Shown: in pieces, positions 1 through 64,000 of the stretch
How the letters are laid out: the number at the start of each line of letters is the position of its first letter
Numbering within the stretch: the first letter of the stretch is position 1
Assembly (NCBI RefSeq): GCF_964194025.1
Contig: NC_134471.1
Location: forward strand, 63,364,001 to 63,428,000
Direction of reading: 5' to 3'
Origin: Convolutriloba macropyga
Lineage: Eukaryota
Length of the DNA: 64,000 bases
The notes under the pieces: generated by a model
Databases searched by the model: none
Told to the model about the DNA's origin: nothing
Seen by the model: the letters and a program-made list of their open reading frames with translations, nothing else
Translations under genes and position numbers: made by a program

Positions 1-3000
1 TAGGTAGATTGTAAAACAAAAAAAAAATTTTGGCATAGCTCGCCTAGGAAAAAAGTTAGTTTTTCGTACGGAAATTTGCTATTATTTCAAATAAATAATT
101 TTAAAAATAGGTCTTTTTGATTAGGTCATAGAGTTGTCCAAACTGAACCAAATTTGGTATGGAGTATCCCAGTTCTACCGAGAGCGTAAAACAAAAAGAA
201 TTTTTGGTATAGCTTTGCTAGAAAAAAGTTCATATTTCAATCGGAAATATCGACTTATTTGCTTATTATTCGCTTATTCTATTTTCAAAAATATAGAAAT
301 TTTATCGGATCAAGGAGTTGTCCAAATCAAACCAAACATTTTATAGAGTGTCCCCTTCGTAGGTAGAGTGTAAAACAAAAAAAGTTTTGTATAGCTTGCC
401 TAGGAAAAAAGTTAGTATTTCATACGGAAATTTCGACTTATTCGCTTATTCTATTTTTAAAAATATAGAAATTTTATCGGATCAAGGAGTTGTGCAAATC
501 GAAGCAAACTCGGTATGGAGTATCCCATGTATACCTAGAGCGTAAAACAAAAAGAGTTTTTGGTATAGCTTTGCTCGAAAAAAAGTTCATATTTCAATCG
601 GAAATATCGATTTATTCGCTTATTATACGCTTATTCTATTTTCAAAAATATAGAAATTTTATCGGGGCAAGGAGTTGTCCAAATTGGAGCAAACTTGGTA
701 TGGACTATCCCATGTGTACCTAGAGCGTAAAACAGAAGAATTTTTGGGTATAGCTTGCCTAGGAATATCAATAACGAATTTCAAAAATAGGTCTTTTTCA
801 TTGGGTCAAGGAGTTGTTCAAAGTGAACCAAACTTGGAATAGAGTATCCCCTTTGTAGGTAGATTGTAAAACGAAAAAAATTTTTGGCATAGCTTGCCTA
901 GGAAAAAAGTTAGTTTTTCGTACGGAAATTTGCTATTATTTGAAATAAATAATTTAAAAAATAGGTCTTTTTGATTAGGTCATAGAGTTGTCCAAACTGA
1001 ACCAAATTTGGTATGGAGTATCCCAGTTCTACCTAGAGCGTAAAACAAAAAGAATTTTTGGTATAGCTTTGCTAGAAAAAAAGTTCATATTTCAATCGGA
1101 AATATCGACTTAATTGCTTAATATTCGCTTATTCTATTTTCAAAAATGTAGAAATTTTATCGGATCAAGGAGTTGTCCAAATCGAACCAAACTTGTTATA
1201 GAGTATCCCCTTTGTAGGTAGATTGTAAAACAAAAAAAATTTTTGGCATAGCTTGCCTAGGAAAAAAGTTAGTTTTTCGTACGGAAATTTGCTATTATTT
1301 CAAATAAATAATTTTAAAAATAGGTCTTTTTGATTAGGTCATAGAGTTGTCCAAACTGAACCAAATTTGGTATGGAGTATCCCAGTTCTACCGAGAGCGT
1401 AAAACAAAAAGAATTTTTGGTATAGCTTTGCTAGAAAAAAGTTCATATTTCAATCGGAAATATCGACTTATTTGCTTATTATTCGCTTATTCTATTTTCA
1501 AAAATATAGAAATTTTATCGGATCAAGGAGTTGTCCAAATCAAACCAAACTTGGCATAGAGTATTCCCTTTGTAGGTAGATTGTAAAACAAAAAAAAATT
1601 TTGGCATAGCTTGCCTAGGAAAAAAGTTAGTTTTTCGTACGGAAATTTGCTATTATTTCAAATAAATAATTTTAAAAATAGGTCTTTTTGATTAGGTCAT
1701 AGAGTTGTCCAAACTGAACCAAATTTGGTATGGAGTATCCCAGTTCTACCTACAGCGTAAAACAAAAAGAATTTTTGGTATAGCTTTGCTAGAAAAAAAG
1801 TTCAGATTTCAATCGGAAATATCGACTTATTTGCTTATTATTCGCTTATTCTATTTTCAAAAATATAGAAATTTTATTGGATCAAGGAGTTGTCCAAATC
1901 GAACCAAACTTGATATAGAGTATCCCCTTTGTAGGTAGATTGTAAAACAAAAAAAATTTTTGGCATAGCTTGCCTAGGAAAAAAGTTAGTTTTTCGTACG
2001 GAAATTTGCTATTATTTCAAATAAATTATTTTAAAAATAGGTGTTTTTGATTAGGTCATAGAGTTGTCCAAACTGAACCAAATTTGGTATGGAGTATCCC
2101 AGTTCTACCTAGAGCGTAAAACAAAAAGAATTTTTGGTATAGCTTTGCTAGAAAAAGTTCATATTTCAATCGGAAATATCGACTTATTTGCTTATTATAC
2201 GCTTATTCTATTTTCAAAAGTATAGAAATTTTATCGGATCAAGGAGTTGTCCAAATCGAACCAAACTCCGTATGGACTATCCCATAGGTACCTAGAGCGT
2301 AAAACAGAAAAAAAAATTTGGTATAGCTTGCCTAGCAAAAAAGTTAGTATTTCGTACGGAAATTTGCTAATATTTCAAATAAATAATTTTAAAAATAGGT
2401 CTTTTTGATTAGGTCATAGAGTTGTCCAAACTGAACCAAATTTGGTATGGAGTATCCCTGTTCTACCTACAGCGTAAAAGAAAAAGAATTTTTGGTATAG
2501 CTTTGCTAGAAAAAAATGTTCATATTTCAATCGGAAATATCGACTTATTTGCTTATTATACGCTTATTCTATTTTCAAAAGTACAGAAATTTTATCGGAT
2601 CAAGGGGTTGTCCAAATCGAACCAAACTCCGTATGGACTATCCCATGTGTACCTAGAGCGTAAAACAGAAAAAATTTTTGGGATAGCTTGCCTAGGAAAA
2701 AAGTTAGTATTTCGTACGGAAATTTGCTATTATTTCAAATAAATAATTTTAAAAATAGGTCTTTTTGATTAGGTCATAGAGTTGTCCAAACTGAACCAAA
2801 ATTGGTATGGAGTATCCCAGGTCTAATTAGAGCGTAAAACAAGAAGAATTTTTGGTATAGCTTTGCTAGAAAAAAAGTTCGTATTTCAATCGGAAATATC
2901 GACTTATTTGCTTATTATACGCTTATTCTATTTTCAAAAGTATAGAAATTTTATCGGGTCAAGGAGTTGTCCAAATTGAACCAATTTTGGTATAGATTAT

Positions 3001-5760
3001 CCCCCTTGTAGGTAGAGTGTAAAACAAAAAGAATTTTTGGTGTAGCTTGCCTAGGAAAAAAAGTTAGTATTTCGTACGGAAATTTGCTATTATTTCAAAT
3101 AAATAATTTTAAAAATAGGTCTTTTTGATTAGGTCATAGAGTTGTCCAAACTGAACCAAATTTGGTATGGAGTATCCCAGTTCTACCTAGATCGTAAAAC
3201 GAAAAGAATTTTTGGTATAGCTTTGCTAGAAAAAAAGTTCATATTTCAATCGGAAATATCGACTTATTTGCTTATTATACGCTTATTCTATTTTCAAAAT
3301 TATAGAAATTTTATCGGATCAAGGGGTTGTCCAAATCGAACCAAACTCCGTATGGACTATCCCATGTGTACCTAGAGCGTAAAACAGAAAAAATTTTTGG
3401 GATAGCTTGCCTAGGAAAAAAGTTAGTATTTCGTACGGAAATTTGCTATTATTTCAAATAAATAATTTTAAAAATAGGTCTTTTTGATTAGGTCATAGAG
3501 TTGTCCAAACTGAACCAAAATTGGTATGGAGTATCCCAGGTCTAATTAGAGCGTAAAACAAGAAGAATTTTTGGTATAGCTTTGCTAGAAAAAAAGTTCG
3601 TATTTCAATCGGAAATATCGACTTATTTGCTTATTATACGCTTATTCTATTTTCAAAAGTATAGAAATTTTATCGGGTCAAGGAGTTGTCCAAATTGAAC
3701 CAATTTTGGTATAGATTATCCCCCTTGTAGGTAGAGTGTAAAACAAAAAGAATTTTTGGTGTAGCTCGCCTAGGAAAAAAAGTTAGTATTTCGTACGGAA
3801 ATTTGCTATTATTTCAAATAAATAATTTTAAAAATAGGTCTTTTTGATTAGGTCATAGAGTTGTCCAAACTGAACCAAATTTGGTATGGAGTATCCCAGT
3901 TCTACCTAGAGCGTTAAACGAAAAGAATTTTTGGTATAGCTTTGCTAGAAAAAAGTTCAAATTTCAATCGGAAATATCGACTTATTTGCTTATTATACGC
4001 TTATTCTATTTTCAAAAGTATAGAAATTTTATCGGATCAAGGAGTTGTCCAAATCGAACCAAACTCCGTATGGACTATCCCATGTGTACCTAGAGCGTAA
4101 AACAGAAAAAGTTTTTGGGATAGCTTGCCTAGGAAAAAAGTTAGTATTTCGTACGGAAATTTGCTATTATTTCAAATAAATAATTTTAAAAATAGGTCTT
4201 TTTGATTAGGTCATAGAGTTGTCCAAACTGAACCAAATTTGGTATGGAGTATCCCAGGTCTAATTAGAGCGTAAAACAAGAAGAATTTTTGTGGTATAGC
4301 TTTGCTAGAAAAAAAGTTCGTATTTCAATCGGAAATATCGACTTATTCGCTTACGCTTATTCTATTTTCAAAAATATAGAAATTTCATCGGGTCAAGGAG
4401 TTGTCCAAATTGAACCAATTTTGGTATAGAGTATCCCCTTTGTAGGTAGAGTGTAAAACAAAAAGAATTTTTGGTGTAGCTTGCCTAGGAAAAAAGTTAG
4501 TTTTTCATACGGAAATTTCGACCTTTTCGCTTAGGATTATTCTATTTTCAAAAATATAGAAATTTCATCGGGTCAAGGAGTTGTCCAAATTGAACCAAAC
4601 TTGGTTTTGGGTATCCCCTTTGAAGGTAGAGTGTAAAACAAAAAGAATTTTTGCAAAAGCTTGTCTAGAAAAAAGTTTGTATTTCGATCGGAAATATCTA
4701 CTTATTCGCTTATTCGATTTTCAAAAATATAGAAATTTCATCGAGTCAAGGAGTTGTCCAAATTGAACCAAACTTGGTATGGAGTATCCCATGTGTACTT
4801 AGAGTGTAAAGCAAAAAAATTTTTGGTATAGCTTGCCTAGGAAAAGAGTTAGTTTTCCATACGGAAATTTCGACTTATTCGCTTATTCTATTTTCAAAAT
4901 TATAGAAATTTTATCGGATCTAGGAGTCGTCCACATTGAACCAAACTTGGTATGGAGTATCCCATGTGTGTCTAGAGTGTAAAGCGAAAAGAATTTTTGG
5001 TATAGCTTGCCTAGGAAAAAAGTTAATTTTTCATACGGAAATTTCGACTCATTCGCTTATTCTATTTTCAAAAATATAGAAATTTTTATCGGATCAAGGA
5101 GTCGTCCACATTGAACCAAACTTGGTATGGAGTATCCCATGTGTGTCTAGAGTGTAAAGCGAAAAGAATTTTTGGTATAGCTTGCCTAGGAAAAAAGTTA
5201 GTTTTTCATACGGAAATTTCGACTTATTCGCTTATTCTATTTTCAAAAATATAGAAATTTCATCGCTCAACGAGTTGTCCAAAGTGAACCAAACTTGGTA
5301 TGGAGTATTCCATGTGTACCTAGAGTGTAAAGCGAAAAGAATTTTTGGTATAGCTTGCTTAGGAAAAAAAGTCAGTTTCTCATACGGAAATTTCGACTTA
5401 TTCGCTTATTCTATTTTCAAAAATATAGAAATTTCATCGGATCAAGGAGTTGTCCAAATTGAACCAAACTTGGTATGGAGTATCCCATGTGTACCTAGAG
5501 TGTAAAACAAAAAGAATTTTTGGTATAGCTTGCCTAGGAAAAAAGTTAGTTTTTCATACGGAAATTTCGACTTATTCGCTTATTATACGCTTATTCTATT
5601 TTCAAAAATATCGAAATTTCATCGGATCAAGGAGTTGTCCAAATTGAAGCAAACTTGGTATGGAGTATCCCATGTGTATCTAGAGTGTAAAGCAAAAAGA
5701 ATTTTTGATATAGCTTGTCTAGAAAAAAAAGTTAGTTTTGCGTACGGTTTTTTTGAAAAA
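1..5760. repeat. Tandem satellite array, ~170-185 bp monomer; A/B dimers (~358-360 bp) and ~720-bp tetramers towards the window start, diverged monomers at the right edge
   Basis: Recurring GAGTTGTCCAAA(C/T)..GAACCAAA...TTTTTGGTATAGCTT. Near-identical spurious ORFs recur at 1347/1705 (358 bp apart) and 2422/3142 (720 bp apart). Confidence 0.97.
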
Positions 5761-5852
5761 AATATAGAGTTAAAAATGGGTGGGACGCCTTTCGGGCGTC
5801 AAGATTTTTCGGTGCTCTCCCTCCCCCCTCCCCTCTTTCTTTCGCCCCTGTT

Positions 5853-5990
5853 TTCGTCTCTCGCTCGTGTCTCGCGTTCTCTCGCTATCGTCTCATGTTC
5901 TCTCGCTCGTCTCGCGTTCTCTCGCTCGTCTCTCGCGTTGTCTCGCGTTCTCTCGCTCGTCTCTCCCGTTGTCTCGCTCGTCTCTCGCTT
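5853..5990. repeat. Low-complexity (TCTCGC/TCTCGCTCG)-type microsatellite
   Basis: Repeated tctctcgctcgtctcgcgt units read directly. Confidence 0.9.
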
Positions 5991-6310
5991 CGGTCTTTTG
6001 ATTTGAGTCTATGATTTGTGTTTATGATGTATCATATATGTTTATGTTGATTTCAGCTTTCTTGAATGAGTGTCAAAAAAAGTCTTAATGATAAAAAAGT
6101 CTTATTAGAGGTTCATTTTATTCTTAATACTGATAGTTAGACACCTTGAATTTTGCTCACCATAGCAAAAAAAGGCATGTCTCCTATTAGTAGAAAGATG
6201 TTCATGTACCTCACGTAAAAAAGACTTTATATGTGGATTTGTGGACTGATGGAACCCTCTGGCGTCTTCATCTTCAATGGGCATCTACAAGCATAAAAGG
6301 TTAGTTTTTT

Positions 6311-6960
6311 GTCTGATCATGAACGCACGAATAGTCTGGCGAACGCACGAAAGACTGATCATGAACGCACGAAAGTCTGGACATGAACGCGCTTAAGTCT
6401 GATGAACGCACAAAAAAATTGTGCGTTCATCAGAACTTTAGTGCGTTCATGTCCAGACTTTCGTCCGTTCATGATCAGACTTTCGTGCGTTCACCAGACT
6501 ATTCGTGCGTTCATGATCAGTTTTCGTGCGTTCACCAGACTATTCGTGCGTTCATGATCAGACTTTCGTGCGTTCACCAGACTTTTCGTGCGTTCATGAT
6601 CAGACTTTCGCGCGTTCACCAGACTATTCGTGCGTTCATGATCAGACTTTCGAGCGTTCACCAGACTATTCGTGCGTTCATGATCAGACTTTCGTGCGTT
6701 CACCAGACTATTCGTGCGTTCATGATCAGATTTTCGTGCGTTCACCAGACTATTCGTGCGTTCATGATCAGACTTTCGTGCGTTCACCAGACTATTCGTG
6801 CGTTCATGATCAGACTTTCGTGCGTTCACCAGACTATTCGTGCGTTCATGATCAGACTTTCGTGCGTTTTTCCTTGTTTCCAGACCATGTAAATTTGAAC
6901 GCACGACAGCCCCGTCGTGCGTTCATCTGGGTCTGGACATATCGACTTTCCATCTGGGAC
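6311..6960. repeat. Foldback minisatellite: 42-bp tandem unit (two related ~20-22 bp halves) with an inverted left arm; probable non-autonomous element
   Basis: TTCGTGCGTTCACCAGACTA/TTCGTGCGTTCATGATCAGACT repeats at 6420-6870. Reverse-complement copies (GAACGCACGAA) at 6311-6410. Hairpin TGAACGCACGAC..GTCGTGCGTTCA near 6896-6925. Confidence 0.88.
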
Positions 6961-7398
6961 CTCAACCTGGGTACTCCAAACTAAAAAAGAGCTGTAATTA
7001 AAATTGAGACCATTGTTCTATGTTAGAGTTACAAGTTAGAAAATGCTGGCAAAATGATGAGCGTGACGCTGTCTGTTGCCAAAAAACACTCTGTTATATG
7101 TCAGCACAAATGATGTTACTCAGAAAAAAGCTCTAATGACAACAATTAGAAGGACATGGTTTATAATCTAGGTCATTCTAAGGCAAACCCGATGTGGGCT
7201 CCTTTTACAGCCTTAAGGTATAAAGATCTAGGGCTACTAATTTCCGCGCGCGAAGTAGACTTACCTATATCTCTAAGACTAACCTACTCTGTAAAACACT
7301 GAGAGTAAACTTCTATTATTATGTTGGTTAAGAAGTATAGCACCGGAGTCAATGGTGTACACATGGTGTATCTAACTAAAAGACTGACTATAGTTAGT

Positions 7399-7915
7399 TC
7401 AGTTCTCTCTATAAAAAAGAGAATAGTGTCTTCTCAGTGTCTGATTGGTTGAAGGTGCACATTCAGTATTTTCACTGCTACATCCATCCGGGGTTGAGAG
7501 TTTCAAATCCGAATCTGTGAAATGTAGCAGAAATACGTTGAATGTGTCATCCTCGTTGAAAAGTAGGGCCGAGTGAGTGATGAGTTGTGTCCTCTCTGAA
7601 GTGGATTGTGACTTGTATTGTCGTTTGAAGTCCCTGTCAGTGAAGAAGTGACTAGTGTCGTCAGTGAAGAGGTTTGTCATGTGAAACCAGTAAGGGTGCC
7701 AGTTACAGGGTGTGCTGGCCAGTCTCACTCCCGTTGAGAGTATGCCCAACTGCTCTCACTGTCCTGTAGAGGATTTATTCCCAGTTGGAGGATCGCTTGT
7801 AGTCCGTAGTCTCTGTCTGGTTTGCACGAGGAGATTTCCGTTTATCTCCACCTGGTACAAGGTTTTTGAACTAGTCGGATTTACCAGCTTAGCGTCTGGT
7901 GGAAATCCATCATTT
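7399..7915 (-). pseudogene. Retroelement 3'-most accessory ORF, unknown function
   Basis: ORF 7399-7749 (STPCNWHPYWFH...LLFNEDD) extends upstream through one stop (VEINGNLLVQTRQRLRTT). Confidence 0.45.
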
Positions 7916-8134
7916 ATCTACTGTGTGAGCTACTTTTTCTATTAAATATATTAGTGAAATTTAATACCTTCTTTTGTAAGTCCCGACCGGGGAGAAGAAG
8001 AAAATGACTGATCCTAATCTTCAGTCTTGTGGGAGATATATGGAGAGATATATTCTGTAGAAAGGAAAAAACTAAGAGAATAAAGAAAGAGAACAGAAGA
8101 AAGAAAAATAGGTTTAGGTGAGTTTTTTGAGATC

Positions 8135-8393
8135 AGTGAGTCTTGTTTTGTGAGTCTGTGAGCCCAAGTTGGTGCTGTAGGTCTGCTGCCTACGTCTGGT
8201 ACTCGAACTCGAAATCGGGAGCCCGATTGTCTGGATCACGGAAGAAGGCGCTGAGTTCCGGATCACGTGCCAGACAAGCAGCAATGGCACGGGGTTACAG
8301 ATCAGCGTTAAAGTGTGGTTGTAACGCAAGAAGGTGATTGAAGATCTGTATTTCTTCTTGTGAGGGCTGTCGATTGTCGAGTTCATCGGCCAT
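8135..8393 (-). pseudogene. Small retroelement accessory ORF (~85 aa, helical/acidic)
   Basis: Manual translation from ATG 8393: MADELDNRQPSQEEIQIFNHLLALQPHFNADL*PRAIAACLARDPELSAFFRDPDNRAPDFEFEYQT*AADLQHQLGL, with two point-mutation-type stops. Confidence 0.45.
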
Positions 8394-8789
8394 CCAGTCT
8401 CTCTAGAGGAGGTTGAAAGTGTGGCCATAGGTACACTTCGTGGCGCCTCCTTCTACACTTTGTAGATATTTGATTGGGACGAGGATGGGGCGATTAGTCT
8501 TGGCATAGAGTGGAGAAAAGATGAAATAGTTTCTATTAGGGTCAAAATTACGGAGGGTGCCTTCAAGAGTTGGGTTGAAATATGTAGCTGAAGTTAATAT
8601 AATATGGTGAAGTCAGCTTTGTGTTAGTATACTGAAGACGCGATTTCATGTGGATGATGGGGTTGGTGTGTTGAAAATGATGCTGCAAAAACAATTAGTT
8701 GTGCATCGTGTGAAGCATTTTCACCCGATTAACATTGTGAGTGGTGTTATTTACATCCATCTGTGTGGGATGTAAAAAACCAAATTGTA

Positions 8790-10120
8790 GATAGAAGGGG
8801 TCGTATTTAGCATTTATTTTGTAGGGTGCAGTGTCGCGAGTAAAGAATGTTTTAAGGTAATCGTTGGGCGATCTTTAAATGCAAATAAGTACTTTGGCAG
8901 ATGCCAAAATCGTTCCGTGAACCGAAGATTTAGGGGGAAGTTTAGGCATTCAAGATGCAGGTCCTTGTCCCATCCCTCATGGCCATATTCCTTCTCCAAT
9001 TGTCCAGGAGAACAGGAACTGGCTGTTGGTTTCAGCGTGTGCTGAGGCGGGGTGGAGGTAAAACTGATTCTCTCTGGCACATGTATACCCTGGATGGTAT
9101 TAATGCCGAGAGGGTTTGTAAACTCGTGGAATCTGAAATTTGGTCCTTGTGACCTGTGTGGAATGCCGTGTGTTGGTGCGAAAGGGTTAGGCCTTCTGCG
9201 AGAAGATGAGGGCTGTGGGCCTCGTGAAGGGCTCGCTGAGTGACGAGCTGGCGATTGGGAAACCTGTATCGGTGAGGAGCGAACGGGATATATTTCGTGT
9301 GCTATTGCCCGTGCGCGCCTCTTAGGTGAGGGTTCAGCACGGGTAGTTGTCGGTTGACGTGGGTCGGTTGTAGGGGGTCGGCTGAGGGAAAGATTGTTGA
9401 GGCCTTAGTGGTGGTAGAGCCGGGCCGTACCTCGGTGAGGCTACCGGCGGGCGTTGTGTATGCGGTGTTGGCATCACTGGCGGTGGGTAAACCAGTGGCT
9501 GTGATCGTGCTCGTGCTCCACGGATCCTACCAGAGTACGCCAAATTGGGGACAACCGTCTCTGGTGTGGAGTGACCTGACTGTTCCGCTGTGGGCACTTC
9601 ATCAGCCCAGGATGGAATGTTCGTAGGCTGGATTGGTGGTTGTGCTTTGGATGCTGCTTTGTTCGCAGTAGAAAAGAGTGGAGGTGGCTGCGGCACCTGG
9701 TTGGTTCCCTGGACGAGTAGCTCTTGTGACGAGCTTTGCAGTCCTGTAGGGACTGAGGGTGAGCTCGTGTCACTGTCGATGTACAGGTGAAGTTCACCCG
9801 AGCTCGAAGAAGAAGTGGCGGGTGAAGGCAGTTGGTTCACCCGCGCAAAATTGGCTGTGTCCACAGACTGTGGCTATGGGGAAGATTGCACCATCGTGAA
9901 GAGGGCGGGTGTTTGCTTTTTGCAAACTGGTTCGGTTACTGTTGGTGCCAGCTCCAATGGAGTGAGGGGTGATGGCAGAATGTCATCAACCTCCAGCATG
10001 ATGAGGTCATATGATGTAGGATCGACATTTCGGGGGATTGGTGAGCCTCCTTCTTGGTGGGTAGGAACTGCAGTGGAGTTACTAAAACAGAAGTGTGTTA
10101 AAGACGAGTACTCGGGAGGT
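8790..10120 (-). pseudogene. Pro/Ser/Thr-rich accessory ORF downstream of env
   Basis: ORF 9334-9864 continues upstream in frame (PPEYSSLTHF...PTVTEPV). GC-richer, coding-like composition. The downstream fragment 8814-9080 may belong to it. Confidence 0.5.
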
Positions 10121-10277
10121 TAAGGAAAAGTTCCTCCGGAATTTCCTGGTAGTCAGGATCTTTATCAAGAGAGTCGCGTGAAAGAGAAATTCCACGCGAG
10201 CGTGTACGCTTATTAGGTTGAAAAGTGTGTAGTTGTAACGATTGAAAATCTGGTTTCCTACGAGAATCAATTGCTGT

Positions 10278-12802
10278 TTAATAGCATTGATAAATAGAAG
10301 CTGGTAGAGTGGAGGTATGCCGTTTATTTGAGTTGTTGTGTGCAGGAGAGGAGAATTTTTTATAGAAATTTTCAAACTTTTTGTGTAATAAATTCAATTC
10401 ATGTTGAGAGTGTGGAGTGCAACTGTCGATTGAGTGTCTACGTCGTTTTTTAGGTGAAGGTGGTTTATAATGTGTGGAATCGGATTGTAGCACATGGAAT
10501 ATTGTTTGTGAGAATACTCCAAAAAATCCAGAGGTTATAATTTTAGCCAATGTGATATTGGATCCTAAAAGTGATATTAGATTATAGGTGTTAAATGCGC
10601 TGCAAAATAGGCCGAAAAAGCACTGTAAAAAATTAAAAACAGTCCATATTATGGCCATTTCTTTTAATACGTACCAAGGGTATCCAAAGGTTCCTATGAA
10701 GGATTCTTTTAAATAGTTGCCGTTAATCAAGTCACGCCAATCAAGTCGGCGGAGGGTGAATTCTTTGCCGTTAATAAAGAGTATGTTAAAATAATCATTA
10801 TATTCTGTGCGTAATTGTGAGAACTCTGCTTGTAATTGTGCTTGTTTTGCAAGATCTGCAAAAATTACTGCGCGTGCTACTTCAAATTTTTCCACTGCTT
10901 CGTCAGCTAATTGAATAAATTTCGTCTTATCTATTGGTTTAGTCCAGTCGTGTTGACTGTAGATTCCAAGTTGTTGCGCGGTAATATCAACGTGGGTAAG
11001 TGGTTTTCAACTTCGTTAGGCGTGAAAATTTTAACGGGGTTTCGCGCCTTAATTGGATAGGGTGTTAAGCGATATGTGCCATTGCCGTCTGCGTCGAGTG
11101 AGATTTGTTGATCAAATTTTTCGGATTTACATGGTGCTTTAATCGACCAGGGGAAAGTCATACGGATGACTTGGTCTGCGAGTTGTAATCAATTTTGATA
11201 GTATGTAGGAATACGTTCGAAACACTGATTTTCTAATACATAAAGGGGTGATAAAACAACTTTACATTGGAAGAATGAAATTACAATTTGACTTTTATGT
11301 ATAGCGAATGTGTGTCGCTATCCTGTAATTATATAACCAACTAAAGGAAGTTTCTGTGTGAGTAAAATGAAAGCGGTTTGTTTCAAGTCGCGGTCTCAGT
11401 CGCAAAATTTCTTATAAACACTCAAGCTTGTTAGATCCATTTCGAGCAAGACTTGACTGATCATGTAATCAAGCTTTGCATTGATTTGGACATTAGGGTG
11501 AACAGCGCCAAACCAATTTTATTTTCTAAATAACTCGTTTTTTTTCTGATTTGTGATATAATTGTGATTCTTGTGGAATAACATATCCATCACGGATATT
11601 TGCGTCTGTGTAAGCTGTTAAAGAGGGTGGTCCGTCAGTTACTGTGATCTCTGTGTTATCAAAGTCGGGTGACTGTTTTCCTGCGACAAAATTAAAACCT
11701 TCTTTGTATTGTATAAAAACGTCTTGGTATTGGGTGGCATAATATGGGCGGTCTTCATTACATTTGTAGAAAGCTTTTGTGAGAACCTCGAAACGAGAAA
11801 GTGCGGATTCATAATAAAGGTGTTTTTGAAAACGACTTGAATACATGTGTGCATTGTGTTTATGACCAGAATTGGTTTCATTATTTTCGAGTGTTACAAT
11901 GAAGTATCTTCAATGATGATATTCCAACATCAAAAATACGGCAGTGGTTTTCGGGTTCCCAAATTACTGTGGCTTTAATAGCGTGATTTGGAGGGCATTG
12001 ACCTCGTTCTAGATCACACTTTATGCGAACTTTGCCATAGTACATGTGTTCTGAGGCAACATCGATAGTGAGAGTGATGTTAGTTAATTGGAGTGACCAT
12101 CCTAGTGTGTGGACGACATGATAATCGTTTTCTGGGTCTTTACCGGGACTGTTAGCCCAGGGATTATCTGCGGCATTAGGAATCCAGTTATGATCCCGTA
12201 GGTTATAAACCATGCTACCGTGTTGGAAAGAAAGGGGTCTATAACGATCTAAACGAAAACGACATTGTTTTTCTTCTATATTACTTTGCCAGCGGGGGGT
12301 CGTCTAGTACGTCGAATTGTATCATTTGAGGGCGATAGGGGTTTTTACTTATAAGACCAACGCGTGCAAGTTCTCGACGAGCTTCAATTTCTCTTGGAAA
12401 GAAAGGTCGTTCCATTATATTAACATACCGATTATTGTGATCAAACCGAAAACCTCTTTTGAGTGCGATTTTGTGACAAAAGCTTTCCTTATCGCTAAGT
12501 TTAGCTAAGTTTGGCGTAAGCGCATATTTTAGTGTTCTGATTTGTGAAAAAATTTGAACTTGGGCGGGGAGGATTTTAAAATCGGCCGGCTTAATTTTAC
12601 ATTCGCCAATTTTTTTGAGTTTACAATATTGAATATTTGTGATATGCTTTGGTGAACAATCATAGTGCGTGACGACAAGATATTGTATGCCTGTTTTAGT
12701 TGTAGAAATGTTATGTTGGTCAACTTTAATTGGTTGTTTTATTGGAAGCGGACATGGAAGGAATAAATTAAGTAATATGAGAGTCAAATTTGTAGTGGAC
12801 AT
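10278..12802 (-). pseudogene. env: env-like envelope glycoprotein, class III (herpes gB / chuvirus G-like) fusogen, frameshifted
   Basis: Signal peptide (MSTTNLTLILLNLFLPC), VVTHYDCS..L..IGEC, CDLERGQC...TVIWEPENHC, CNEDRPYYATQY, CFERIPTYY..ADQVIR..APC, and a C-terminal hydrophobic segment (IIWTVFNFLQCFFGLF). Lies downstream of IN on the same strand. Confidence 0.78.
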
Positions 12803-13429
12803 GTGTAGGAAAGTCCAGAGTGTGGATTATAGAAGACAAAATAGCCTGCGTTTATTTGTGTGTCTATCAAATTTGTAGTGTATTTCTTGACAAATGAAGG
12901 GTGATGGATTTGTTTTAACTCAAAAGACAGGTGGTTCTGCAGCTTGTGGGTGAAAGATAAGTTTGTCTTGTTCAACAATTATTTCAACAGAGAATGTGAC
13001 TTTTGGTTGTTTTAATAATTGGTGAGCTCTTTGTTTTTGAACTGGTGTTATTTTATAATATTTAGAGATTCTTTGTTTAGCCTAATTATGCAATTTTTCT
13101 CCGTTGTTATGGTCTCCAAAGAAGGCGGATGGGGGGACAATAAAATTGGGATCTAATTTTAGTGGTAGATTTGGATAAGGTCGTGTCGTGTCGGGTTGTT
13201 TCCCAATACAGTGATGAGAATGTTGATCGGAATCTGGAGTCGGTGAATTTGAGCTTATAGTGATAATGGGTGGTGTACCCGGAAAACTGGGTGGTAGTCA
13301 GCTTTGAAATGACGGTGATGAATTGACTATACCAAAAGAGTGGTTCCAGTGTGCTTGTGATAACAAGCGTTCAAATTTAGTTATTTGTCCTTGTGGCGGA
13401 TTAAAAGGATTATTTACGATTTGTGATGC

Positions 13430-14720
13430 AGTAGGTTAAGAAAATTGAGAACTATTTGGATCAGAATTAGAATTGTCAGAAAGTAGGCTGATATCATATG
13501 TGGTATTGTTTGAGACAGTGTGAATTGGCGCAGTGACAGTGTGAATTGGCTGTGGCAATTCTGAGCAGAGTTTTATCGGTGTTTGCAAAAATTTTTGGTT
13601 GGGTGGAGAACTGTGGAGTGTTTGAATAATTAAGTAATTCAGGTTGTGATGCTCGTGGAGGAGCTGGTTTAGGTGTGGGTGGAGGAGTGTCGTATTTGGA
13701 AGAAAACCAGAGCGTGCCAATAAAGTCTGTGCAGTTGTTTGTTGCTGTTGTTGTGCTTGCGTTTGGTGTATTTGCGTTTGACTTTGATTGGGGTTATCGG
13801 ATTACCGATTGTGGGGTAAATTGGTGGGAGTGTCCAGTAGGACTAGGTCTATCTGTAGATTTGGCAGTAGTAAAAGATTGAGTATGGGTGTTCCTCGGTT
13901 TCTTTTATTTGTGGTTTTTTATTAAAGAGTTTAATTGATGACTTTTTGGGTGTTGATTGTTTAGTTGCTTCGCTGAATGAGCAACTGGCGATTCTGAGAC
14001 GGGGGAAGCACTTGGGTTAGTGTTTGATTGTTGATTAGAGGACGCAATTGTGACAATAATTTTTAGCCAACAGTGGGCCAATTATCGCAATCATAAAACT
14101 TATAGTCAGTAGAGGTGGGGATAACAATTATTAAGAGATTTAAAGTGGGTACACTTACAAGGATTGCTGCGCAGGGTGATTCTGGTGGGATGGCATTATG
14201 GAGATAGATGAGATCTCAAAAATCAGCAGAGAAAACTGTTAATTTTTCAGCAATTGTATAATCTTTTCGTTCAAATGAAAAGATAACATGCGGATATGTA
14301 ATTCTATATGGTGGGTTGTTGTTGTTGTTTGACAATTTTTTGATATTGTTCATCCAATCTTAGGAGTTCCTTAATGTATTTAATATCATATGAGGCTGGA
14401 ATAGCGTCAAGATAAACAGTGTAGACAATATCTGTATATAGAATTTGAGAGAGTTTATTTGCTGCTTGTGGTGGGAAAATAGGAAGATAGAAAAGAGCGA
14501 TGTGTTCGTTATTAAAATCTCTAATATAAAAAACCCATTCACAACAAGTCCGTGAATATAGAATCTGATCAAGGTTATAGAAATATCTTGAAAACGGACC
14601 TGTCTAGGTTTAAAATTTTGGATATATCTAAAAGTATCAGCGTAGGGTGTTCTTTTAAACAATACTTCTAGTCTGTGTTGAGAAATTATGTGCATACCTG
14701 ATAAAGTTTAGCCGAGGAGA
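13430..14720 (-). pseudogene. Degraded accessory ORF(s) between integrase and env
   Basis: ORF 14360-14695 plus a frameshifted continuation (YLDAIPASYDIKYIKELLRLDEQYQKIV) and a P/S/T-rich tail. No recognisable domain. Confidence 0.4.
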
Positions 14721-15719
14721 ATTCTTTCAGTACTGTGAGACTGAAAGTTGTGATTTGAGTGTTGTTGTTGTTGTTGCTTCCGTGAGCAGATTTTTGAGAG
14801 CTTTCTGTGAGCTGTCACTGAAGTCAAAGGAGTTAAAAGTTCTGGAAGGATAAAGAACTGTACTGTGAGACAGTTCTTTCTTGTTAAAGAGAGAAGAAGT
14901 AAGGAGTAAAAATTACTTAGAAAGTGAGAAATTTTCTAAGTTGAGATTTAGAAGAGTGAAGAAGAGGGTTTTAGTAGTAGATTATTAAATAGTGTTGAAA
15001 GAAAAGAGAGAAGAGGAAGTTTCAAGAGCGGTGGACTGAAAAGTGATTTTAGACGATATGATTTTGCTTGACCACGACTTTTTAGTCGGGTAAAAAAATG
15101 TTACCGAAACAAATCTTGGGACATAAAGGAGATTAGGGAATTGTTCCCGGACCGAGCTGTGGGTCGGTTATTAACTTAATTATTAGTTAATTTCCTTTTT
15201 ATTATTATCGTGGGGAATGGCCTGTAATTCCCTTCTTTTCTTTTCCTGATGGAGGGAGTTTTGTGGTTCTGCTAGGGTAGCAGGTGAAGAGATAGTCCGG
15301 GTACTTTGTTTACTGGGCTAAGGGGTTTGATTAACTTTCACAGTGAAAGTAATTGTATAACAGGGGAGAGGGGTGAAAGAACTATCAGAATTATTCCTCT
15401 TGTATAAGAAAACGAGGGAATTGTATTTTTATCTGTAGTATATTTAGTAGCAATTTAGCGTGTTATGATAAACTGTATTCGGCTATTTGAAGCGAGAAGA
15501 GTGATCTAACATTTGTTCTATTCGTGAAGTGTGAATGGTTTTAAGTGTGCGGTGTTCGTGAAGCCGAAAATTTTGATTGTGGTATAAAGACTCTATAGTC
15601 CTTTATTGGTTGTCGTCGAAGACGACTGTTTCTTGTAGTGTAATTTTCGAAAGTGTGTTTGGGTATTTCAGACGGTTTACTAGGTAGATGGGGGGAAAGT
15701 CATCTGCGGATGGTACCTT

Positions 15720-17070
15720 TCAATTGTCTAGACTGAACGAGACAGTCTTCGACTTGGTAACTGGTGGCTTTTTTGGATGGAGTTTTAAAAGTGAATTATC
15801 CGAGAAGTATTTCTCCATTTGTTCTTCAACGAAGAGTTCTTTGGAGTAATATGGTACTATAATACTCCTATTACGGGTGATTTGTTTACCAGAGAAATCT
15901 TCTAGTTTATACGTGACCAATGTAGGAGTATCTATTATTTTATAGGGTCCAATTTTTTGTGGTTGGATCTTTTTAGATACTCCAATTTGTGTGGTTTTAT
16001 TTACTACTAAAACATAAGTGTTTAATTTGATGGGTTTTGCTGTTCCAGAGCGGCGATTTGTAAATGTGCGTAAAGGTTTCTTTTGGTTTAAATAATTATG
16101 TACTTCATTAAAAATTTCCGAGTGTATCTTTTTACGATTAAGAAACCAGTGTGCAAAGGTTCCTTTCTGTAACCTTTTAATTTGCGGGTGATGACCTAAG
16201 TGGTCGGTATGTGTATGATTAGGTACTGAAATACAAGGTGAATTTTTTGTAGCTTGACAGTTTCCTAAGCTATCTGCAGTGAAAGATATATCGAACAGTA
16301 TGGGTTCCTTTGGTTTTTGACCCAAAACAAGTTCATATGGTGAAAGGTTCATTTTGGTCCTGACTTGTGAATTGAATGCAAACGGAAAGACTTTCACTTT
16401 GTGTGACCACATGTCATATTGTGATTCTAAGACTGTTCGAAGAAATGTGTTTAATTGGCGATTACTGTTTTCAAAGAGTCCATTAGACCACGGTGCCTAT
16501 GGCGTACGTGGTATGAATTGTACATTATATGTACGATGGAAATGTGTGAATTCTCCGTTAATGTATTCGTTTCCGTTATCTGTTACCAAAATATCTGGAA
16601 TTCCGAATTTAACAATCCAGTGATCAATTAAAACTGTTAGTGCATTAGTGGCGTAATTTTTGGGTGAAGGGTGGAGGACGACATAGTCTTTAAATGCCTC
16701 CGCAATAACATAGACATAAGAGTTTCCATCAGAAGACGGTGAGATTGGACCTTTTGTATCCATTGAAATACGGTGATTGAAGTGTGTTGAAACTTCAAGA
16801 AATGGCTGTTATGGCTCCATTAAGAGGTTTGGCATGGATTCGCTAGTTTGACAACTTAAGCAATCTTGTGTAAGTATTGCTATCCATGTATTATTGTTTG
16901 GAAAATAATAGTTTTCCATGATTGTTGCGTGTGTTTTTTCACGACCAGGGTGTCCTGAAAGATCATGAGAGTGTGCTTTATAGAAAATAACTAGGAGAAT
17001 AGAGTGTGGTAGGCAAATTTTTGGTGACGTTGTTTCTTTTATGTAATAAAGCAGATTATTGTCTTCGTTA
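15720..17070 (-). pseudogene. pol: Retroelement integrase (HHCC, DDE core, GPY/F)
   Basis: HSHDLSGHPG...CLSCQ near 16850-16980; SMDTKGP; LVTDNGNEY; PWSNGLFE; NLSPYELVLG; KIGPYKII. Confidence 0.93.
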
Positions 17071-17074
17071 ATGC

Positions 17075-19500
17075 TTAATTTTTGAAAACGTCAATAATAA
17101 TGTAGTAATCTTTTATTTGCTCGTATAGTGAGTGAAGGGGTTGGGGAAAATTTTTGTAGTGTTTCCAAAGTAAAAGTTTTCTTAGAACTGGGTCTTGTTG
17201 TGTTTGATAGAGGAGTGTATCATTTATTTCACTTTGTTCTTCGTAGAAGTAATTATAAAGGAGTGGGGACTTTGGTATAAAGTCGTCCATTGCTGGGAAA
17301 GAAAATTTTATACTATTTATTAACTCAGCGTAATTTACGTCGTGGTTGGATTGTATGAAAGGTTCTGTTATGTCTGTGTTTAGTGTGACATCTGTGTGTT
17401 GTATAAGAGGATAATTTTCTGGAATTGAGTAATCATTTATAAACTGTAATTGTTTTTGTTGGTGCATATTCTCCAGGGGCTGTGCTTTGGTGATAAATTC
17501 ATAATGTGAGACTGGGAGATAAAGATCATTTTCTAATTGTACTTCGAAATAATTATCTTTAATCTGTAAGTAGATTGGAAAGTGTGTTGATTCTACATGA
17601 GTGTCTTTAGATACTGAATTGATATATTCTTTTGATACAGTGTAGTGACACTGTATAGGTTGTGTATTTTGATTGTGCGTCATAAAGAAGTTAATCGAAT
17701 CGGGTATTTCGACTGTGCAAAGACGGTGTTCTTCTTTTGTTGTCGTCGTCAGTGAGCGACTTAGTAGGTCTGGAAGTGAAAGATTTTTTCTTCTGTCCAA
17801 ACTAAGTGTAGGTTTGGAAATTTCATTAGTAATAATTGAAAATTGTAAACACTGTGATTTGGTTTATTCTTTTGTGTAAATAGGAATAAAATTGGTTTAT
17901 GGTCAGTGTATAATACTATCTGGTGTTTAGACCATTGAATAAGAAATTCGTATTCTGAAAATGCATATATTTTGGCTGAGCATTCGCGAAGAATGGTGGA
18001 TAATCTAAGTTCTGTGGTGGAAAATAGTCGAGAGTTTGCCGACACTAGTTCCATTTTTCCAAATTGATTTTTTTGGAGGAATGCTGTTCCAATGCCATAG
18101 TTAGAGGCATCGCAGAGAATATAGAAGGGTTTTTCTGAATTATAAATTGCGAGGCGGAGTGTTCCGTCCGTAAGTTCTTTTTTGACTCTATCAAATGTTT
18201 GTTGTAATTCAGGAGTCCATTTAAAATCTGTTGTATCTCTGAGTTGGAGATAAAAAGGTCGAAGAATGACTTGTAGGTTGTATATATATTTTGAAGAAAA
18301 GGTGAGAAATCTGACATTATTTCAATTTCTTTTTTATTCTTAGTTAGTTGTAATTTTAAAAATCGGTCTATTTTTGATTTGAATGGGTGTATTGGAGTGG
18401 GTGTATGAGAAACTGAGTCCAAGAAAAAGAAAGATTTGTCTGGAGCGGCTTTGCGGTTTTCTTTCTCTAAATCAGTGTGATTTTGAGTAAGTGTTTGCAA
18501 CATTGTGTCTGTTGTTGTGTCTTGGATGAAAACGTCATCCAGATAAGTGATTATTTTGTTTTTTCTAATTAGTGGTTTGAAAATACTGCTCATGAAAGAT
18601 GAAAAGTCTGCTGGGCCAATAGAAATACCATAGAATAAGCGTTTAAAACAGTATTGTTGCCCAGCAATCACAAAATTGGTTAGTCTTTATGATGGTTTGT
18701 CAAGTGGCATCTGGTTGTATGCACTGTTCATATCAGCTATAGAGAGAAATGGTCCTTTAATCCGTGTTAGAGTAATGTGAATTGGTTCCATGGGCCAACT
18801 TCATTTTGTTTCATCAATTGATGTGGTGTGTTCATTGTGGCCTGTTCATTGTGTTCATTGGTGTGTTCATTGTGTTTAATTGACGGGCGTCTAGGACAAC
18901 TTTTAAGGAATCTCCTTTTTTAAGGATGATCACTGGGTTAATGGATGTATTTCCTGTGGTTAAGGAGTCTGCCTTTACGGGTGCTATGATATCAAAGTGT
19001 GTTAAGGTGCCGAATAAATGTTGTACTCTATCTTGTAATTGAAGTGGAATACGAGTAGCTCTTTGTTTTTTAAAGATAGTTGTTGCTTTAAGGTGAAGAT
19101 ATAGTTCTACTTTAGTTTTCCCAACATCGAATTTGGAAGTTTCAAAACAATTTTGAAATTGCATGAGGAGTTCTGCTGATTTTTCAAATTGTGCTTGTGT
19201 TAATTTGGTGTGTTCAATTTTAAACATGGTGAGAAAATCTTTATTCGTTTTGGTGAATTTTGAGACATCAAATGTTATGGTGAACTTTTTCTGTTGTGAT
19301 TTGTATCCGCTTTCTTGTTGTTTACTAAGATTTATGCAATAGAGTTTTTTAAGTGTTTCTGACGTACCTTGAGTGAGGTAATTTAAAAAATAAGCATCCA
19401 TGAATTCTGTGGGTTCATTTATGCGATTTTTTGTGGTTTGATAGTCATTCAGTGAAACATTTTGTTTTGCATATCCAATTATAGCCTTTTACGAGTGTTA
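17075..19500 (-). pseudogene. pol: Reverse transcriptase, RNase H and a long RH-IN linker
   Basis: VLDARQLN, IADMNSAYNQ, YCFKRLFYGISIGP, YLDD (~18540); RNase H LCDASNYGIG, REC, YTDHKP, DLLSR. Confidence 0.95.
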
Positions 19501-19563
19501 ATGGGTGATTCGAAGTATTCTGTATTAAAATTTGGATATATGATTGATAGGGGTATTCGAGAT

Positions 19564-19891
19564 TGCTTTGGTTTTATATTCATAATGTGAGACTGGGAGA
19601 TAAAGATCATTTTCTAATTGCACTTTGAAATAAATATCTTTAATCTGTAAATAGATTGGAAAGTGTGGTGATTCTACATGAGTGTCTGTAGATACTGAAC
19701 TAATATGTTCTTTTGATACAGCGTAGTGACACTGTATAGGTTGTGTATTTTGAATGTGCGTCATAAAGAAGTTAATCGAATCGGGTATTTCGACTGTGCG
19801 AAAACGGTGTTCGTCTTGTGTTGACGTCGTCAGAGAGCGACTTAGTAGATCTGGAAGTGAAAGATTTTTTCTTCTGTTCAAACTATGTGTA
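19564..19891 (-). repeat. Diverged second copy of pol segment 17483-17810 placed upstream of RT
   Basis: Both 328 bp, colinear; both translate RRKNLSLPDLLSRSLTT...LENDLYLPVSHYE with scattered substitutions. Confidence 0.93.
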
Positions 19892-21083
19892 TATTTAAAT
19901 CACCTGTATTTTTGAACGTTGACCATTTTTCGAACATTGGACTTCATCAGTCCGTTCATTTGTAATGTGGTAATGCTTGGTAATTTCTGATAAATTATAA
20001 GGCGGTTTTGTGGTATTGGAGTGGTAACTGCTGATGAATTATAAGGTGGTTTTGGATCGGTTATGAGAAATTTTGATACCATATAATTCACTCAGTCAAT
20101 TATAAATTAAAAAAAATCCCCAACTAGACCAACCCCCCACCAACCCCTCAGCTTTCCTTTTCTCTACCTATCCATCCAACTTAATACCCCTCTACATACC
20201 TGCCCCCTATCTCCACCATATCCCACATACCCACTCCTGCTACCTACGTAGCCCCTTTTGACACCTTTTTTTAGCATCCTACCGCGCGGTATCTCCTATG
20301 TACATCAATAACTACGTAACTCACTCCCTTCCTCCTTTCCCTACCTACGGACACCCCACATCAAACTATCTACCAGCCCTCGCCCCTACCGATGCTGATA
20401 GCTAAAATTTGTTGAAGTTCTGATTTGCGTTATTTCTTTAATGATATTTCAGATTAGATAATATTAGTTAAGTGTTTATTTTACATGAACATTTTACCGG
20501 CTACGTATTTTTTTGAGCGTCTGACGTTCATTCCTCGTTTTATCAGCATTTTCTAGAATATCCTGAACGTTTTTTGCTTGAATGCTTATGTAATGTTTTT
20601 ACGCGTGACTTATGTCACAAAAAATTGCACTTTAAGAGACGTAAGTTTTTATTGAAAATGCTTAAGGTCAAATTAAAAGAGCCAAGTGAAATAATCGCTG
20701 AAAGTTGTTACATAATTTTTAGGAGCAGCCAAACACTTTCTCAGTGCTTTCTGTATCTTTTCCTATCTGTCTTCCAGGATTTGAGTCGCGGAGCCTTTCA
20801 GCGCTGAACCCGCATATTTTAAGTGTAAAATCTTAACTCAGTTCTGAAACGTTGCATCTCCAGAATATTTTAAATTTGTATGCAGTTTTTCTTCATTATG
20901 GCTATATTGTGGTCATGGAGTTAGCCCAGGCAAAACTAATCCGTTACAGTCTGAAAATTACTCATACCCCAAATTTAAGTCTTAGCAGAGTAATGTCTTA
21001 CATTTGTAGCCTATAACTGGTAACTACTATAGTAGTACACACACTTTTTATATATAAGCTAGTTTGTAGGCAATTACCACAAA

Positions 21084-21160
21084 GCCCATTTAGCTGAGTG
21101 GTTTTGACCTGCTGCGCAAAAATAATTGTAGCAAGTATCCACACGGAAGTTCGAATCGCA
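21084..21160 (+). other. Degenerate tRNA-like/SINE-head remnant (Pol III A and B boxes)
   Basis: TAGCTGAGTGG (21091) and GTTCGAATC (21149); no convincing cloverleaf. Confidence 0.35.
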
Positions 21161-22829
21161 TATAAATCAGACATTGTTGGCGGGAGTTAAGCTGAGGATA
21201 TTATTCTTTATGCAAAAAGTTCTACGCAAAACTCAAGACTGGCCCGTGTAAATTGGGACATAAACAGAGTACTGGCCATTCTTTAAAACAAAAATTTTCT
21301 TTACTGATTCAGCCCTGATTTACTCTCCCACAAACCTCCGGGTTGTTGCAGAAAAATTATTGTTTGAAAGACAATTATCTGATCGCTTGATTATTATCGG
21401 AAAATGTTTTTTCATGAGTTGTGAACACAACTATTCATAGCTTGTAAAGTCCTTGCAGTGTATTCTGTGATAAATATTGACAAACATTTTTGGTAAATTA
21501 AAAGTTTATAGCTAAACTAATATTCTCATAGAGGGAAATAGACAGCAAAGTTAAAGGGGGTAGAGGGATAAAGGGTTATAGAAGATAAAAAATCTGTCTG
21601 CAAAAAAGATATTAGATTACTCATTCAGGTTTGTTATATTCTCTATTGGTTTTGGATTTTCAACACGTTTGCCTTGAGGCCGTCATATCATTCAAACTTG
21701 TTTATTTTCGATTTCTCTGGTACTTCCAAAAAATTCTGCACTCCATTTCTGAGTTTTCTGTATTCTAATCTCCCCCAAAAAACTGAAAATGGAAAAATAA
21801 TTCACATGTCAGTTTCAATCAATTACATTTGAAAAGCAACAAAATGTGCATGTGGACATCATCATTTTTTTCTCTAATCAAAATGTCCCTAAATACTCAA
21901 CTGTTATTATATTGTTTTTAGCAGAACACCAGAACAGTACGTTCTGAATATCTGAGAAAAAGTTCTCCTGCGCTTTTCGCATTCTGAAGTACTCCAAAAT
22001 ATTGAAGGGCAACAGTTGTTTTGATCTTCAGCCAAATCTCATCGATACAATAAAAGTACTACAATTTTTTTTACAAAGAGTTCCATATCAAACACAATAG
22101 TTTGATATTGTGTTCCTCAATTTAGTCCTGCATCTTTGTTGACCGTGCTCCACCACTTAGCTGCAGTGAGCAGAGAATTAGTTGAACCTGTTTAGAAAAA
22201 TTGAGTTTCATACGTCATCAAAAATTTAAGGCGAGAAAGGTTGCCCGTAATATGCCAAAAAAAGATCAAGTGAGAAACAATCGGCGATTGTGGAAATTTC
22301 AGTTTTTTAATAGAAATAAACCTTAAATCTTAATCTTGGACTGATTTTTTGAAATTCTATCTAATTTTGCATAATCACGTTTTAGTTGTAGCTCTAAAAA
22401 TATCAACTAAGCATCGCCTTATTGAGGTCTATTGGTTTTCAAGTCTCTTGAATATCATTACTCTTTTTCGAGTAGTATTGGTTTTCAACTTTTTCTTTTT
22501 TAGCTAAAGCAAGTATTTCCCTGAATTGAAATTTGACTCAATTATAATTATTCATATACCTCCTTTCTCAAACGTTGACTTCAGTTTTCAAACCTTAAAA
22601 TTTTACCTTAGCTTAATTTGTAATGTTGTTCTCGGTTTGAACAAGGGACTGGGTGCTCAGCCTGAATTTGGCTAGATAAGGTTTTGACCAGATAAATATC
22701 ATAAGTACCTCCCAACAGATGAGACATACCACTTTCTATTCAAGCGTTTTGACGCGATAGCTCTTTCAAATTACAGCTTAAAATCACTTAGAGAACAGTA
22801 GTAGAATTTTCCTCTGATCGATTAGCTTC

Positions 22830-23905
22830 CGCTCAAAAAGATGTAAGAGTGGGGCTTCAATGGAAGGATTTTCTAGGAAAATTCTAGGCAAAATCCTTGA
22901 ATCTATTTAGGCTGCAATGGGTTGCTAAGCGGGATAAAATGATGTAAGATTGATTGAGTATCGGAGAAATTACCCCCAAACTCGTACATCATTTTACCCC
23001 CCTTGACAGACCAAAAAGATTTAAGAGTGGGGTTATAATTTATCTTTGGCTCCCTAACTCCTGCATCGTTTCCCCCTCCCTGGCAGCCTGAAAAGATGTA
23101 AGAGTTTCGAACGGCGTTTTTTGTAAAAAAATTCAACTATTGCAGCCCACCTTTTACACTATTATACCTTGATTGCAGCCCAACTCTTACACCATTTTAC
23201 CCCACTCGCAACCCAACTCTTAGATAGAGTTACCCCTTCTTAAAAAGTTACACTCCAACACTTACATCACTTCACCATCTTGAAAACGCTAATACTATAC
23301 TGTACTATACTGTTTTAGCCCCCCATACTCGAGGACTGACAGCCTTGAAACCGCAACCTTGTAACCTCAACCTTTTCCCCTTAAACAACAGTCAATCAAT
23401 GCTCGTCCTACTCCTGACAGTCCATCTAAATGAACTATTCCCTATCAACAAATAACTCTCACTTTTACATCATTTTAACCCTTGTCAGCCCAATTCTCAC
23501 ATCAATTTAACCCATCTCTACAAATTACCCTGAAATCTAGCATCAATATAGACACCTGGCAGCCCAATTTTTACATCATTTTATCAAATTTCAACAAATT
23601 ACACCCCCTCCTCTCTGTTACACCATCTCACCCCACCCCCTCCCCCTGGCAGCCCAATTCTTACACCATTTTACTTCATCTGAACAATTCATCATCTCAC
23701 TCTTAAATCATTTTAGGCCCCTTGACAGCGCAACTCTTACATCATTTAACCCTTTCTGAATAAATTAACTCCTCATTCTTACACCATTGGCCCTCCTTGG
23801 CAGCCCAATTCCTTCGTAACTTTATCCCCTCTGAAAAAATTATCCCCTCACTTTTACAGAAGTTCATCCCCTCGGCAGCCCAATATTTACATCATTTTAC
23901 GCCCT
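22830..23905. repeat. Degenerate ~35-40 bp minisatellite/foldback element (GGCAGCCCAATTCTTACATCATTTTACCCC), with an inverted arm at the left; related copy at 24650-25240
   Basis: Motif recurs many times; reverse-complement AAAATGATGTAAGA/AAAGATGTAAGAGT at 22835-23105. Confidence 0.75.
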
Positions 23906-26900
23906 GTGATCAGATTCCCATGTGATCGAGTTGAACTGTGGTTTTTCAGCAAACTGAACAGAAGACAATTTTGGCTCGAATATTATGCGATACACTAATG
24001 CTAGCAAAGTTCAAACTAAATTAAAATGAAAGATGTCGCGAAAGGTTATTTTTTTTCATTATTTTACTTCACAAAAACTGGTTTTTTTAGTATAAATACT
24101 TTGGATAGTTACATTGAAATTATCTCATAACATTAACTTCATCCTACTTAAATAAAAAGAGCGTTTCTCAGTTTTTTTCATCAAAAACGTCGAAATCTAA
24201 TTTTAGCATCAAGTTAAACTTCCGCTGAAAACTTGCCTAAATTTTCATCCAGCTAAAAATCCCAAAATTTTGTCTTTTTTTAAAAGAGGATTGTTTGTCC
24301 TGCTAGATTTCCGGTTCTGTGTCGAAGGGAAATTTTCTTCTTATCATGTATATTATGGTGTGATATGTTAATATTAATATTATGCCTCCAGTAATTTATA
24401 TATATGAAAAATCACCGCAAACAATTTTTAGGTGAACTGCTATTAACAGGCATTATTAAAACATCACTACCAACATTGATAGATAATCAATTTTATACAT
24501 GATTGCTTCATTGCATCCTGTTTTCTCTTTATTTTTTCAAAATCTAGTGTCAAAATAGCTTCATCTGTAATCTTTAAATCAAGCATTCAACTTCTAGTTA
24601 ACGTGAAGATTAGAAAAAAAACTTCAAAGTAAGCTACACATCACTTCCTCACTCTTACCAAAATTTACCACACTTGGCACCCCAATTACTACATAAATTT
24701 CCCCTCTGAAAAAATTGTTCCCGCACACATACACCAGCTCATCTATTTTGCAGACCAAATTTTGCATTATTTTACGCCCTGCGAAAAGATTATCCTCTAT
24801 CCTCCCACAATCATTCCATTTACCCTCTTTGACAGACCAATTCTTACATATTTTTACCCCCTCTCAACAAATTACCCTTTAATTTAGCATTAATGTAGAC
24901 AATTGGCAGCCCAATTCTTACATCATTTCACCAACTCTCAACAAGTTTCACCCTCTCTTTTACACCATTTTACCCCTACCCCCTGGCAGCGCAATTCTTA
25001 AACCATTTTGCATCCTCTGAACAAATCATCTTCTCGCTCTTACATAAATTTAAGCCCCTTGACAGCGCGCATTCATACATCAATTAACACCCTCAGAATA
25101 AATTAACCCCTTACTCCTACACCATTGACCAGCTTGGCAGCCCAATTCCTTCATAACTTTTTCCCCTCTTATCAATTTATCGCTCACTCTTACAGAAGTT
25201 TACCCCCTTGGCAGCCCAAATTTTACATCATTTTTTTTGCCCTGTGATTAGATTACCCTGTCATCAGAGTTGAACTGTGGTTTTTCAGCACATTAAACAA
25301 AAGTCAAATTTAGGTTGAATATTATGAGATACCCTTAAAATAGCAAAGTTCAAACTAAACTAAAGTGAAAGATGTCACTAAAAAGTTTTTTTTCAATGTT
25401 TTTACTTCTTAAATGTTGCTTTTTTTATGTAAATGCTTTCGATAGTTACATTGAATTGATCTTATTAAATTAATTTCGTCAAATTTAATCAAATGTAAAA
25501 AGAGAGTTTCTCAGTTTAATTCATCAGAAACGTCGAAGACCAAAATTAGCATCAAGTTAAACTTCTGCTGAGACGTTGCCTAAATTTTCATCCAGCTAAA
25601 ATTCGCAATATGTTGCCTTTGTTTTAAAAAAGAAATTGTTTGCCCTGTTAGGTTTCCGCTTCTGTGCCTAAGGAAAATTTTCTTCTAATCTTGTTTATAA
25701 TGGTATGGATCTGTTAATTTTAATACTACGTCTCCAGTAAATTCTAAATATGAAAAATCATCGTAGCTAATTCAGACGTGAACTGCCACTAACAGGCATT
25801 ATTAACAATTTAATTATTTGTTTCGATAATAATCCATTACTTGACCTTTTTTATGCTAGTAAAAACCTCTGAGTTTTCGAGTCTAAACAAGGCAGCAAAT
25901 AACAAATATTAAAAAAGATGCTCCTTTTCTGGTTAAATTTTGGTATTTTTATAAAAAATTTTGGTAGTTAACATTTTCTAATGATTGTCCCCTGAAATTG
26001 TTCACTAATTACGTTGAGAACGCATTAAAATGAGCAATCATTAACCATGCACTCGGCCTGGGTTTTGAAGAATTTGTAAAAGCATAATTCTTTAAACAAA
26101 CTATTTGCGCAACTTGACTTGATTTCAACCACTATAAAGCTTTTTAAACCATTTTAATGATATAGTTCTTAAAATATTTAGTATGGTTGTTATGTCGCAT
26201 AGGCAAATTTTGTTATGTTAGTAAGAATCTATAGGTTTTGGAATCTACAGTAGGTAAAAATCAACAACTGTATGAAGTTTGATCCTTTGAATACTCAAAG
26301 TTTGGGACGATAATAAAACCTTTAGAAGTAAACAACTAACCATTATCGATATTTCAACAAAATTTAACCAATGCAACGATATGAGCTATAAAAGAGTCCT
26401 AAACTTGGCCCCAGAATTAAAACATTTGTAGGAGCATAATTTAACGAACAGCTTTTTATCGAAACTTTACTGATTTCCAACCACTACAAACGCTCTTATA
26501 ATCGGTTTATTGTAATAATTATTCAGCAATCTCATGAACCAGCTTTTTAAAACATAAATTTGACATATTCAGTGGTTATCGTACATAATTTTTTGCTTTG
26601 AAACGAACTGAGAATACTCGAGAAGGCTTCATCAAGGGAAAAGAGTGTAATAAGGAGTGGAAAAAAGAGTGTACATAAAGTGTATATTTAAAATTGTATT
26701 AAGAGTGGACAAAAGAGTGTAAGAGTGTACACAAAAGTGTAATTTTCTTAGATTTACAGTCTTACACTCCTTTCCCTGCCATTTAGGAGTGCAAACTGCT
26801 TTTCACCCTTATTCTCGCTTAATACCGGTTGACGCCTCGGCCCGGGTGGTCATATTCTGTTCTGGTCATTCAAAGTTTCGAAGTTATAGGGTTGAACTGT

Positions 26901-27660
26901 GGTTTTTCATCACTGTAAACAGAAGCCAACCTTAGCTCCAAGATTATGGGCCTAATGCTAGCAAAGTTCAAAATATTTTAAAGTGAAAGATGTCAGTAAA
27001 ATTGAAGTTTTTCTCATTATTTCACTTCACAAAATTTGTTTTTTTTTTCAGGTAAACGCTTTCGATAGTTACATATAATAATTAAATTCATTTATTCTTT
27101 AATTTCATCAATTCTCATCCCAAAGAAGTGCGTTTCTCAATTTGTTGCTTCAAAAGTGTCGAAAACCAATTTCTGACTCAAGTCAAACTTCTGCTGAGAA
27201 GTTGCCTAATTTTTCATTCAAATAAATTTCCCAATATGTTTCCTCACAAATGTTCATATTGGGCTTTGATATTTGTGATCTTTTCTGTTTGTGCCCCCCC
27301 CCCCCCGTAAGTTATGCACCCCCACTTACAGAGCACGTGCCATTACATAGTAAATCATCATGTGAAAATAGCACGTGCGTCTGGGGGTGCCAATAATATG
27401 CGCCCACTGAGCTTGGGGGGGGGGGGGCACAAACGGAAAAGATCCGATATTTGTTTTAGTAGAGGGCAATTTTGCCCTGATAGATTTCCGGTTCTGTGTA
27501 GAAGGGACATTTTCTTCTAATCTTGCTTATTATGGTGTGATCTGTTGAACTTAATACCATGTCTCCAGTATATTATACATATGAAAAATCACCATAGCTA
27601 ATTTTGTCGTGAACGGCTATTAACAGCCATTATTAAAACCACACTACCAAAATTGATAGA
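23500..27660. repeat. Locally triplicated segment (copies ~23500-24500, ~24850-25805, ~26890-27660)
   Basis: Shared GTTGAACTGTGGTTTTTCA, TAGCAAAGTTCAAA, TGAAAGATGTC, GATAGTTACAT, TTTCCG(G/C)TTCTGTG and ATGAAAAATCA blocks in the same order. Confidence 0.85.
27276..27445. mobile_element. ~170-bp MITE with ~30-bp TIRs and 8-9 bp TSD
   Basis: TIRs (T)GATCTTTTCTGTTTGTGCCCCCC / GGGGGGCACAAACGGAAAAGATCC. TSD GATATTTG(T) at 27268 and 27446. Absent from the two paralogous copies of the host repeat. Confidence 0.88.
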
Positions 27661-29000
27661 ATTTGCTCATTGCTTCCTGTCTTCTAATTCCAACTTCTGA
27701 TTAACGGGAAGATTAGTAATAAAGTAAAGTTCAAACTGAAATAATCTGGAGGCAATAAACTGACTGGGAAATACATTAACTACCAAAACAAAGCTGACAA
27801 ATAAATTTAACTGGCTGTCAAACTATCTTTTTATCAACACCAAAATCTATTTACGTTTTTTTCTTGCTGCGTTGCTTTATTACGTTAAATATTAAGCGAT
27901 ATGATAAGCATTTTGTATTATTTTTCAAAATTACTTTTATTTTTCTATTTTGTAGCACGCTTTTTTATCATTTCTTTATTTTTGACCATCACTTCTAGGA
28001 GACAAGCCGTAGATCGACACGTAACAAAACTAGTGCAAAATCAAATTATCAAAAATGGACAAAACTATACAAAGCTCATATTAAACAAACAACTCTGCAC
28101 TAAGATCGAACTCGAATGGTTAATCTTATAAGAACTTCAAATTTCTTTTAAGTTTTTACAAGGCGATACATCGCTTTGCAAAGTTTGCTTCTAAAAAACT
28201 GTACATTCGATAACCCAGTCATTATACCAAGATCTTTTTAGTTAAACAATTTACTTGAAACATATGTTCTCACAAAAGTTCTCGGAACATATGTTTTTAA
28301 GAGATAACCTTTACACCTATACTGTACCAAAAACAAACATTAAAAACGTCGCAATGTATGAGTTGTACACATACTGTACTTATTGAGATACGAAAGGAAT
28401 CAATTGTGCCCCAAACCTTTTCAATGTAAAAAAATTTTCAGCCATGAAAAGTAAACAAAGCGGTTTGCGATCTAGGATTTATTAACCGAAATGCAATTGG
28501 ACTACTGGAAATGACAGAATTTAAAAAAAAAACATTTTTAGTTTAGGTGACATTGTAGTTTGTTATATAAACTGAGCAATTAATTCTTATACGTTTTCTT
28601 TGGTAGATGAAAGTAAGCTTAATTGAATTAATCAATGAGTAGAGCTTCGACAAACGAACTTGCACGAAATATAAATATGAGCTTTCGACTCGCAAGTTGT
28701 AAGAAGTCGACTGTTTGACTTCCAAATTAGTTCACGATAAACATTCTACTTGCAAGTTTCTACAAAGTCATTTTTCCAGGCAAGGTCTTACAAGTCAGCC
28801 AATTGGTTTGCAAGCTGTTAAAAGTTAACCAACTGTTGCAAGAAAAATTTTTTGTACAATATCGGTTGATTGGTTGCATAAATTGGTTCTTACAGGTTTT
28901 TCGGTCTCAACCCAGGCAAATCCAATTTTTTGAACTTCTGAAACTCTTTTACATCACAAAGTCCAGCACCAATTTTTTTTTGAATCCAAAAACAAAAAAG

Positions 29001-29200
29001 NNNNNNNNNNNNNNNNNNNNNNNNNNNNNNNNNNNNNNNNNNNNNNNNNNNNNNNNNNNNNNNNNNNNNNNNNNNNNNNNNNNNNNNNNNNNNNNNNNNN
29101 NNNNNNNNNNNNNNNNNNNNNNNNNNNNNNNNNNNNNNNNNNNNNNNNNNNNNNNNNNNNNNNNNNNNNNNNNNNNNNNNNNNNNNNNNNNNNNNNNNNN
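29001..29200. other. Assembly gap (200 N)
   Basis: Run of N. Confidence 1.
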
Positions 29201-30693
29201 GATTTGACCAACTTTGAAAATGAACAAAAAAGGAAATTAGGGCAAACGCATGACAAGAGGGTAGCCAAACACATTGAGTTTGGATCAGAAAAACACAAGT
29301 TTAAATTTGCTGAAAAAATAAGTCTTTCATCATCATTGTGATACTACTTCATCACTTTTCAAAATAATTTAGGTTATATGTTTTGTGTTCTTCAAAACCT
29401 TTGGTAAACAGAAGTGCGATTTTTCAGTCAAAGTCTTTGTTTCAATTGCTAAGGCAAATTTTTCTAGGTCAATTTCATAGAAACTGAAGAAAGGAGTTGC
29501 CGATTTGAAGGATTCTCAAATCTTCTTCAACAATCAACCAGACGAGCCCTTGGGTACGTACAAGACACCTCCAAAAAACATTCGAAGTTGACTATCCCGA
29601 ACACAAAAGGATCCATTTAAAATTGCAAGATAAACAGTTCACTAGCATTTTAGATTTCAGAGAGAAATTCCTCATATGATAAAGAAAAGTACCGCAGACT
29701 TGAAACTTACAGATATTTACTTCTGGCAGAGAAATTAAGCATTAAAAAATATTTTCAGTTTAACTAAGATAGATTTCAAAAACTTTTAGTCTCTTTGAGC
29801 CTTCTGTCCCATTGAAAGTATTGCTAACTAAAACATCTACGAAAGTTAATTCTCTTAACGAACTTTAGATACAATATAGGACACCGTATAAATCTTAGTA
29901 TGTTTTCAAAGTTTCGTCTAAGGTGGGCAATCTGGGCGTTCAATTTAGGATATCGTTTACATCTTTCAACATAAATTTGAGTTTCATTAATCTATTGTGC
30001 TACATTCTTGCTGGGCAAAAATTTGCATTGTTTTCTACACTGCAAGAAGAGAAGCGCTGACTTTGCGCTCTAATTGTTTCGCTGAAATGCTGAAAGAACT
30101 CTCTGGAACCATGCTGAAAATTATGCTGCTCATAAAAATTTTCCACATTACATGCGTTCTTCAAATGGTCAAAAAATTTTCCAAAAATCATCTAAGAAAT
30201 ACTTACATAATACTGCGGTGATATGTGCTGAAATTTGCCGAAATTATATAAGAAATGCACTGAAACGCGCTAAATTTTCAAAAAAAAATTCAATTATTCT
30301 TCACTTTTCTTGCGTTGACGAATTCTCGAACTATGCTCTAATAAATATTCGTCGTCACTAAATCCCCTTGCCTATGGATTCCAAAAATCTCAGCCTTTAA
30401 AATGATTTTATATTAACAAACCGATTTGTAATAAATGCCTTGAAAATTTCTAAACTTCGCTAAAATTATTTAGTTGAGGCGCTGAAAATTCAGCGCTTCT
30501 CTCACTTAATTTGAGAGAATTTATGCCTTTTTGAAATTTATGCCCATTTGCAGCAAATTTATGCACATATGCGATTTTAGTCCAAATTGCGAATTTATGC
30601 CCATTCGCATAAAATGCGCTGCAAAAACCGCTAAAGGTAATGAAAGAAGTTTAGTGAAAATGAACTGGAAAAATGTTGCGTTGAATATATGTT

Positions 30694-31579
30694 CCCGGGT
30701 CGAGGTGTCACCGCCATTCAACGCAAAATTATGTAAGGTAAGCGGTTAATGCGGATATTTTTGTAAGATAAGCGGTGAATGCGGTGAAATTACATAAATC
30801 AGGCGGTGAATGCGGTGAAAAAAAACTTTAGCGGCTTGTAGCGCTGAAATTACATAATTTAACCGCTGAATTTAGCGGTGAAATTACATAAATTCACCGC
30901 TTCGAAAAAAAGTGTCCAAATTATGTAAGATAAGCGGTGAATGCGGTGAAATTACATAAATTCACCGCTCAACTTAGTGGTGAACTTACATAAATTCACC
31001 GCTGAGAAAAAATTGTTAAAGATGTTTGAGATCAGCAAAGAATGCGGTGAAATTAATGGTGAGTGTGGGAGGAATTGTTAGATTTGCCTTCCCACTAAAA
31101 CTACCCCTTAATCTTACATCTTTTTGACACTTTTTCTAAGCGGTGAATTTATGTAATTTCACCACTAGAGTAAGCGGTGAATTTACAAAAATTCACCACA
31201 TTTCACCGCTAAAATATGTAATTTCACCGCTAAAAATTGCAAATCTTACAAAAATTCACCGCGCATGTTTTGCAGAAAGTAGAGTGAATTCGATTTATAT
31301 TCAAACAAAAAATAATAGAATTTAGTGAGAGATGGCGCAGTGGAAAAAGAAGTGGATGACATGCAGGAGGTGAGAGGTTCGGACCCTTGTAAGGGCGGTG
31401 AAATTACATATTTTAGCGGTGAATTGTGGTGAATTTTTGTAAGATCACCGCTTAGTCTAGCGGTGAACTTACATAATTTCACCGCATTTCACCGCAAAAT
31501 TATGTACGAAATTTGCGGTGAAAAAACTAACTTTTCACCGCTTATCTTACATATTTTTGCATTTCTTTCTCGACCCGGG
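30694..31579. mobile_element. Non-autonomous foldback element with CCCGGGTCGAG TIRs and internal GCGGTGAA/TTCACCGC arrays
   Basis: CCCGGGTCGAG at 30694 and CTCGACCCGGG ending at 31579. Apparently nested in a GCTGAAA/TTCAGCG-motif repeat (~30050-31670). Confidence 0.8.
31325..31395 (+). other. tRNA-like segment (A box/B box) inside the foldback element
   Basis: TGGCGCAGTGG (31333) and GGTTCGGACCC (31376); homologue at 55763-55833. Confidence 0.6.
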
Positions 31580-32129
31580 TTAAAATTTCAAAGTTTCAGC
31601 GCATTCTCAAAATTTCAGCGCATTTGAGTGCCTTAAGCGCAATTTGCACATAATTTCAGCGGGTTCCCTACTCCGAGTGCGCCGAAAGAGCGCCGAGATT
31701 CCCAAACGGGTGAAAATTACCTTTCGAAGATGACCGGAATTAAACAACGACAAGGAGCCACGGTATTGTGCGTTTGCATATTAACTTACGACCCCTCTCA
31801 TTTGCATTGTTGGCATAAAAGTCTAACAAATGATGAACAGATAGAAAACCCCCAAAAAATAGTATTATTCAAAAAAACTTTGTATGAACAAAAAAATCGA
31901 CCCTAACTCAAATAAATCAGTGGAGTAGAAAATTCCGTACTATATTGATGGGATCATCCATTATAAAGAAAAAAAACTAAACAACAATATCAACAAACAA
32001 TAATTACATCCAAAAATTTTTCTGTTTTTTTTTTAAAAAACTTAATAACAAGATCAAAAAAGCGTCAGATAAAACTGAAAATCAAAAAAAAACTTGCATT
32101 TCACTAGCAATTACATGGAATCACTGCAA

Positions 32130-33300
32130 AATAAGGCTCGGTAACAATTAGACGAAACGAACAAAAAACAGCAAAAATATAATGTTGGCTTAAATTTTTG
32201 AAAACAATGAATTTTAAAGTAATGAAATACACCAGATAGCAAGTTAAAAATCTAACATGTTTATGATTACATATACCTATATATGAGGGCATTCAGACCT
32301 GTCATTATTCAATTTTTATGCAGTTACAAAAGGAACAGCAAATAGAGACAACAAAAAAATCAATTAAAATTTGCAAGAAAACGCTGTCGAAGCCGTCAAA
32401 TCTTTTTCTGCACCTGAACTTTTTTTCAATTGAGCCGTTTCCGGACGTTAATAATAATGTCTGTGACCTCTCATTATTCAGAATAGGTAGCAACAAGAAA
32501 AGACAAAGGAATAAATTATGTAATACTTTTTTATGTTTTAAAATAATTATTTTCAAAGTCAAGAAAGCCATTGGTTACAAAATGGCATTAATAAACATGT
32601 TTGTTTTCTCCTCCAAAGGAAGTGCTTGAGACCTGTTATTGTTCAGAATATGTCTTACGTCTACAGAAAAGAACGTCAAGTATAGCGAAAATTCATAAAT
32701 TAGTTTACTTTTTGGGAAAAAAGACCTGTGTCGAAGCCAGTAAAATCATAACGAACGCGTAAAAACATTAGATTTCGTACAATTACACTTTCCCTCTATG
32801 ACAATAGTGTTACACGTGACCTGTAATTAACGAGACCAGGTAACAAATAGACAAAAAAGAACAAAACGGAAACGGGAGTGAGAAATTTTTTTTGAGTTTG
32901 AAAACAATTGTTTTCAAAGTCATGAAAGCCTCGAGCTATCTACAATAATCAGAATACAGGTTCATTCAATCTTCCATTAAAAGTCAATGCAACCTGTCAA
33001 TGTCTAGGATATTGTATACAACTAAAAAACAATTAAAAATGACAGTTAAAGACAAATGTAAAAAATTCAATTAAATTATTCGAGAAAGGGGCTTCGAAGC
33101 CGTTAAAGCCGTAAACTATGACTTTAAAGTCTTTTATTTGTACAATTGTGCCTTGTTTTGATCATCAATATGTGAACTGTCAGAATATGATATTTTGAAA
33201 AAACGAGAAAAAACGTGAAATATGGCCACTGCCTAAAAATACGAAAAAAATATGAAATCTAGTAATATCAAAGCCAGAAAACCCTAACTTAAACCTTAAA
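32130..33300. repeat. Highly degenerate ~170-185 bp tandem repeat relic with alternating A/B units
   Basis: GACCTGTCATTATTC-like anchor at ~32296, 32465, 32630, 32818, 32991. TCGAAGCC and TTTCAAAGTCA alternate every second unit. Confidence 0.55.
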
Positions 33301-34485
33301 ACTGCAAAAAGATTGATTTTATTTCAGTCCAAAGAAGTAGAAGAAGAAAAAAAAGAAGAACTTTTTTCTTTGCTGACACTAAGCTACAAATTGACCAAAT
33401 TAGGAGAGAAATAGTGGCAAGGCTCAATAAGTCCTTGTCTATTCAAAAATCAAAAAATTTTATAAGTCAAAACGACAATAACCTTTCGAGTAAAGAAACT
33501 AAATACATTATTTTGGAACTGAATAGGGAGCCAATTGGATCTATCAACAGTGAACTTTGATCTCAACTGTTCTTTCTTTAATTAACATAAAAAAACGAAT
33601 TTTTTTTAAGGACGACTGATTACAATGCGATTTAATTCTGGATTGTAACAAGATTGGACCAAAACCAGCCTTGCTATCGTTGTTCTTTCAATAAAACCGA
33701 TCAGTTGCTTCGAGTGTTTTGAAGCTAGATAGTTTGTTAGTTAAAAGATCAAAAAAATGCTGCGTTTTTCATAATCATAGAGTAAAATTAGCAAAAATGG
33801 CTAAATCTTAATTCCAGACTATTTTCAATGGGAGTGGAAGTAGAACAAGCTCCCTTTGCGGTTTACAAAGTTTTTTTCCAGTTATTTTTGGGTGCGTAAT
33901 TCCGGCAAATAAAGTCAAAGTGGACAAAATGAGCTTTTATCGTTTGATGAAAAAGGCTGAATTTTGAAATTTTTAGCAAACCTTTTAGTCAAAAAATTAA
34001 ATCAAAGTAGTCATCAATACTTTTTTGTCTTTAAAAGTAAGATCAACAGTACTATTTTAACAATTTTTTAATATCTTAGCCAAAATTGACAAAAGTTCAG
34101 GCAAAATTGTCGGAATATATGAACAAAAGTAAGGCAAATTAATCTAACATTTAAAAAAATTGAAACCACGATAACTGGCTCTATAAAAACGAAATTTAAA
34201 AAACTCTTTTTTCCCATTTCCTACTACTGATGGGTTTTTTAATGATACTAAAACAATACTTATTTATTCTATATTCAAAGAGTTTTCCAATGATATAGCA
34301 CATGTCTTTATCGGAAAAATCAGGAAAAGTTACGGAAAGTGTGAACAAAAATGCCGGATTGATCAAAAGACTTTGGACCTCGATAACTCCTTGTAGAAAA
34401 TAAATTCAAAAAGAAATCTTTAATTCCATATTTTACGATGGACGAGCATTTTTAGTGATGCCTCTGATAACTCTCTATGATGAAT

Positions 34486-34646
34486 AGTAGTATCGTATAT
34501 ATACAGGAAGATCTGGGGGGGGGGGGGTAGATCCTTTCGAAATCCGTTTGGCAAGGGTGGATCCCTGATCCCTTAGGGGACATCTTTTATGTTAAGGAAG
34601 TGGTAATTGCGCTACATGTATTTGTTTGGCGGCTTATTGTTGGTAT
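34486..34646 (+). repeat. Polinton left TIR
   Basis: Reverse complement of 54797-54948 (GATCCCTGATCCCTTAGGGGA, GCTACATGTATTT, GGCGGCTTATTGTTGGTAT); has a poly-G tract not seen on the right. Confidence 0.95.
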
Positions 34647-34872
34647 TGCGCTATCGGAAAGCCATTCCAGTTTCAACATGTCTTTCTTACTTGTGTCAAA
34701 ACCTAGCAAAATAGATTTCAAATTAAGCTAAAATTATACGTTACAACATATTGAATAGAGTTATTATATAAACTGTTATAGATCAGAGAATTAAACACGC
34801 GCAAATGCGTCAAATTGAATAGAAAATAGCGTTTGTCTTGTTAATTAAGAGTCTGATTCTATCGCTTCATAA

Positions 34873-37800
34873 TCAAAAAAATTGGTTATACACTGAACGT
34901 TCTTCATCTATCTCATTTTCGTCGACAGTTTCATCAGAATCAATATCAGTCACTATAATTGCGGCGGTTCTTACAAAACAGAGGTCAGGAATTTCAGCGT
35001 TGTCAGTATTCGATTCGACTGTGGTTTCAACTTCTCTCTGGTTTTCATTTTCTTGCAATTCTCCAGAAGACCAGGAATTCAATGATTCATCATCGAAACT
35101 GTCGTCTTCGTCGGAGAAACGATTGTGGACAATATTTAGGTGATCAAACGGCAGTGTATCAATCCCGTTGTCAAGAATGTATGGTCGAAACCGTTACCGA
35201 CAATTTGTTAATGGTTACAGTATGGAGTTGGTGGCTGCTAGAAGGTATTCTATTATTTTGCGTGCAGATCAAACAACCAGAGGGGAGAGTTTCTTTGAAT
35301 CTGTCATGCGTCAGGTGTCATCGTGCTAACTTTTTGACGCCTTTTGCTGATTATTTCTCCCCGCTATCTAAATTAAAATTTTGAACGCTAGGAACAGTCC
35401 CAACTAACAAGCTGTATATTGATACGTGTGATGAAAACTAACTTACCAATTGCAACTACTGAGTAGAATTTTGGCTTGAAAGCACAAAATTCTTGATTAG
35501 GCACGCTGCCAAATTCGTCCGTAAACTTCAGGACGATAAATTTGCTCATTTTCGAGAAGAGCGGGTGCTGTGGTGGATAGTTGGAGAAGTCAAAATGTTG
35601 CAAAATATGAACTTTTTTTGCGTATATCATCATAAACGTCTATTGTAATGATTCGATACAGCAGTGAATCAGTATCCGAGTAGAGAACTTTGCAATCAAA
35701 ATTTGGCTTCATCAGGGTATAATGGAAATCGAACATGTGTAATTTAGCCAGAACAAGTACAAATGCCACTACAATAGTAGATTAGTTCCAATAAATCCGT
35801 TTTTTGCAATTTTAATTGGAGCCATGCTTTCTCCAAAGATTTGGAACGATTTAAAGAGAAAGTTTTGCGTTCTTTGTAGCACACATTGAGCATTTCGAAC
35901 AAGAACGACTTCATCAAGTTTCCTTTTTGACACTCATGTTTTTCCAAACAATGAATTTTTCAAGCCTTCATAGATCTTTTTGCAAAAAACAGTACTGGCA
36001 GCAATCCGGAGACTAGTATTTAGTTTCATGTAGGGTCGCATTCAGTTGGTTTGCTCAAATTTATTGCTCGATGAAGTTTTTTATGATTTTGAGCCCCATT
36101 GTATTTTAGAATTGTGCCAGCCGATAATGTAGCGTGTGGCGGTTTTTAGGCAAGAGCGTTTGATCGAGATTTGGCGCAGATAACTCTCCAGGTGAGTGCA
36201 TCTGTACCATCAAATTTTTCTGATCAAGAATGTTTGATTTTCAATTTGGATGGCGCCAGAGGGTAATCGTGATGAGCTACATGACTTTAGGGTGGATAAT
36301 CAATATCAATTTCAACGATGTATCCATGCTGTGCCGTTGACGAAATTTTGAGTACTTCATCGAGCGTGATGTGAGCATCTAGCGCAAAATCCTTCAAGGG
36401 CAAATAATCGTTCTGCATTACGCAGCCGAAAACGTTATTTGCGTCTAGCAGCAACGCATATGCAGACGGCTTAGACGCATCATAGTTCGGCAGAGGGCAG
36501 TGTTTGCTTGAAATAATTGTTGTTCACAAATTGAAGACACTCCTCCGCGCATCATGTTCTCTAGAATTTCAAGATATTCTCTCGCGGCGAGCGAATGCAC
36601 GTTGCGTTTGCATAAGTTGAGGAAAGCATCTCCTGATACATTTGATGCTCCAAAGTACTGTGCACAATCTAAGCCGTACGTTTCATAGCAGATATCTCTG
36701 AGAGCCTCAAAGACGCACGCCAGGAGCAAAGTGTCACAGTTTAGATATAGATCGTTGTACTTGCCGATGTTTTGACAATCAATTTTGGAAACACTATTTG
36801 AGCTTGATTGTACTCGGACAGCGAGTACAATCAAGCTTGATGTGATGTACTCGCTGTCCGAGTACAATCAAGCTCAAATAGTACTGTGCACAATCTAAGC
36901 CGTACGTGTCATAGCAGATATCTCTGAGAGCCTCAAAGACGCACGCCAGGAGCAAAGTGTCACAGTTTAGATATAGATCGTTGTACTTGCCGATGTTTTG
37001 ACAATCAATTTTGGAAACACTATTTGAGCTTCATTGTACTCGGACAGCGAGTACACTCATACAGAGAGTGTTCGCTCTCTGTCGGAGTGAACACTCCGAC
37101 AGAGAGTGATATATAGTTTTCTTCAATAGATGGTATAACTTCAAACATAGTTTCCGGCTCAAGACTTTTGCTTTTTGTCAGCCAGACTCTTTCTTCAAAA
37201 ATTTGTTCTGATGTAAGAATAACATTAAAAACTTTATCGGCAGAAGTTGAAAATCGCTTTTGGAGGAAGATTCATACTTAGAGCGTAGAATGTCAAAGCT
37301 ATTGTCAGGCAGATCAGCTACCAAGGACCAAAGAGTGATTAGGGCTTGAAGTTAAACGAGTCAATTAACCTTATGTATTTGAAGATAAGTGCTTGTTGTC
37401 CAGCCTCCGACTCAAAAATTTTTTTGATCACTCCGACAGAGACTGATATATTTTTTTCTTCAGTAGAAGGTATAACTTCAAACTTAGTTTCCGGCTCACA
37501 CTCTGCTAGTGCGATACATATATGATGAATATCATACTTTCTGATATTGTGACCAATCATTGGCGTAAAGTTAGATGTTCTGCAACAAGTATATGCGCTG
37601 CCCTTAGAAAATGGCCATCGTAGTGGCAATGGTCAAGACAAGCTTCCTCATCGTTTATTTCGTTTTCACAGATCCAACATCTCGTGTTAGCACATGCTAG
37701 AAAAGGTCTTCTATAGGGTCCGTAGAAAACTCGTTTTTGGTTTTATATGTCAGTACGCGCAAAGATTTTACAAATTCGTTCAAACAGTTGTCACCTCTTT

Positions 37801-39346
37801 CGAGTTCAAAATAGACAGGAGTTGCTTTACCGTAATCTATTGCTGCTATTGCATAACCACAAGGTCCATCTTTTTCAATTGCTACTGTTTAGGAAGTAGA
37901 GGTTGATGGTTGTGCTGTAGCATTAGGAACAAGGTAAGATTCTGTGTCAAAAAATAGAACAGTAGGAAGAAACCAGCGTTTTTTTCCATTTTCGGAAGTC
38001 TAGGGTGTTGCTTTCTCTTGGCGTTACAATTTCTGCTGCTGCATGTTCGCTGCATGTTTCAACATGGTTTTGATCAGTTTCTCTGTTTGTACATAATGAA
38101 AACAATTTCGAAATAAACACTGAGCTGCACGGTGCGCTATACCTTTGAGATAGTGCGACAAATTGTTCCGAATTTAAGATGAGAACGTAGTTATGGGCAT
38201 TCTTGTCGTGGAGGAGAAGAAGGTCCATTATGGAGGATTTGTTTGGCGCTTTTGAGACCTAAATCATCATCAAACGTGTTCCCTCGATTATTTAAACCAA
38301 ACAGATTCATGAAGACTAATACAATTTTGACATTTTGATTTGTTTAGCGTGAATATTTGATTTTTAGGGATTTTTTTCAACAAACAATTAACGTAAACAT
38401 TGACGCAAACGATGTTGACGTCTTCAAAGTACGGGATCCTTTTTATGGGCATCGGCAACTGATAGTCTCCGACTGGCTGTCGTTCCGCATTCTTGTACGT
38501 ATCTGGATTCGTCTTTTTAATTCTCGATCGACCCTCTGTCAGTAAATTGACTTGATTTTTGATGTGATAAGCAGCAACGAATTGATACAGGAAGCAGTTG
38601 TGGTCAAAATGATTTCATATGTTGAGCAATGAACGGCATCCGTTCAGGAATCCAGGTAGAGCTATATATGAGGATGCATGCACGGAGGCACAGGCGGCTA
38701 TCTTGATTTCCAGTCCGTTTATTTTGCGTAGAAATCATCCACTGTTTTGTGACGAAAACATGAAGAGACTACTCAACATCTTACTCAACATCTTGAAAAA
38801 ATCTTTGTTTGAGAGTCCGTCCAAGTACACTGTAGTCACTTCAGAGCTAGCAGAGATTTCGATAGCTTGTTCCTCGTTGTCACTTTCGTTACTTTCTTTG
38901 TAGAGATCCAAAGACACAACAAACTGAACTTTTTCGGCTGCATTCGAAAATTTGCTGTTTATAAGGTCAGTTATGATGTCTCTATTGTTCAGCAGGAACG
39001 CCATGAGATCTTGGTCGTCCTCCGTTCCATCAATAGTGAAAACTTGAAGTGCACCTTGAACGGCGGACTCTGTTGATCTTCTGCTTGTTTCACTAGTTCT
39101 CGAGGGCAGTCCATGTTGATCTTTATGTGCGTGGCAAAGCGAGCAGCAGAATCAAAGCCAATGTAGCAGTAGAGACAACAGTGTACTAACGGGTTATGTC
39201 GGTTTCCGAAATGTCGTTCGAGAGATCGCAGATCTCTTGAAGTGAAATCACAGTGGTCACAGCGGACACTGGCACCCTGAGTTCATCCAGGTGACAATTG
39301 CGGTTGGTGCGAAATGTGAACTTGGCTTTACAAAATTTGAACTCAT
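34873..39346 (-). pseudogene. Protein-primed family B DNA polymerase (pPolB) with N-terminal C2H2-like fingers, endonuclease-VII-like insert and acidic tail
   Basis: SSYIALP..NCFLY, HNYVLI, CWICENE..LDHCHYDGHFLRAAH, HNIRKYD, LIDSFNF, YNDLYLNCDTLLLACVFE, RGG, LDANNVFG, LYSDTDSL, KFTDE..EFCAFKPKFYS, AKGV, YILDNGIDTLPFDH. Confidence 0.95.
35368..35446 (-). other. 79-bp GT-AG spliceosomal intron in pPolB
   Basis: Donor ATTG|GTAAGT, acceptor TTTTAATTTAG|AT. Removal joins KPKFYSVVAI to DSGEK*SAKGVKK. Confidence 0.85.
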
Positions 39347-41129
39347 AGCTGAATCAATTTGAAGATAAAATGGTTTTGAGTTCGAGTTAAACCAAACCTT
39401 CAACTCTCTCAAAAAAAACAACGTCCTGATTGGTTCAATTTGAAAAAATGTTCAAAACGAAATTTCCAGGGACAATTTTTTTGCAATAAGTTAAGTATAG
39501 GATTGCACAGGTCTTAAAAATATCCTTGCGCAAGGTTCACAGCCCAATCAGTTAAATTAGGAGATCGATGAAGCTTTAGAAACAACATTTTTTAAAATCC
39601 CGTATGAGGTTGTTAAAAGTTTTTTGCAAATTTGGTCTGTGCTTCATGCAATTTATATCATTCGAAACTGAGGGCGTAGATCAATCATGTTGTTTGCAAA
39701 TCCATTTGCATATATGATTGGTATTCTGGCCAAAGAGGGCTACATTCATGTCTTATGCAAAGTTGAAGAAGTAGCAATGTTTTGCCGTAATAGCCGGAGA
39801 GACATATGCGTAATTTCAATGCAACAAATGCGTAATTTATATGCAATGACTTGTTTTAGCAAGCCCTATATTGTTAAATAGTTTTATTGATGTTCTAGTG
39901 CAACTGAAAATCTATTTGTATAGGTAAGAAAAATATTGTAAAGGTAATCTTGTAAAGGTAAGAAAAATGTTTTTTAAAATTGGAAAAAAAAAGATTTTTA
40001 AAATTGGAAAAAAATGCTTTTCATACTTGGCGAAAAGCTAACTTCATCATGCTTATGATCAAAAATTCAGAGCTTGAGATTTTAGCAGATAATTTACAAA
40101 ACCTCGTGAGCACGATTTTTCAAAACGTCTGGCAGCCACATGTTTCCAATTGAAAACAGGTGTTTGCAAAAACCGGGTTCCCGGGGTTTTTTGGCCTTGA
40201 TGATCATAACCTTTTATTTCTGTTACAAGGCCGTAAGAAAAACGCATTCTCAGCAGAACAACCAAATGATTGATTTTTTTCAATCTTTTCAGTTCTTTTT
40301 TTTTTCAATTTTTTTGTTTTTTTTTAAGTAACACCTAAAAAACCACAGGGATAACATTGAAACGTTAACAAATTTCAAATTATCTGAAAGGAAAAAAAAA
40401 ATTTTTCCAAATTTCATAGCTTTCACAATATTTTTGCCTTTTAACAAAAACCTTTTTTTCTGTAACAGATATGAAAAGTTTTATGGAAACCAAAAATTTA
40501 GAGCGTCTTGTTTTACATAACATGAGATACTTATCAGTAGTTTCCTCATCAGTCTTCCAATTGTAAGGGGATAAGTTAAAGACAAAAATATATGAGTGAA
40601 CATAGATTTTGTTCTCTGTGACCCGGAAATTGTGCTCCTCCAAAATTTTTGTTTGGAGGTTTTGGTGGAAAGCTGTGCGCTCACCAAAATGTCTTCCTAC
40701 AGATGTAAAATTTTTTTGTTTTTATTGTTTTTTTTTGTTTTTCTTCAAAAAATTGCCAATTTTTCGAGAAATTTGTTCAAAAAGTGATTGAAAATTGGCA
40801 AAGACAACACTCCTCAATAGAGTTGTCACAGAGTCCTGTTTTTGTAGACCATACTGTGCTCTATAAAACCATGTTTATACATGTTTCTTCATTTTGCGAT
40901 TATAATCACCTTTTACAGGTTTTCAAAAAATTTTTTTTCAACTTCGCTTTAAGCCGCCGATTGTTTTTCAATTTTCAAAAATCAAACTAATAATTGTTAA
41001 TTTTTAATTTTGTACACAAGAAACTAGTAATCCCCCTTACAAAATCGATACAAATTAAGCCTAGGAATTGACTCAACATTTTTATATAAAACAATTTGTG
41101 ATTACGGTAATAAATAATTTTTCACACCA

Positions 41130-41575
41130 TCAAACTGAGAGTTTGAATTTCCTTTCAGAAATTCTATCAAAGAATTTTTCATAGGGACCAATGGACCTTC
41201 TTTTTCTCGGCGCAAGGGTAACTTTTGGAGTCTCGGAGTTTTCAGGTGTTGTCTCTGTTCTTCTGTATTCATTTTCTGTTGTTGTTTCATGCATGTTTTC
41301 CAAAATTGTTTTTTGTGTCTTTGAACCCGAGCAAGACGGTGTTCTGAAGTCGGTCGCAGACAAATTATGTATCAATTGACTTGCAGTTTGCAGTGAGACG
41401 AAATTCCATGCAAGCTTCTGCTCTGTAATGGGGGAAAACAGATACGGTGAGCTCTCGGGTCCCAATGTCATTGGCAGTGTCACAATGTCATAGGGGTAAA
41501 GAAGATGTGTTAACGACAAAGGTGAAACGAACCCGCCTGAAGTGATAAAGGTTCCACCACAATCTTCATTCATCT
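41130..41575 (-). CDS. Polinton hypothetical protein (likely start MNEDCGG within the 275-aa ORF)
   Basis: Open frame with T/E/K-rich tail and PRKRR basic patch; no known domain recognised. Confidence 0.4.
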
Positions 41576-42278
41576 TTTTCTCCGGCCGCGTTGCAACGAA
41601 GTAAACGAAGATTTTAAGTATCAAGAAGTGCTCAAGCTTTGTCCAATTCTCCTTTTTCTTGTTTGTTCTTTTTTGTTGGATAAACAATTTTGGAATGCTT
41701 TGAAAAGATGATAAGCGAATTGAATGTTTCTGATATTTCAACAAGAAAAAGGTTTGAAAGTATTTTAAGCGAGAGGATAATTGTTCACAAATTTGATTTC
41801 TGCTCAGACAGTGGATATTCAACAAATTTAAGGAGTTGCTGTTTCGAAACTGAAATGAAATAAAATGTAGCGGGGAATTGACCCCCATATAGTTTATGTA
41901 AGTTTGCAATGGTTCCATTGGCCTCCTTTGTCTGCCCCCGGCACACTCAAAGACCAACTATTTTGGCCATGATTTTTGATGGAAAACATATATGCTTTAT
42001 TGCACCAGCCTTAAGACTGCACATGTGTTGACAAAATTTGATTGAACGCCAGGTGTTTTTCATTAATTTACAAAAATTATCAAGTCGGATAAGTAGACCA
42101 CACACGTGTAACCCACGCTTGCCGCGCGCCTGAGGTGGGGAGCACGTTTTTTGTAAATTAAACCAGTTTTTGTTACGAGGGAAATACCACACCTAACACC
42201 TATTCTCCTCTTATCCGTCAGCTTCTTTGAAACTCATGGCGTTAAGGACTATTACCAGTGTGTATTTGTGTTTGGATA

Positions 42279-42312
42279 TGTGTGAGTTTGTGTGTGTGTG
42301 TGTGTGTGTGTG
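42279..42312. repeat. (TG)n microsatellite
   Basis: Direct read. Confidence 0.9.
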
Positions 42313-43114
42313 CAGTAACAAGGCTATGTCAAAAATTTTCTCGTGTTGTTCTAATTAAATCTCGGCGATTTATGAGGAAAATACACGGACCTCTGCAGAC
42401 ATTGAGATATGTGAATTACGTGAAACACCCATATCAGTACCGTTTCGGAATGAATACTGAATATTTGAAAAAAATTAACTTTTCAATTTTTAATTTGTGC
42501 TGAACAACCGGATTATATGATGTAAAAAGTTATGCTGTGTGTTCACTTTGAGAATCCTATTTAAACTTTGAAAACTAATCATTACCATGTTTTGGTGGAA
42601 ACATCAGACGTGACAAAGTCTTCAGACAAATCAAAGTTTTAAAAGTTTTTATACAGTGCCTTGTCTCTACACACCTTTCAAGATTTTTTTGACAATTCAA
42701 TTACCCTAAAGCTTAATGGAGAAATTTTTCAAAAGCTTAATTTGGCGCGCGAAAAAAACAAAAATTTGACTTCCACTTATACAGAAACTGTTCCCAAACT
42801 TCTCTAAGGTAGCTGCTAATCAAAAGGTCAACAACAGCAACAACAGCAGCAACGTGACATTGAAAGGAGGCAATCAACGACGACTACAGCAAGGAAGCAG
42901 CTCACTGTTTCAACTCCGTCAAAAGTCATTGCAAAATTGTATTACAAACCCAATAACCAAAAAACTTGTACTGATAGCTTTGAAAGTTAATCTCTAAAGA
43001 GATTTCAAAATAATCTTGTCTGGGCCACCATCAGGTGCTGTCTGCCAAATTATGAACATATTTTTGAGCGGATATGGTAATTTGCTTGCTTTTTGAATTT
43101 GATGTTTTGCTTGT

Positions 43115-46100
43115 ACTTCAGCTGCCGGAATTTGCCCGGTGTTCTCTTTGTGTGAATAACTTTTGCATGTCAACCAAATTGCTTTCGCATCTTTGTTATG
43201 AGAAAATTCAGTTTCAATGAAATTTTTGTGAGCATATTTTCCATTTGACTTTGAAGTTTTTAATCCATTGGCAGATACTAAGCAGTCAGAAAAGAGCGAA
43301 TGAAAAACATTTTTGCAGAATTAGGGGCGTCTGTTTTGGTTACTTTTGCTGCAGCTCTTTTGTCATATTTCAAATAGGCTTCAGAAGCTTGACCTATCTT
43401 GCATTGATTTCCAGGTTTTTTTTGTAGGGCAATAAAACTATTCTTTCTCCAGCCACCTCAAATTCAAGCATGGGTCCGTTAGGGCTTTAAACCGGCCCTA
43501 CTTTTTCACAAAAAATTTCCATCAAAAGGTACAAGAAGCTCAGATTTTTCAAATAAATCCCTACAATTCTTTATACAAACATTTTGTATAATGTTAGTTT
43601 CTGTCCATGCGGATCAGCAAAAATTTGATTGCCATTCTTCCTACACAAAAAGTTCCAATGTGCTCCAATAGAACCAGATTTCGATACATTCACATTTATG
43701 AGTTTGTTCTGTGATAAATTCAAGGGAACATTATCAGCTGCAAATACACAAAAAAAATTGTATTTTAGAAGTTTACATGCTTGAACCAGGCTGTTTATTT
43801 TGTCTTCATCCATCAGTTTGCCAGAACATGATTTTTCAAAACTTTCCGAGCCAATTTGATGAAAATAAGGCTCGCATTCTCGTCATTATTGAAAATTTCT
43901 ATATTACATGCCTAGGCAGCTGAGAACTTGAGTTCAAAAGAAATTGAACAATTGTTGATTTAAGGGTGAATAAAATCATGCGACGCCTGCTGAGTGCTAG
44001 TGAGATCAAACACCATAAGAAATTCGCTTGGCTACTCAGACAATTTCATTCCATGACCATTGTCAATATAGGCTAAGTCTGACATTGTGTTGAAATATAA
44101 GCGTTTTTCACCAGTTGTATTTTTTGGACTGTCAGCAACAGGAAGGCCATTTTAGGTAAATACACATCTGCTATAGATTGAATTTAGGGAAGTGGAAACG
44201 ATTAAGTTGTTTGCTTCCTGAAATTTTTTCTTTTGTGTTAAGGCATATAGCAAGACGTTGAAATGGCTGCGTACTGGAAACGTCCTCTTGTTTCCAGATT
44301 TGCAAGCCAGTGGAAGCAAGAAACGTTTTAGTTATGGTCTCCAAATGTGGATAGGACGCTGGACTTGATAGTAAAGTTTTTTCAATCGCAGAAACCACGT
44401 CATCAATAAACGTCAGTTTTCTCACATACAAATTAGCTTCTATAATTTTTTTGTGAGATATTGCAGCAGCGTCGGAAATTGTGACAAAATCATCTATTGA
44501 TCATCCAAAAGAAATTCTTAGCGTCACACCACTCAAAAGATGTTGATCGCAAGTGAAAAAAGCCAACAGCTACTTCTCCAAAAATCATATTCGGCAGAGT
44601 GTCTAACGAATGCTTTTCGTCAATTAACTTCAGCTGCCGGAATTTGCCCGGTGTTCTCTTTGTGTGAAAAACTTTGGCATGCCAACCAAGTTGCTTTCGC
44701 ATCTTTGTTATGAGAAAATTCAGTTTCAAGGAAACTTTTGTGTTCATATTTTCCATTTGACTTTGAAGTTTTTAATCCATTTGCAAATACAAAGCAGTCA
44801 GAAAAGAGCGAATGAAAACATTTTTGCAGAATTAGGGGCGTCTGTTTTGGTTACTTTTGCTGCAGCTCCTTTGTCATATTTCAAATAGGCTTCAGAAGCT
44901 TGAACTACCTTGCATTGATTTCCAAGAATTTTTTTTGTAGGGCAATAAAACTATTCTTTCTCCAGCCACCTCAAATTCAAGCATGGGTCCGTTAGGGCTT
45001 TAAACCGGCCGTACTTTTTCACAAAAATTTCCATCAAAAGTTACAAGAAGCGCAGATTTTTCAAATAAATCCCTACAATTCATTATACAAATATTTTGTA
45101 TAATGTTAGTTTCTGTCCATGCGATCAACAAAAAATTGATTGCCATTCTTCCTACACAAAAGGTTCCAATATGCTCCAATAGAACCAGATTTCGATACAT
45201 TCACAATTATGAATTTGTTCTGTGATAAATTCAAGGAAACAATATCAGCTGCAAATACACAAAAAAATTTGTATTTAAGAAGTTTACATGCTTGAACCAG
45301 GCTGTTTATTTTGTCTTCATCCATCAGCTTGCCAGAACATGATTTTTCAAAACTTTCCGAGCCAAATGGATGAAAATAAGGCTCGCTTTCTCGTCATTAT
45401 TGAAAATTTCTATATTACATGGCAAGGCAGCTGAGAACTTGATTTCAAAAGAAATTGAAGAATTGTTAATTTCAGGGTGAATAAAATCATGCGAAGCCTG
45501 CTGAGTGCTAGCAAGATCAGACACTTTAAAAAAAACGCTCGGCTACTCAGACAATTTAATTCCATGACCACTGTCAATATAGGCTAAATCTGACGTTGTG
45601 TTGAAATATAAGCCTTTTCATCAGTTGTATTTATTTGGTCTGTCAGCAACAGGAAGGCCATTTTAGGTAAATACACATCTGCTCTAGATTGAATTTAGGG
45701 AAGTGGAAAGGATTAAGTTGTTTGCTTCCTGAAATTTTTTCTTTTGTGTTAAGGCATATAGCAAGACGTTGAAATGGCTGCGTACTGGAAACGTCCTCTT
45801 GTTTCCAGATTTGCAAGCCAGTGGAAGCAAGAAACGTTTTAGTTATGGTCTCCAAATGTGGATAGGACGCTGGACTTGATAGTAAAGTTTTTTCAATCGC
45901 AGAAACCACGTCATCAATAAACGTCAGTTTTCTCACATACAAATTAGCTTCTATAATTTTTTTGTGAGATATTGCAGCAGCGTCGGAAATTGTGACAAAA
46001 TCATCTATTGATCATCCAAAAGAAGTTCTTAGCGTCACACCACTCAAAAGATGTTGATCGCAAGTGAAAAAAGCCAACAGCTACTTCTCCAAAAAAAGCA

Positions 46101-49100
46101 TATTCGGCAGAGTGTCTAACGAATGCTTTTCGTCTATTAACTTCAGCTGCTGGAATTTGCCCGGTGTTCTCTTTGTGTGAAAAACTTTGGCATGCCAACC
46201 AAGTTGCTTTCGCATCTTTGTTATGAGAAAATTCAGTTTCAAGGAAACTTTTGTGTTCATATTTTCCATTTGACTTTGAAATTTTTAATCCATTTGCAAA
46301 TACAAAGCAGTCAGAAAAGAGCGAATGAAAACATTTTTGCAGAATTAGGGGCGTCTGTTTTGGTTACTTTTGCTGCAGCTCCTTTGTCATATTTCAAATA
46401 GGCTTCAGAAGCTTGAACTACCTTGCATTGATTTCCAAGAATTTTTTTTGTAGGGCAATAAAACTATTCTTTCTCCAGCCACCTAAAATTCAAGCATGGG
46501 TCCGTTAGGGCTTTAAACCGGGCGTACTTATTCAAAAAAATTTCCATCAAAAGTTACAAGAAGCGCAGATTTTTCAAATAAATCCCTACAATTCATTATA
46601 CAAATATTTTGTATAATGTTAGTTTCTGTCCATGCGGATCAACAAAAAATTGATTGCCATTCTTCCTACACAAAAGGTTCCAATATGCTCCAATAGAACC
46701 AGATTTCGATACACTCACAATTATGAATTTGTTCTGTGATAAATTCAAGGAAACAATATCAGCTGCAAATACACAAAAAAATTTGTATTTAAGAAGTTTA
46801 CATGCTTGAACCAGGCTGTTTATTTTGTCTTCATCCATCAGCTTGCCAGAACATGATTTTTCAAAACTTTCCGAGCCAAATGGATGAAAATAAGGCTCGC
46901 TTTCTCGTCATTATTGAAAATTTCTATATTACATGGCAAGGCAGCTGAGAACTTGAGTTCATAAGAAATTGAAGAATTGTTAATTTCAGGGTGAATAAAA
47001 TCATGCGAAGCCTGCTGAGTGCTAGCAAGATCAGACACTTTAAAAAAATCGCTCGGCTACTCAGACAATTTAATTCCATGACCACTGTCAATATAGGCTA
47101 AATCTGACGTTGTGTTGAAATATAAGCCTTTTCATCAGTTGTATTTATTTGGTCTGTCAGCAACAGGAAGGCCATTTTAGGTAAATACACATCTGCTCCA
47201 GATTGAATTTAGGGAAGTGGAAAGGATTGAGTTGTTTGCTTCCTGAAATTTTTTCAATTGTGTTAAGGCATATTGCAAGACGTTGAAATGGCTGCGTACT
47301 GGAAACGTCCTCTTGTTTCCAGATTTGCAAGCCAGTGGAAGCAAGAAACGTTTTAGTTATGGTCTCCAAATGTGGATAGGACGCTGGACTTGATAGTAAA
47401 GTTTTTTCAATCGCAGAAACCACGTCATCAAAAAACGTCAGTTTTCTCACATACAAATTAGCTTCTATAATTTTTTTGTGAGATATTGCAGCAGCGTCGG
47501 AAATTGTGACAAAATCATCTATTGATCATCCAAAAGAAATTCTTAGCGTCACACCACTCAAAAGATGTTGATCGCAAGTGAAAAAAGCCAACAGCTACTT
47601 CTCCAAAAAAGCATATTCGGCAGAGTCTCTAACGAATGCTTTTCGTCTATTAACTTCAGCTGCCGGAATTTGCCCGGTGTTCTCTTTGTGTGAAAAACTT
47701 TGGCATGCCAACCAAGTTGCTTTCGCATCTTTGTTATGAGAAAATTCAGTTTCAAGGAAACTTTTGTGTTCATATTTTCCATTTGACTTTGAAATTTTTA
47801 ATCCATTTGCAAATACAAAGCAGTCAGAAAAGAGTGAATGAAAACATTTTTGCAGAATTAGGGGCGTCTGTTTTGGTTACTTTTGCTGCAGCTCCTTTGT
47901 CATATTTCAAATAGGCTTCAGAAGCTTGAACTACCTTGCATTGATTTCCAAGAATTTTTTTTTGTAGGGCAATAAAACTATTCTTTCTCCAGCCACCTCA
48001 AATTCAAGCATGGGTCCGTTAGGGCTTTAAACCGGCCGTACTTTTTCACAAAAATTTCCATCAAAAGTTACAAGAAGCGCAGATTTTCAAATAAATCCCT
48101 ACAATTCATTATACAAAAATTTTGTATAATGTTAGTTTCTGTCCATGCGGATCAACAAAAAATTGATTGCCATTCTTCCTACACAAAAGGTTCCAATATG
48201 CTCCAATAGAACCAGATTTCGATACATTCACAATTATGAATTTGTTCTGTGATAATTTCAAGGAAACAATATCAGCTGCAAATACACAAAAAAATTTGTA
48301 TTTAAGAAGTTTACATGCTTGAACCAGGCTGTTTATTTTGTCTTCATCCATCAGCTTGCCAGAACATGATTTTTCAAAACTTTCCGAGCCAAATGGATGA
48401 AAATAAGGCTCGCTTTCTCGTCATTATTGAAAATTTCTATATTACATGGCAAGGCAGCTGAGAACTTGAGTTCAAAAGAAATTGAAGAATTGTTAATTTC
48501 AGGGTGAATAAAATCATTCGAAGCCTGCTGAGTGCTAGCAAGATCAGACACTTTAATAAAATCGCTCGGCTACTCAGACAATTTAATTCCATGACCACTG
48601 TCAATATAGGCTAAATCTGACGTTGTGTTGAAATATAAGCCTTTTCATCAGTTGTATTTATTTGGTCTGTCAGCAACAGGAAGGCCATTTTAGGTCAATA
48701 CACATCTGCTCCAGATTGAATTTAGGGAAGTGGAAAGAATTGAGTTGTTTGCTTCCTAAAAATTCTTCATTTGTGTTAAGGCATATAGCAAGACGTCGAA
48801 TTGGCTCCGTATTGAAAACATCCTCTTGTTTCCAGCTTTGCAAGCCAGTGGAAGCAAGAAACGTTTTTTTATTGGTCTCCAAATGTGGATAGGACGCTGG
48901 ACTTGATAGTAAAGTTTTTTCAATCGCAGAAACCACGTCATCGTTCAACGTCATTTTTAACACATACAGATTGACTTCTATGATTTATTTTGTAGGATTT
49001 TGCAGCTTCGTCGAAAATTACGACAAAATCATCTATTGATCATCCAAAAAAAAATTCACAGCGTCACACCACTCAAAAGATGTCGATCTCATGTAAAAAG

Positions 49101-49620
49101 AATCAACAGCTACTTCTCAATAAAAAGTATATTTGGCAGAGTCTCTAACAAATGCTTTCCGTCTGTTAACTTCAGCTGCTGGAATTTGCCAGGTGTTCTC
49201 TTTGTGTGAATAACTTTGGCATGGCAACCAAGTTTCTTTCACATCTTTGTTTTGAGAAAACTCAGTTTCATTGAAACTTTTGTTAGCATTACCTCCAATT
49301 GACTTTGAAATTTTTAATCCATTGGCAGATACTGTGCAGTCAGAAAAGAGCGAATGTAAAACATTATTGCAGAAGTATGGGCGTCTGTTTTAATTACGTT
49401 TGCTGCAGCTCCAATGTCATATTTCAAATCGCCTTCAGAAGCTTGAACTATCTTGCAATTGATTTCCAGGAAATTTTTTTTTGTAAGGCAATAAAATTTT
49501 TTCTTTCTCCAGCCATCTCAAATTCAAGCATGGGTCTGTTAGGGCTGTAAACCGGTCCTATTTTTGACAATAATTTCCATCAAAAATAAAGAAGCGCTGG
49601 TTTTTCGAATAAATCCAGGG
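43115..49620 (-). repeat. ~1513-bp tandem array (~4.3 units) of major capsid gene plus 5' half of the protease
   Basis: MDEDKINSLVQACKLLKY ORFs start at 43813, 45324, 46838 and 48351; MCP fragments recur with the same spacing. Confidence 0.96.
43571..43813 (-). pseudogene. Adenain-like cysteine protease, 5' half (only copy retaining the catalytic-His motif GAHW)
   Basis: VFAAD..P....INVN....GAHW....FADPHG. The C-terminal Q/C motif is absent. Copies at 45106-45324, 46596-46838 and 48109-48351 read GAYW. Confidence 0.85.
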
Positions 49621-49648
49621 AACTATTTGTTACCTCTTTCGCTAACAT
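48351..49648 (-). pseudogene. Polinton major capsid protein (double jelly-roll), copy with the original start
   Basis: MLAKEVTNSSLDLFEKP..GPVYSPNRPMLEFE; LSSPASYPHLE; PIRRLAIC; FHFPKFNL; SISFELKFSAALP. ~430 codons; stop overlaps the protease ATG (TGATG). Confidence 0.88.
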
Positions 49649-49659
49649 AATACCGGTAA

Positions 49660-50100
49660 ACTTTATCTTTAGCAAAGAAATCCGACCGACTTCTTGTTGG
49701 CTGTTTATTTTTTTAAATGAATGCTTGTCTCATAATAGTTATTTTTCTAGCTTTTGAACTAGAAAGTTTTGATTGTATCCGATTCATTCGGTTTTGTCGT
49801 CTCATTGGCCGTGCTTAGGCGCCTCTTTATTGCTTTTTGACTGTATTCGAAAAAGTGTTTTTCATCGCCTGCTTTGCGGATTTATTTTTTGCTGACAACA
49901 TCCACTAACTCTGGTACACTTTGTAAGAGAAGTTCTTTTCCGACAGGTTTTGCTGCGGGTAGAATGAATTTTCGTGCAAGCGGTAAGGCGATTCGACCTA
50001 TGCAACTTGCTAAAACTCCAAAGCCGATTCCGATTTGTTTACAGTGTCCAGAAAAATAAAGCAACGAAGATGCTTGATTGGTGTATTACAATTCCATTGT
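49660..50100 (-). pseudogene. Conserved Polinton small core-like protein (QxGxG amphipathic N-terminus, basic tail)
   Basis: KQIGIGFGVLASCIGRIALPLARKFILPAAKPVGKELL, then an R/K-rich tail; lies between the minor and major capsid genes. Confidence 0.6.
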
Positions 50101-50101
50101 T

Positions 50102-50890
50102 TTACTCAACAAATTTTTTAAATTGTAACGTCAATATCACATTACCAGTCCCTGAAAAGGTGACTTGATGACCTGTTTCGGTACGTAGCTCTATGGAAAA
50201 TGATTGAGTCGTATATGAAAGATAGTCCAACTTATAGTCCAACTTTGAACAAACTATTCTATTTGTTGGTTCAAGTTCACCCAAGCTACCGTTTTTCAGA
50301 CGTTGTTTTGAATCAATGACACGTAATAACGGCAACTTAGCATCATTAAAATACTGATACTCAATAATGTTTGTGTAAAAGAATATTAGGTGCTTTTCGC
50401 GCACAGATCAGCTTGGAATTCTCCATAATAAGCTTTTGTCTCATCGATCTTCATTAATTTATTTGTTAAAGCTGTATTTATTTTTTACCTATTTGTACAC
50501 CGTGTCTATCTGGAAATCCTGTAAAACCCACAATACTGGGTACTTCTTCACTAGGGAAAAACATTCCCTCAATTTTACCAAAATTTTTTTTCCTATTTTC
50601 CAGTACTCTTGCTTTTGGGAAACAAAAAATAGGGTAGTCGAATTGTTTGCTTGATAGTAAATGCAAGTTGAGCATTATGATTATATTTCATCAAATCTCT
50701 ATTCACAACTTGCTGAATTTTGGTCGAAAAAACAATTTCACTTAGAGCTACCCTCTAGTTTCCAGATAGTTGAATTTTTATCGTTGAAAAAGTTTCTGAA
50801 CAAAGCTAGTGTAAATTGACCAAAGATCTCCATCGAAGCGCTAGAAATAACATGTACCGTAAACTCATCTTCGAGTCGTTTACTTCCCAT
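50102..50890 (-). pseudogene. Polinton minor capsid (penton) protein
   Basis: EFTVHVISSASMEIF...LSGN*RVALSEIVF; IFFYTNIIEYQ...LPLLRVI; SIELRTETG..F.GTG.VILTLQFKK. Confidence 0.85.
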
Positions 50891-50899
50891 TTTTAGAGG

Positions 50900-51860
50900 A
50901 GTCTCTCAGACTAGTTGAAGCTCTGGTTGGTAGAACTTACCCTGGATAACTTCTTCAAACGCAGCACATAAGAGAATACGTGCGAGGATGCAATGTTGGG
51001 ATCGATGCGATTTCAAATACTTCGCTAGTAAACGACTCTTTGTAACGCTTCCCGAACGTCTCTTCTTTATTCATTATGAGCACAAAAACACCAATAAAGA
51101 GTTCAATTTTGAGAAGTTGATGTATTCGCAATTAAGGACACAAGTCTTGGAATGTCATTCTCTGTGACTTTGTTCGTAGCGAGTATCATCATTCGATTTA
51201 CTCTAGCATTGATTGTTTTAATAAACGCGTCCAATTTGTCTAGATATCAATAACTCCGCTTTTCTTCTAATTATCTAGACATTATTTTTTCAAAGAGCGT
51301 ATGTTTCTTTCCGCAAAAGCAGACTTTTTTCAATTAACGTACTGTATGAATGAAGTCCGCATTCAGTTTATAGGGCTTTGAAGGCACCTTGGAATTCTGT
51401 ACCATCATCCACCCAAATTTTTTCAGGTTGATTAAACTTGATCAACTTTTTGAATGCATGTGCTGTCTTTGTGACATACGTTTTCAGTGGCTCAACCCTG
51501 AGATACCTTGACAAACAGTCGACAGCAACAAGCAGATAATTTACACCACGGTTTTATTTTGCAAGTTTATCAACATACGCTAGATCTACGGACCAGATCG
51601 CATTTATGTCGTTAACAATAACCTTAAACTTTAAGTCTTGGAAACTTGAGGCGACGTGAACGGTATTTATTGAAAGATAGTTTCGTTTCCAGATACAAAT
51701 TGATTTTCATCATTGATAATTTACTCAAATTTTGCAGTCTCGTTGCGTTTCCAAATGACACAGGACCGTTTAAATTGAGCTGGTCAAGTTTTGGCTCATC
51801 GTCAATAGAGATCCCAGGATTTTCTACGCGTCTCTTCCGCTGTCTTCTCTTTAGTTGCAT
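50900..51860 (-). pseudogene. Polinton retroviral-like (rve) integrase
   Basis: WSVDLA, YLLVAVDCLSRY, PEKIWVDDGTEF, AFAERNIRSLK, FTSEVFEI, GKFYQPEL. Confidence 0.93.
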
Positions 51861-52149
51861 CGACTCTTGGCTTTGCGTTTTTTGCCTTCGGTTTAGATCG
51901 TCTTCTTTTTTGCTCTTTTTTTTGTTTTTTGCTTCGGTTGTTTTGATGCAGTTTGCTTTTCATCTGCACTGTAAAACTGGTCTAAAATTTTTTTTTGCTT
52001 GAAAATTATAAAACAGGTCGGATTTCAAGTTCACTCAAGATTTAGGAATTTTTTGACATGTCAAATTTTTGGTGGATTACTGTAGATTGTACAAAAAACC
52101 TGTTACATCTACTCCTTGACACTCGTCGTCAATGTGCAGAATGTTAGTT

Positions 52150-52887
52150 GTTTAAGGAACCCTCTGTGCTTGTTTAAGAAACTTTCTGAAATTGCTCTCG
52201 GACAGCTCGAGCATGTGCTTTAGCATACATAAATCTTTCTCTCTCATCTGTCAAAGTAGAGATAACCGCTTTGGAGGAGATGAAAAATTGTTGGAGCTGG
52301 TTGTACATTATTTGAAAAATAACGTGAAGATTCCGATGTTGTTTTTGGATCTAAGTCAATAAATAAGTGTCCTAAAGGTTGTTTTGTTGCAAATTCATAG
52401 CTTTCCTTCAAAAAATTTGCAGTTTCCATTTAGTTTCCAACATAGCTGATCTGCTGTATATCTCTAGGTGAGTTGAACAAAATGATATGAGTTGTGTTCA
52501 AGTCAATCGTTCGCGACCATTTACTCTTATGAAATAAGCTATGGTTAACATAAACCACACTAATGTTTCTATGGCGTCCAGCTGTTGCAAAACTTTAAAA
52601 TTCTTTGTCATTAAAAATTACTTCACAGGAATCGCCAAATACGAGCAGACAATTTTCCAGCTGAGAAATGAATTCAAATCCAAAAAACTTAATAAAAAAA
52701 TGTTCACTTTACGCTCTATTGTGCTGAAATTTGGCTGTTCGTTTCGATAGAAGTAGTTAATAGAACTAAAGTTGGGATAGAAAATGTTTCTCAATAACAT
52801 TTGAAATATAAGTTCTGTTTTTCCACAACACCACTGACCACAAACAGCGATAAAAAGCCTATCTTCAGTGAATATTATTTTGTTCAT
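52150..52887 (-). pseudogene. A32/FtsK-like DNA packaging ATPase
   Basis: Walker A variant VCGQWCCGKT; GRH; SRTIDLNTTHIILFNSPRD; YEFATKQPLGHLFIDLDPKT. Confidence 0.9.
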
Positions 52888-52899
52888 AGCTTTAGATTT

Positions 52900-53185
52900 G
52901 GAATAGCGTATCTAACTGTGCTTGAAAGCAATTAAAAGCAAAATGTTGATTCTGTACAATCAAGTTGGGAAAACACAAGTTTGATTAAAGACACTACCTT
53001 AAAAAAACTATTATTAACATTTGAGTTAAATAAACGACTTCGGAACCTGGTAGCCGGGAATTAAAAAACTTCCACGAACGCCTCTCTTGATTTTCCTCAT
53101 CAAAAACTAAAATACTCAAACCTCCTCCGTTAGCGGAGTCACTCTGGTCTTCTTTAGCACTCATTTGAAAATATGTTATTTGCAA
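52900..53185 (-). pseudogene. Small hydrophobic (putative membrane) Polinton protein
   Basis: SEVVYLTQMLIIVFL, followed by a second hydrophobic stretch in the adjacent frame; just upstream of the ATPase. Confidence 0.45.
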
Positions 53186-53211
53186 AAATGAATTAACACC
53201 CAGGTTTTTAG

Positions 53212-53866
53212 TTAAAATTGCTTTTTTGATTGTCTCTCTTTCAATCCGAAAGAATTCATAAGCAGAATATCTAGAGTTTTTGTCGTTTTTTTTTTGTAAG
53301 CCGCTTTAAAGTTTGCCTGCATGCAGTAACCACTTCCATAGTAGACAACAGACTCTACGTTGCCTTCACTGACAAAAATTTTATTTTCATCAGGGAGATT
53401 TTCATCGTCCAGAGCTACTTGAACTGGTGATGGCCCATTGGGCGTAGGTAAAAGGGTTAGTTTCAGTTTTCTAACTTTCTGTTGTAACAACATAGTAAAT
53501 TTGAAAGAATTCAAGTAATGAAAGATATTTCGTCAGCGTCTCAATTTCCTTAGTGTTGCAGAGAATCTGTTGTTTTCGCAGAATATTGTGTCCACGTGAT
53601 TCTATTTTTTCTTCTTTTAAATGAATCAATATCAAGTGATTATCATTCGTTATGAAACTGCATACTGTCAAACTTGGAGTTAAATTCACTTGAAGAATTG
53701 ACGGAGCTGCCTTCTCCACTCGACGGCTCATTGGATGGCAGGGAGATCCAATAGAAATACAACTGTGCTTTCCTTTTAGCACGATGTTTCCTTTTTTGTT
53801 TTTCTGGTAGGTAGAAAGAGTGCAGATTGCAAGTAATATTATCAATTGGCGATTTAATATCTTCAA
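53212..53866 (-). pseudogene. Polinton hypothetical protein (two frameshifted fragments)
   Basis: Overlapping ORFs 53471-53866 and 53212-53514. Confidence 0.4.
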
Positions 53867-54226
53867 TTTTCGGGCATAGAAGAGTTTACAAATTTACTAC
53901 CTCTTTCTGCAAGAGATTTTGAAGTGATTCTGTTTTCTCTTTTTCTTTGTCTTGAAATTTCCATAACGGAAACCGAAGTTTAATGGCGACAAAAGTTTGG
54001 GATAGAAACCAGTAAGAATAAGTACCGCTGTTCAAAGACAAACCTTGTAAAAACTTAGTAACTCACTTATGAGATCTCCTATCACAAGCGGAAAGTGAGT
54101 TATAGGAAACTGGCGGAAGAAAAAGATTTGTATACGAAAAATTATTTGAACACAGCGATAACTCTTTTTTAAAAAACCAGTTTTTTGTAACGAAACCTTC
54201 CAAATCTTATAACACTATTTCTTGTT

Positions 54227-54637
54227 TCAGTATTCCAACAGAGTGAACAAAAAGTTTTTGAACGTCTTCACAAAAAGAGCCAATCCCGTGTGGTGGCCAA
54301 AATACTCGTTTGTAATTGAACAATGTAACACATAGGTGCATCCAGGCTTTTTATGACTGTCCTCTGCTATAAATCCCAATGCGTCGTGGAGTATTGAATG
54401 AAGTCGAAGTTTTTTGAACGATTTGCAGCAGTTGTCCAGCGACGAATTATCAATTCCAATTACACCGCCATACGGTCTCAGCTTCAGTGTTGCCTCCAAA
54501 TCAATATCAGGATCAAGGTATTGACCAGCAGCTAGAAAATACAGAAACTTTTCACCGTACTTTGGATAATTGTACCTATTCTCCAGGTAAATCTCATGAA
54601 TAGTTCTTAGATCAATGGTTGCTATCGTTTTGGCCAT
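54227..54637 (-). CDS. Putative phospholipase A2-like (HD motif) protein, intact 136-aa ORF
   Basis: RPYGGVIG..NSSLD...LHSILHDALGFI....KPGCTY...FGHHTG: a Gly-rich loop followed by an HD dyad. Confidence 0.55.
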   Translation of the reverse strand: MAKTIATIDLRTIHEIYLENRYNYPKYGEKFLYFLAAGQYLDPDIDLEATLKLRPYGGVIGIDNSSLDNCCKSFKKLRLHSILHDALGFIAEDSHKKPGCTYVLHCSITNEYFGHHTGLALFVKTFKNFLFTLLEY

Positions 54638-54796
54638 CCTTTCGTCAATTTTTATTCTGGCAAAATGAATCCAAATCTTACCTCCTAAGGTTGACCACTT
54701 GAGCTCACAGCCAAAGTATGTTCACACAAATACATGTGGCAAAAATACCATTCTTAACATAAAGAATCTCCCCTCTCTCGCACTCGGGAAATATAT

Positions 54797-54948
54797 ATAC
54801 CAACAATAAGCCGCCAGAAAAATACATGTAGCAAAATTACCACTTTCTTAACATAAAATATCTCCCCTAAGGGATCAGGGATCCTCCTCTGCCGAAAGGA
54901 TCTCGAAAGGATCCCAGCGCGATCTTCTTGTGTATTTACGATACTACT
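54797..54948 (-). repeat. Polinton right TIR (partial direct duplicate just inside, ~54728-54775)
   Basis: Ends CGATACTACT, followed by TSD ATGAAT. Confidence 0.95.
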
Positions 54949-55279
54949 ATGAATATATCAATCGGCAAAAATCGTTTGAACAAAAAAAAACCAATTGAGT
55001 GAATAGTTCCTGCCGCCATATGATGGGGTAAGAACAATTTATTGATCTAGATGAATTAAATTTAAAGAACAATTCAGCCAAACTGTCCAACATATGTTAA
55101 TCTATGTAATCAAAGCTATATTAATTGATTACATTTGTCGTTCAGAAAACATCTCGGAGTATTTTGCATAATATTCAGTAGCACATCGAAGGCCTCGCTT
55201 TCCCGCACCATAAATAACTGATCTGAATAAAAGAGAGTTAATGGTGCTTTTTCTCTCTATTTAACTTATTTTTTAGAAC

Positions 55280-56027
55280 ATCGCGAAAAAGATGTAAGAA
55301 TTTGTGAAAAGATGTAAGATTTGCGCTCATTGCGATGAATGCGGTGAAAAAAAAATTAATCGGTTAAAAATTATTTTCACCGCTTAAGCGGTGAAAGATA
55401 ATTATTCACCGCTATCACTAGAATGCGGCGAAAAAAACTTTCAGCGCTATAGTCAGTCCCATAAAGTTGCAACGCTATCGAACGTTTCAAAGGTCGAAGG
55501 TCAAGTTTAAAACATGCAGATATCTGGCCAAAAGATGCTCGTTTGCATGCCTCGAGTTTTTCGAACGTTCGCTTGCGTTGCAACTTTATGGGACTTACTA
55601 TACCAGCAGAAAGCGGTAGAAAAAAATTTTCAGCGCTACCAGCAGAATGCAGTAAAAAAATTTTTAACTGCTAACAGCAGAATGCGGTGAAAAAAGTTTT
55701 ACAAACATTCACCGCTAATTTCAACGCTTATCTTAAATTCACAGCAAATATCACTTAAGTAAGTGACAGATGGCACAGTGGAATAAAAAGTTTTGGACAT
55801 GCAGGAAGTGAAAGGATCGAACCCGTGTACGGCATTTTCTTTTTGTAAGAAATCCGGTGAATGCGGTGAAAAAAATTTATTCACCGCTAAAAACCGCAAA
55901 TATTACAAAAATTCACCGCTTTCACCGCATTCAACGCTAAAAGATGCAGGTGCTTTTCGGCGAAAAACAATTTTTCATTCCTATTCACCGCTAATCTTGC
56001 ATTTTTTTTACCAAGCCTCGACCCGGG
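55280..56027. mobile_element. Second member of the GCGGTGAA foldback family (right TIR CTCGACCCGGG; left end not found)
   Basis: Same internal motifs and tRNA-like core (55763-55833) as 30694-31579. Confidence 0.75.
55450..55600. mobile_element. 151-bp Tc1/mariner-type MITE with TA TSD
   Basis: TIR TAGTCAGTCCCATAAAGTTGCAACGC / GCGTTGCAACTTTATGGGACTTACTA, TA on both sides. The empty site CAGCGCTACCAGCAGA recurs at 55631. Confidence 0.92.
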
Positions 56028-57932
56028 AAATACATTTGACCCATTCATTATTTTTTTCTGACAGCAGGATTTCTTTCTAACTTTAGTCTGTTCTTTTTTT
56101 CTAGCATTAATGTGAAGTAGCGATAAAGATTTCTTCTTAGAGTTATCAGTAAAAAATTTGATAATGGATTTACCCAAGAAGTTGTTTTAAATTCTTAGAA
56201 AAAGAATAACAGCGATGTTTTGGCCAAAAGAATAACGGCCAAAATGAAACATAAAGCTAATTAGATTAGCCTTCATGATTTTAATAACACCTCTGTAATC
56301 CGTATGACCTTTCTCTGCTCAAAAGCAATCAGACATTAGTAAAGGCAGTTCCTGCTCTTTACTGCGCGTGTTTTCAGGAGAATATTTGTGAATTTATTAA
56401 TATCGATGAGCTTTTCAAAATAGAGTAATTTTAATAGCCAACCGAACGTAACACAATGACAATTTCAGTACTTAGTCGTAATCTAATTCACGTCACACTT
56501 TGCCCTGCATGATTTTGACTGATTCAAAGCCAAAGCAGTAATTCATTCAGATTTATCTTCTGATTCAGAATAATACCGAATATTTTCTCTGAATTTCTCT
56601 TAGATTCAGAGAATTTCAGATACCTGAGGATTTCTGAAAATCTTTTGAATCAGTACTGAGTCTTGAAGTTTCTTCGAAAACATTGTCAATCAGTACTGAT
56701 TCTTAATGAGATTTGGGTACGAGAAACTGTTGTCTCCAGAGCCCGAAAGTTTGAGAACTCCTCTCTTAAGTTGCTTTCCTTAATGCTATGGAGACTTTAG
56801 AGCTGAGATAGAAAATCAACGCTAATTGCGAAATTATGTTTTTGAAAAAAGTAAAGCGGAGTTTTCAACTTTTTAAAAATTAGATGTTTTTGAAAGTTTT
56901 TCTCACCGGTTATATGGCCATTTAAGTTTAAAACATAGCAGGACAAGTCCTGACGTACAATTCAAAGAATTTTCATTGACTAAACAGAAAACTGGATCAA
57001 GAACGGACTATGAATGGATTGGGAAAACCATTTAGAAAAAAAATCCGATCCAAAAAATCGAAAAAAAACTGTAAAAATCAAAGTGAAATTGCCGCATGTG
57101 AACAAAAAAAACCACAAGCGAGAAAGCGAATTTTTGTTCAAACACCGTTTTCTCACTCTACTTAAAATTTAGAGCAAAAAAATTTCACGCCGCAAAACCA
57201 CTCGCTTTTTCGCTCTATTTCCTGTTCCATCACTACTCCAATTTGACTTCAAAAATCATGAAAATGTGTGAACAGATCTTTAAAAAAAGACAGCGCCCCA
57301 ATGCAATTCAAATTCTTTGAATTGTAATAAAAACATCGATTCTCATTTTTGCACGAATATAATTATCAATATATGATGCAGACGCAGTTCTTAGGACCAG
57401 GTAAACAATAAATACAACAAATCTTCAGAGTGCTTTCGTCATTTAAACTACCATATACACACACGACAAAATTTCATTATCAAACTTGATCTGTCTCCCA
57501 GTCAAAATACTCCACTAGAAAAGTTTTAGGTACAGGATACATTTGAAGTCCAAATAAAACCTCCGTTCAGTTTTAAAATGTTTGATTTCATAGCACAATA
57601 AATAGCGTCAACAGTTCAAAACTTTAAGAAACTCTTTTTCAAAATGCCGTCCTTGACTTTCTGGGGAAAAAAAATTAACGTTCATATAGTAAAGTCAGTA
57701 TGAAATGCAACTTTAAGTTTTTTTAAAGAAGTAATGCTGAATGTTTTTAAATTTCTAAAACCAAAACTTTTTTGGAAAGTTTTGATCAACGGGTTTATGG
57801 CCAATCGATTTATTTGAAAATTACTTTTTTGCCCGAATTTTATTAAGAAATATGTATTCTGACTCAGCTTGTAAAACCAGAAAAACATTAAAGGTCATAA
57901 ATTTTTGGGGCGTTTTGGTCATTTAAAATACC

Positions 57933-57936
<4 letters not shown>

Positions 57937-57977
<41 letters not shown>

Positions 57978-57992
57978 TACACACACACACAC
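57937..57992. repeat. (CA)n microsatellite
   Basis: Direct read. Confidence 0.95.
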
Positions 57993-60900
57993 GACACGCC
58001 ATACAATGTCGTCTCAAATAATGTCATCTTGTGTAATAAATTACTAGAAGTGGATGAAAATTTTTGTTTACAATTTGAATTTCATTTAATCAGAATTTCA
58101 TTTTCATCGTTTCAATTTATTCTGTCTCCGAGTCAAAAAAAAACTCTACTAGAAATATCTCAACACTTTCTAATGTCCGATAATTTGTTTTATTTCATCA
58201 GTTGATTATTTTTGGACAAATAAAATTGTTTCCACTTTTAATTGTTAACAGAAGTTTTCATGCTATGTTTTGTCGTAACTGATTTCCTCTTTATCGAATT
58301 TTCAATGCTGACTTTCTTAATGTCAAAATCATTCGAAAAGCCATTACAACAGTCTTTTGAACTTGAATATGATTAGAATTTATTCTTGACTTGTACTTTT
58401 TGCTTATTCAGATACACCATATGCTGTTTGGGCACCTACTCAAAAGTTACCAAAAACATTGTTGTCATCTACACAAAAAACAGGACAAATGTTTTAAGCT
58501 TCAATTTACTATGAGTTTCTCCAATAAACCTTCATTTTTTTTGAAATCTTGCATCATTTGCTTTGACCAACACAAATTGTAAGCAGATTTTTTTAATTTC
58601 ATTTTATTCTGGTATTTGCTCAAAATTGGTAAAAGACAAACGTTACTAAAAACGGTTTCAAAAAGTTTGCTGGAATTAATTAAGGTTATCAGTATAATGT
58701 TACAAGATTTCCATGATATGAAATGGTTATCACTTACCCATCCGAATATATACTTTGCTTCCTGAAAAGACAGTTCTGAGATTGAGAGACAGGATGATAA
58801 TCTTTTAACTCGAACCTTGAGTTGCTGTCCTGAAAGTTCCCGTTTCTGTTTATTAATCATGATTTTGAATGGCAAAAAATTGAAATGAGAAAAAAAATAG
58901 TAGAAAAAAGCTCTTCGATTTTTCTTCTCTTCTTTGACTCCTTCTCTGGCAATCGGAACTTCCTGCAAACTGACGAAGAGGTGGCTACTCATATATCATG
59001 GATGAGAGCGGCCACTGCTGTTGAAATATTTCACACTATGGCCAAATTATTCAGTCTCATCAATTCTGTCATTCTGATTGTGGTCGTGAAACACTTTCAC
59101 GTACCAATCGCTTATTTGCTCAACAAGTGAATTTGATCTAAATCAACCAGAGAAACGTGAATTTCATAAAACATTTCGGATAATTTTTACCAAACCTATC
59201 TGACAAAAAAACTTTTCCTCTCTTTATAACTATTTTCCGCAAAAAAAACAACTGATAACCCACAACGAGTTTCAAGTCTTCATCAGTAATTCTTCAGTGA
59301 AATAAACATCTTGGGTTGGCTAATCAGTACTCATCACAACTTATTTCAAGTCTTAAGACTGGCCAAGTCTTGGCCAAGACTTGGCCAAGATTTGGCAAGT
59401 CTTAACCAAGACTTGACAAGTATCAAAACAATTTCAAAGAAAATTTCAAATGGATCAAAAAAAAATTCTTAACATGCCATTATGTGCAAAGATTTTCAAT
59501 GCGTTTTAGATTTTTTGAAATAAGCTCAGCTAATTCAGACGGTTGATCACTTCTGACTGCACTTAAAAAAGATTTGCAACAAATTTGCACAGGATTTTCG
59601 AGAATTCTTTGAACCAAACAGAAATAACCACATAAAAATGCCAAATTTAGTGCTTTCGCGGAATTCGTCTTTTTAGTTTTGTAGTTGAATAAGTTTTTTC
59701 AGATCGTTGATATGTCTTCAGGAAAGAATACTAAAGAAGTAGAACTCAGCAGTCCACTCACTTCTGAAAATAAATTCTGATGCATTTATATTTCGAATAC
59801 GATGTCTTTTTTTCTTTTTCATTCTGCTTCCGTTTATTTTTCTTTTTAACCAAAAAATTTTTGTTTGTACTTCATTTGCCTCATAAATCTAAATAAACCT
59901 GCTCTGAGTCAAATACGAAAAAAATTTCTAGTGCTCCCATATTTTGAATACGATTCTATCGTTTTATATGTCCTTCACTTATAAAAAGACGTTTGTTGGT
60001 GTTCTCACAAACTATTTGGTTGCCTGCAGCCAATTCAGTGCTAAAGTAGCGTTTTGAACCCGCGGTTAGGGGGAAATCCTAGACAAAGCTAACGGCACTG
60101 GTTGCAGCAATTTGTTGAATTCCTGCTGATTTTTTCAAGGATATATCGGCTTGTTTTTGCGCATTTTCCGAACCTACTTTAAAAGATTTCTCGGCTGTTT
60201 TTTAGCTTATTCCGGACATTTTTCAGACAACTGGTTAGCTATTTTTTGCGTTTTCTGGACCTGCTTTGCACGAATTCTTGGCTATTTGTCTCATTCTCCG
60301 GACCTTTTTTAAAAGGTTTCTTGAGTATTTTTTGTCGCTTTCTGAACCTATTTTGGACGATTTCTCGGCCATTTTTTGCGTTTTCCCGAGATATTTTGGA
60401 CGGTTGGTCGTGTTGTGCGGTCAGGAGGGGGTAGTGGTGCGGCAAAGCTCATATCAGGGTCAAAGATTCGATCTCGCATATTCAAGTTTTCTCTGTTTAG
60501 TCTGCTCCATACTTAAGTTTTTCTGTTTTTTCATTCAGGTCCTTACTAATTTTCTGGTCTTCTGGTTTCACCCTTGATCAACTTCGGTCTCTCCTATACT
60601 CATTTATGATCTTCTCGTTCTAGCAAATACTTATTTTTTGGTGTGGCTAAAACGCTAAAAGCAGCGACGTTGCTCCTCGAAAAGAACAATTGTGTCAATT
60701 ACAGAAATATTTTGTACCCAAGGTTTGATAAGTAGCACCTTGAAAAAGTGTGTAAGTTAAAAAAACAAACACAGCGATGCGACTACCAAAATTTCCGTTA
60801 TTTTTGATAGTGGCTAATTTTATTTAGTGAAAATTTATTGAAGGAGCCGATTCTTTTTAGAGGTTTGATTCAAGTGTCAAAACTTAGATTTATAACTGAG

Positions 60901-61129
60901 TCTAATTTTTTCTCATAAATTTATGGTCCTAATTTGGGAATTTGTCCTACTTTTCATTTACATTGACATGTGAACCTAGAGTTCATCTCGTCCAGAGAAT
61001 TTCTGTGAGCTTAATACAAACAAGGCCAAATCGAGGCCCTGAACATTAGATCACCTCTTTGTTTAACGATTCCCCAACGCTCTATATAAAGTGACAGTAA
61101 CATTAACTAAACGGAGTCAGAGTAGACTG

Positions 61130-61610
61130 ATGCTAAGGTAAAGTTAAGGTAAACTGTTTTTAAGGTTAAGTTAAGGTGAAATTTACCTTAACTTTACTTA
61201 ACTTGAGTTATGGTAAAAGTTTAACTTAACCTTGTTAAAGTAATATCAATTTAAATCAACTTAAAATTTTTGCAACAATTTGCAGTACATAATTTTGTGT
61301 TTTAAACAATTTTACCAAACAAAATCTTGACGTTTGCTCGACAAAAACAAACGCATCTCCACGACCCCCCTTGGAGTAGTAAAAATAGATGAACTAGACA
61401 AATTCAGACGACATCTTTAACTATTAAGGTAAGACATACCCTAGATGGTACATTTATCTTAAAAAATAAGCTGTTCAGGTACTTTTAAGATAAAATTTAA
61501 GGTGGTGCCCTGTAGGGTAATTTTAAGGTAAATTTCAGGTATGTTAAGATAAGGAATAATTACCTTAACGTTTCAGGAAAGTTAAGCATTTTTCAGGTAA
61601 AATTACTTTA
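61130..61610. repeat. TTAAGGTAAA/TTTACCTTAA foldback-type repeat
   Basis: Motif in both orientations; TACCCTA at ~61437 and TAGGGTA at ~61513. Confidence 0.55.
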
Positions 61611-62299
61611 ACTAAATATTTATTTTATTGTACTTATAAGATTGTACTTTTTAGGAGAAATAAAAAAAAACTTTTCTGTTTATATATGTTAACAAATTCG
61701 CCGAAATCATCTTAGCGCTCTTTTGAAGTCAATTTTTAAAAGTACTAATATTTCTTTGTTATGAAGGAATTGTCACGCCTACATAACGTAAAAGAAAATG
61801 GAGCCCGCTCTCAGGTTTATCTGCTGTTTCCGTAATAGAAATTTTTATCTTTTCTATTTCCTAAACCAATTTTTTGAAAAGCATTTTTTTAATTTAGTTA
61901 TTTCATCTTCTCAAAAAGATCATGTACATTTAGTTAGCGGAAAATTTTTTATAATTTTGCTTAGGTGTTATAAACTATTTTCCTTCTTCTAATTGAATGA
62001 CACAATAATCAATCATTTCGATTAAACCTCGTTTAAATTTATTACTCATACGCACTGTGAATCAGTTCTATACTTGAAACCTAATAAGTGAAACTGCAAT
62101 ATCCGTTATCTGAGATTGATAACCTTTAATGATAACTGTATTAACATGATAATATTTATTTTTTGCCAATGATGTTTTTAAAAGTTTACTGAAATTTTTG
62201 TTTTCAATTAATCGCCCTGCTGGTATAAGAAATAACTTACCGTGTTTTTTACTAAGCTACAATCAGAGGTCCACTTTTCCATGTTTCTATCAGAAATTC

Positions 62300-63400
62300 A
62301 GGAATTCTGACTGATGGGCCTGAAAGAGAGCTCTTTTTTGAGAAATGGCAACTGCGAAGTTTGATTAACTACAGATGAGACATCTAATAAAAGAGAATTG
62401 TGACTCAAATTGGGCGATGGTTGCGAGTCGTTAGGAGCTGCTATAGGAACGGACAAAAAGTAGCCTCATTTTTCAGAAGATGGATTCAAAAAATTTCAGA
62501 AAAACGTGGAAAACAGTGAGGTACCTACACAATCCACAATTTGCACTAAAGTAAGCAGCAAAATTTGCCTACTCTCTCCGCAACTGCCAGTGATAGACAC
62601 CCTCAAAATCAAAGAAAAAATTATTAAGTGGGATCCCTTTTAGGGGCCATTGATTTTTTGTTCGAAAAAATGACAAATCAGTGTCTACAAAACTTGAGTC
62701 ATTGAGACTATTGATTCTTTGCTCTTTTTTTGTTCTTTATACAGAAGAAACATCAGGAGGCTTTTGATCTCCAAAACTTCGGGATTTGAAAGAAAATCAG
62801 AAACCAGTGTGAGAAAAACTAGATTTTGGCGTTGTATCTTTCAGAATCGGGCTTACAGTTTCATACAGCTTTGATACCTGCTTTAGATCTGAATTCATCA
62901 TATAATTATTTTGGGATAATCGTATTACCTTGGAGTGAAACTAAAGACTGAGAAATTCCCAATGTTGCATTTTGGGCACTCTTGTTGCATTTGAGGTCAA
63001 TTCTATCGTATATCACTGTATGGGAGACGCCATTACTCGAGACCGGGTTGCCAAGTCTTGCACATTGGCTATCTTATCTCCAGTAGTTGAAAAAACAGAT
63101 ACTTTTTTACTGATATCGGTTCGTGATCAGAAAAAAAATTATCAACATCATGGACGCCGGTCATTGCTACTGCTTTTCAAATTACACTAACCTCTTCGGA
63201 CTTTATCAGAATCAGCACAAAAGTTCTCAGCGGGGCTTTAAATTTGCGCCATTAGCATTAGAAAAAATTAATTGGCTTGTCTTTGGTTTTCAAAGGCAAC
63301 AATAAATTGAACAACCGCATTTTCATTGAACGGATGCTATCAGTCTGATGGATTTTTCAAATCCTTGCTGACATGCGATCCCAGTCATCATCACCAGCTG
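62300..63400 (+). pseudogene. Very decayed 3' part of a non-LTR retrotransposon (CRE-like RT C-terminus and restriction-like endonuclease)
   Basis: GCESLGAAIGT, SGGF, HCMGDAITRDRV and GFKFAPLALE resemble LGAxIG, GGLG, CCHC/RHxxRD and FxPLxxE motifs in the expected order. Confidence 0.4.
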
Positions 63401-64000
63401 GAATTTGTTGGACTGCTGCAATGTTGCTTGCCCGCGCGCCATAAAAGTATTCGCTGATTTTGAGAGAAACGTCTAGCGCAATAAAGGAAAGTAATCTTTT
63501 TCAAAAGTTTGGATTGAATTTACCGGTGTTCATCATGAGATTCTTACGTGATGAAGTGGGAGAACTTCCGTAGTTGAGCGAACCTAAAAAAACTACTCAA
63601 TATCTTTTAAGTTCGTCAAGCACCAGTTTATTTTTACCTGACCGAAACGGGGAGAAAGAAAAATTCAGTGAAAAAAATAGACTGATCAGAAAAGACTCAT
63701 CAAAATTTTGATCTTGTGTTTAAGTCAGATAATTTAATCGTCGTTTATAGCAAAAAAAAAACAGTCCATTATTATCAACAAAAAAACAAATCAAGTTTTT
63801 AACCTTTTCTGTTCTGTTATTGAAAACAAATTCTCACCGATAAAATTAAGTTACACATTTAACTTCAGCTTTTTCAACTGTAAGTAAGGATATATCAATT
63901 TTTTCTTTGTTTCTATGTATCTACCGAGCGATGCTTGTTAGACTACAGGTCTGTGTCAGAAGTGCTGATAGTAATTATCAAAAAACATCAGATATACAAA

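What the first reader, a model, noticed from the sequence alone, without database searches (positions are those of the whole stretch)
7399..15700. Complex-retrovirus-like Gypsy element: accessory ORFs on both sides of env
Seen: ~2.9 kb of coding-like remnants between IN and env, and ~2.9 kb after env holding at least three same-strand ORF remnants. These are a P/S/T-rich ORF containing PPEY, an ~85-aa helical ORF and a ~170-aa ORF. The element exceeds 12 kb without gag. Established: typical errantiviruses are gag-pol-env only, whereas accessory genes typify lenti- and spumaviruses. Inference: a possibly undescribed lineage of large enveloped invertebrate retroelements with regulatory or anti-defence genes.
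Basis: partly seen in the sequence, partly recalled or inferred. Interest (0 to 1): 0.75.

Follow-up and report, generated by a model that had tools for sequence, protein, structure and literature searches.

The report
Enveloped Gypsy element with four accessory genes
This is a decayed copy of a large virus-like jumping gene that carries four extra protein genes around its envelope gene, all kept by natural selection and unlike known proteins, a layout that recalls complex retroviruses.

Summary
The core observation holds; several details do not. The window holds a decayed, 5'-truncated copy of a multicopy 16-17 kb Ty3/Gypsy element with a chuvirus/gB-type env (PF24664). Both flanking segments are collinear in other copies (each part in 15-20 of 20). 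Pairwise dN/dS among natural copies shows four accessory genes: A0 (~130 aa), A1 (~100-120 aa) and A2 (~420 aa) before env, and one ORF B (~630 aa) after it; omega 0.08-0.25 against 0.6-1.1 in spacers. A 21-kb sister family (RT 59%) keeps homologues of A0, A2 and B in the same order; a further family (RT 40%) has five A0-like genes. Conserved splice sites, an AUU in start context and AUG depletion suggest spliced, polycistronic, leaky-scanned RNAs; this is inferred, with no RNA data. No accessory protein has a significant family or fold match. Verdict: a new variant of a known kind.

The parts
7179..7482 (-). 3' LTR (~304 bp, ends TG...TA); carries a conserved splice-donor motif near 7264
   Evidence: matches the 5' end of other copies 16-17 kb upstream; ends and 4-bp target duplications; donor in 15 of 24 3' LTRs and 8 of 11 5' LTRs
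7483..8189 (-).
   Evidence: omega 0.61-0.93 in all six frames; codon-position counts
8190..10086 (-). ORF B, ~630 codons: S/P/T-rich N-half, ~320-aa conserved C-domain with a small SH3/Tudor/KOW-like barrel; broken in this copy
   Evidence: homologues at 32-35% in the sister family; low-confidence model
10080..10096 (-). putative splice acceptor at the start of ORF B
   Evidence: pyrimidine tract plus AG in 22 of 24 rows; also in front of B in the sister family
10098..12802 (-). env, ~900 codons, class III (chuvirus/gB-like) fusion glycoprotein; broken in this copy; its ATG overlaps the end of A2
   Evidence: PF24664 above cut-off; omega 0.12-0.13; C-terminal hydrophobic segment
12784..14048 (-). 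ORF A2, ~420 codons, no in-frame ATG; S/P/T-rich part plus conserved ~120-aa C-domain; AUU start inferred near 14045
   Evidence: omega 0.14-0.17, C-domain 0.06; 38-41% to the sister family; start context in 17 of 20 rows
13987..14353 (-). ORF A1, ~100-120 codons, ATG overlapping the end of A0; no homologue detected outside families 1 and 2
   Evidence: omega 0.23-0.25 in the non-overlapping part; ATG shared by at least half of the rows; frame constraint ends near 14057
14304..14695 (-). ORF A0, ~130 codons; member of a small-protein family repeated in other elements of this genome
   Evidence: omega 0.08-0.12; ATG in 19 of 23 rows; reciprocal HMM hits above reversed decoys
14696..14715 (-). 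putative splice acceptor two bases before the A0 ATG (the same letters also read as a donor)
   Evidence: AG-GT-ATG context in 15 of 23 rows; branch-like and pyrimidine-rich upstream sequence in the window
14716..15600 (-). non-coding spacer after integrase
   Evidence: omega 0.70-1.14 in all six frames
15603..19641 (-). pol remnant (RT, RNase H, integrase), starting downstream of protease; gag, protease and 5' LTR lost
19564..19891 (-). duplicated piece of the RNase H-integrase bridge (copy of 17483-17810) at the rearranged 5' end
   Evidence: 93% identity

Best explanation
The window holds an old, 5'-truncated copy of a 'complex' env-bearing Ty3/Gypsy element: LTR - one long gag-pol ORF - spacer - A0 - A1 - A2 - env - B - LTR, 16-17 kb, primed by tRNA-Met. 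SHOWN: A0, A1, A2 and B are protein genes of the element, kept by purifying selection while it replicated; A0, A2 and B have homologues in the same positions in a diverged sister family. INFERRED (about 60%): the full-length RNA makes Gag-Pol; a donor in the 5' LTR is spliced to an acceptor before A0, giving one polycistronic A0-A1-A2-env RNA read by leaky scanning or reinitiation, with A2 starting at AUU; a second acceptor gives the B RNA. GUESSED: B is a regulator of viral RNA synthesis or export, in the manner of Cer1 CERV, Rev or Tas (about 40%); A2, translationally coupled to env, is an assembly or budding adaptor (about 35%); the A0 family, variable in copy number and fast diverging, acts on host defence (about 30%). 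The confidence figure is for the shown part.
For: Collinear copies; frames without shared stops; omega with alternative-frame and spacer controls in families 1-2 and separately in family 3 (0.09-0.22 against 0.6-1.1, one spacer frame at 0.37); same gene order in family 3; A0 family in families 3 and 4; B homologue in records with no close match in G000; LTRs, 4-bp target duplications (8 of 9 exact) and PBS; donor and acceptor conservation; AUG depletion in A1+A2 (4 against 11.5 expected and 2 against 10.6 in family 2; 3-5 against 12-13.6 in seven family-3 loci) but not in the equally S/P/T-rich N-part of B (12 against 10.9; 15 against 12.5; 7 against 11.5); in family 4 only five AUGs in 1 kb, four of them ORF starts; AUU plus leaky-scanning precedent in RTBV (PMC5902531 passages).
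Against: No transcript or protein evidence. No accessory protein matches Pfam, PHROGs or PDB sequences significantly; models are weak (A2 pLDDT 66, B 36; best Z 5.2 and 5.3), so all functions are guesses. Two to five AUGs remain in A1+A2, some in fair context. The low AUG count is partly compositional: the IN-A0 spacer is also AUG-poor. In families 1-2, B is constrained upstream of its first in-frame ATG, which a non-coding leader does not explain. Family 4 shows no clear acceptor before its first small ORF. A0-family HMM scores are modest (E 4e-5 to 0.02; direct A0 to family-3 profile comparison not significant). dN/dS pairs are not independent.
Confidence: 0.85

Rival explanations
1. The accessory block is transcribed from an internal promoter in the spacer after pol, as for env in Oikopleura Tor3b/4b, not by splicing from the LTR.
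For: Tor4b starts env RNA in the space after pol (PMC4402516 passages); spacers here are 0.9 kb (families 1-2), ~3 kb (family 3) and ~3.9 kb (family 4); no clear acceptor before the first small ORF of family 4.
Against: An acceptor-like site sits two bases before the A0 ATG in 15 of 23 rows and consensus donors lie at the 5' end of families 2, 3 and 4. The two routes are not exclusive.
Confidence: 0.3
2. A2 is made by a -1 frameshift from A1 or by a further splice, not from an AUU start.
For: In family 2, A2 lies in the -1 frame of A1 and the switch region is conserved at all three codon positions; family 3 has an AG a few bases before its AUU in 5 of 6 loci.
Against: In family 3 the upstream ORF is in frame with A2 and ends in a stop shared by 6 of 6 loci; no canonical slippery heptamer seen by eye; purine at -3, AUU, G at +4 is the one feature common to families 1-3.
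Confidence: 0.3
3. A0-A1-A2-env was captured as one block from a negative-strand RNA virus, so that A2 is a matrix-like and the small ORFs virus-derived proteins.
For: Env belongs to the Monjiviricetes fusion family; A2 abuts env in two families.
Against: Families 5 and 6 have the same env type directly after pol, and family 4 has no A2 hit; A0-like genes lie on both sides of env in family 4.
Confidence: 0.15
4. The flanks are passive cargo or independent insertions, and the ORFs are chance open frames.
Against: Collinear in 15-20 of 20 copies; omega 0.06-0.25 in a single sense frame; homologues in diverged families.
Confidence: 0.03

Closest known systems
HSV/gB-type errantiviruses (env-carrying Ty3/gypsy) of Chary & Hayashi 2026, PMC13524379; seen: abstract, sections 5 and 6 (part 1 of 2 each), 7 and 14, passages, part 1 of 34 of supplement file 2
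   Same: Ty3/Gypsy pol with a gB/chuvirus-like env, LTRs, tRNA PBS, multicopy.
   Different: Described as gag-pol-env (or reordered) only; 'accessory' has 0 hits in the main text (the search listing counts 2 in text not held for reading). Its screen allowed up to 1000 nt between pol and env, with manual looks 3-5 kb out in some phyla; here the gap is 2.8 kb or more and holds three genes.
C. elegans Cer1 with CERV, PMC10309623; seen: abstract, section 6, passages
   Same: Invertebrate Gypsy with one gag-pol frame and a ~500-aa accessory protein from a spliced RNA, needed for export of unspliced RNA; the best functional model for B.
   Different: Cer1's ORF replaces env; one accessory gene; homology to B not tested.
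Oikopleura Tor3b/4b, PMC4402516; seen: passages
   Same: [quoted passage not shown]
   Different: No accessory ORFs in the passages read; internal promoter.
Planarian Burro and foamy-like fish ERVs, as reviewed in PMC6431247; seen: passages
   Same: Very large LTR elements with accessory ORFs.
   Different: Burro's env is in frame inside one polyprotein and its extra domains are recognisable host-like modules; the fish elements are Retroviridae.
Drosophila MDG1-group sORF1/sORF2 (PMC11952523; abstract and outline) and bdelloid ORF3s (PMC5408684; abstract, section 3.1)
   Same: Extra ORFs in invertebrate LTR elements.
   Different: One or two extra ORFs, mostly instead of env, not four around it.
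Rice tungro bacilliform virus, PMC5902531; seen: passages
   Same: Works like the inferred A1-A2-env block: AUU start, AUG-poor ORFs, leaky scanning over ~900 nt.
   Different: A plant pararetrovirus; its ORFs I-II have no internal AUG, while 2-5 remain here.

Membership tests
Ty3/Gypsy (Metaviridae) | gag then PR-RT-RNase H-IN order | tested here: met
   Retrotrans_gag, RVT_1, RT_RNaseH, Integrase_H2C2, rve in this order, protease motif between gag and RT; gag and PR seen in other copies, not in the window
Ty3/Gypsy (Metaviridae) | paired LTRs, target-site duplication, tRNA PBS | tested here: met
   LTR pairs; 4-bp duplications 8 of 9 exact; PBS complementary to host tRNA-Met
Ty3/Gypsy (Metaviridae) | RT groups with Ty3/Gypsy | tested here: inconclusive
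   best PDB match Ty3 (104 bits) over foamy (69) and MLV (43); no tree with named references was built
Errantivirus in the operational sense of PMC13524379 | Ty3/gypsy element with an F-type or gB-type env ORF | tested here: met
   PF24664 over cut-off, E 9e-14 and 9e-15; C-terminal hydrophobic segment and cysteines; gB fold itself not modelled
Errantivirus in the operational sense of PMC13524379 | three-ORF layout with env next to pol | tested here: not met
   three selected ORFs and 2.8 kb lie between pol and env, one more after env; adjacency was a search filter in that paper, so this marks a variant
Errantivirus in the operational sense of PMC13524379 | position in the 'ancient' clade and type of RNase H-IN bridge | not tested
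Complex retroviruses (lenti-, spumaviruses) | Retroviridae-type RT and class I Env | tested here: not met
   RT nearer Ty3; env is PF24664
Complex retroviruses (lenti-, spumaviruses) | accessory genes on both sides of env under selection | tested here: met
Complex retroviruses (lenti-, spumaviruses) | accessory genes expressed from spliced or internally started RNAs | tested here: inconclusive
   sites conserved; no RNA data
Complex retroviruses (lenti-, spumaviruses) | trans-acting regulator (Tat/Tas/Rev-like activity) | not testable with these tools
   needs cell assays
Cer1 (CERV) | homology of B to CERV | not tested
   no CERV sequence was returned by any tool
Burro | env in frame within the gag-pol polyprotein | tested here: not met
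   env is a separate ORF downstream of IN

The most novel reading that the evidence does not exclude
These families represent an undescribed radiation of 'complex' Metaviridae that reached retrovirus-like gene regulation independently: 16-21 kb genomes, two spliced RNAs, an AUU-started leaky-scanning cassette coupled to a class III fusogen, a Rev/Tas-like regulator (B), and a new expandable family of small anti-host proteins (A0), with RING-type genes in related families; missed so far because surveys required env next to pol.
Probability: 0.4. Interest if true: 0.87.

Novelty: new variant of a known kind. Interest (0 to 1): 0.72.

Why it matters
Complexity of this kind (several accessory genes around env) is taken as a mark of vertebrate retroviruses. 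Here it is found, with selection evidence, in a Gypsy element with an unrelated fusogen, in several families of one animal genome, some recently spread (LTR pairs 99-100% alike). It offers three protein families without known relatives (A0, A2, B), a testable non-AUG polycistronic expression scheme, and a concrete blind spot in the most recent errantivirus survey.

Tried and rejected
RNA: no RNA holder listed; the four runs laid were contigs of unrecorded kind covering coding and non-coding bins alike, and none of the 15 joints shown of 55 had GT..AG ends; no conclusion on expression. Families: no significant hit for A0, A1, A2, B in Pfam, PHROGs (99) or PDB sequences. Atlas: nothing for B (22); for A0, unnamed clusters at 0.91-0.92 and a weak endonuclease lead at 0.89-0.90, not pursued. 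Folds: A2 C-domain no BFVD match, best Z 5.2 to assorted beta-sandwiches; B model mostly unreliable, only residues 187-240 align, Z up to 5.3, to KOW, Tudor, chromo and SH3 barrels alike. A LytTR-like look of A0 is recalled by eye; Pfam at E 10 gave nothing. Other hosts: no related loci in metagenome or viral contigs (115, 116; 55 failed on a too-diverse alignment); all 52 A2 hits resembled families 2 or 3; only 2 env hits in the length range searched; RT hits carried no names. Rejected: A2 in frame with env (separate frames in natural copies, 28); PPEY as late domain; the ~170-aa ORF (56); tRNA-Leu as primer (60 empty; 117 gives Met). Three of 20 copies with internal duplications were left out; six of 20 were left out. 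Literature searches listed no paper describing this layout; subscription papers, Repbase and Dfam were not searchable, and most supplements of PMC13524379 were not read.
Full report
Setting. The window is G000:C4:63364001-63428000 of a 1.18-Gb genome. The element lies on the minus strand. Window pieces match RT, RNase H and integrase families; none of the pieces between 7400 and 15700 matched Pfam convincingly. A 1.4-kb piece from after env found 425 candidates in the genome, 40 scored. I fetched the 20 best other copies.

Are the segments part of the element? All 20 copies align in the same order, mostly at 83-92% identity. Coverage of at least 70% was found for the IN-A0 spacer in 15 of 20, A0 16, A1 16, A2 18, env 18, B 20, 3' region 20 and LTR 19; B is 20 by construction, since it was the query. 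Upstream stretches of 16 copies show gag with a zinc knuckle, protease and, in most, a second copy of window 7179-7482, which is therefore the LTR. Five paired copies measure 16.2-17.1 kb. The window copy starts downstream of protease and has a duplicated pol piece at its 5' end. The missing gag is damage to this copy.

Which frames are genes? In 17 of the 20 copies plus the window, frames with no stop shared by half the rows run 12826-10101 (915 codons, env), 10097-8193 (637), 13801-12787 (335), 14832-14307 (174), 14359-13987 (123) and 7755-7402 (119); informative sites fall mainly on third positions in env, B and A2. A protein search with the B domain (2428 candidates, 139 scored) led to a second subfamily at 70-79% nucleotide identity whose natural copies hold long frames: A0, A1, A2 (441-451 aa), env, B (632-636 aa) and one long gag-pol frame. 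Using one natural copy for the frames, pairwise dN/dS against 8 family-2 and 15 family-1 rows gave A0 0.12/0.08, A1 outside overlaps 0.23/0.25, A2 0.17/0.14 (C-domain 0.06), env 0.13/0.12 and B 0.11 (N-part 0.21/0.18; synonymous sites saturate in the C-part). The other sense frames of these regions gave 1.1-2.1, the region after B 0.61-0.93 and the IN-A0 spacer 0.70-1.14. The pairs share a reference and include post-insertion decay, which biases omega upward. No stop is shared by more than 2-4 of 24 rows in any frame; the window copy has 0, 2, 4, 6 and 4 stops in A0, A1, A2, env and B, besides frame breaks.

Corrections. PPEY occurs in 2 of 24 rows under the last codons of env; the other row shares this insertion's flank.

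Class of element. Env matches PF24664, Monjiviricetes fusion, the chuvirus/gB-like type that Chary & Hayashi report across invertebrate Gypsy elements. RT-RNase H scores best against Ty3 among solved structures. LTRs end TG...TA with 4-bp target duplications, 8 of 9 exact. The PBS, shared by families 1-3, pairs with a host tRNA-Met. LTR pairs are 89-98% alike in family 1, 97-100% in family 2 and 99-100% in family 3, so family 1 is the oldest.

Depth of the layout. A search of 1.84 billion representatives with the B domain gave 154 hits, some at 30-40%. One defines family 3 in the same genome: 2741 candidates, 71 of the 80 best without a stop in B. Family 3 is 21.1-21.3 kb, RT 59% to family 2, with the order gag-pol, spacer, 136-aa, 59-aa and 115-aa ORFs, A2 (38-41% over 120 aa), env (25-30%), B (32-35%). 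Between its subfamilies omega is 0.15, 0.11, 0.14-0.22, 0.20/0.09, 0.10 and 0.11. Another B homologue (599 aa, same architecture) has no match above 39% among 130 scored of 1339 candidates in G000 and so probably comes from another host; its records are unnamed. A search with PF24664 revealed families 4-6 (RT 40-42% to family 2). Family 4 has three small ORFs before env and a long plus two small ORFs after it. Profiles link these small ORFs to A0: A0 profile to family-4 post-env ORF E 2e-4 (best reversed decoy 0.057); the reverse search hits A0 at 2e-4 and the window's own 14307-14603 piece at 0.002 (decoy 0.56); family-4 pre-env profile hits the family-3 136-aa ORF at 4e-5 to 0.014 (decoy 0.11); 5775 ORFs and 5775 decoys. 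These scores are modest.

How it most likely works. A consensus donor lies in the LTR (15 of 24 3' LTRs, 8 of 11 5' LTRs) and at the 5' end of families 3 and 4. An acceptor-like site precedes the A0 ATG, and another opens B in 22 of 24 rows; in family 3 it stands just before B's ATG, and family 4's long post-env ORF also opens with one. A0, A1, A2 and env overlap end to start, and the env ATG sits in the last codons of A2 in families 1-3. A2 has no methionine in families 2 or 3; selection moves from the A1 to the A2 frame near 14057, where purine, two bases, AUU, G is kept in 17 of 20 rows and in 6 of 10 family-3 loci. AUGs are depleted in A1+A2 relative to a first-order model, but not in B's similarly composed N-part, and family 4 has five AUGs in 1 kb, four of them starts. 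RTBV uses this scheme. I therefore infer two spliced RNAs, one polycistronic and leaky-scanned. No RNA data could test it. Open point: in families 1-2, B is constrained upstream of its first in-frame ATG, so it needs an upstream coding exon or a non-AUG start.

Functions. None is shown. B has a disordered half and a domain whose only usable part resembles generic SH3/Tudor/KOW barrels; with its position and a separate acceptor, a CERV- or Rev-like regulator is my first guess. A2 is coupled to env and carries PSAP or PPxY words that are not conserved in position; a budding adaptor is a weaker guess. The A0 family varies from one to five copies, which suits host-interacting proteins; families 5 and 6 carry RING-like ORFs after env.

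Comparison and verdict. By the operational definition it is a gB-type errantivirus, but the published survey describes three-ORF elements and filtered for env near pol. Single extra ORFs are known in Cer1, MDG1, rotifer and planarian elements. Eight searches of the open library listed nothing with several selected genes on both sides of env in a Gypsy element; Repbase, Dfam and subscription journals were out of reach. It works like a complex retrovirus in layout, but is not a member of Retroviridae. New variant of a known kind; interest 0.72.

Noticed in passing
L088-L091, L095 (G000 C6:25224000-25243499 and others): Family 4, at least 18 kb: gag, pol, ~3.9-kb gap, three tandem ~105-aa ATG ORFs, 898-902-aa env, a 274-284-aa ORF without ATG ending in a coiled coil, two more ~105-aa ORFs; the five small ORFs are related to A0 and show third-position excess.
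   Followed up: partly
L092:8553-9288, L093:645-1479, L094:8387-8881: Families 5 and 6 (env 769 and 828 aa next to pol) carry RING-finger-like ORFs (PF13920, E 3e-6 to 0.007) and small ORFs after env.
   Followed up: partly
L087:6131-6307: Family 3 has a 59-aa ORF with one hydrophobic helix, omega 0.11; worth comparing with MDG1 sORF2.
   Followed up: partly
L071:4800-5562, L081: Family 3 env has a long proline-rich tail under selection (omega 0.15) with PPAY and PSAP words.
   Followed up: partly
L050, L052, L082: Gag-Pol has about 570 residues before the Retrotrans_gag domain with no significant Pfam match; whole frames reach ~2560-2590 codons in family 3.
   Followed up: no
window 19488-19640 and L050: The stretch between protease and RT looks by eye like a decayed dUTPase (recalled motif; no Pfam hit), and ~200 residues separate RNase H from integrase.
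   Followed up: no
window 7483-7500: The sequence before the 3' LTR is conserved in families 1-3 but is not a plain purine tract.
   Followed up: no
window ~12428 and ~7892: Two further shared donor-like sites (19 of 24 rows each); the one inside env is in a phase that would fit the B acceptor, but may only reflect amino-acid conservation.
   Followed up: no
L013 and L033 (C4:63632994-63652492): A segmental duplicate of this insertion about 260 kb away shares the 3' flank and has tandem duplications of pol.
   Followed up: partly
window 1-5750, 6429-6868, 43115-49616: A ~174/359-bp satellite, a 42-bp tandem array and a ~1.5-kb tandem repeat.
   Followed up: no
G000 C1:77.67-77.77 Mb, C4:55.03-55.13 Mb: Long tandem arrays matching the primer tRNA-Met gene pattern; three loci confirmed as tRNA-Met.
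   Followed up: partly

Follow-up and report, generated by a model that had tools for sequence, protein, structure and literature searches.

Inherited spliceosomal-type introns in the DNA polymerase gene of Polintons from Convolutriloba macropyga

The protein-primed DNA polymerase gene of Polintons in the acoel Convolutriloba macropyga is interrupted by introns at two fixed positions, designated sites A and B. At both sites the position, the phase and the splice signals are inherited across lineages of the element, while the intron sequences themselves have turned over, and in some lineages one or the other intron is cleanly absent. The reading that we favor, with a probability of about four in five, is that these are two old introns that were gained long ago, are constitutively spliced by the host and have been precisely lost in some branches, and that they are passengers as opposed to a switch.

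Intron B was initially noticed in a window of 64,000 nucleotides (the whole stretch of C. macropyga DNA that was analysed), which contains a decayed Polinton/Maverick insertion of 20,463 bp on the minus strand (34486..54948) with ~86% identity to sister copies. The insertion is bounded by terminal inverted repeats, one starting with AGTAGT (34486..34646) and the other ending in ACTACT (54797..54948), and a perfect 6-bp target-site duplication, ATGAAT, is present at both ends (34480-34485 and 54949-54954). Its assignment to the Polintons is based on these AGTAGT-type repeats and the 6-bp duplication, together with polymerase, integrase, ATPase and protease genes. A decayed module at 43068..53100 (minus strand, limits approximate) matches the ATPase, integrase, capsid-like and protease genes of the sister copies. 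In the latter, Pfam matches above the cut-off were obtained for rve (E 1.4e-8), Pox_A32 (E 1.7e-5) and Peptidase_C5 (E 1.1e-6), and the window copy is ~86% identical to these stretches. The capsid-like frame of 459 aa had no match in Pfam or in a PDB sequence search; a feature search linked it at 0.98 to clusters with 24-30% DJR-like_dom members, a recognition that is below the tool's threshold and is a lead only. Within the capsid-like gene, a 1.5-kb stretch is repeated head-to-tail 4-5 times (about 43068-49600), with inner units that are 95-100% identical.

Other repeats in the window include a satellite array at 87-5750, in which alternating units of 174 and 185 bp form a 359-bp dimer (~14 dimers), a 42-bp tandem array at 6311-6941 (~10 copies, with an inverted copy just upstream), and clusters of a degenerate 75-bp repeat with short inverted repeats at 23204-25250 and 30200-31500. 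Decayed pol pieces of an LTR retrotransposon are located on the minus strand at 15720-19900 (reverse transcriptase, RNase H, rve integrase and a weak Tf2-like SH3 match). Frames at 7400-14700 have the same strand skew as these pieces and no Pfam match.

The polymerase gene of the window copy, read along the minus strand, begins with a first-exon region (38392..39370) that encodes a C2H2 zinc-finger N-terminus in sister copies and whose upper limit is approximate, as it was projected from a sister copy. It is followed by intron A (38290..38391), by a middle exon (35447..38289) carrying an endonuclease-VII-like stretch and the exonuclease and polymerase motifs up to KxY, by intron B (35368..35446), and by a last exon (34845..35367) that extends from the AKG motif to an acidic tail. 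Decay is extensive. Within its matched pieces the middle exon has ~20 stops; its frame shifts several times, and 226 bp are tandemly duplicated at 36647-37059. In the last exon, stop codons occur before SAKG and after KKLAR, and the frame shifts between NKLS and YILDNG. The window copy is a pseudogene, a dead relic, which was overlooked in the initial annotation, and the intron question therefore had to be decided on other copies.

Intron B of the window copy is 79 nt long (79 mod 3 = 1), starts with GTAAGT and ends with TTTTAATTTAG, the acceptor reading TTTAG. It is located between the KxY and AKG motifs, where it splits the codon directly after KPKFYSVVAI behind its first base (phase 1). GTRAGT has a frequency of ~3.3e-4 per base within the window. 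The initial annotation had described a 79-bp GTAAGT segment that breaks the pPolB frame after KPKFYSVVAI, and this was confirmed, with the downstream motifs sitting in another frame. Its statement that splicing restores these motifs holds for the exon motifs, which are in the other frame as described, but the window copy has no open frame even when spliced. The window family also offers a phase-0 pair of splice sites, which was rejected: it yields 15 codons, its donor (GTTTTC) is poor and a pyrimidine tract is lacking. A self-splicing group I or group II intron was also rejected: an Rfam scan of 34400-40000 gave 0 matches, and the length of only 79-85 nt compares with the hundreds of bases that would be expected.

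A DNA search of the genome returned 126 candidates, of which 40 were scored and the best 30, including the window copy, were read. All 30 copies of the family (lineage W) carry the segment, 85 nt long in 29 of them and 79 nt in the window copy, with a GTAAGT donor in 30/30 and an AG acceptor in 29/30. A private insertion is thereby ruled out, and conservation of the splice sites and position in other family copies, which had been proposed as a test, is borne out. When intron B is read unspliced, a stop follows after 17-21 codons in 30/30 copies. On either side of it the frame is open in many copies: for 175 codons 3′ of the acceptor in 23/30, and over all 584 codons 5′ of the donor in 10/30. 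Variation among the 29 sister copies is ~0.6% and is equal in intron and exon, indicating that the family multiplied recently with intron B already present; since equal divergence of this kind reflects decay after insertion, it carries no information on selection. In one sister copy (L087), a tandem duplication of ~2.2 kb spans the start of the polymerase gene (about 750-4840).

The position of intron B is also kept in other Polinton lineages of the genome. Among 20 weaker matches sampled across identity tiers, 4 are old copies of the window family, 15 belong to lineages B, C and D, and 1 reads straight through. Lineages B, C and D are 52-59% identical to the window family in the last exon, and extra DNA was present at site B in the 15 matches. 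In total, an intron interrupts the codon of site B in four other lineages (B, B2, C and D), in phase 1, with GT/GC..AG ends and lengths of 110-683 nt. In lineage B2 a 110-115-nt intron was found in 10/12 loci, the other 2 lacking an anchor pair. The ten introns delimited at this site (79-683 nt) are all in phase 1, with a GT or GC donor and an AG acceptor. Donors across the intron-B lineages read GTAAGT, GCAAGT, GTGAAT or GTAGTT, and acceptors, with a pyrimidine tract and AG, read TTTAG or TTTCAG. The introns (GC 0.11-0.36) are AT-richer than their flanks (0.33-0.53). Intron cores of lineages W, B, C and D are unalignable, with z scores of -2.7 to 3.5 against shuffles; the 150-nt flanks are alignable (z 2.5-13.8). 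The donor is located 31 or 34 nt from the motif lysine, depending on the lineage, so the homology of site B is exact only to within one codon, in a variable loop.

Lineages E and E2 are without intron B. The intron-B-less group is large, with 151 matches, whose full-length members fall mostly in these two identity tiers; a spacing of 16 codons at site B was read in 23/30 loci, 7 being unmatched by the pattern. Intron-bearing lineages have an exon-only spacing of 16 or 17 codons, and the same values were found in 82/102 scorable outside homologues (150 in total). A scan of viral contigs found no related loci. A metagenome scan found 5, of which 3 were read: one is in frame through site B, one has normal spacing and one stops short.

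Several individual loci of lineage B differ in detail. Among the scored copies with the short intron (L061-L067), 5/6 have a GC-AG donor and 1 has GT, such that both alternate within one lineage. The 156-nt intron of L067 is stop-free, and in-frame read-through would be possible. In L069 (and L076) ~680 nt of low-complexity, T/A-rich DNA (GC 0.11) take the place of the intron body between intact ends, and the flanks are still 74-86% identical to those of other lineage B copies.

On sequence criteria, intron B has the properties of a U2-type intron, including the GT/GC donor consensus, an acceptor with pyrimidine tract and AG, and removal that gives a colinear reading frame. A branch-like word, CTAAT, was noted 24 nt upstream of an acceptor. 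Intron B is real and well supported as an inherited, old, spliceosomal-type intron of a protein-primed polymerase gene, in keeping with the initial proposal of a spliceosomal intron in a Polinton DNA polymerase, and its position is kept across copies and lineages. The interruption might instead be an insertion that shifts the frame, or a site of recoding that is translated without being spliced out, as could be argued from the one 156-nt copy, a stop-free multiple of three, and from a 20-residue in-frame insert at site B in two outside proteins. The lengths at site B, however, represent all three remainders mod 3, and in every case the ends are spliceosomal and the frame fits exactly; in addition, the family multiplied recently (~0.6% variation, 29 copies) with the segment present, and Rfam is blank in the region. 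We find a non-intron explanation barely credible.

A second intron, intron A, is located ~2.8 kb upstream of intron B in the window and 2.6 kb upstream in sister copies. It is 102 nt long, is in phase 2 and follows a V-N-V-F motif. Both of its splice sites are decayed in the window copy, and its ends are GTAAGT..ACAG in 5/5 sister copies. Elsewhere its length is 140 nt in lineage D, 144-146 nt in E, 184-190 nt in E2 and 127 nt in B2, with phase 2 throughout. Intron A is cleanly absent from lineage B (3/3) and lineage C (2/2). In one D-type copy the site is deleted, and in one E2 stretch the intron was not located. Thus lineages W, D and B2 have both introns, E and E2 have only intron A, and B and C have only intron B, and each of the seven lineages read in the genome has at least one of the two. 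A mini-exon leader was sought upstream of the start codon, with no clear case. Candidate introns in the ATPase, integrase, penton-like, capsid-like and protease genes were rejected, as their breaks vary between copies and every one of these genes is uninterrupted in one or more of the five copies read.

Pfam and PDB sequence searches of the family's own pieces gave no polymerase match and only weak zinc-finger and endonuclease-VII matches below the cut-off. The predicted structure of an intron-B-less relative (500 aa, pLDDT 96) had phi29 DNA polymerase as its first match (E 1.6e-14), and this model puts site B directly behind the invariant KxY residues, where a turn connects two strands. In an alignment of 92 sequences, one invariant and eight nearly invariant columns fall within the last exon. 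From the known layout of the protein-primed polymerase family we take this exon to be the thumb side, so that an unspliced polymerase product is unlikely to work. These data support the view that lineages with intron B would need splicing for a complete enzyme. The earlier suggestion that replicase expression needs host splicing likewise appears correct for the intron-bearing lineages, in which a stop within 17-21 codons is predicted to remove the conserved C-terminal part.

Two NCBI proteins assigned to C. macropyga match loci of the genome, at 99.7% over 336 aa and at 100% over 66 aa, which makes this acoel very probably the host. One of the two, a gene model that belongs to lineage B2 (XP_075254812.1), joins the intron A and intron B sites exactly as predicted; it is an automated model and additionally skips another stretch of a broken copy. 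For the window stretch, 5 sequencing runs from 2 studies were listed, all of unrecorded kind and none marked as RNA. Contigs of 4 runs, which are possibly all DNA, were compared with a sister copy and have no bearing on splicing: among 15 joints listed of 38, none is at intron A or B, and one contig of a run labelled organism B (possibly DNA) is continuous across intron B at low depth.

The intron status of outside relatives was read from protein ends alone. On this basis, five relatives that belong to this wider group each read as one frame of 1,351-1,467 aa through sites A and B. Two doubly intronless outside relatives were tested and had no close copy among the scored candidates in the C. 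macropyga genome, which argues that other hosts carry doubly intronless elements. In several relatives from other assemblies the protein ends shortly after site B or contains 20 additional residues at this point, which is what intron retention would produce. The insert of two such proteins (P0298 and P0305) is Phe/Leu-rich and resembles a retained intron of multiple-of-three length.

In two quick trees all elements formed one clade (support 100 and 99), within which intron-bearing and intronless rows are interleaved. Lineage B is sister to B2 (support 95), and many inner forks are weak; trees of this kind leave the choice between loss and repeated gain unsettled. Repeated gain at the same favorable sites, either proto-splice sites or the targets of an intron-generating transposon, could account for intron bodies that are unrelated between lineages and for intronless groups scattered over the tree, and introners have been published inside dinoflagellate eupolintoviral elements (PMC12166617, in part). 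What single inheritance followed by loss explains better is that, at each of two separate sites, five lineages carry an intron in an identical phase, and that lineage B, without intron A, is sister to B2, which has it, with identical spacing. A free introner was rejected as well, since all 40 scored matches in a search with the intron bodies look like family copies (a lower bound), 33 of the 40 coinciding with places found by the polymerase-DNA search or adjoining last-exon matches. Together, these observations make repeated gain very unlikely.

In the favored reading of two old passenger introns, the Polinton would be transcribed in the host nucleus and the host spliceosome would constitutively remove the intron or introns, giving a polymerase of ~1,360 residues. 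Unspliced RNA would lead to an early end, with the C-terminal (thumb-side) part missing. The introns would have been gained long ago and then copied along at every transposition, and several branches would have lost them precisely, most simply when the element recombined with a reverse-transcribed mRNA or with a relative free of introns. They would be tolerated passengers, with no switch.

The initial annotation had raised the possibility of a regulatory switch, which is unsupported: intron B is absent from a large sister lineage, and there are outside relatives without both introns. The introns could still be kept by selection if splicing gates or boosts polymerase output, for example by regulated retention or by escape from host silencing of intronless transcripts. 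All seven lineages in the genome have A, B or both, the other core genes are single frames in at least one of the five copies read, the splice sites have outlasted the turnover of the intron bodies, and retention at either site would end translation early. Conserved splice sites, however, are expected of any intron in a needed gene, and with two introns and few losses it is unremarkable that no double loss occurred among seven lineages. Furthermore, the five outside relatives with single frames of 1,351-1,467 aa over both sites have neither intron. Maintenance by selection is, in our view, unlikely. It is likewise doubtful that the polymerase alone among the core genes is under splicing control, with at least one intron selected to gate or license the replicase and the precise losses recording passage through reverse-transcribed RNA.

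Host genes offer a limited comparison (L100-L102, L142). Neither RPS8 (two copies) nor NSA2 shows a break in its coding region; PGK matched in two pieces around one intron, which likewise has GT..TTTCAG ends. Judged on these three genes only, the host may be intron-poor.

In adenovirus, the E2B polymerase has a short coding leader exon, and splicing adds leaders to a polymerase frame that is otherwise unbroken, whereas in the acoel polymerase short introns cut conserved coding regions. Common to both, according to parts of PMC7851563, is a related protein-primed polymerase expressed via host nuclear splicing. The acoel element also resembles vertebrate Mavericks/Polintons, as characterized in sections of Barreat and Katzourakis 2021 (PMC8097293), in its (AGT)2//(ACT)2 ends, terminal inverted repeats, 6-bp target duplication and 15-20 kb size, and in its polymerase, integrase, ATPase, protease and capsid-like genes. 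Those sections report that no introns were seen in intact vertebrate elements; intronless core genes are a descriptive trait there from which the acoel element departs, with two inherited introns in its polymerase. Nematode Mavericks/Polintons, in portions of two reports (10.1101/2022.07.12.499685; 10.1101/2023.08.22.554363), share the core gene set and the protein-primed polymerase motifs including KxY. In the excerpted text of Widen et al. (10.1101/2022.07.12.499685), core genes are called intronless and introns are restricted to captured cargo genes. The initial statement that Polinton core genes are usually single ORFs agrees with these descriptions (PMC8097293; 10.1101/2022.07.12.499685, each in part).

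Adintoviruses (Starrett et al. 2021, PMC8502044, in part) are similarly animal-associated and integrating, with PolB, rve integrase, ATPase and capsid genes; in the main text no word begins with 'splic' and 'intron' occurs a single time. Of their two PolB classes, Alpha and Beta, the window family resembles the Beta (group 1) class in that its pieces have no PF03175 match, with the limit that precomputed PF03175 hits exist in some close relatives. The dinoflagellate introners (PMC12166617, in part) are also spliceosomal-type introns within polinton-like elements, but they are mobile and mostly inserted after integration in single elements, whereas the acoel introns are inherited through lineages at two fixed positions. 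In excerpts of Bellas et al. (PMC10120064), endogenous viruses are stated to contain no introns, and across the excerpted text of PMC10175614, PMC12220804, PMC11296320 and PMC10120064 the sole introns reported are group I introns in cryptophyte elements. Two inherited introns in a Polinton polymerase are therefore unusual, as such genes are described as intron-free. The literature searched yielded no account of spliceosomal introns that are inherited within the polymerase gene of an animal Polinton; Repbase entries and supplements could mention some.

The introns also affect how such elements are counted. The longest polymerase open frame of the window family is 885-886 codons in 3/5 copies and shorter in the other two, and the survey of Jeong et al., in its excerpted text (10.1101/2023.08.22.554363), set a minimum length of 900 aa for polymerase ORFs. 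ORF-based surveys can thus miss such polymerases, as was anticipated in the initial annotation. Where 'intact' is taken to mean one long ORF, a recently expanded family would be classed as broken, and intron-bearing Polintons are probably undercounted for this reason.

Inherited introns of this kind would mean that the replicase is expressed through the host nuclear machinery. With many copies and a mixed presence and absence of introns at two sites, a single genome may offer a tractable setting for intron gain and precise loss in a DNA mobile element.
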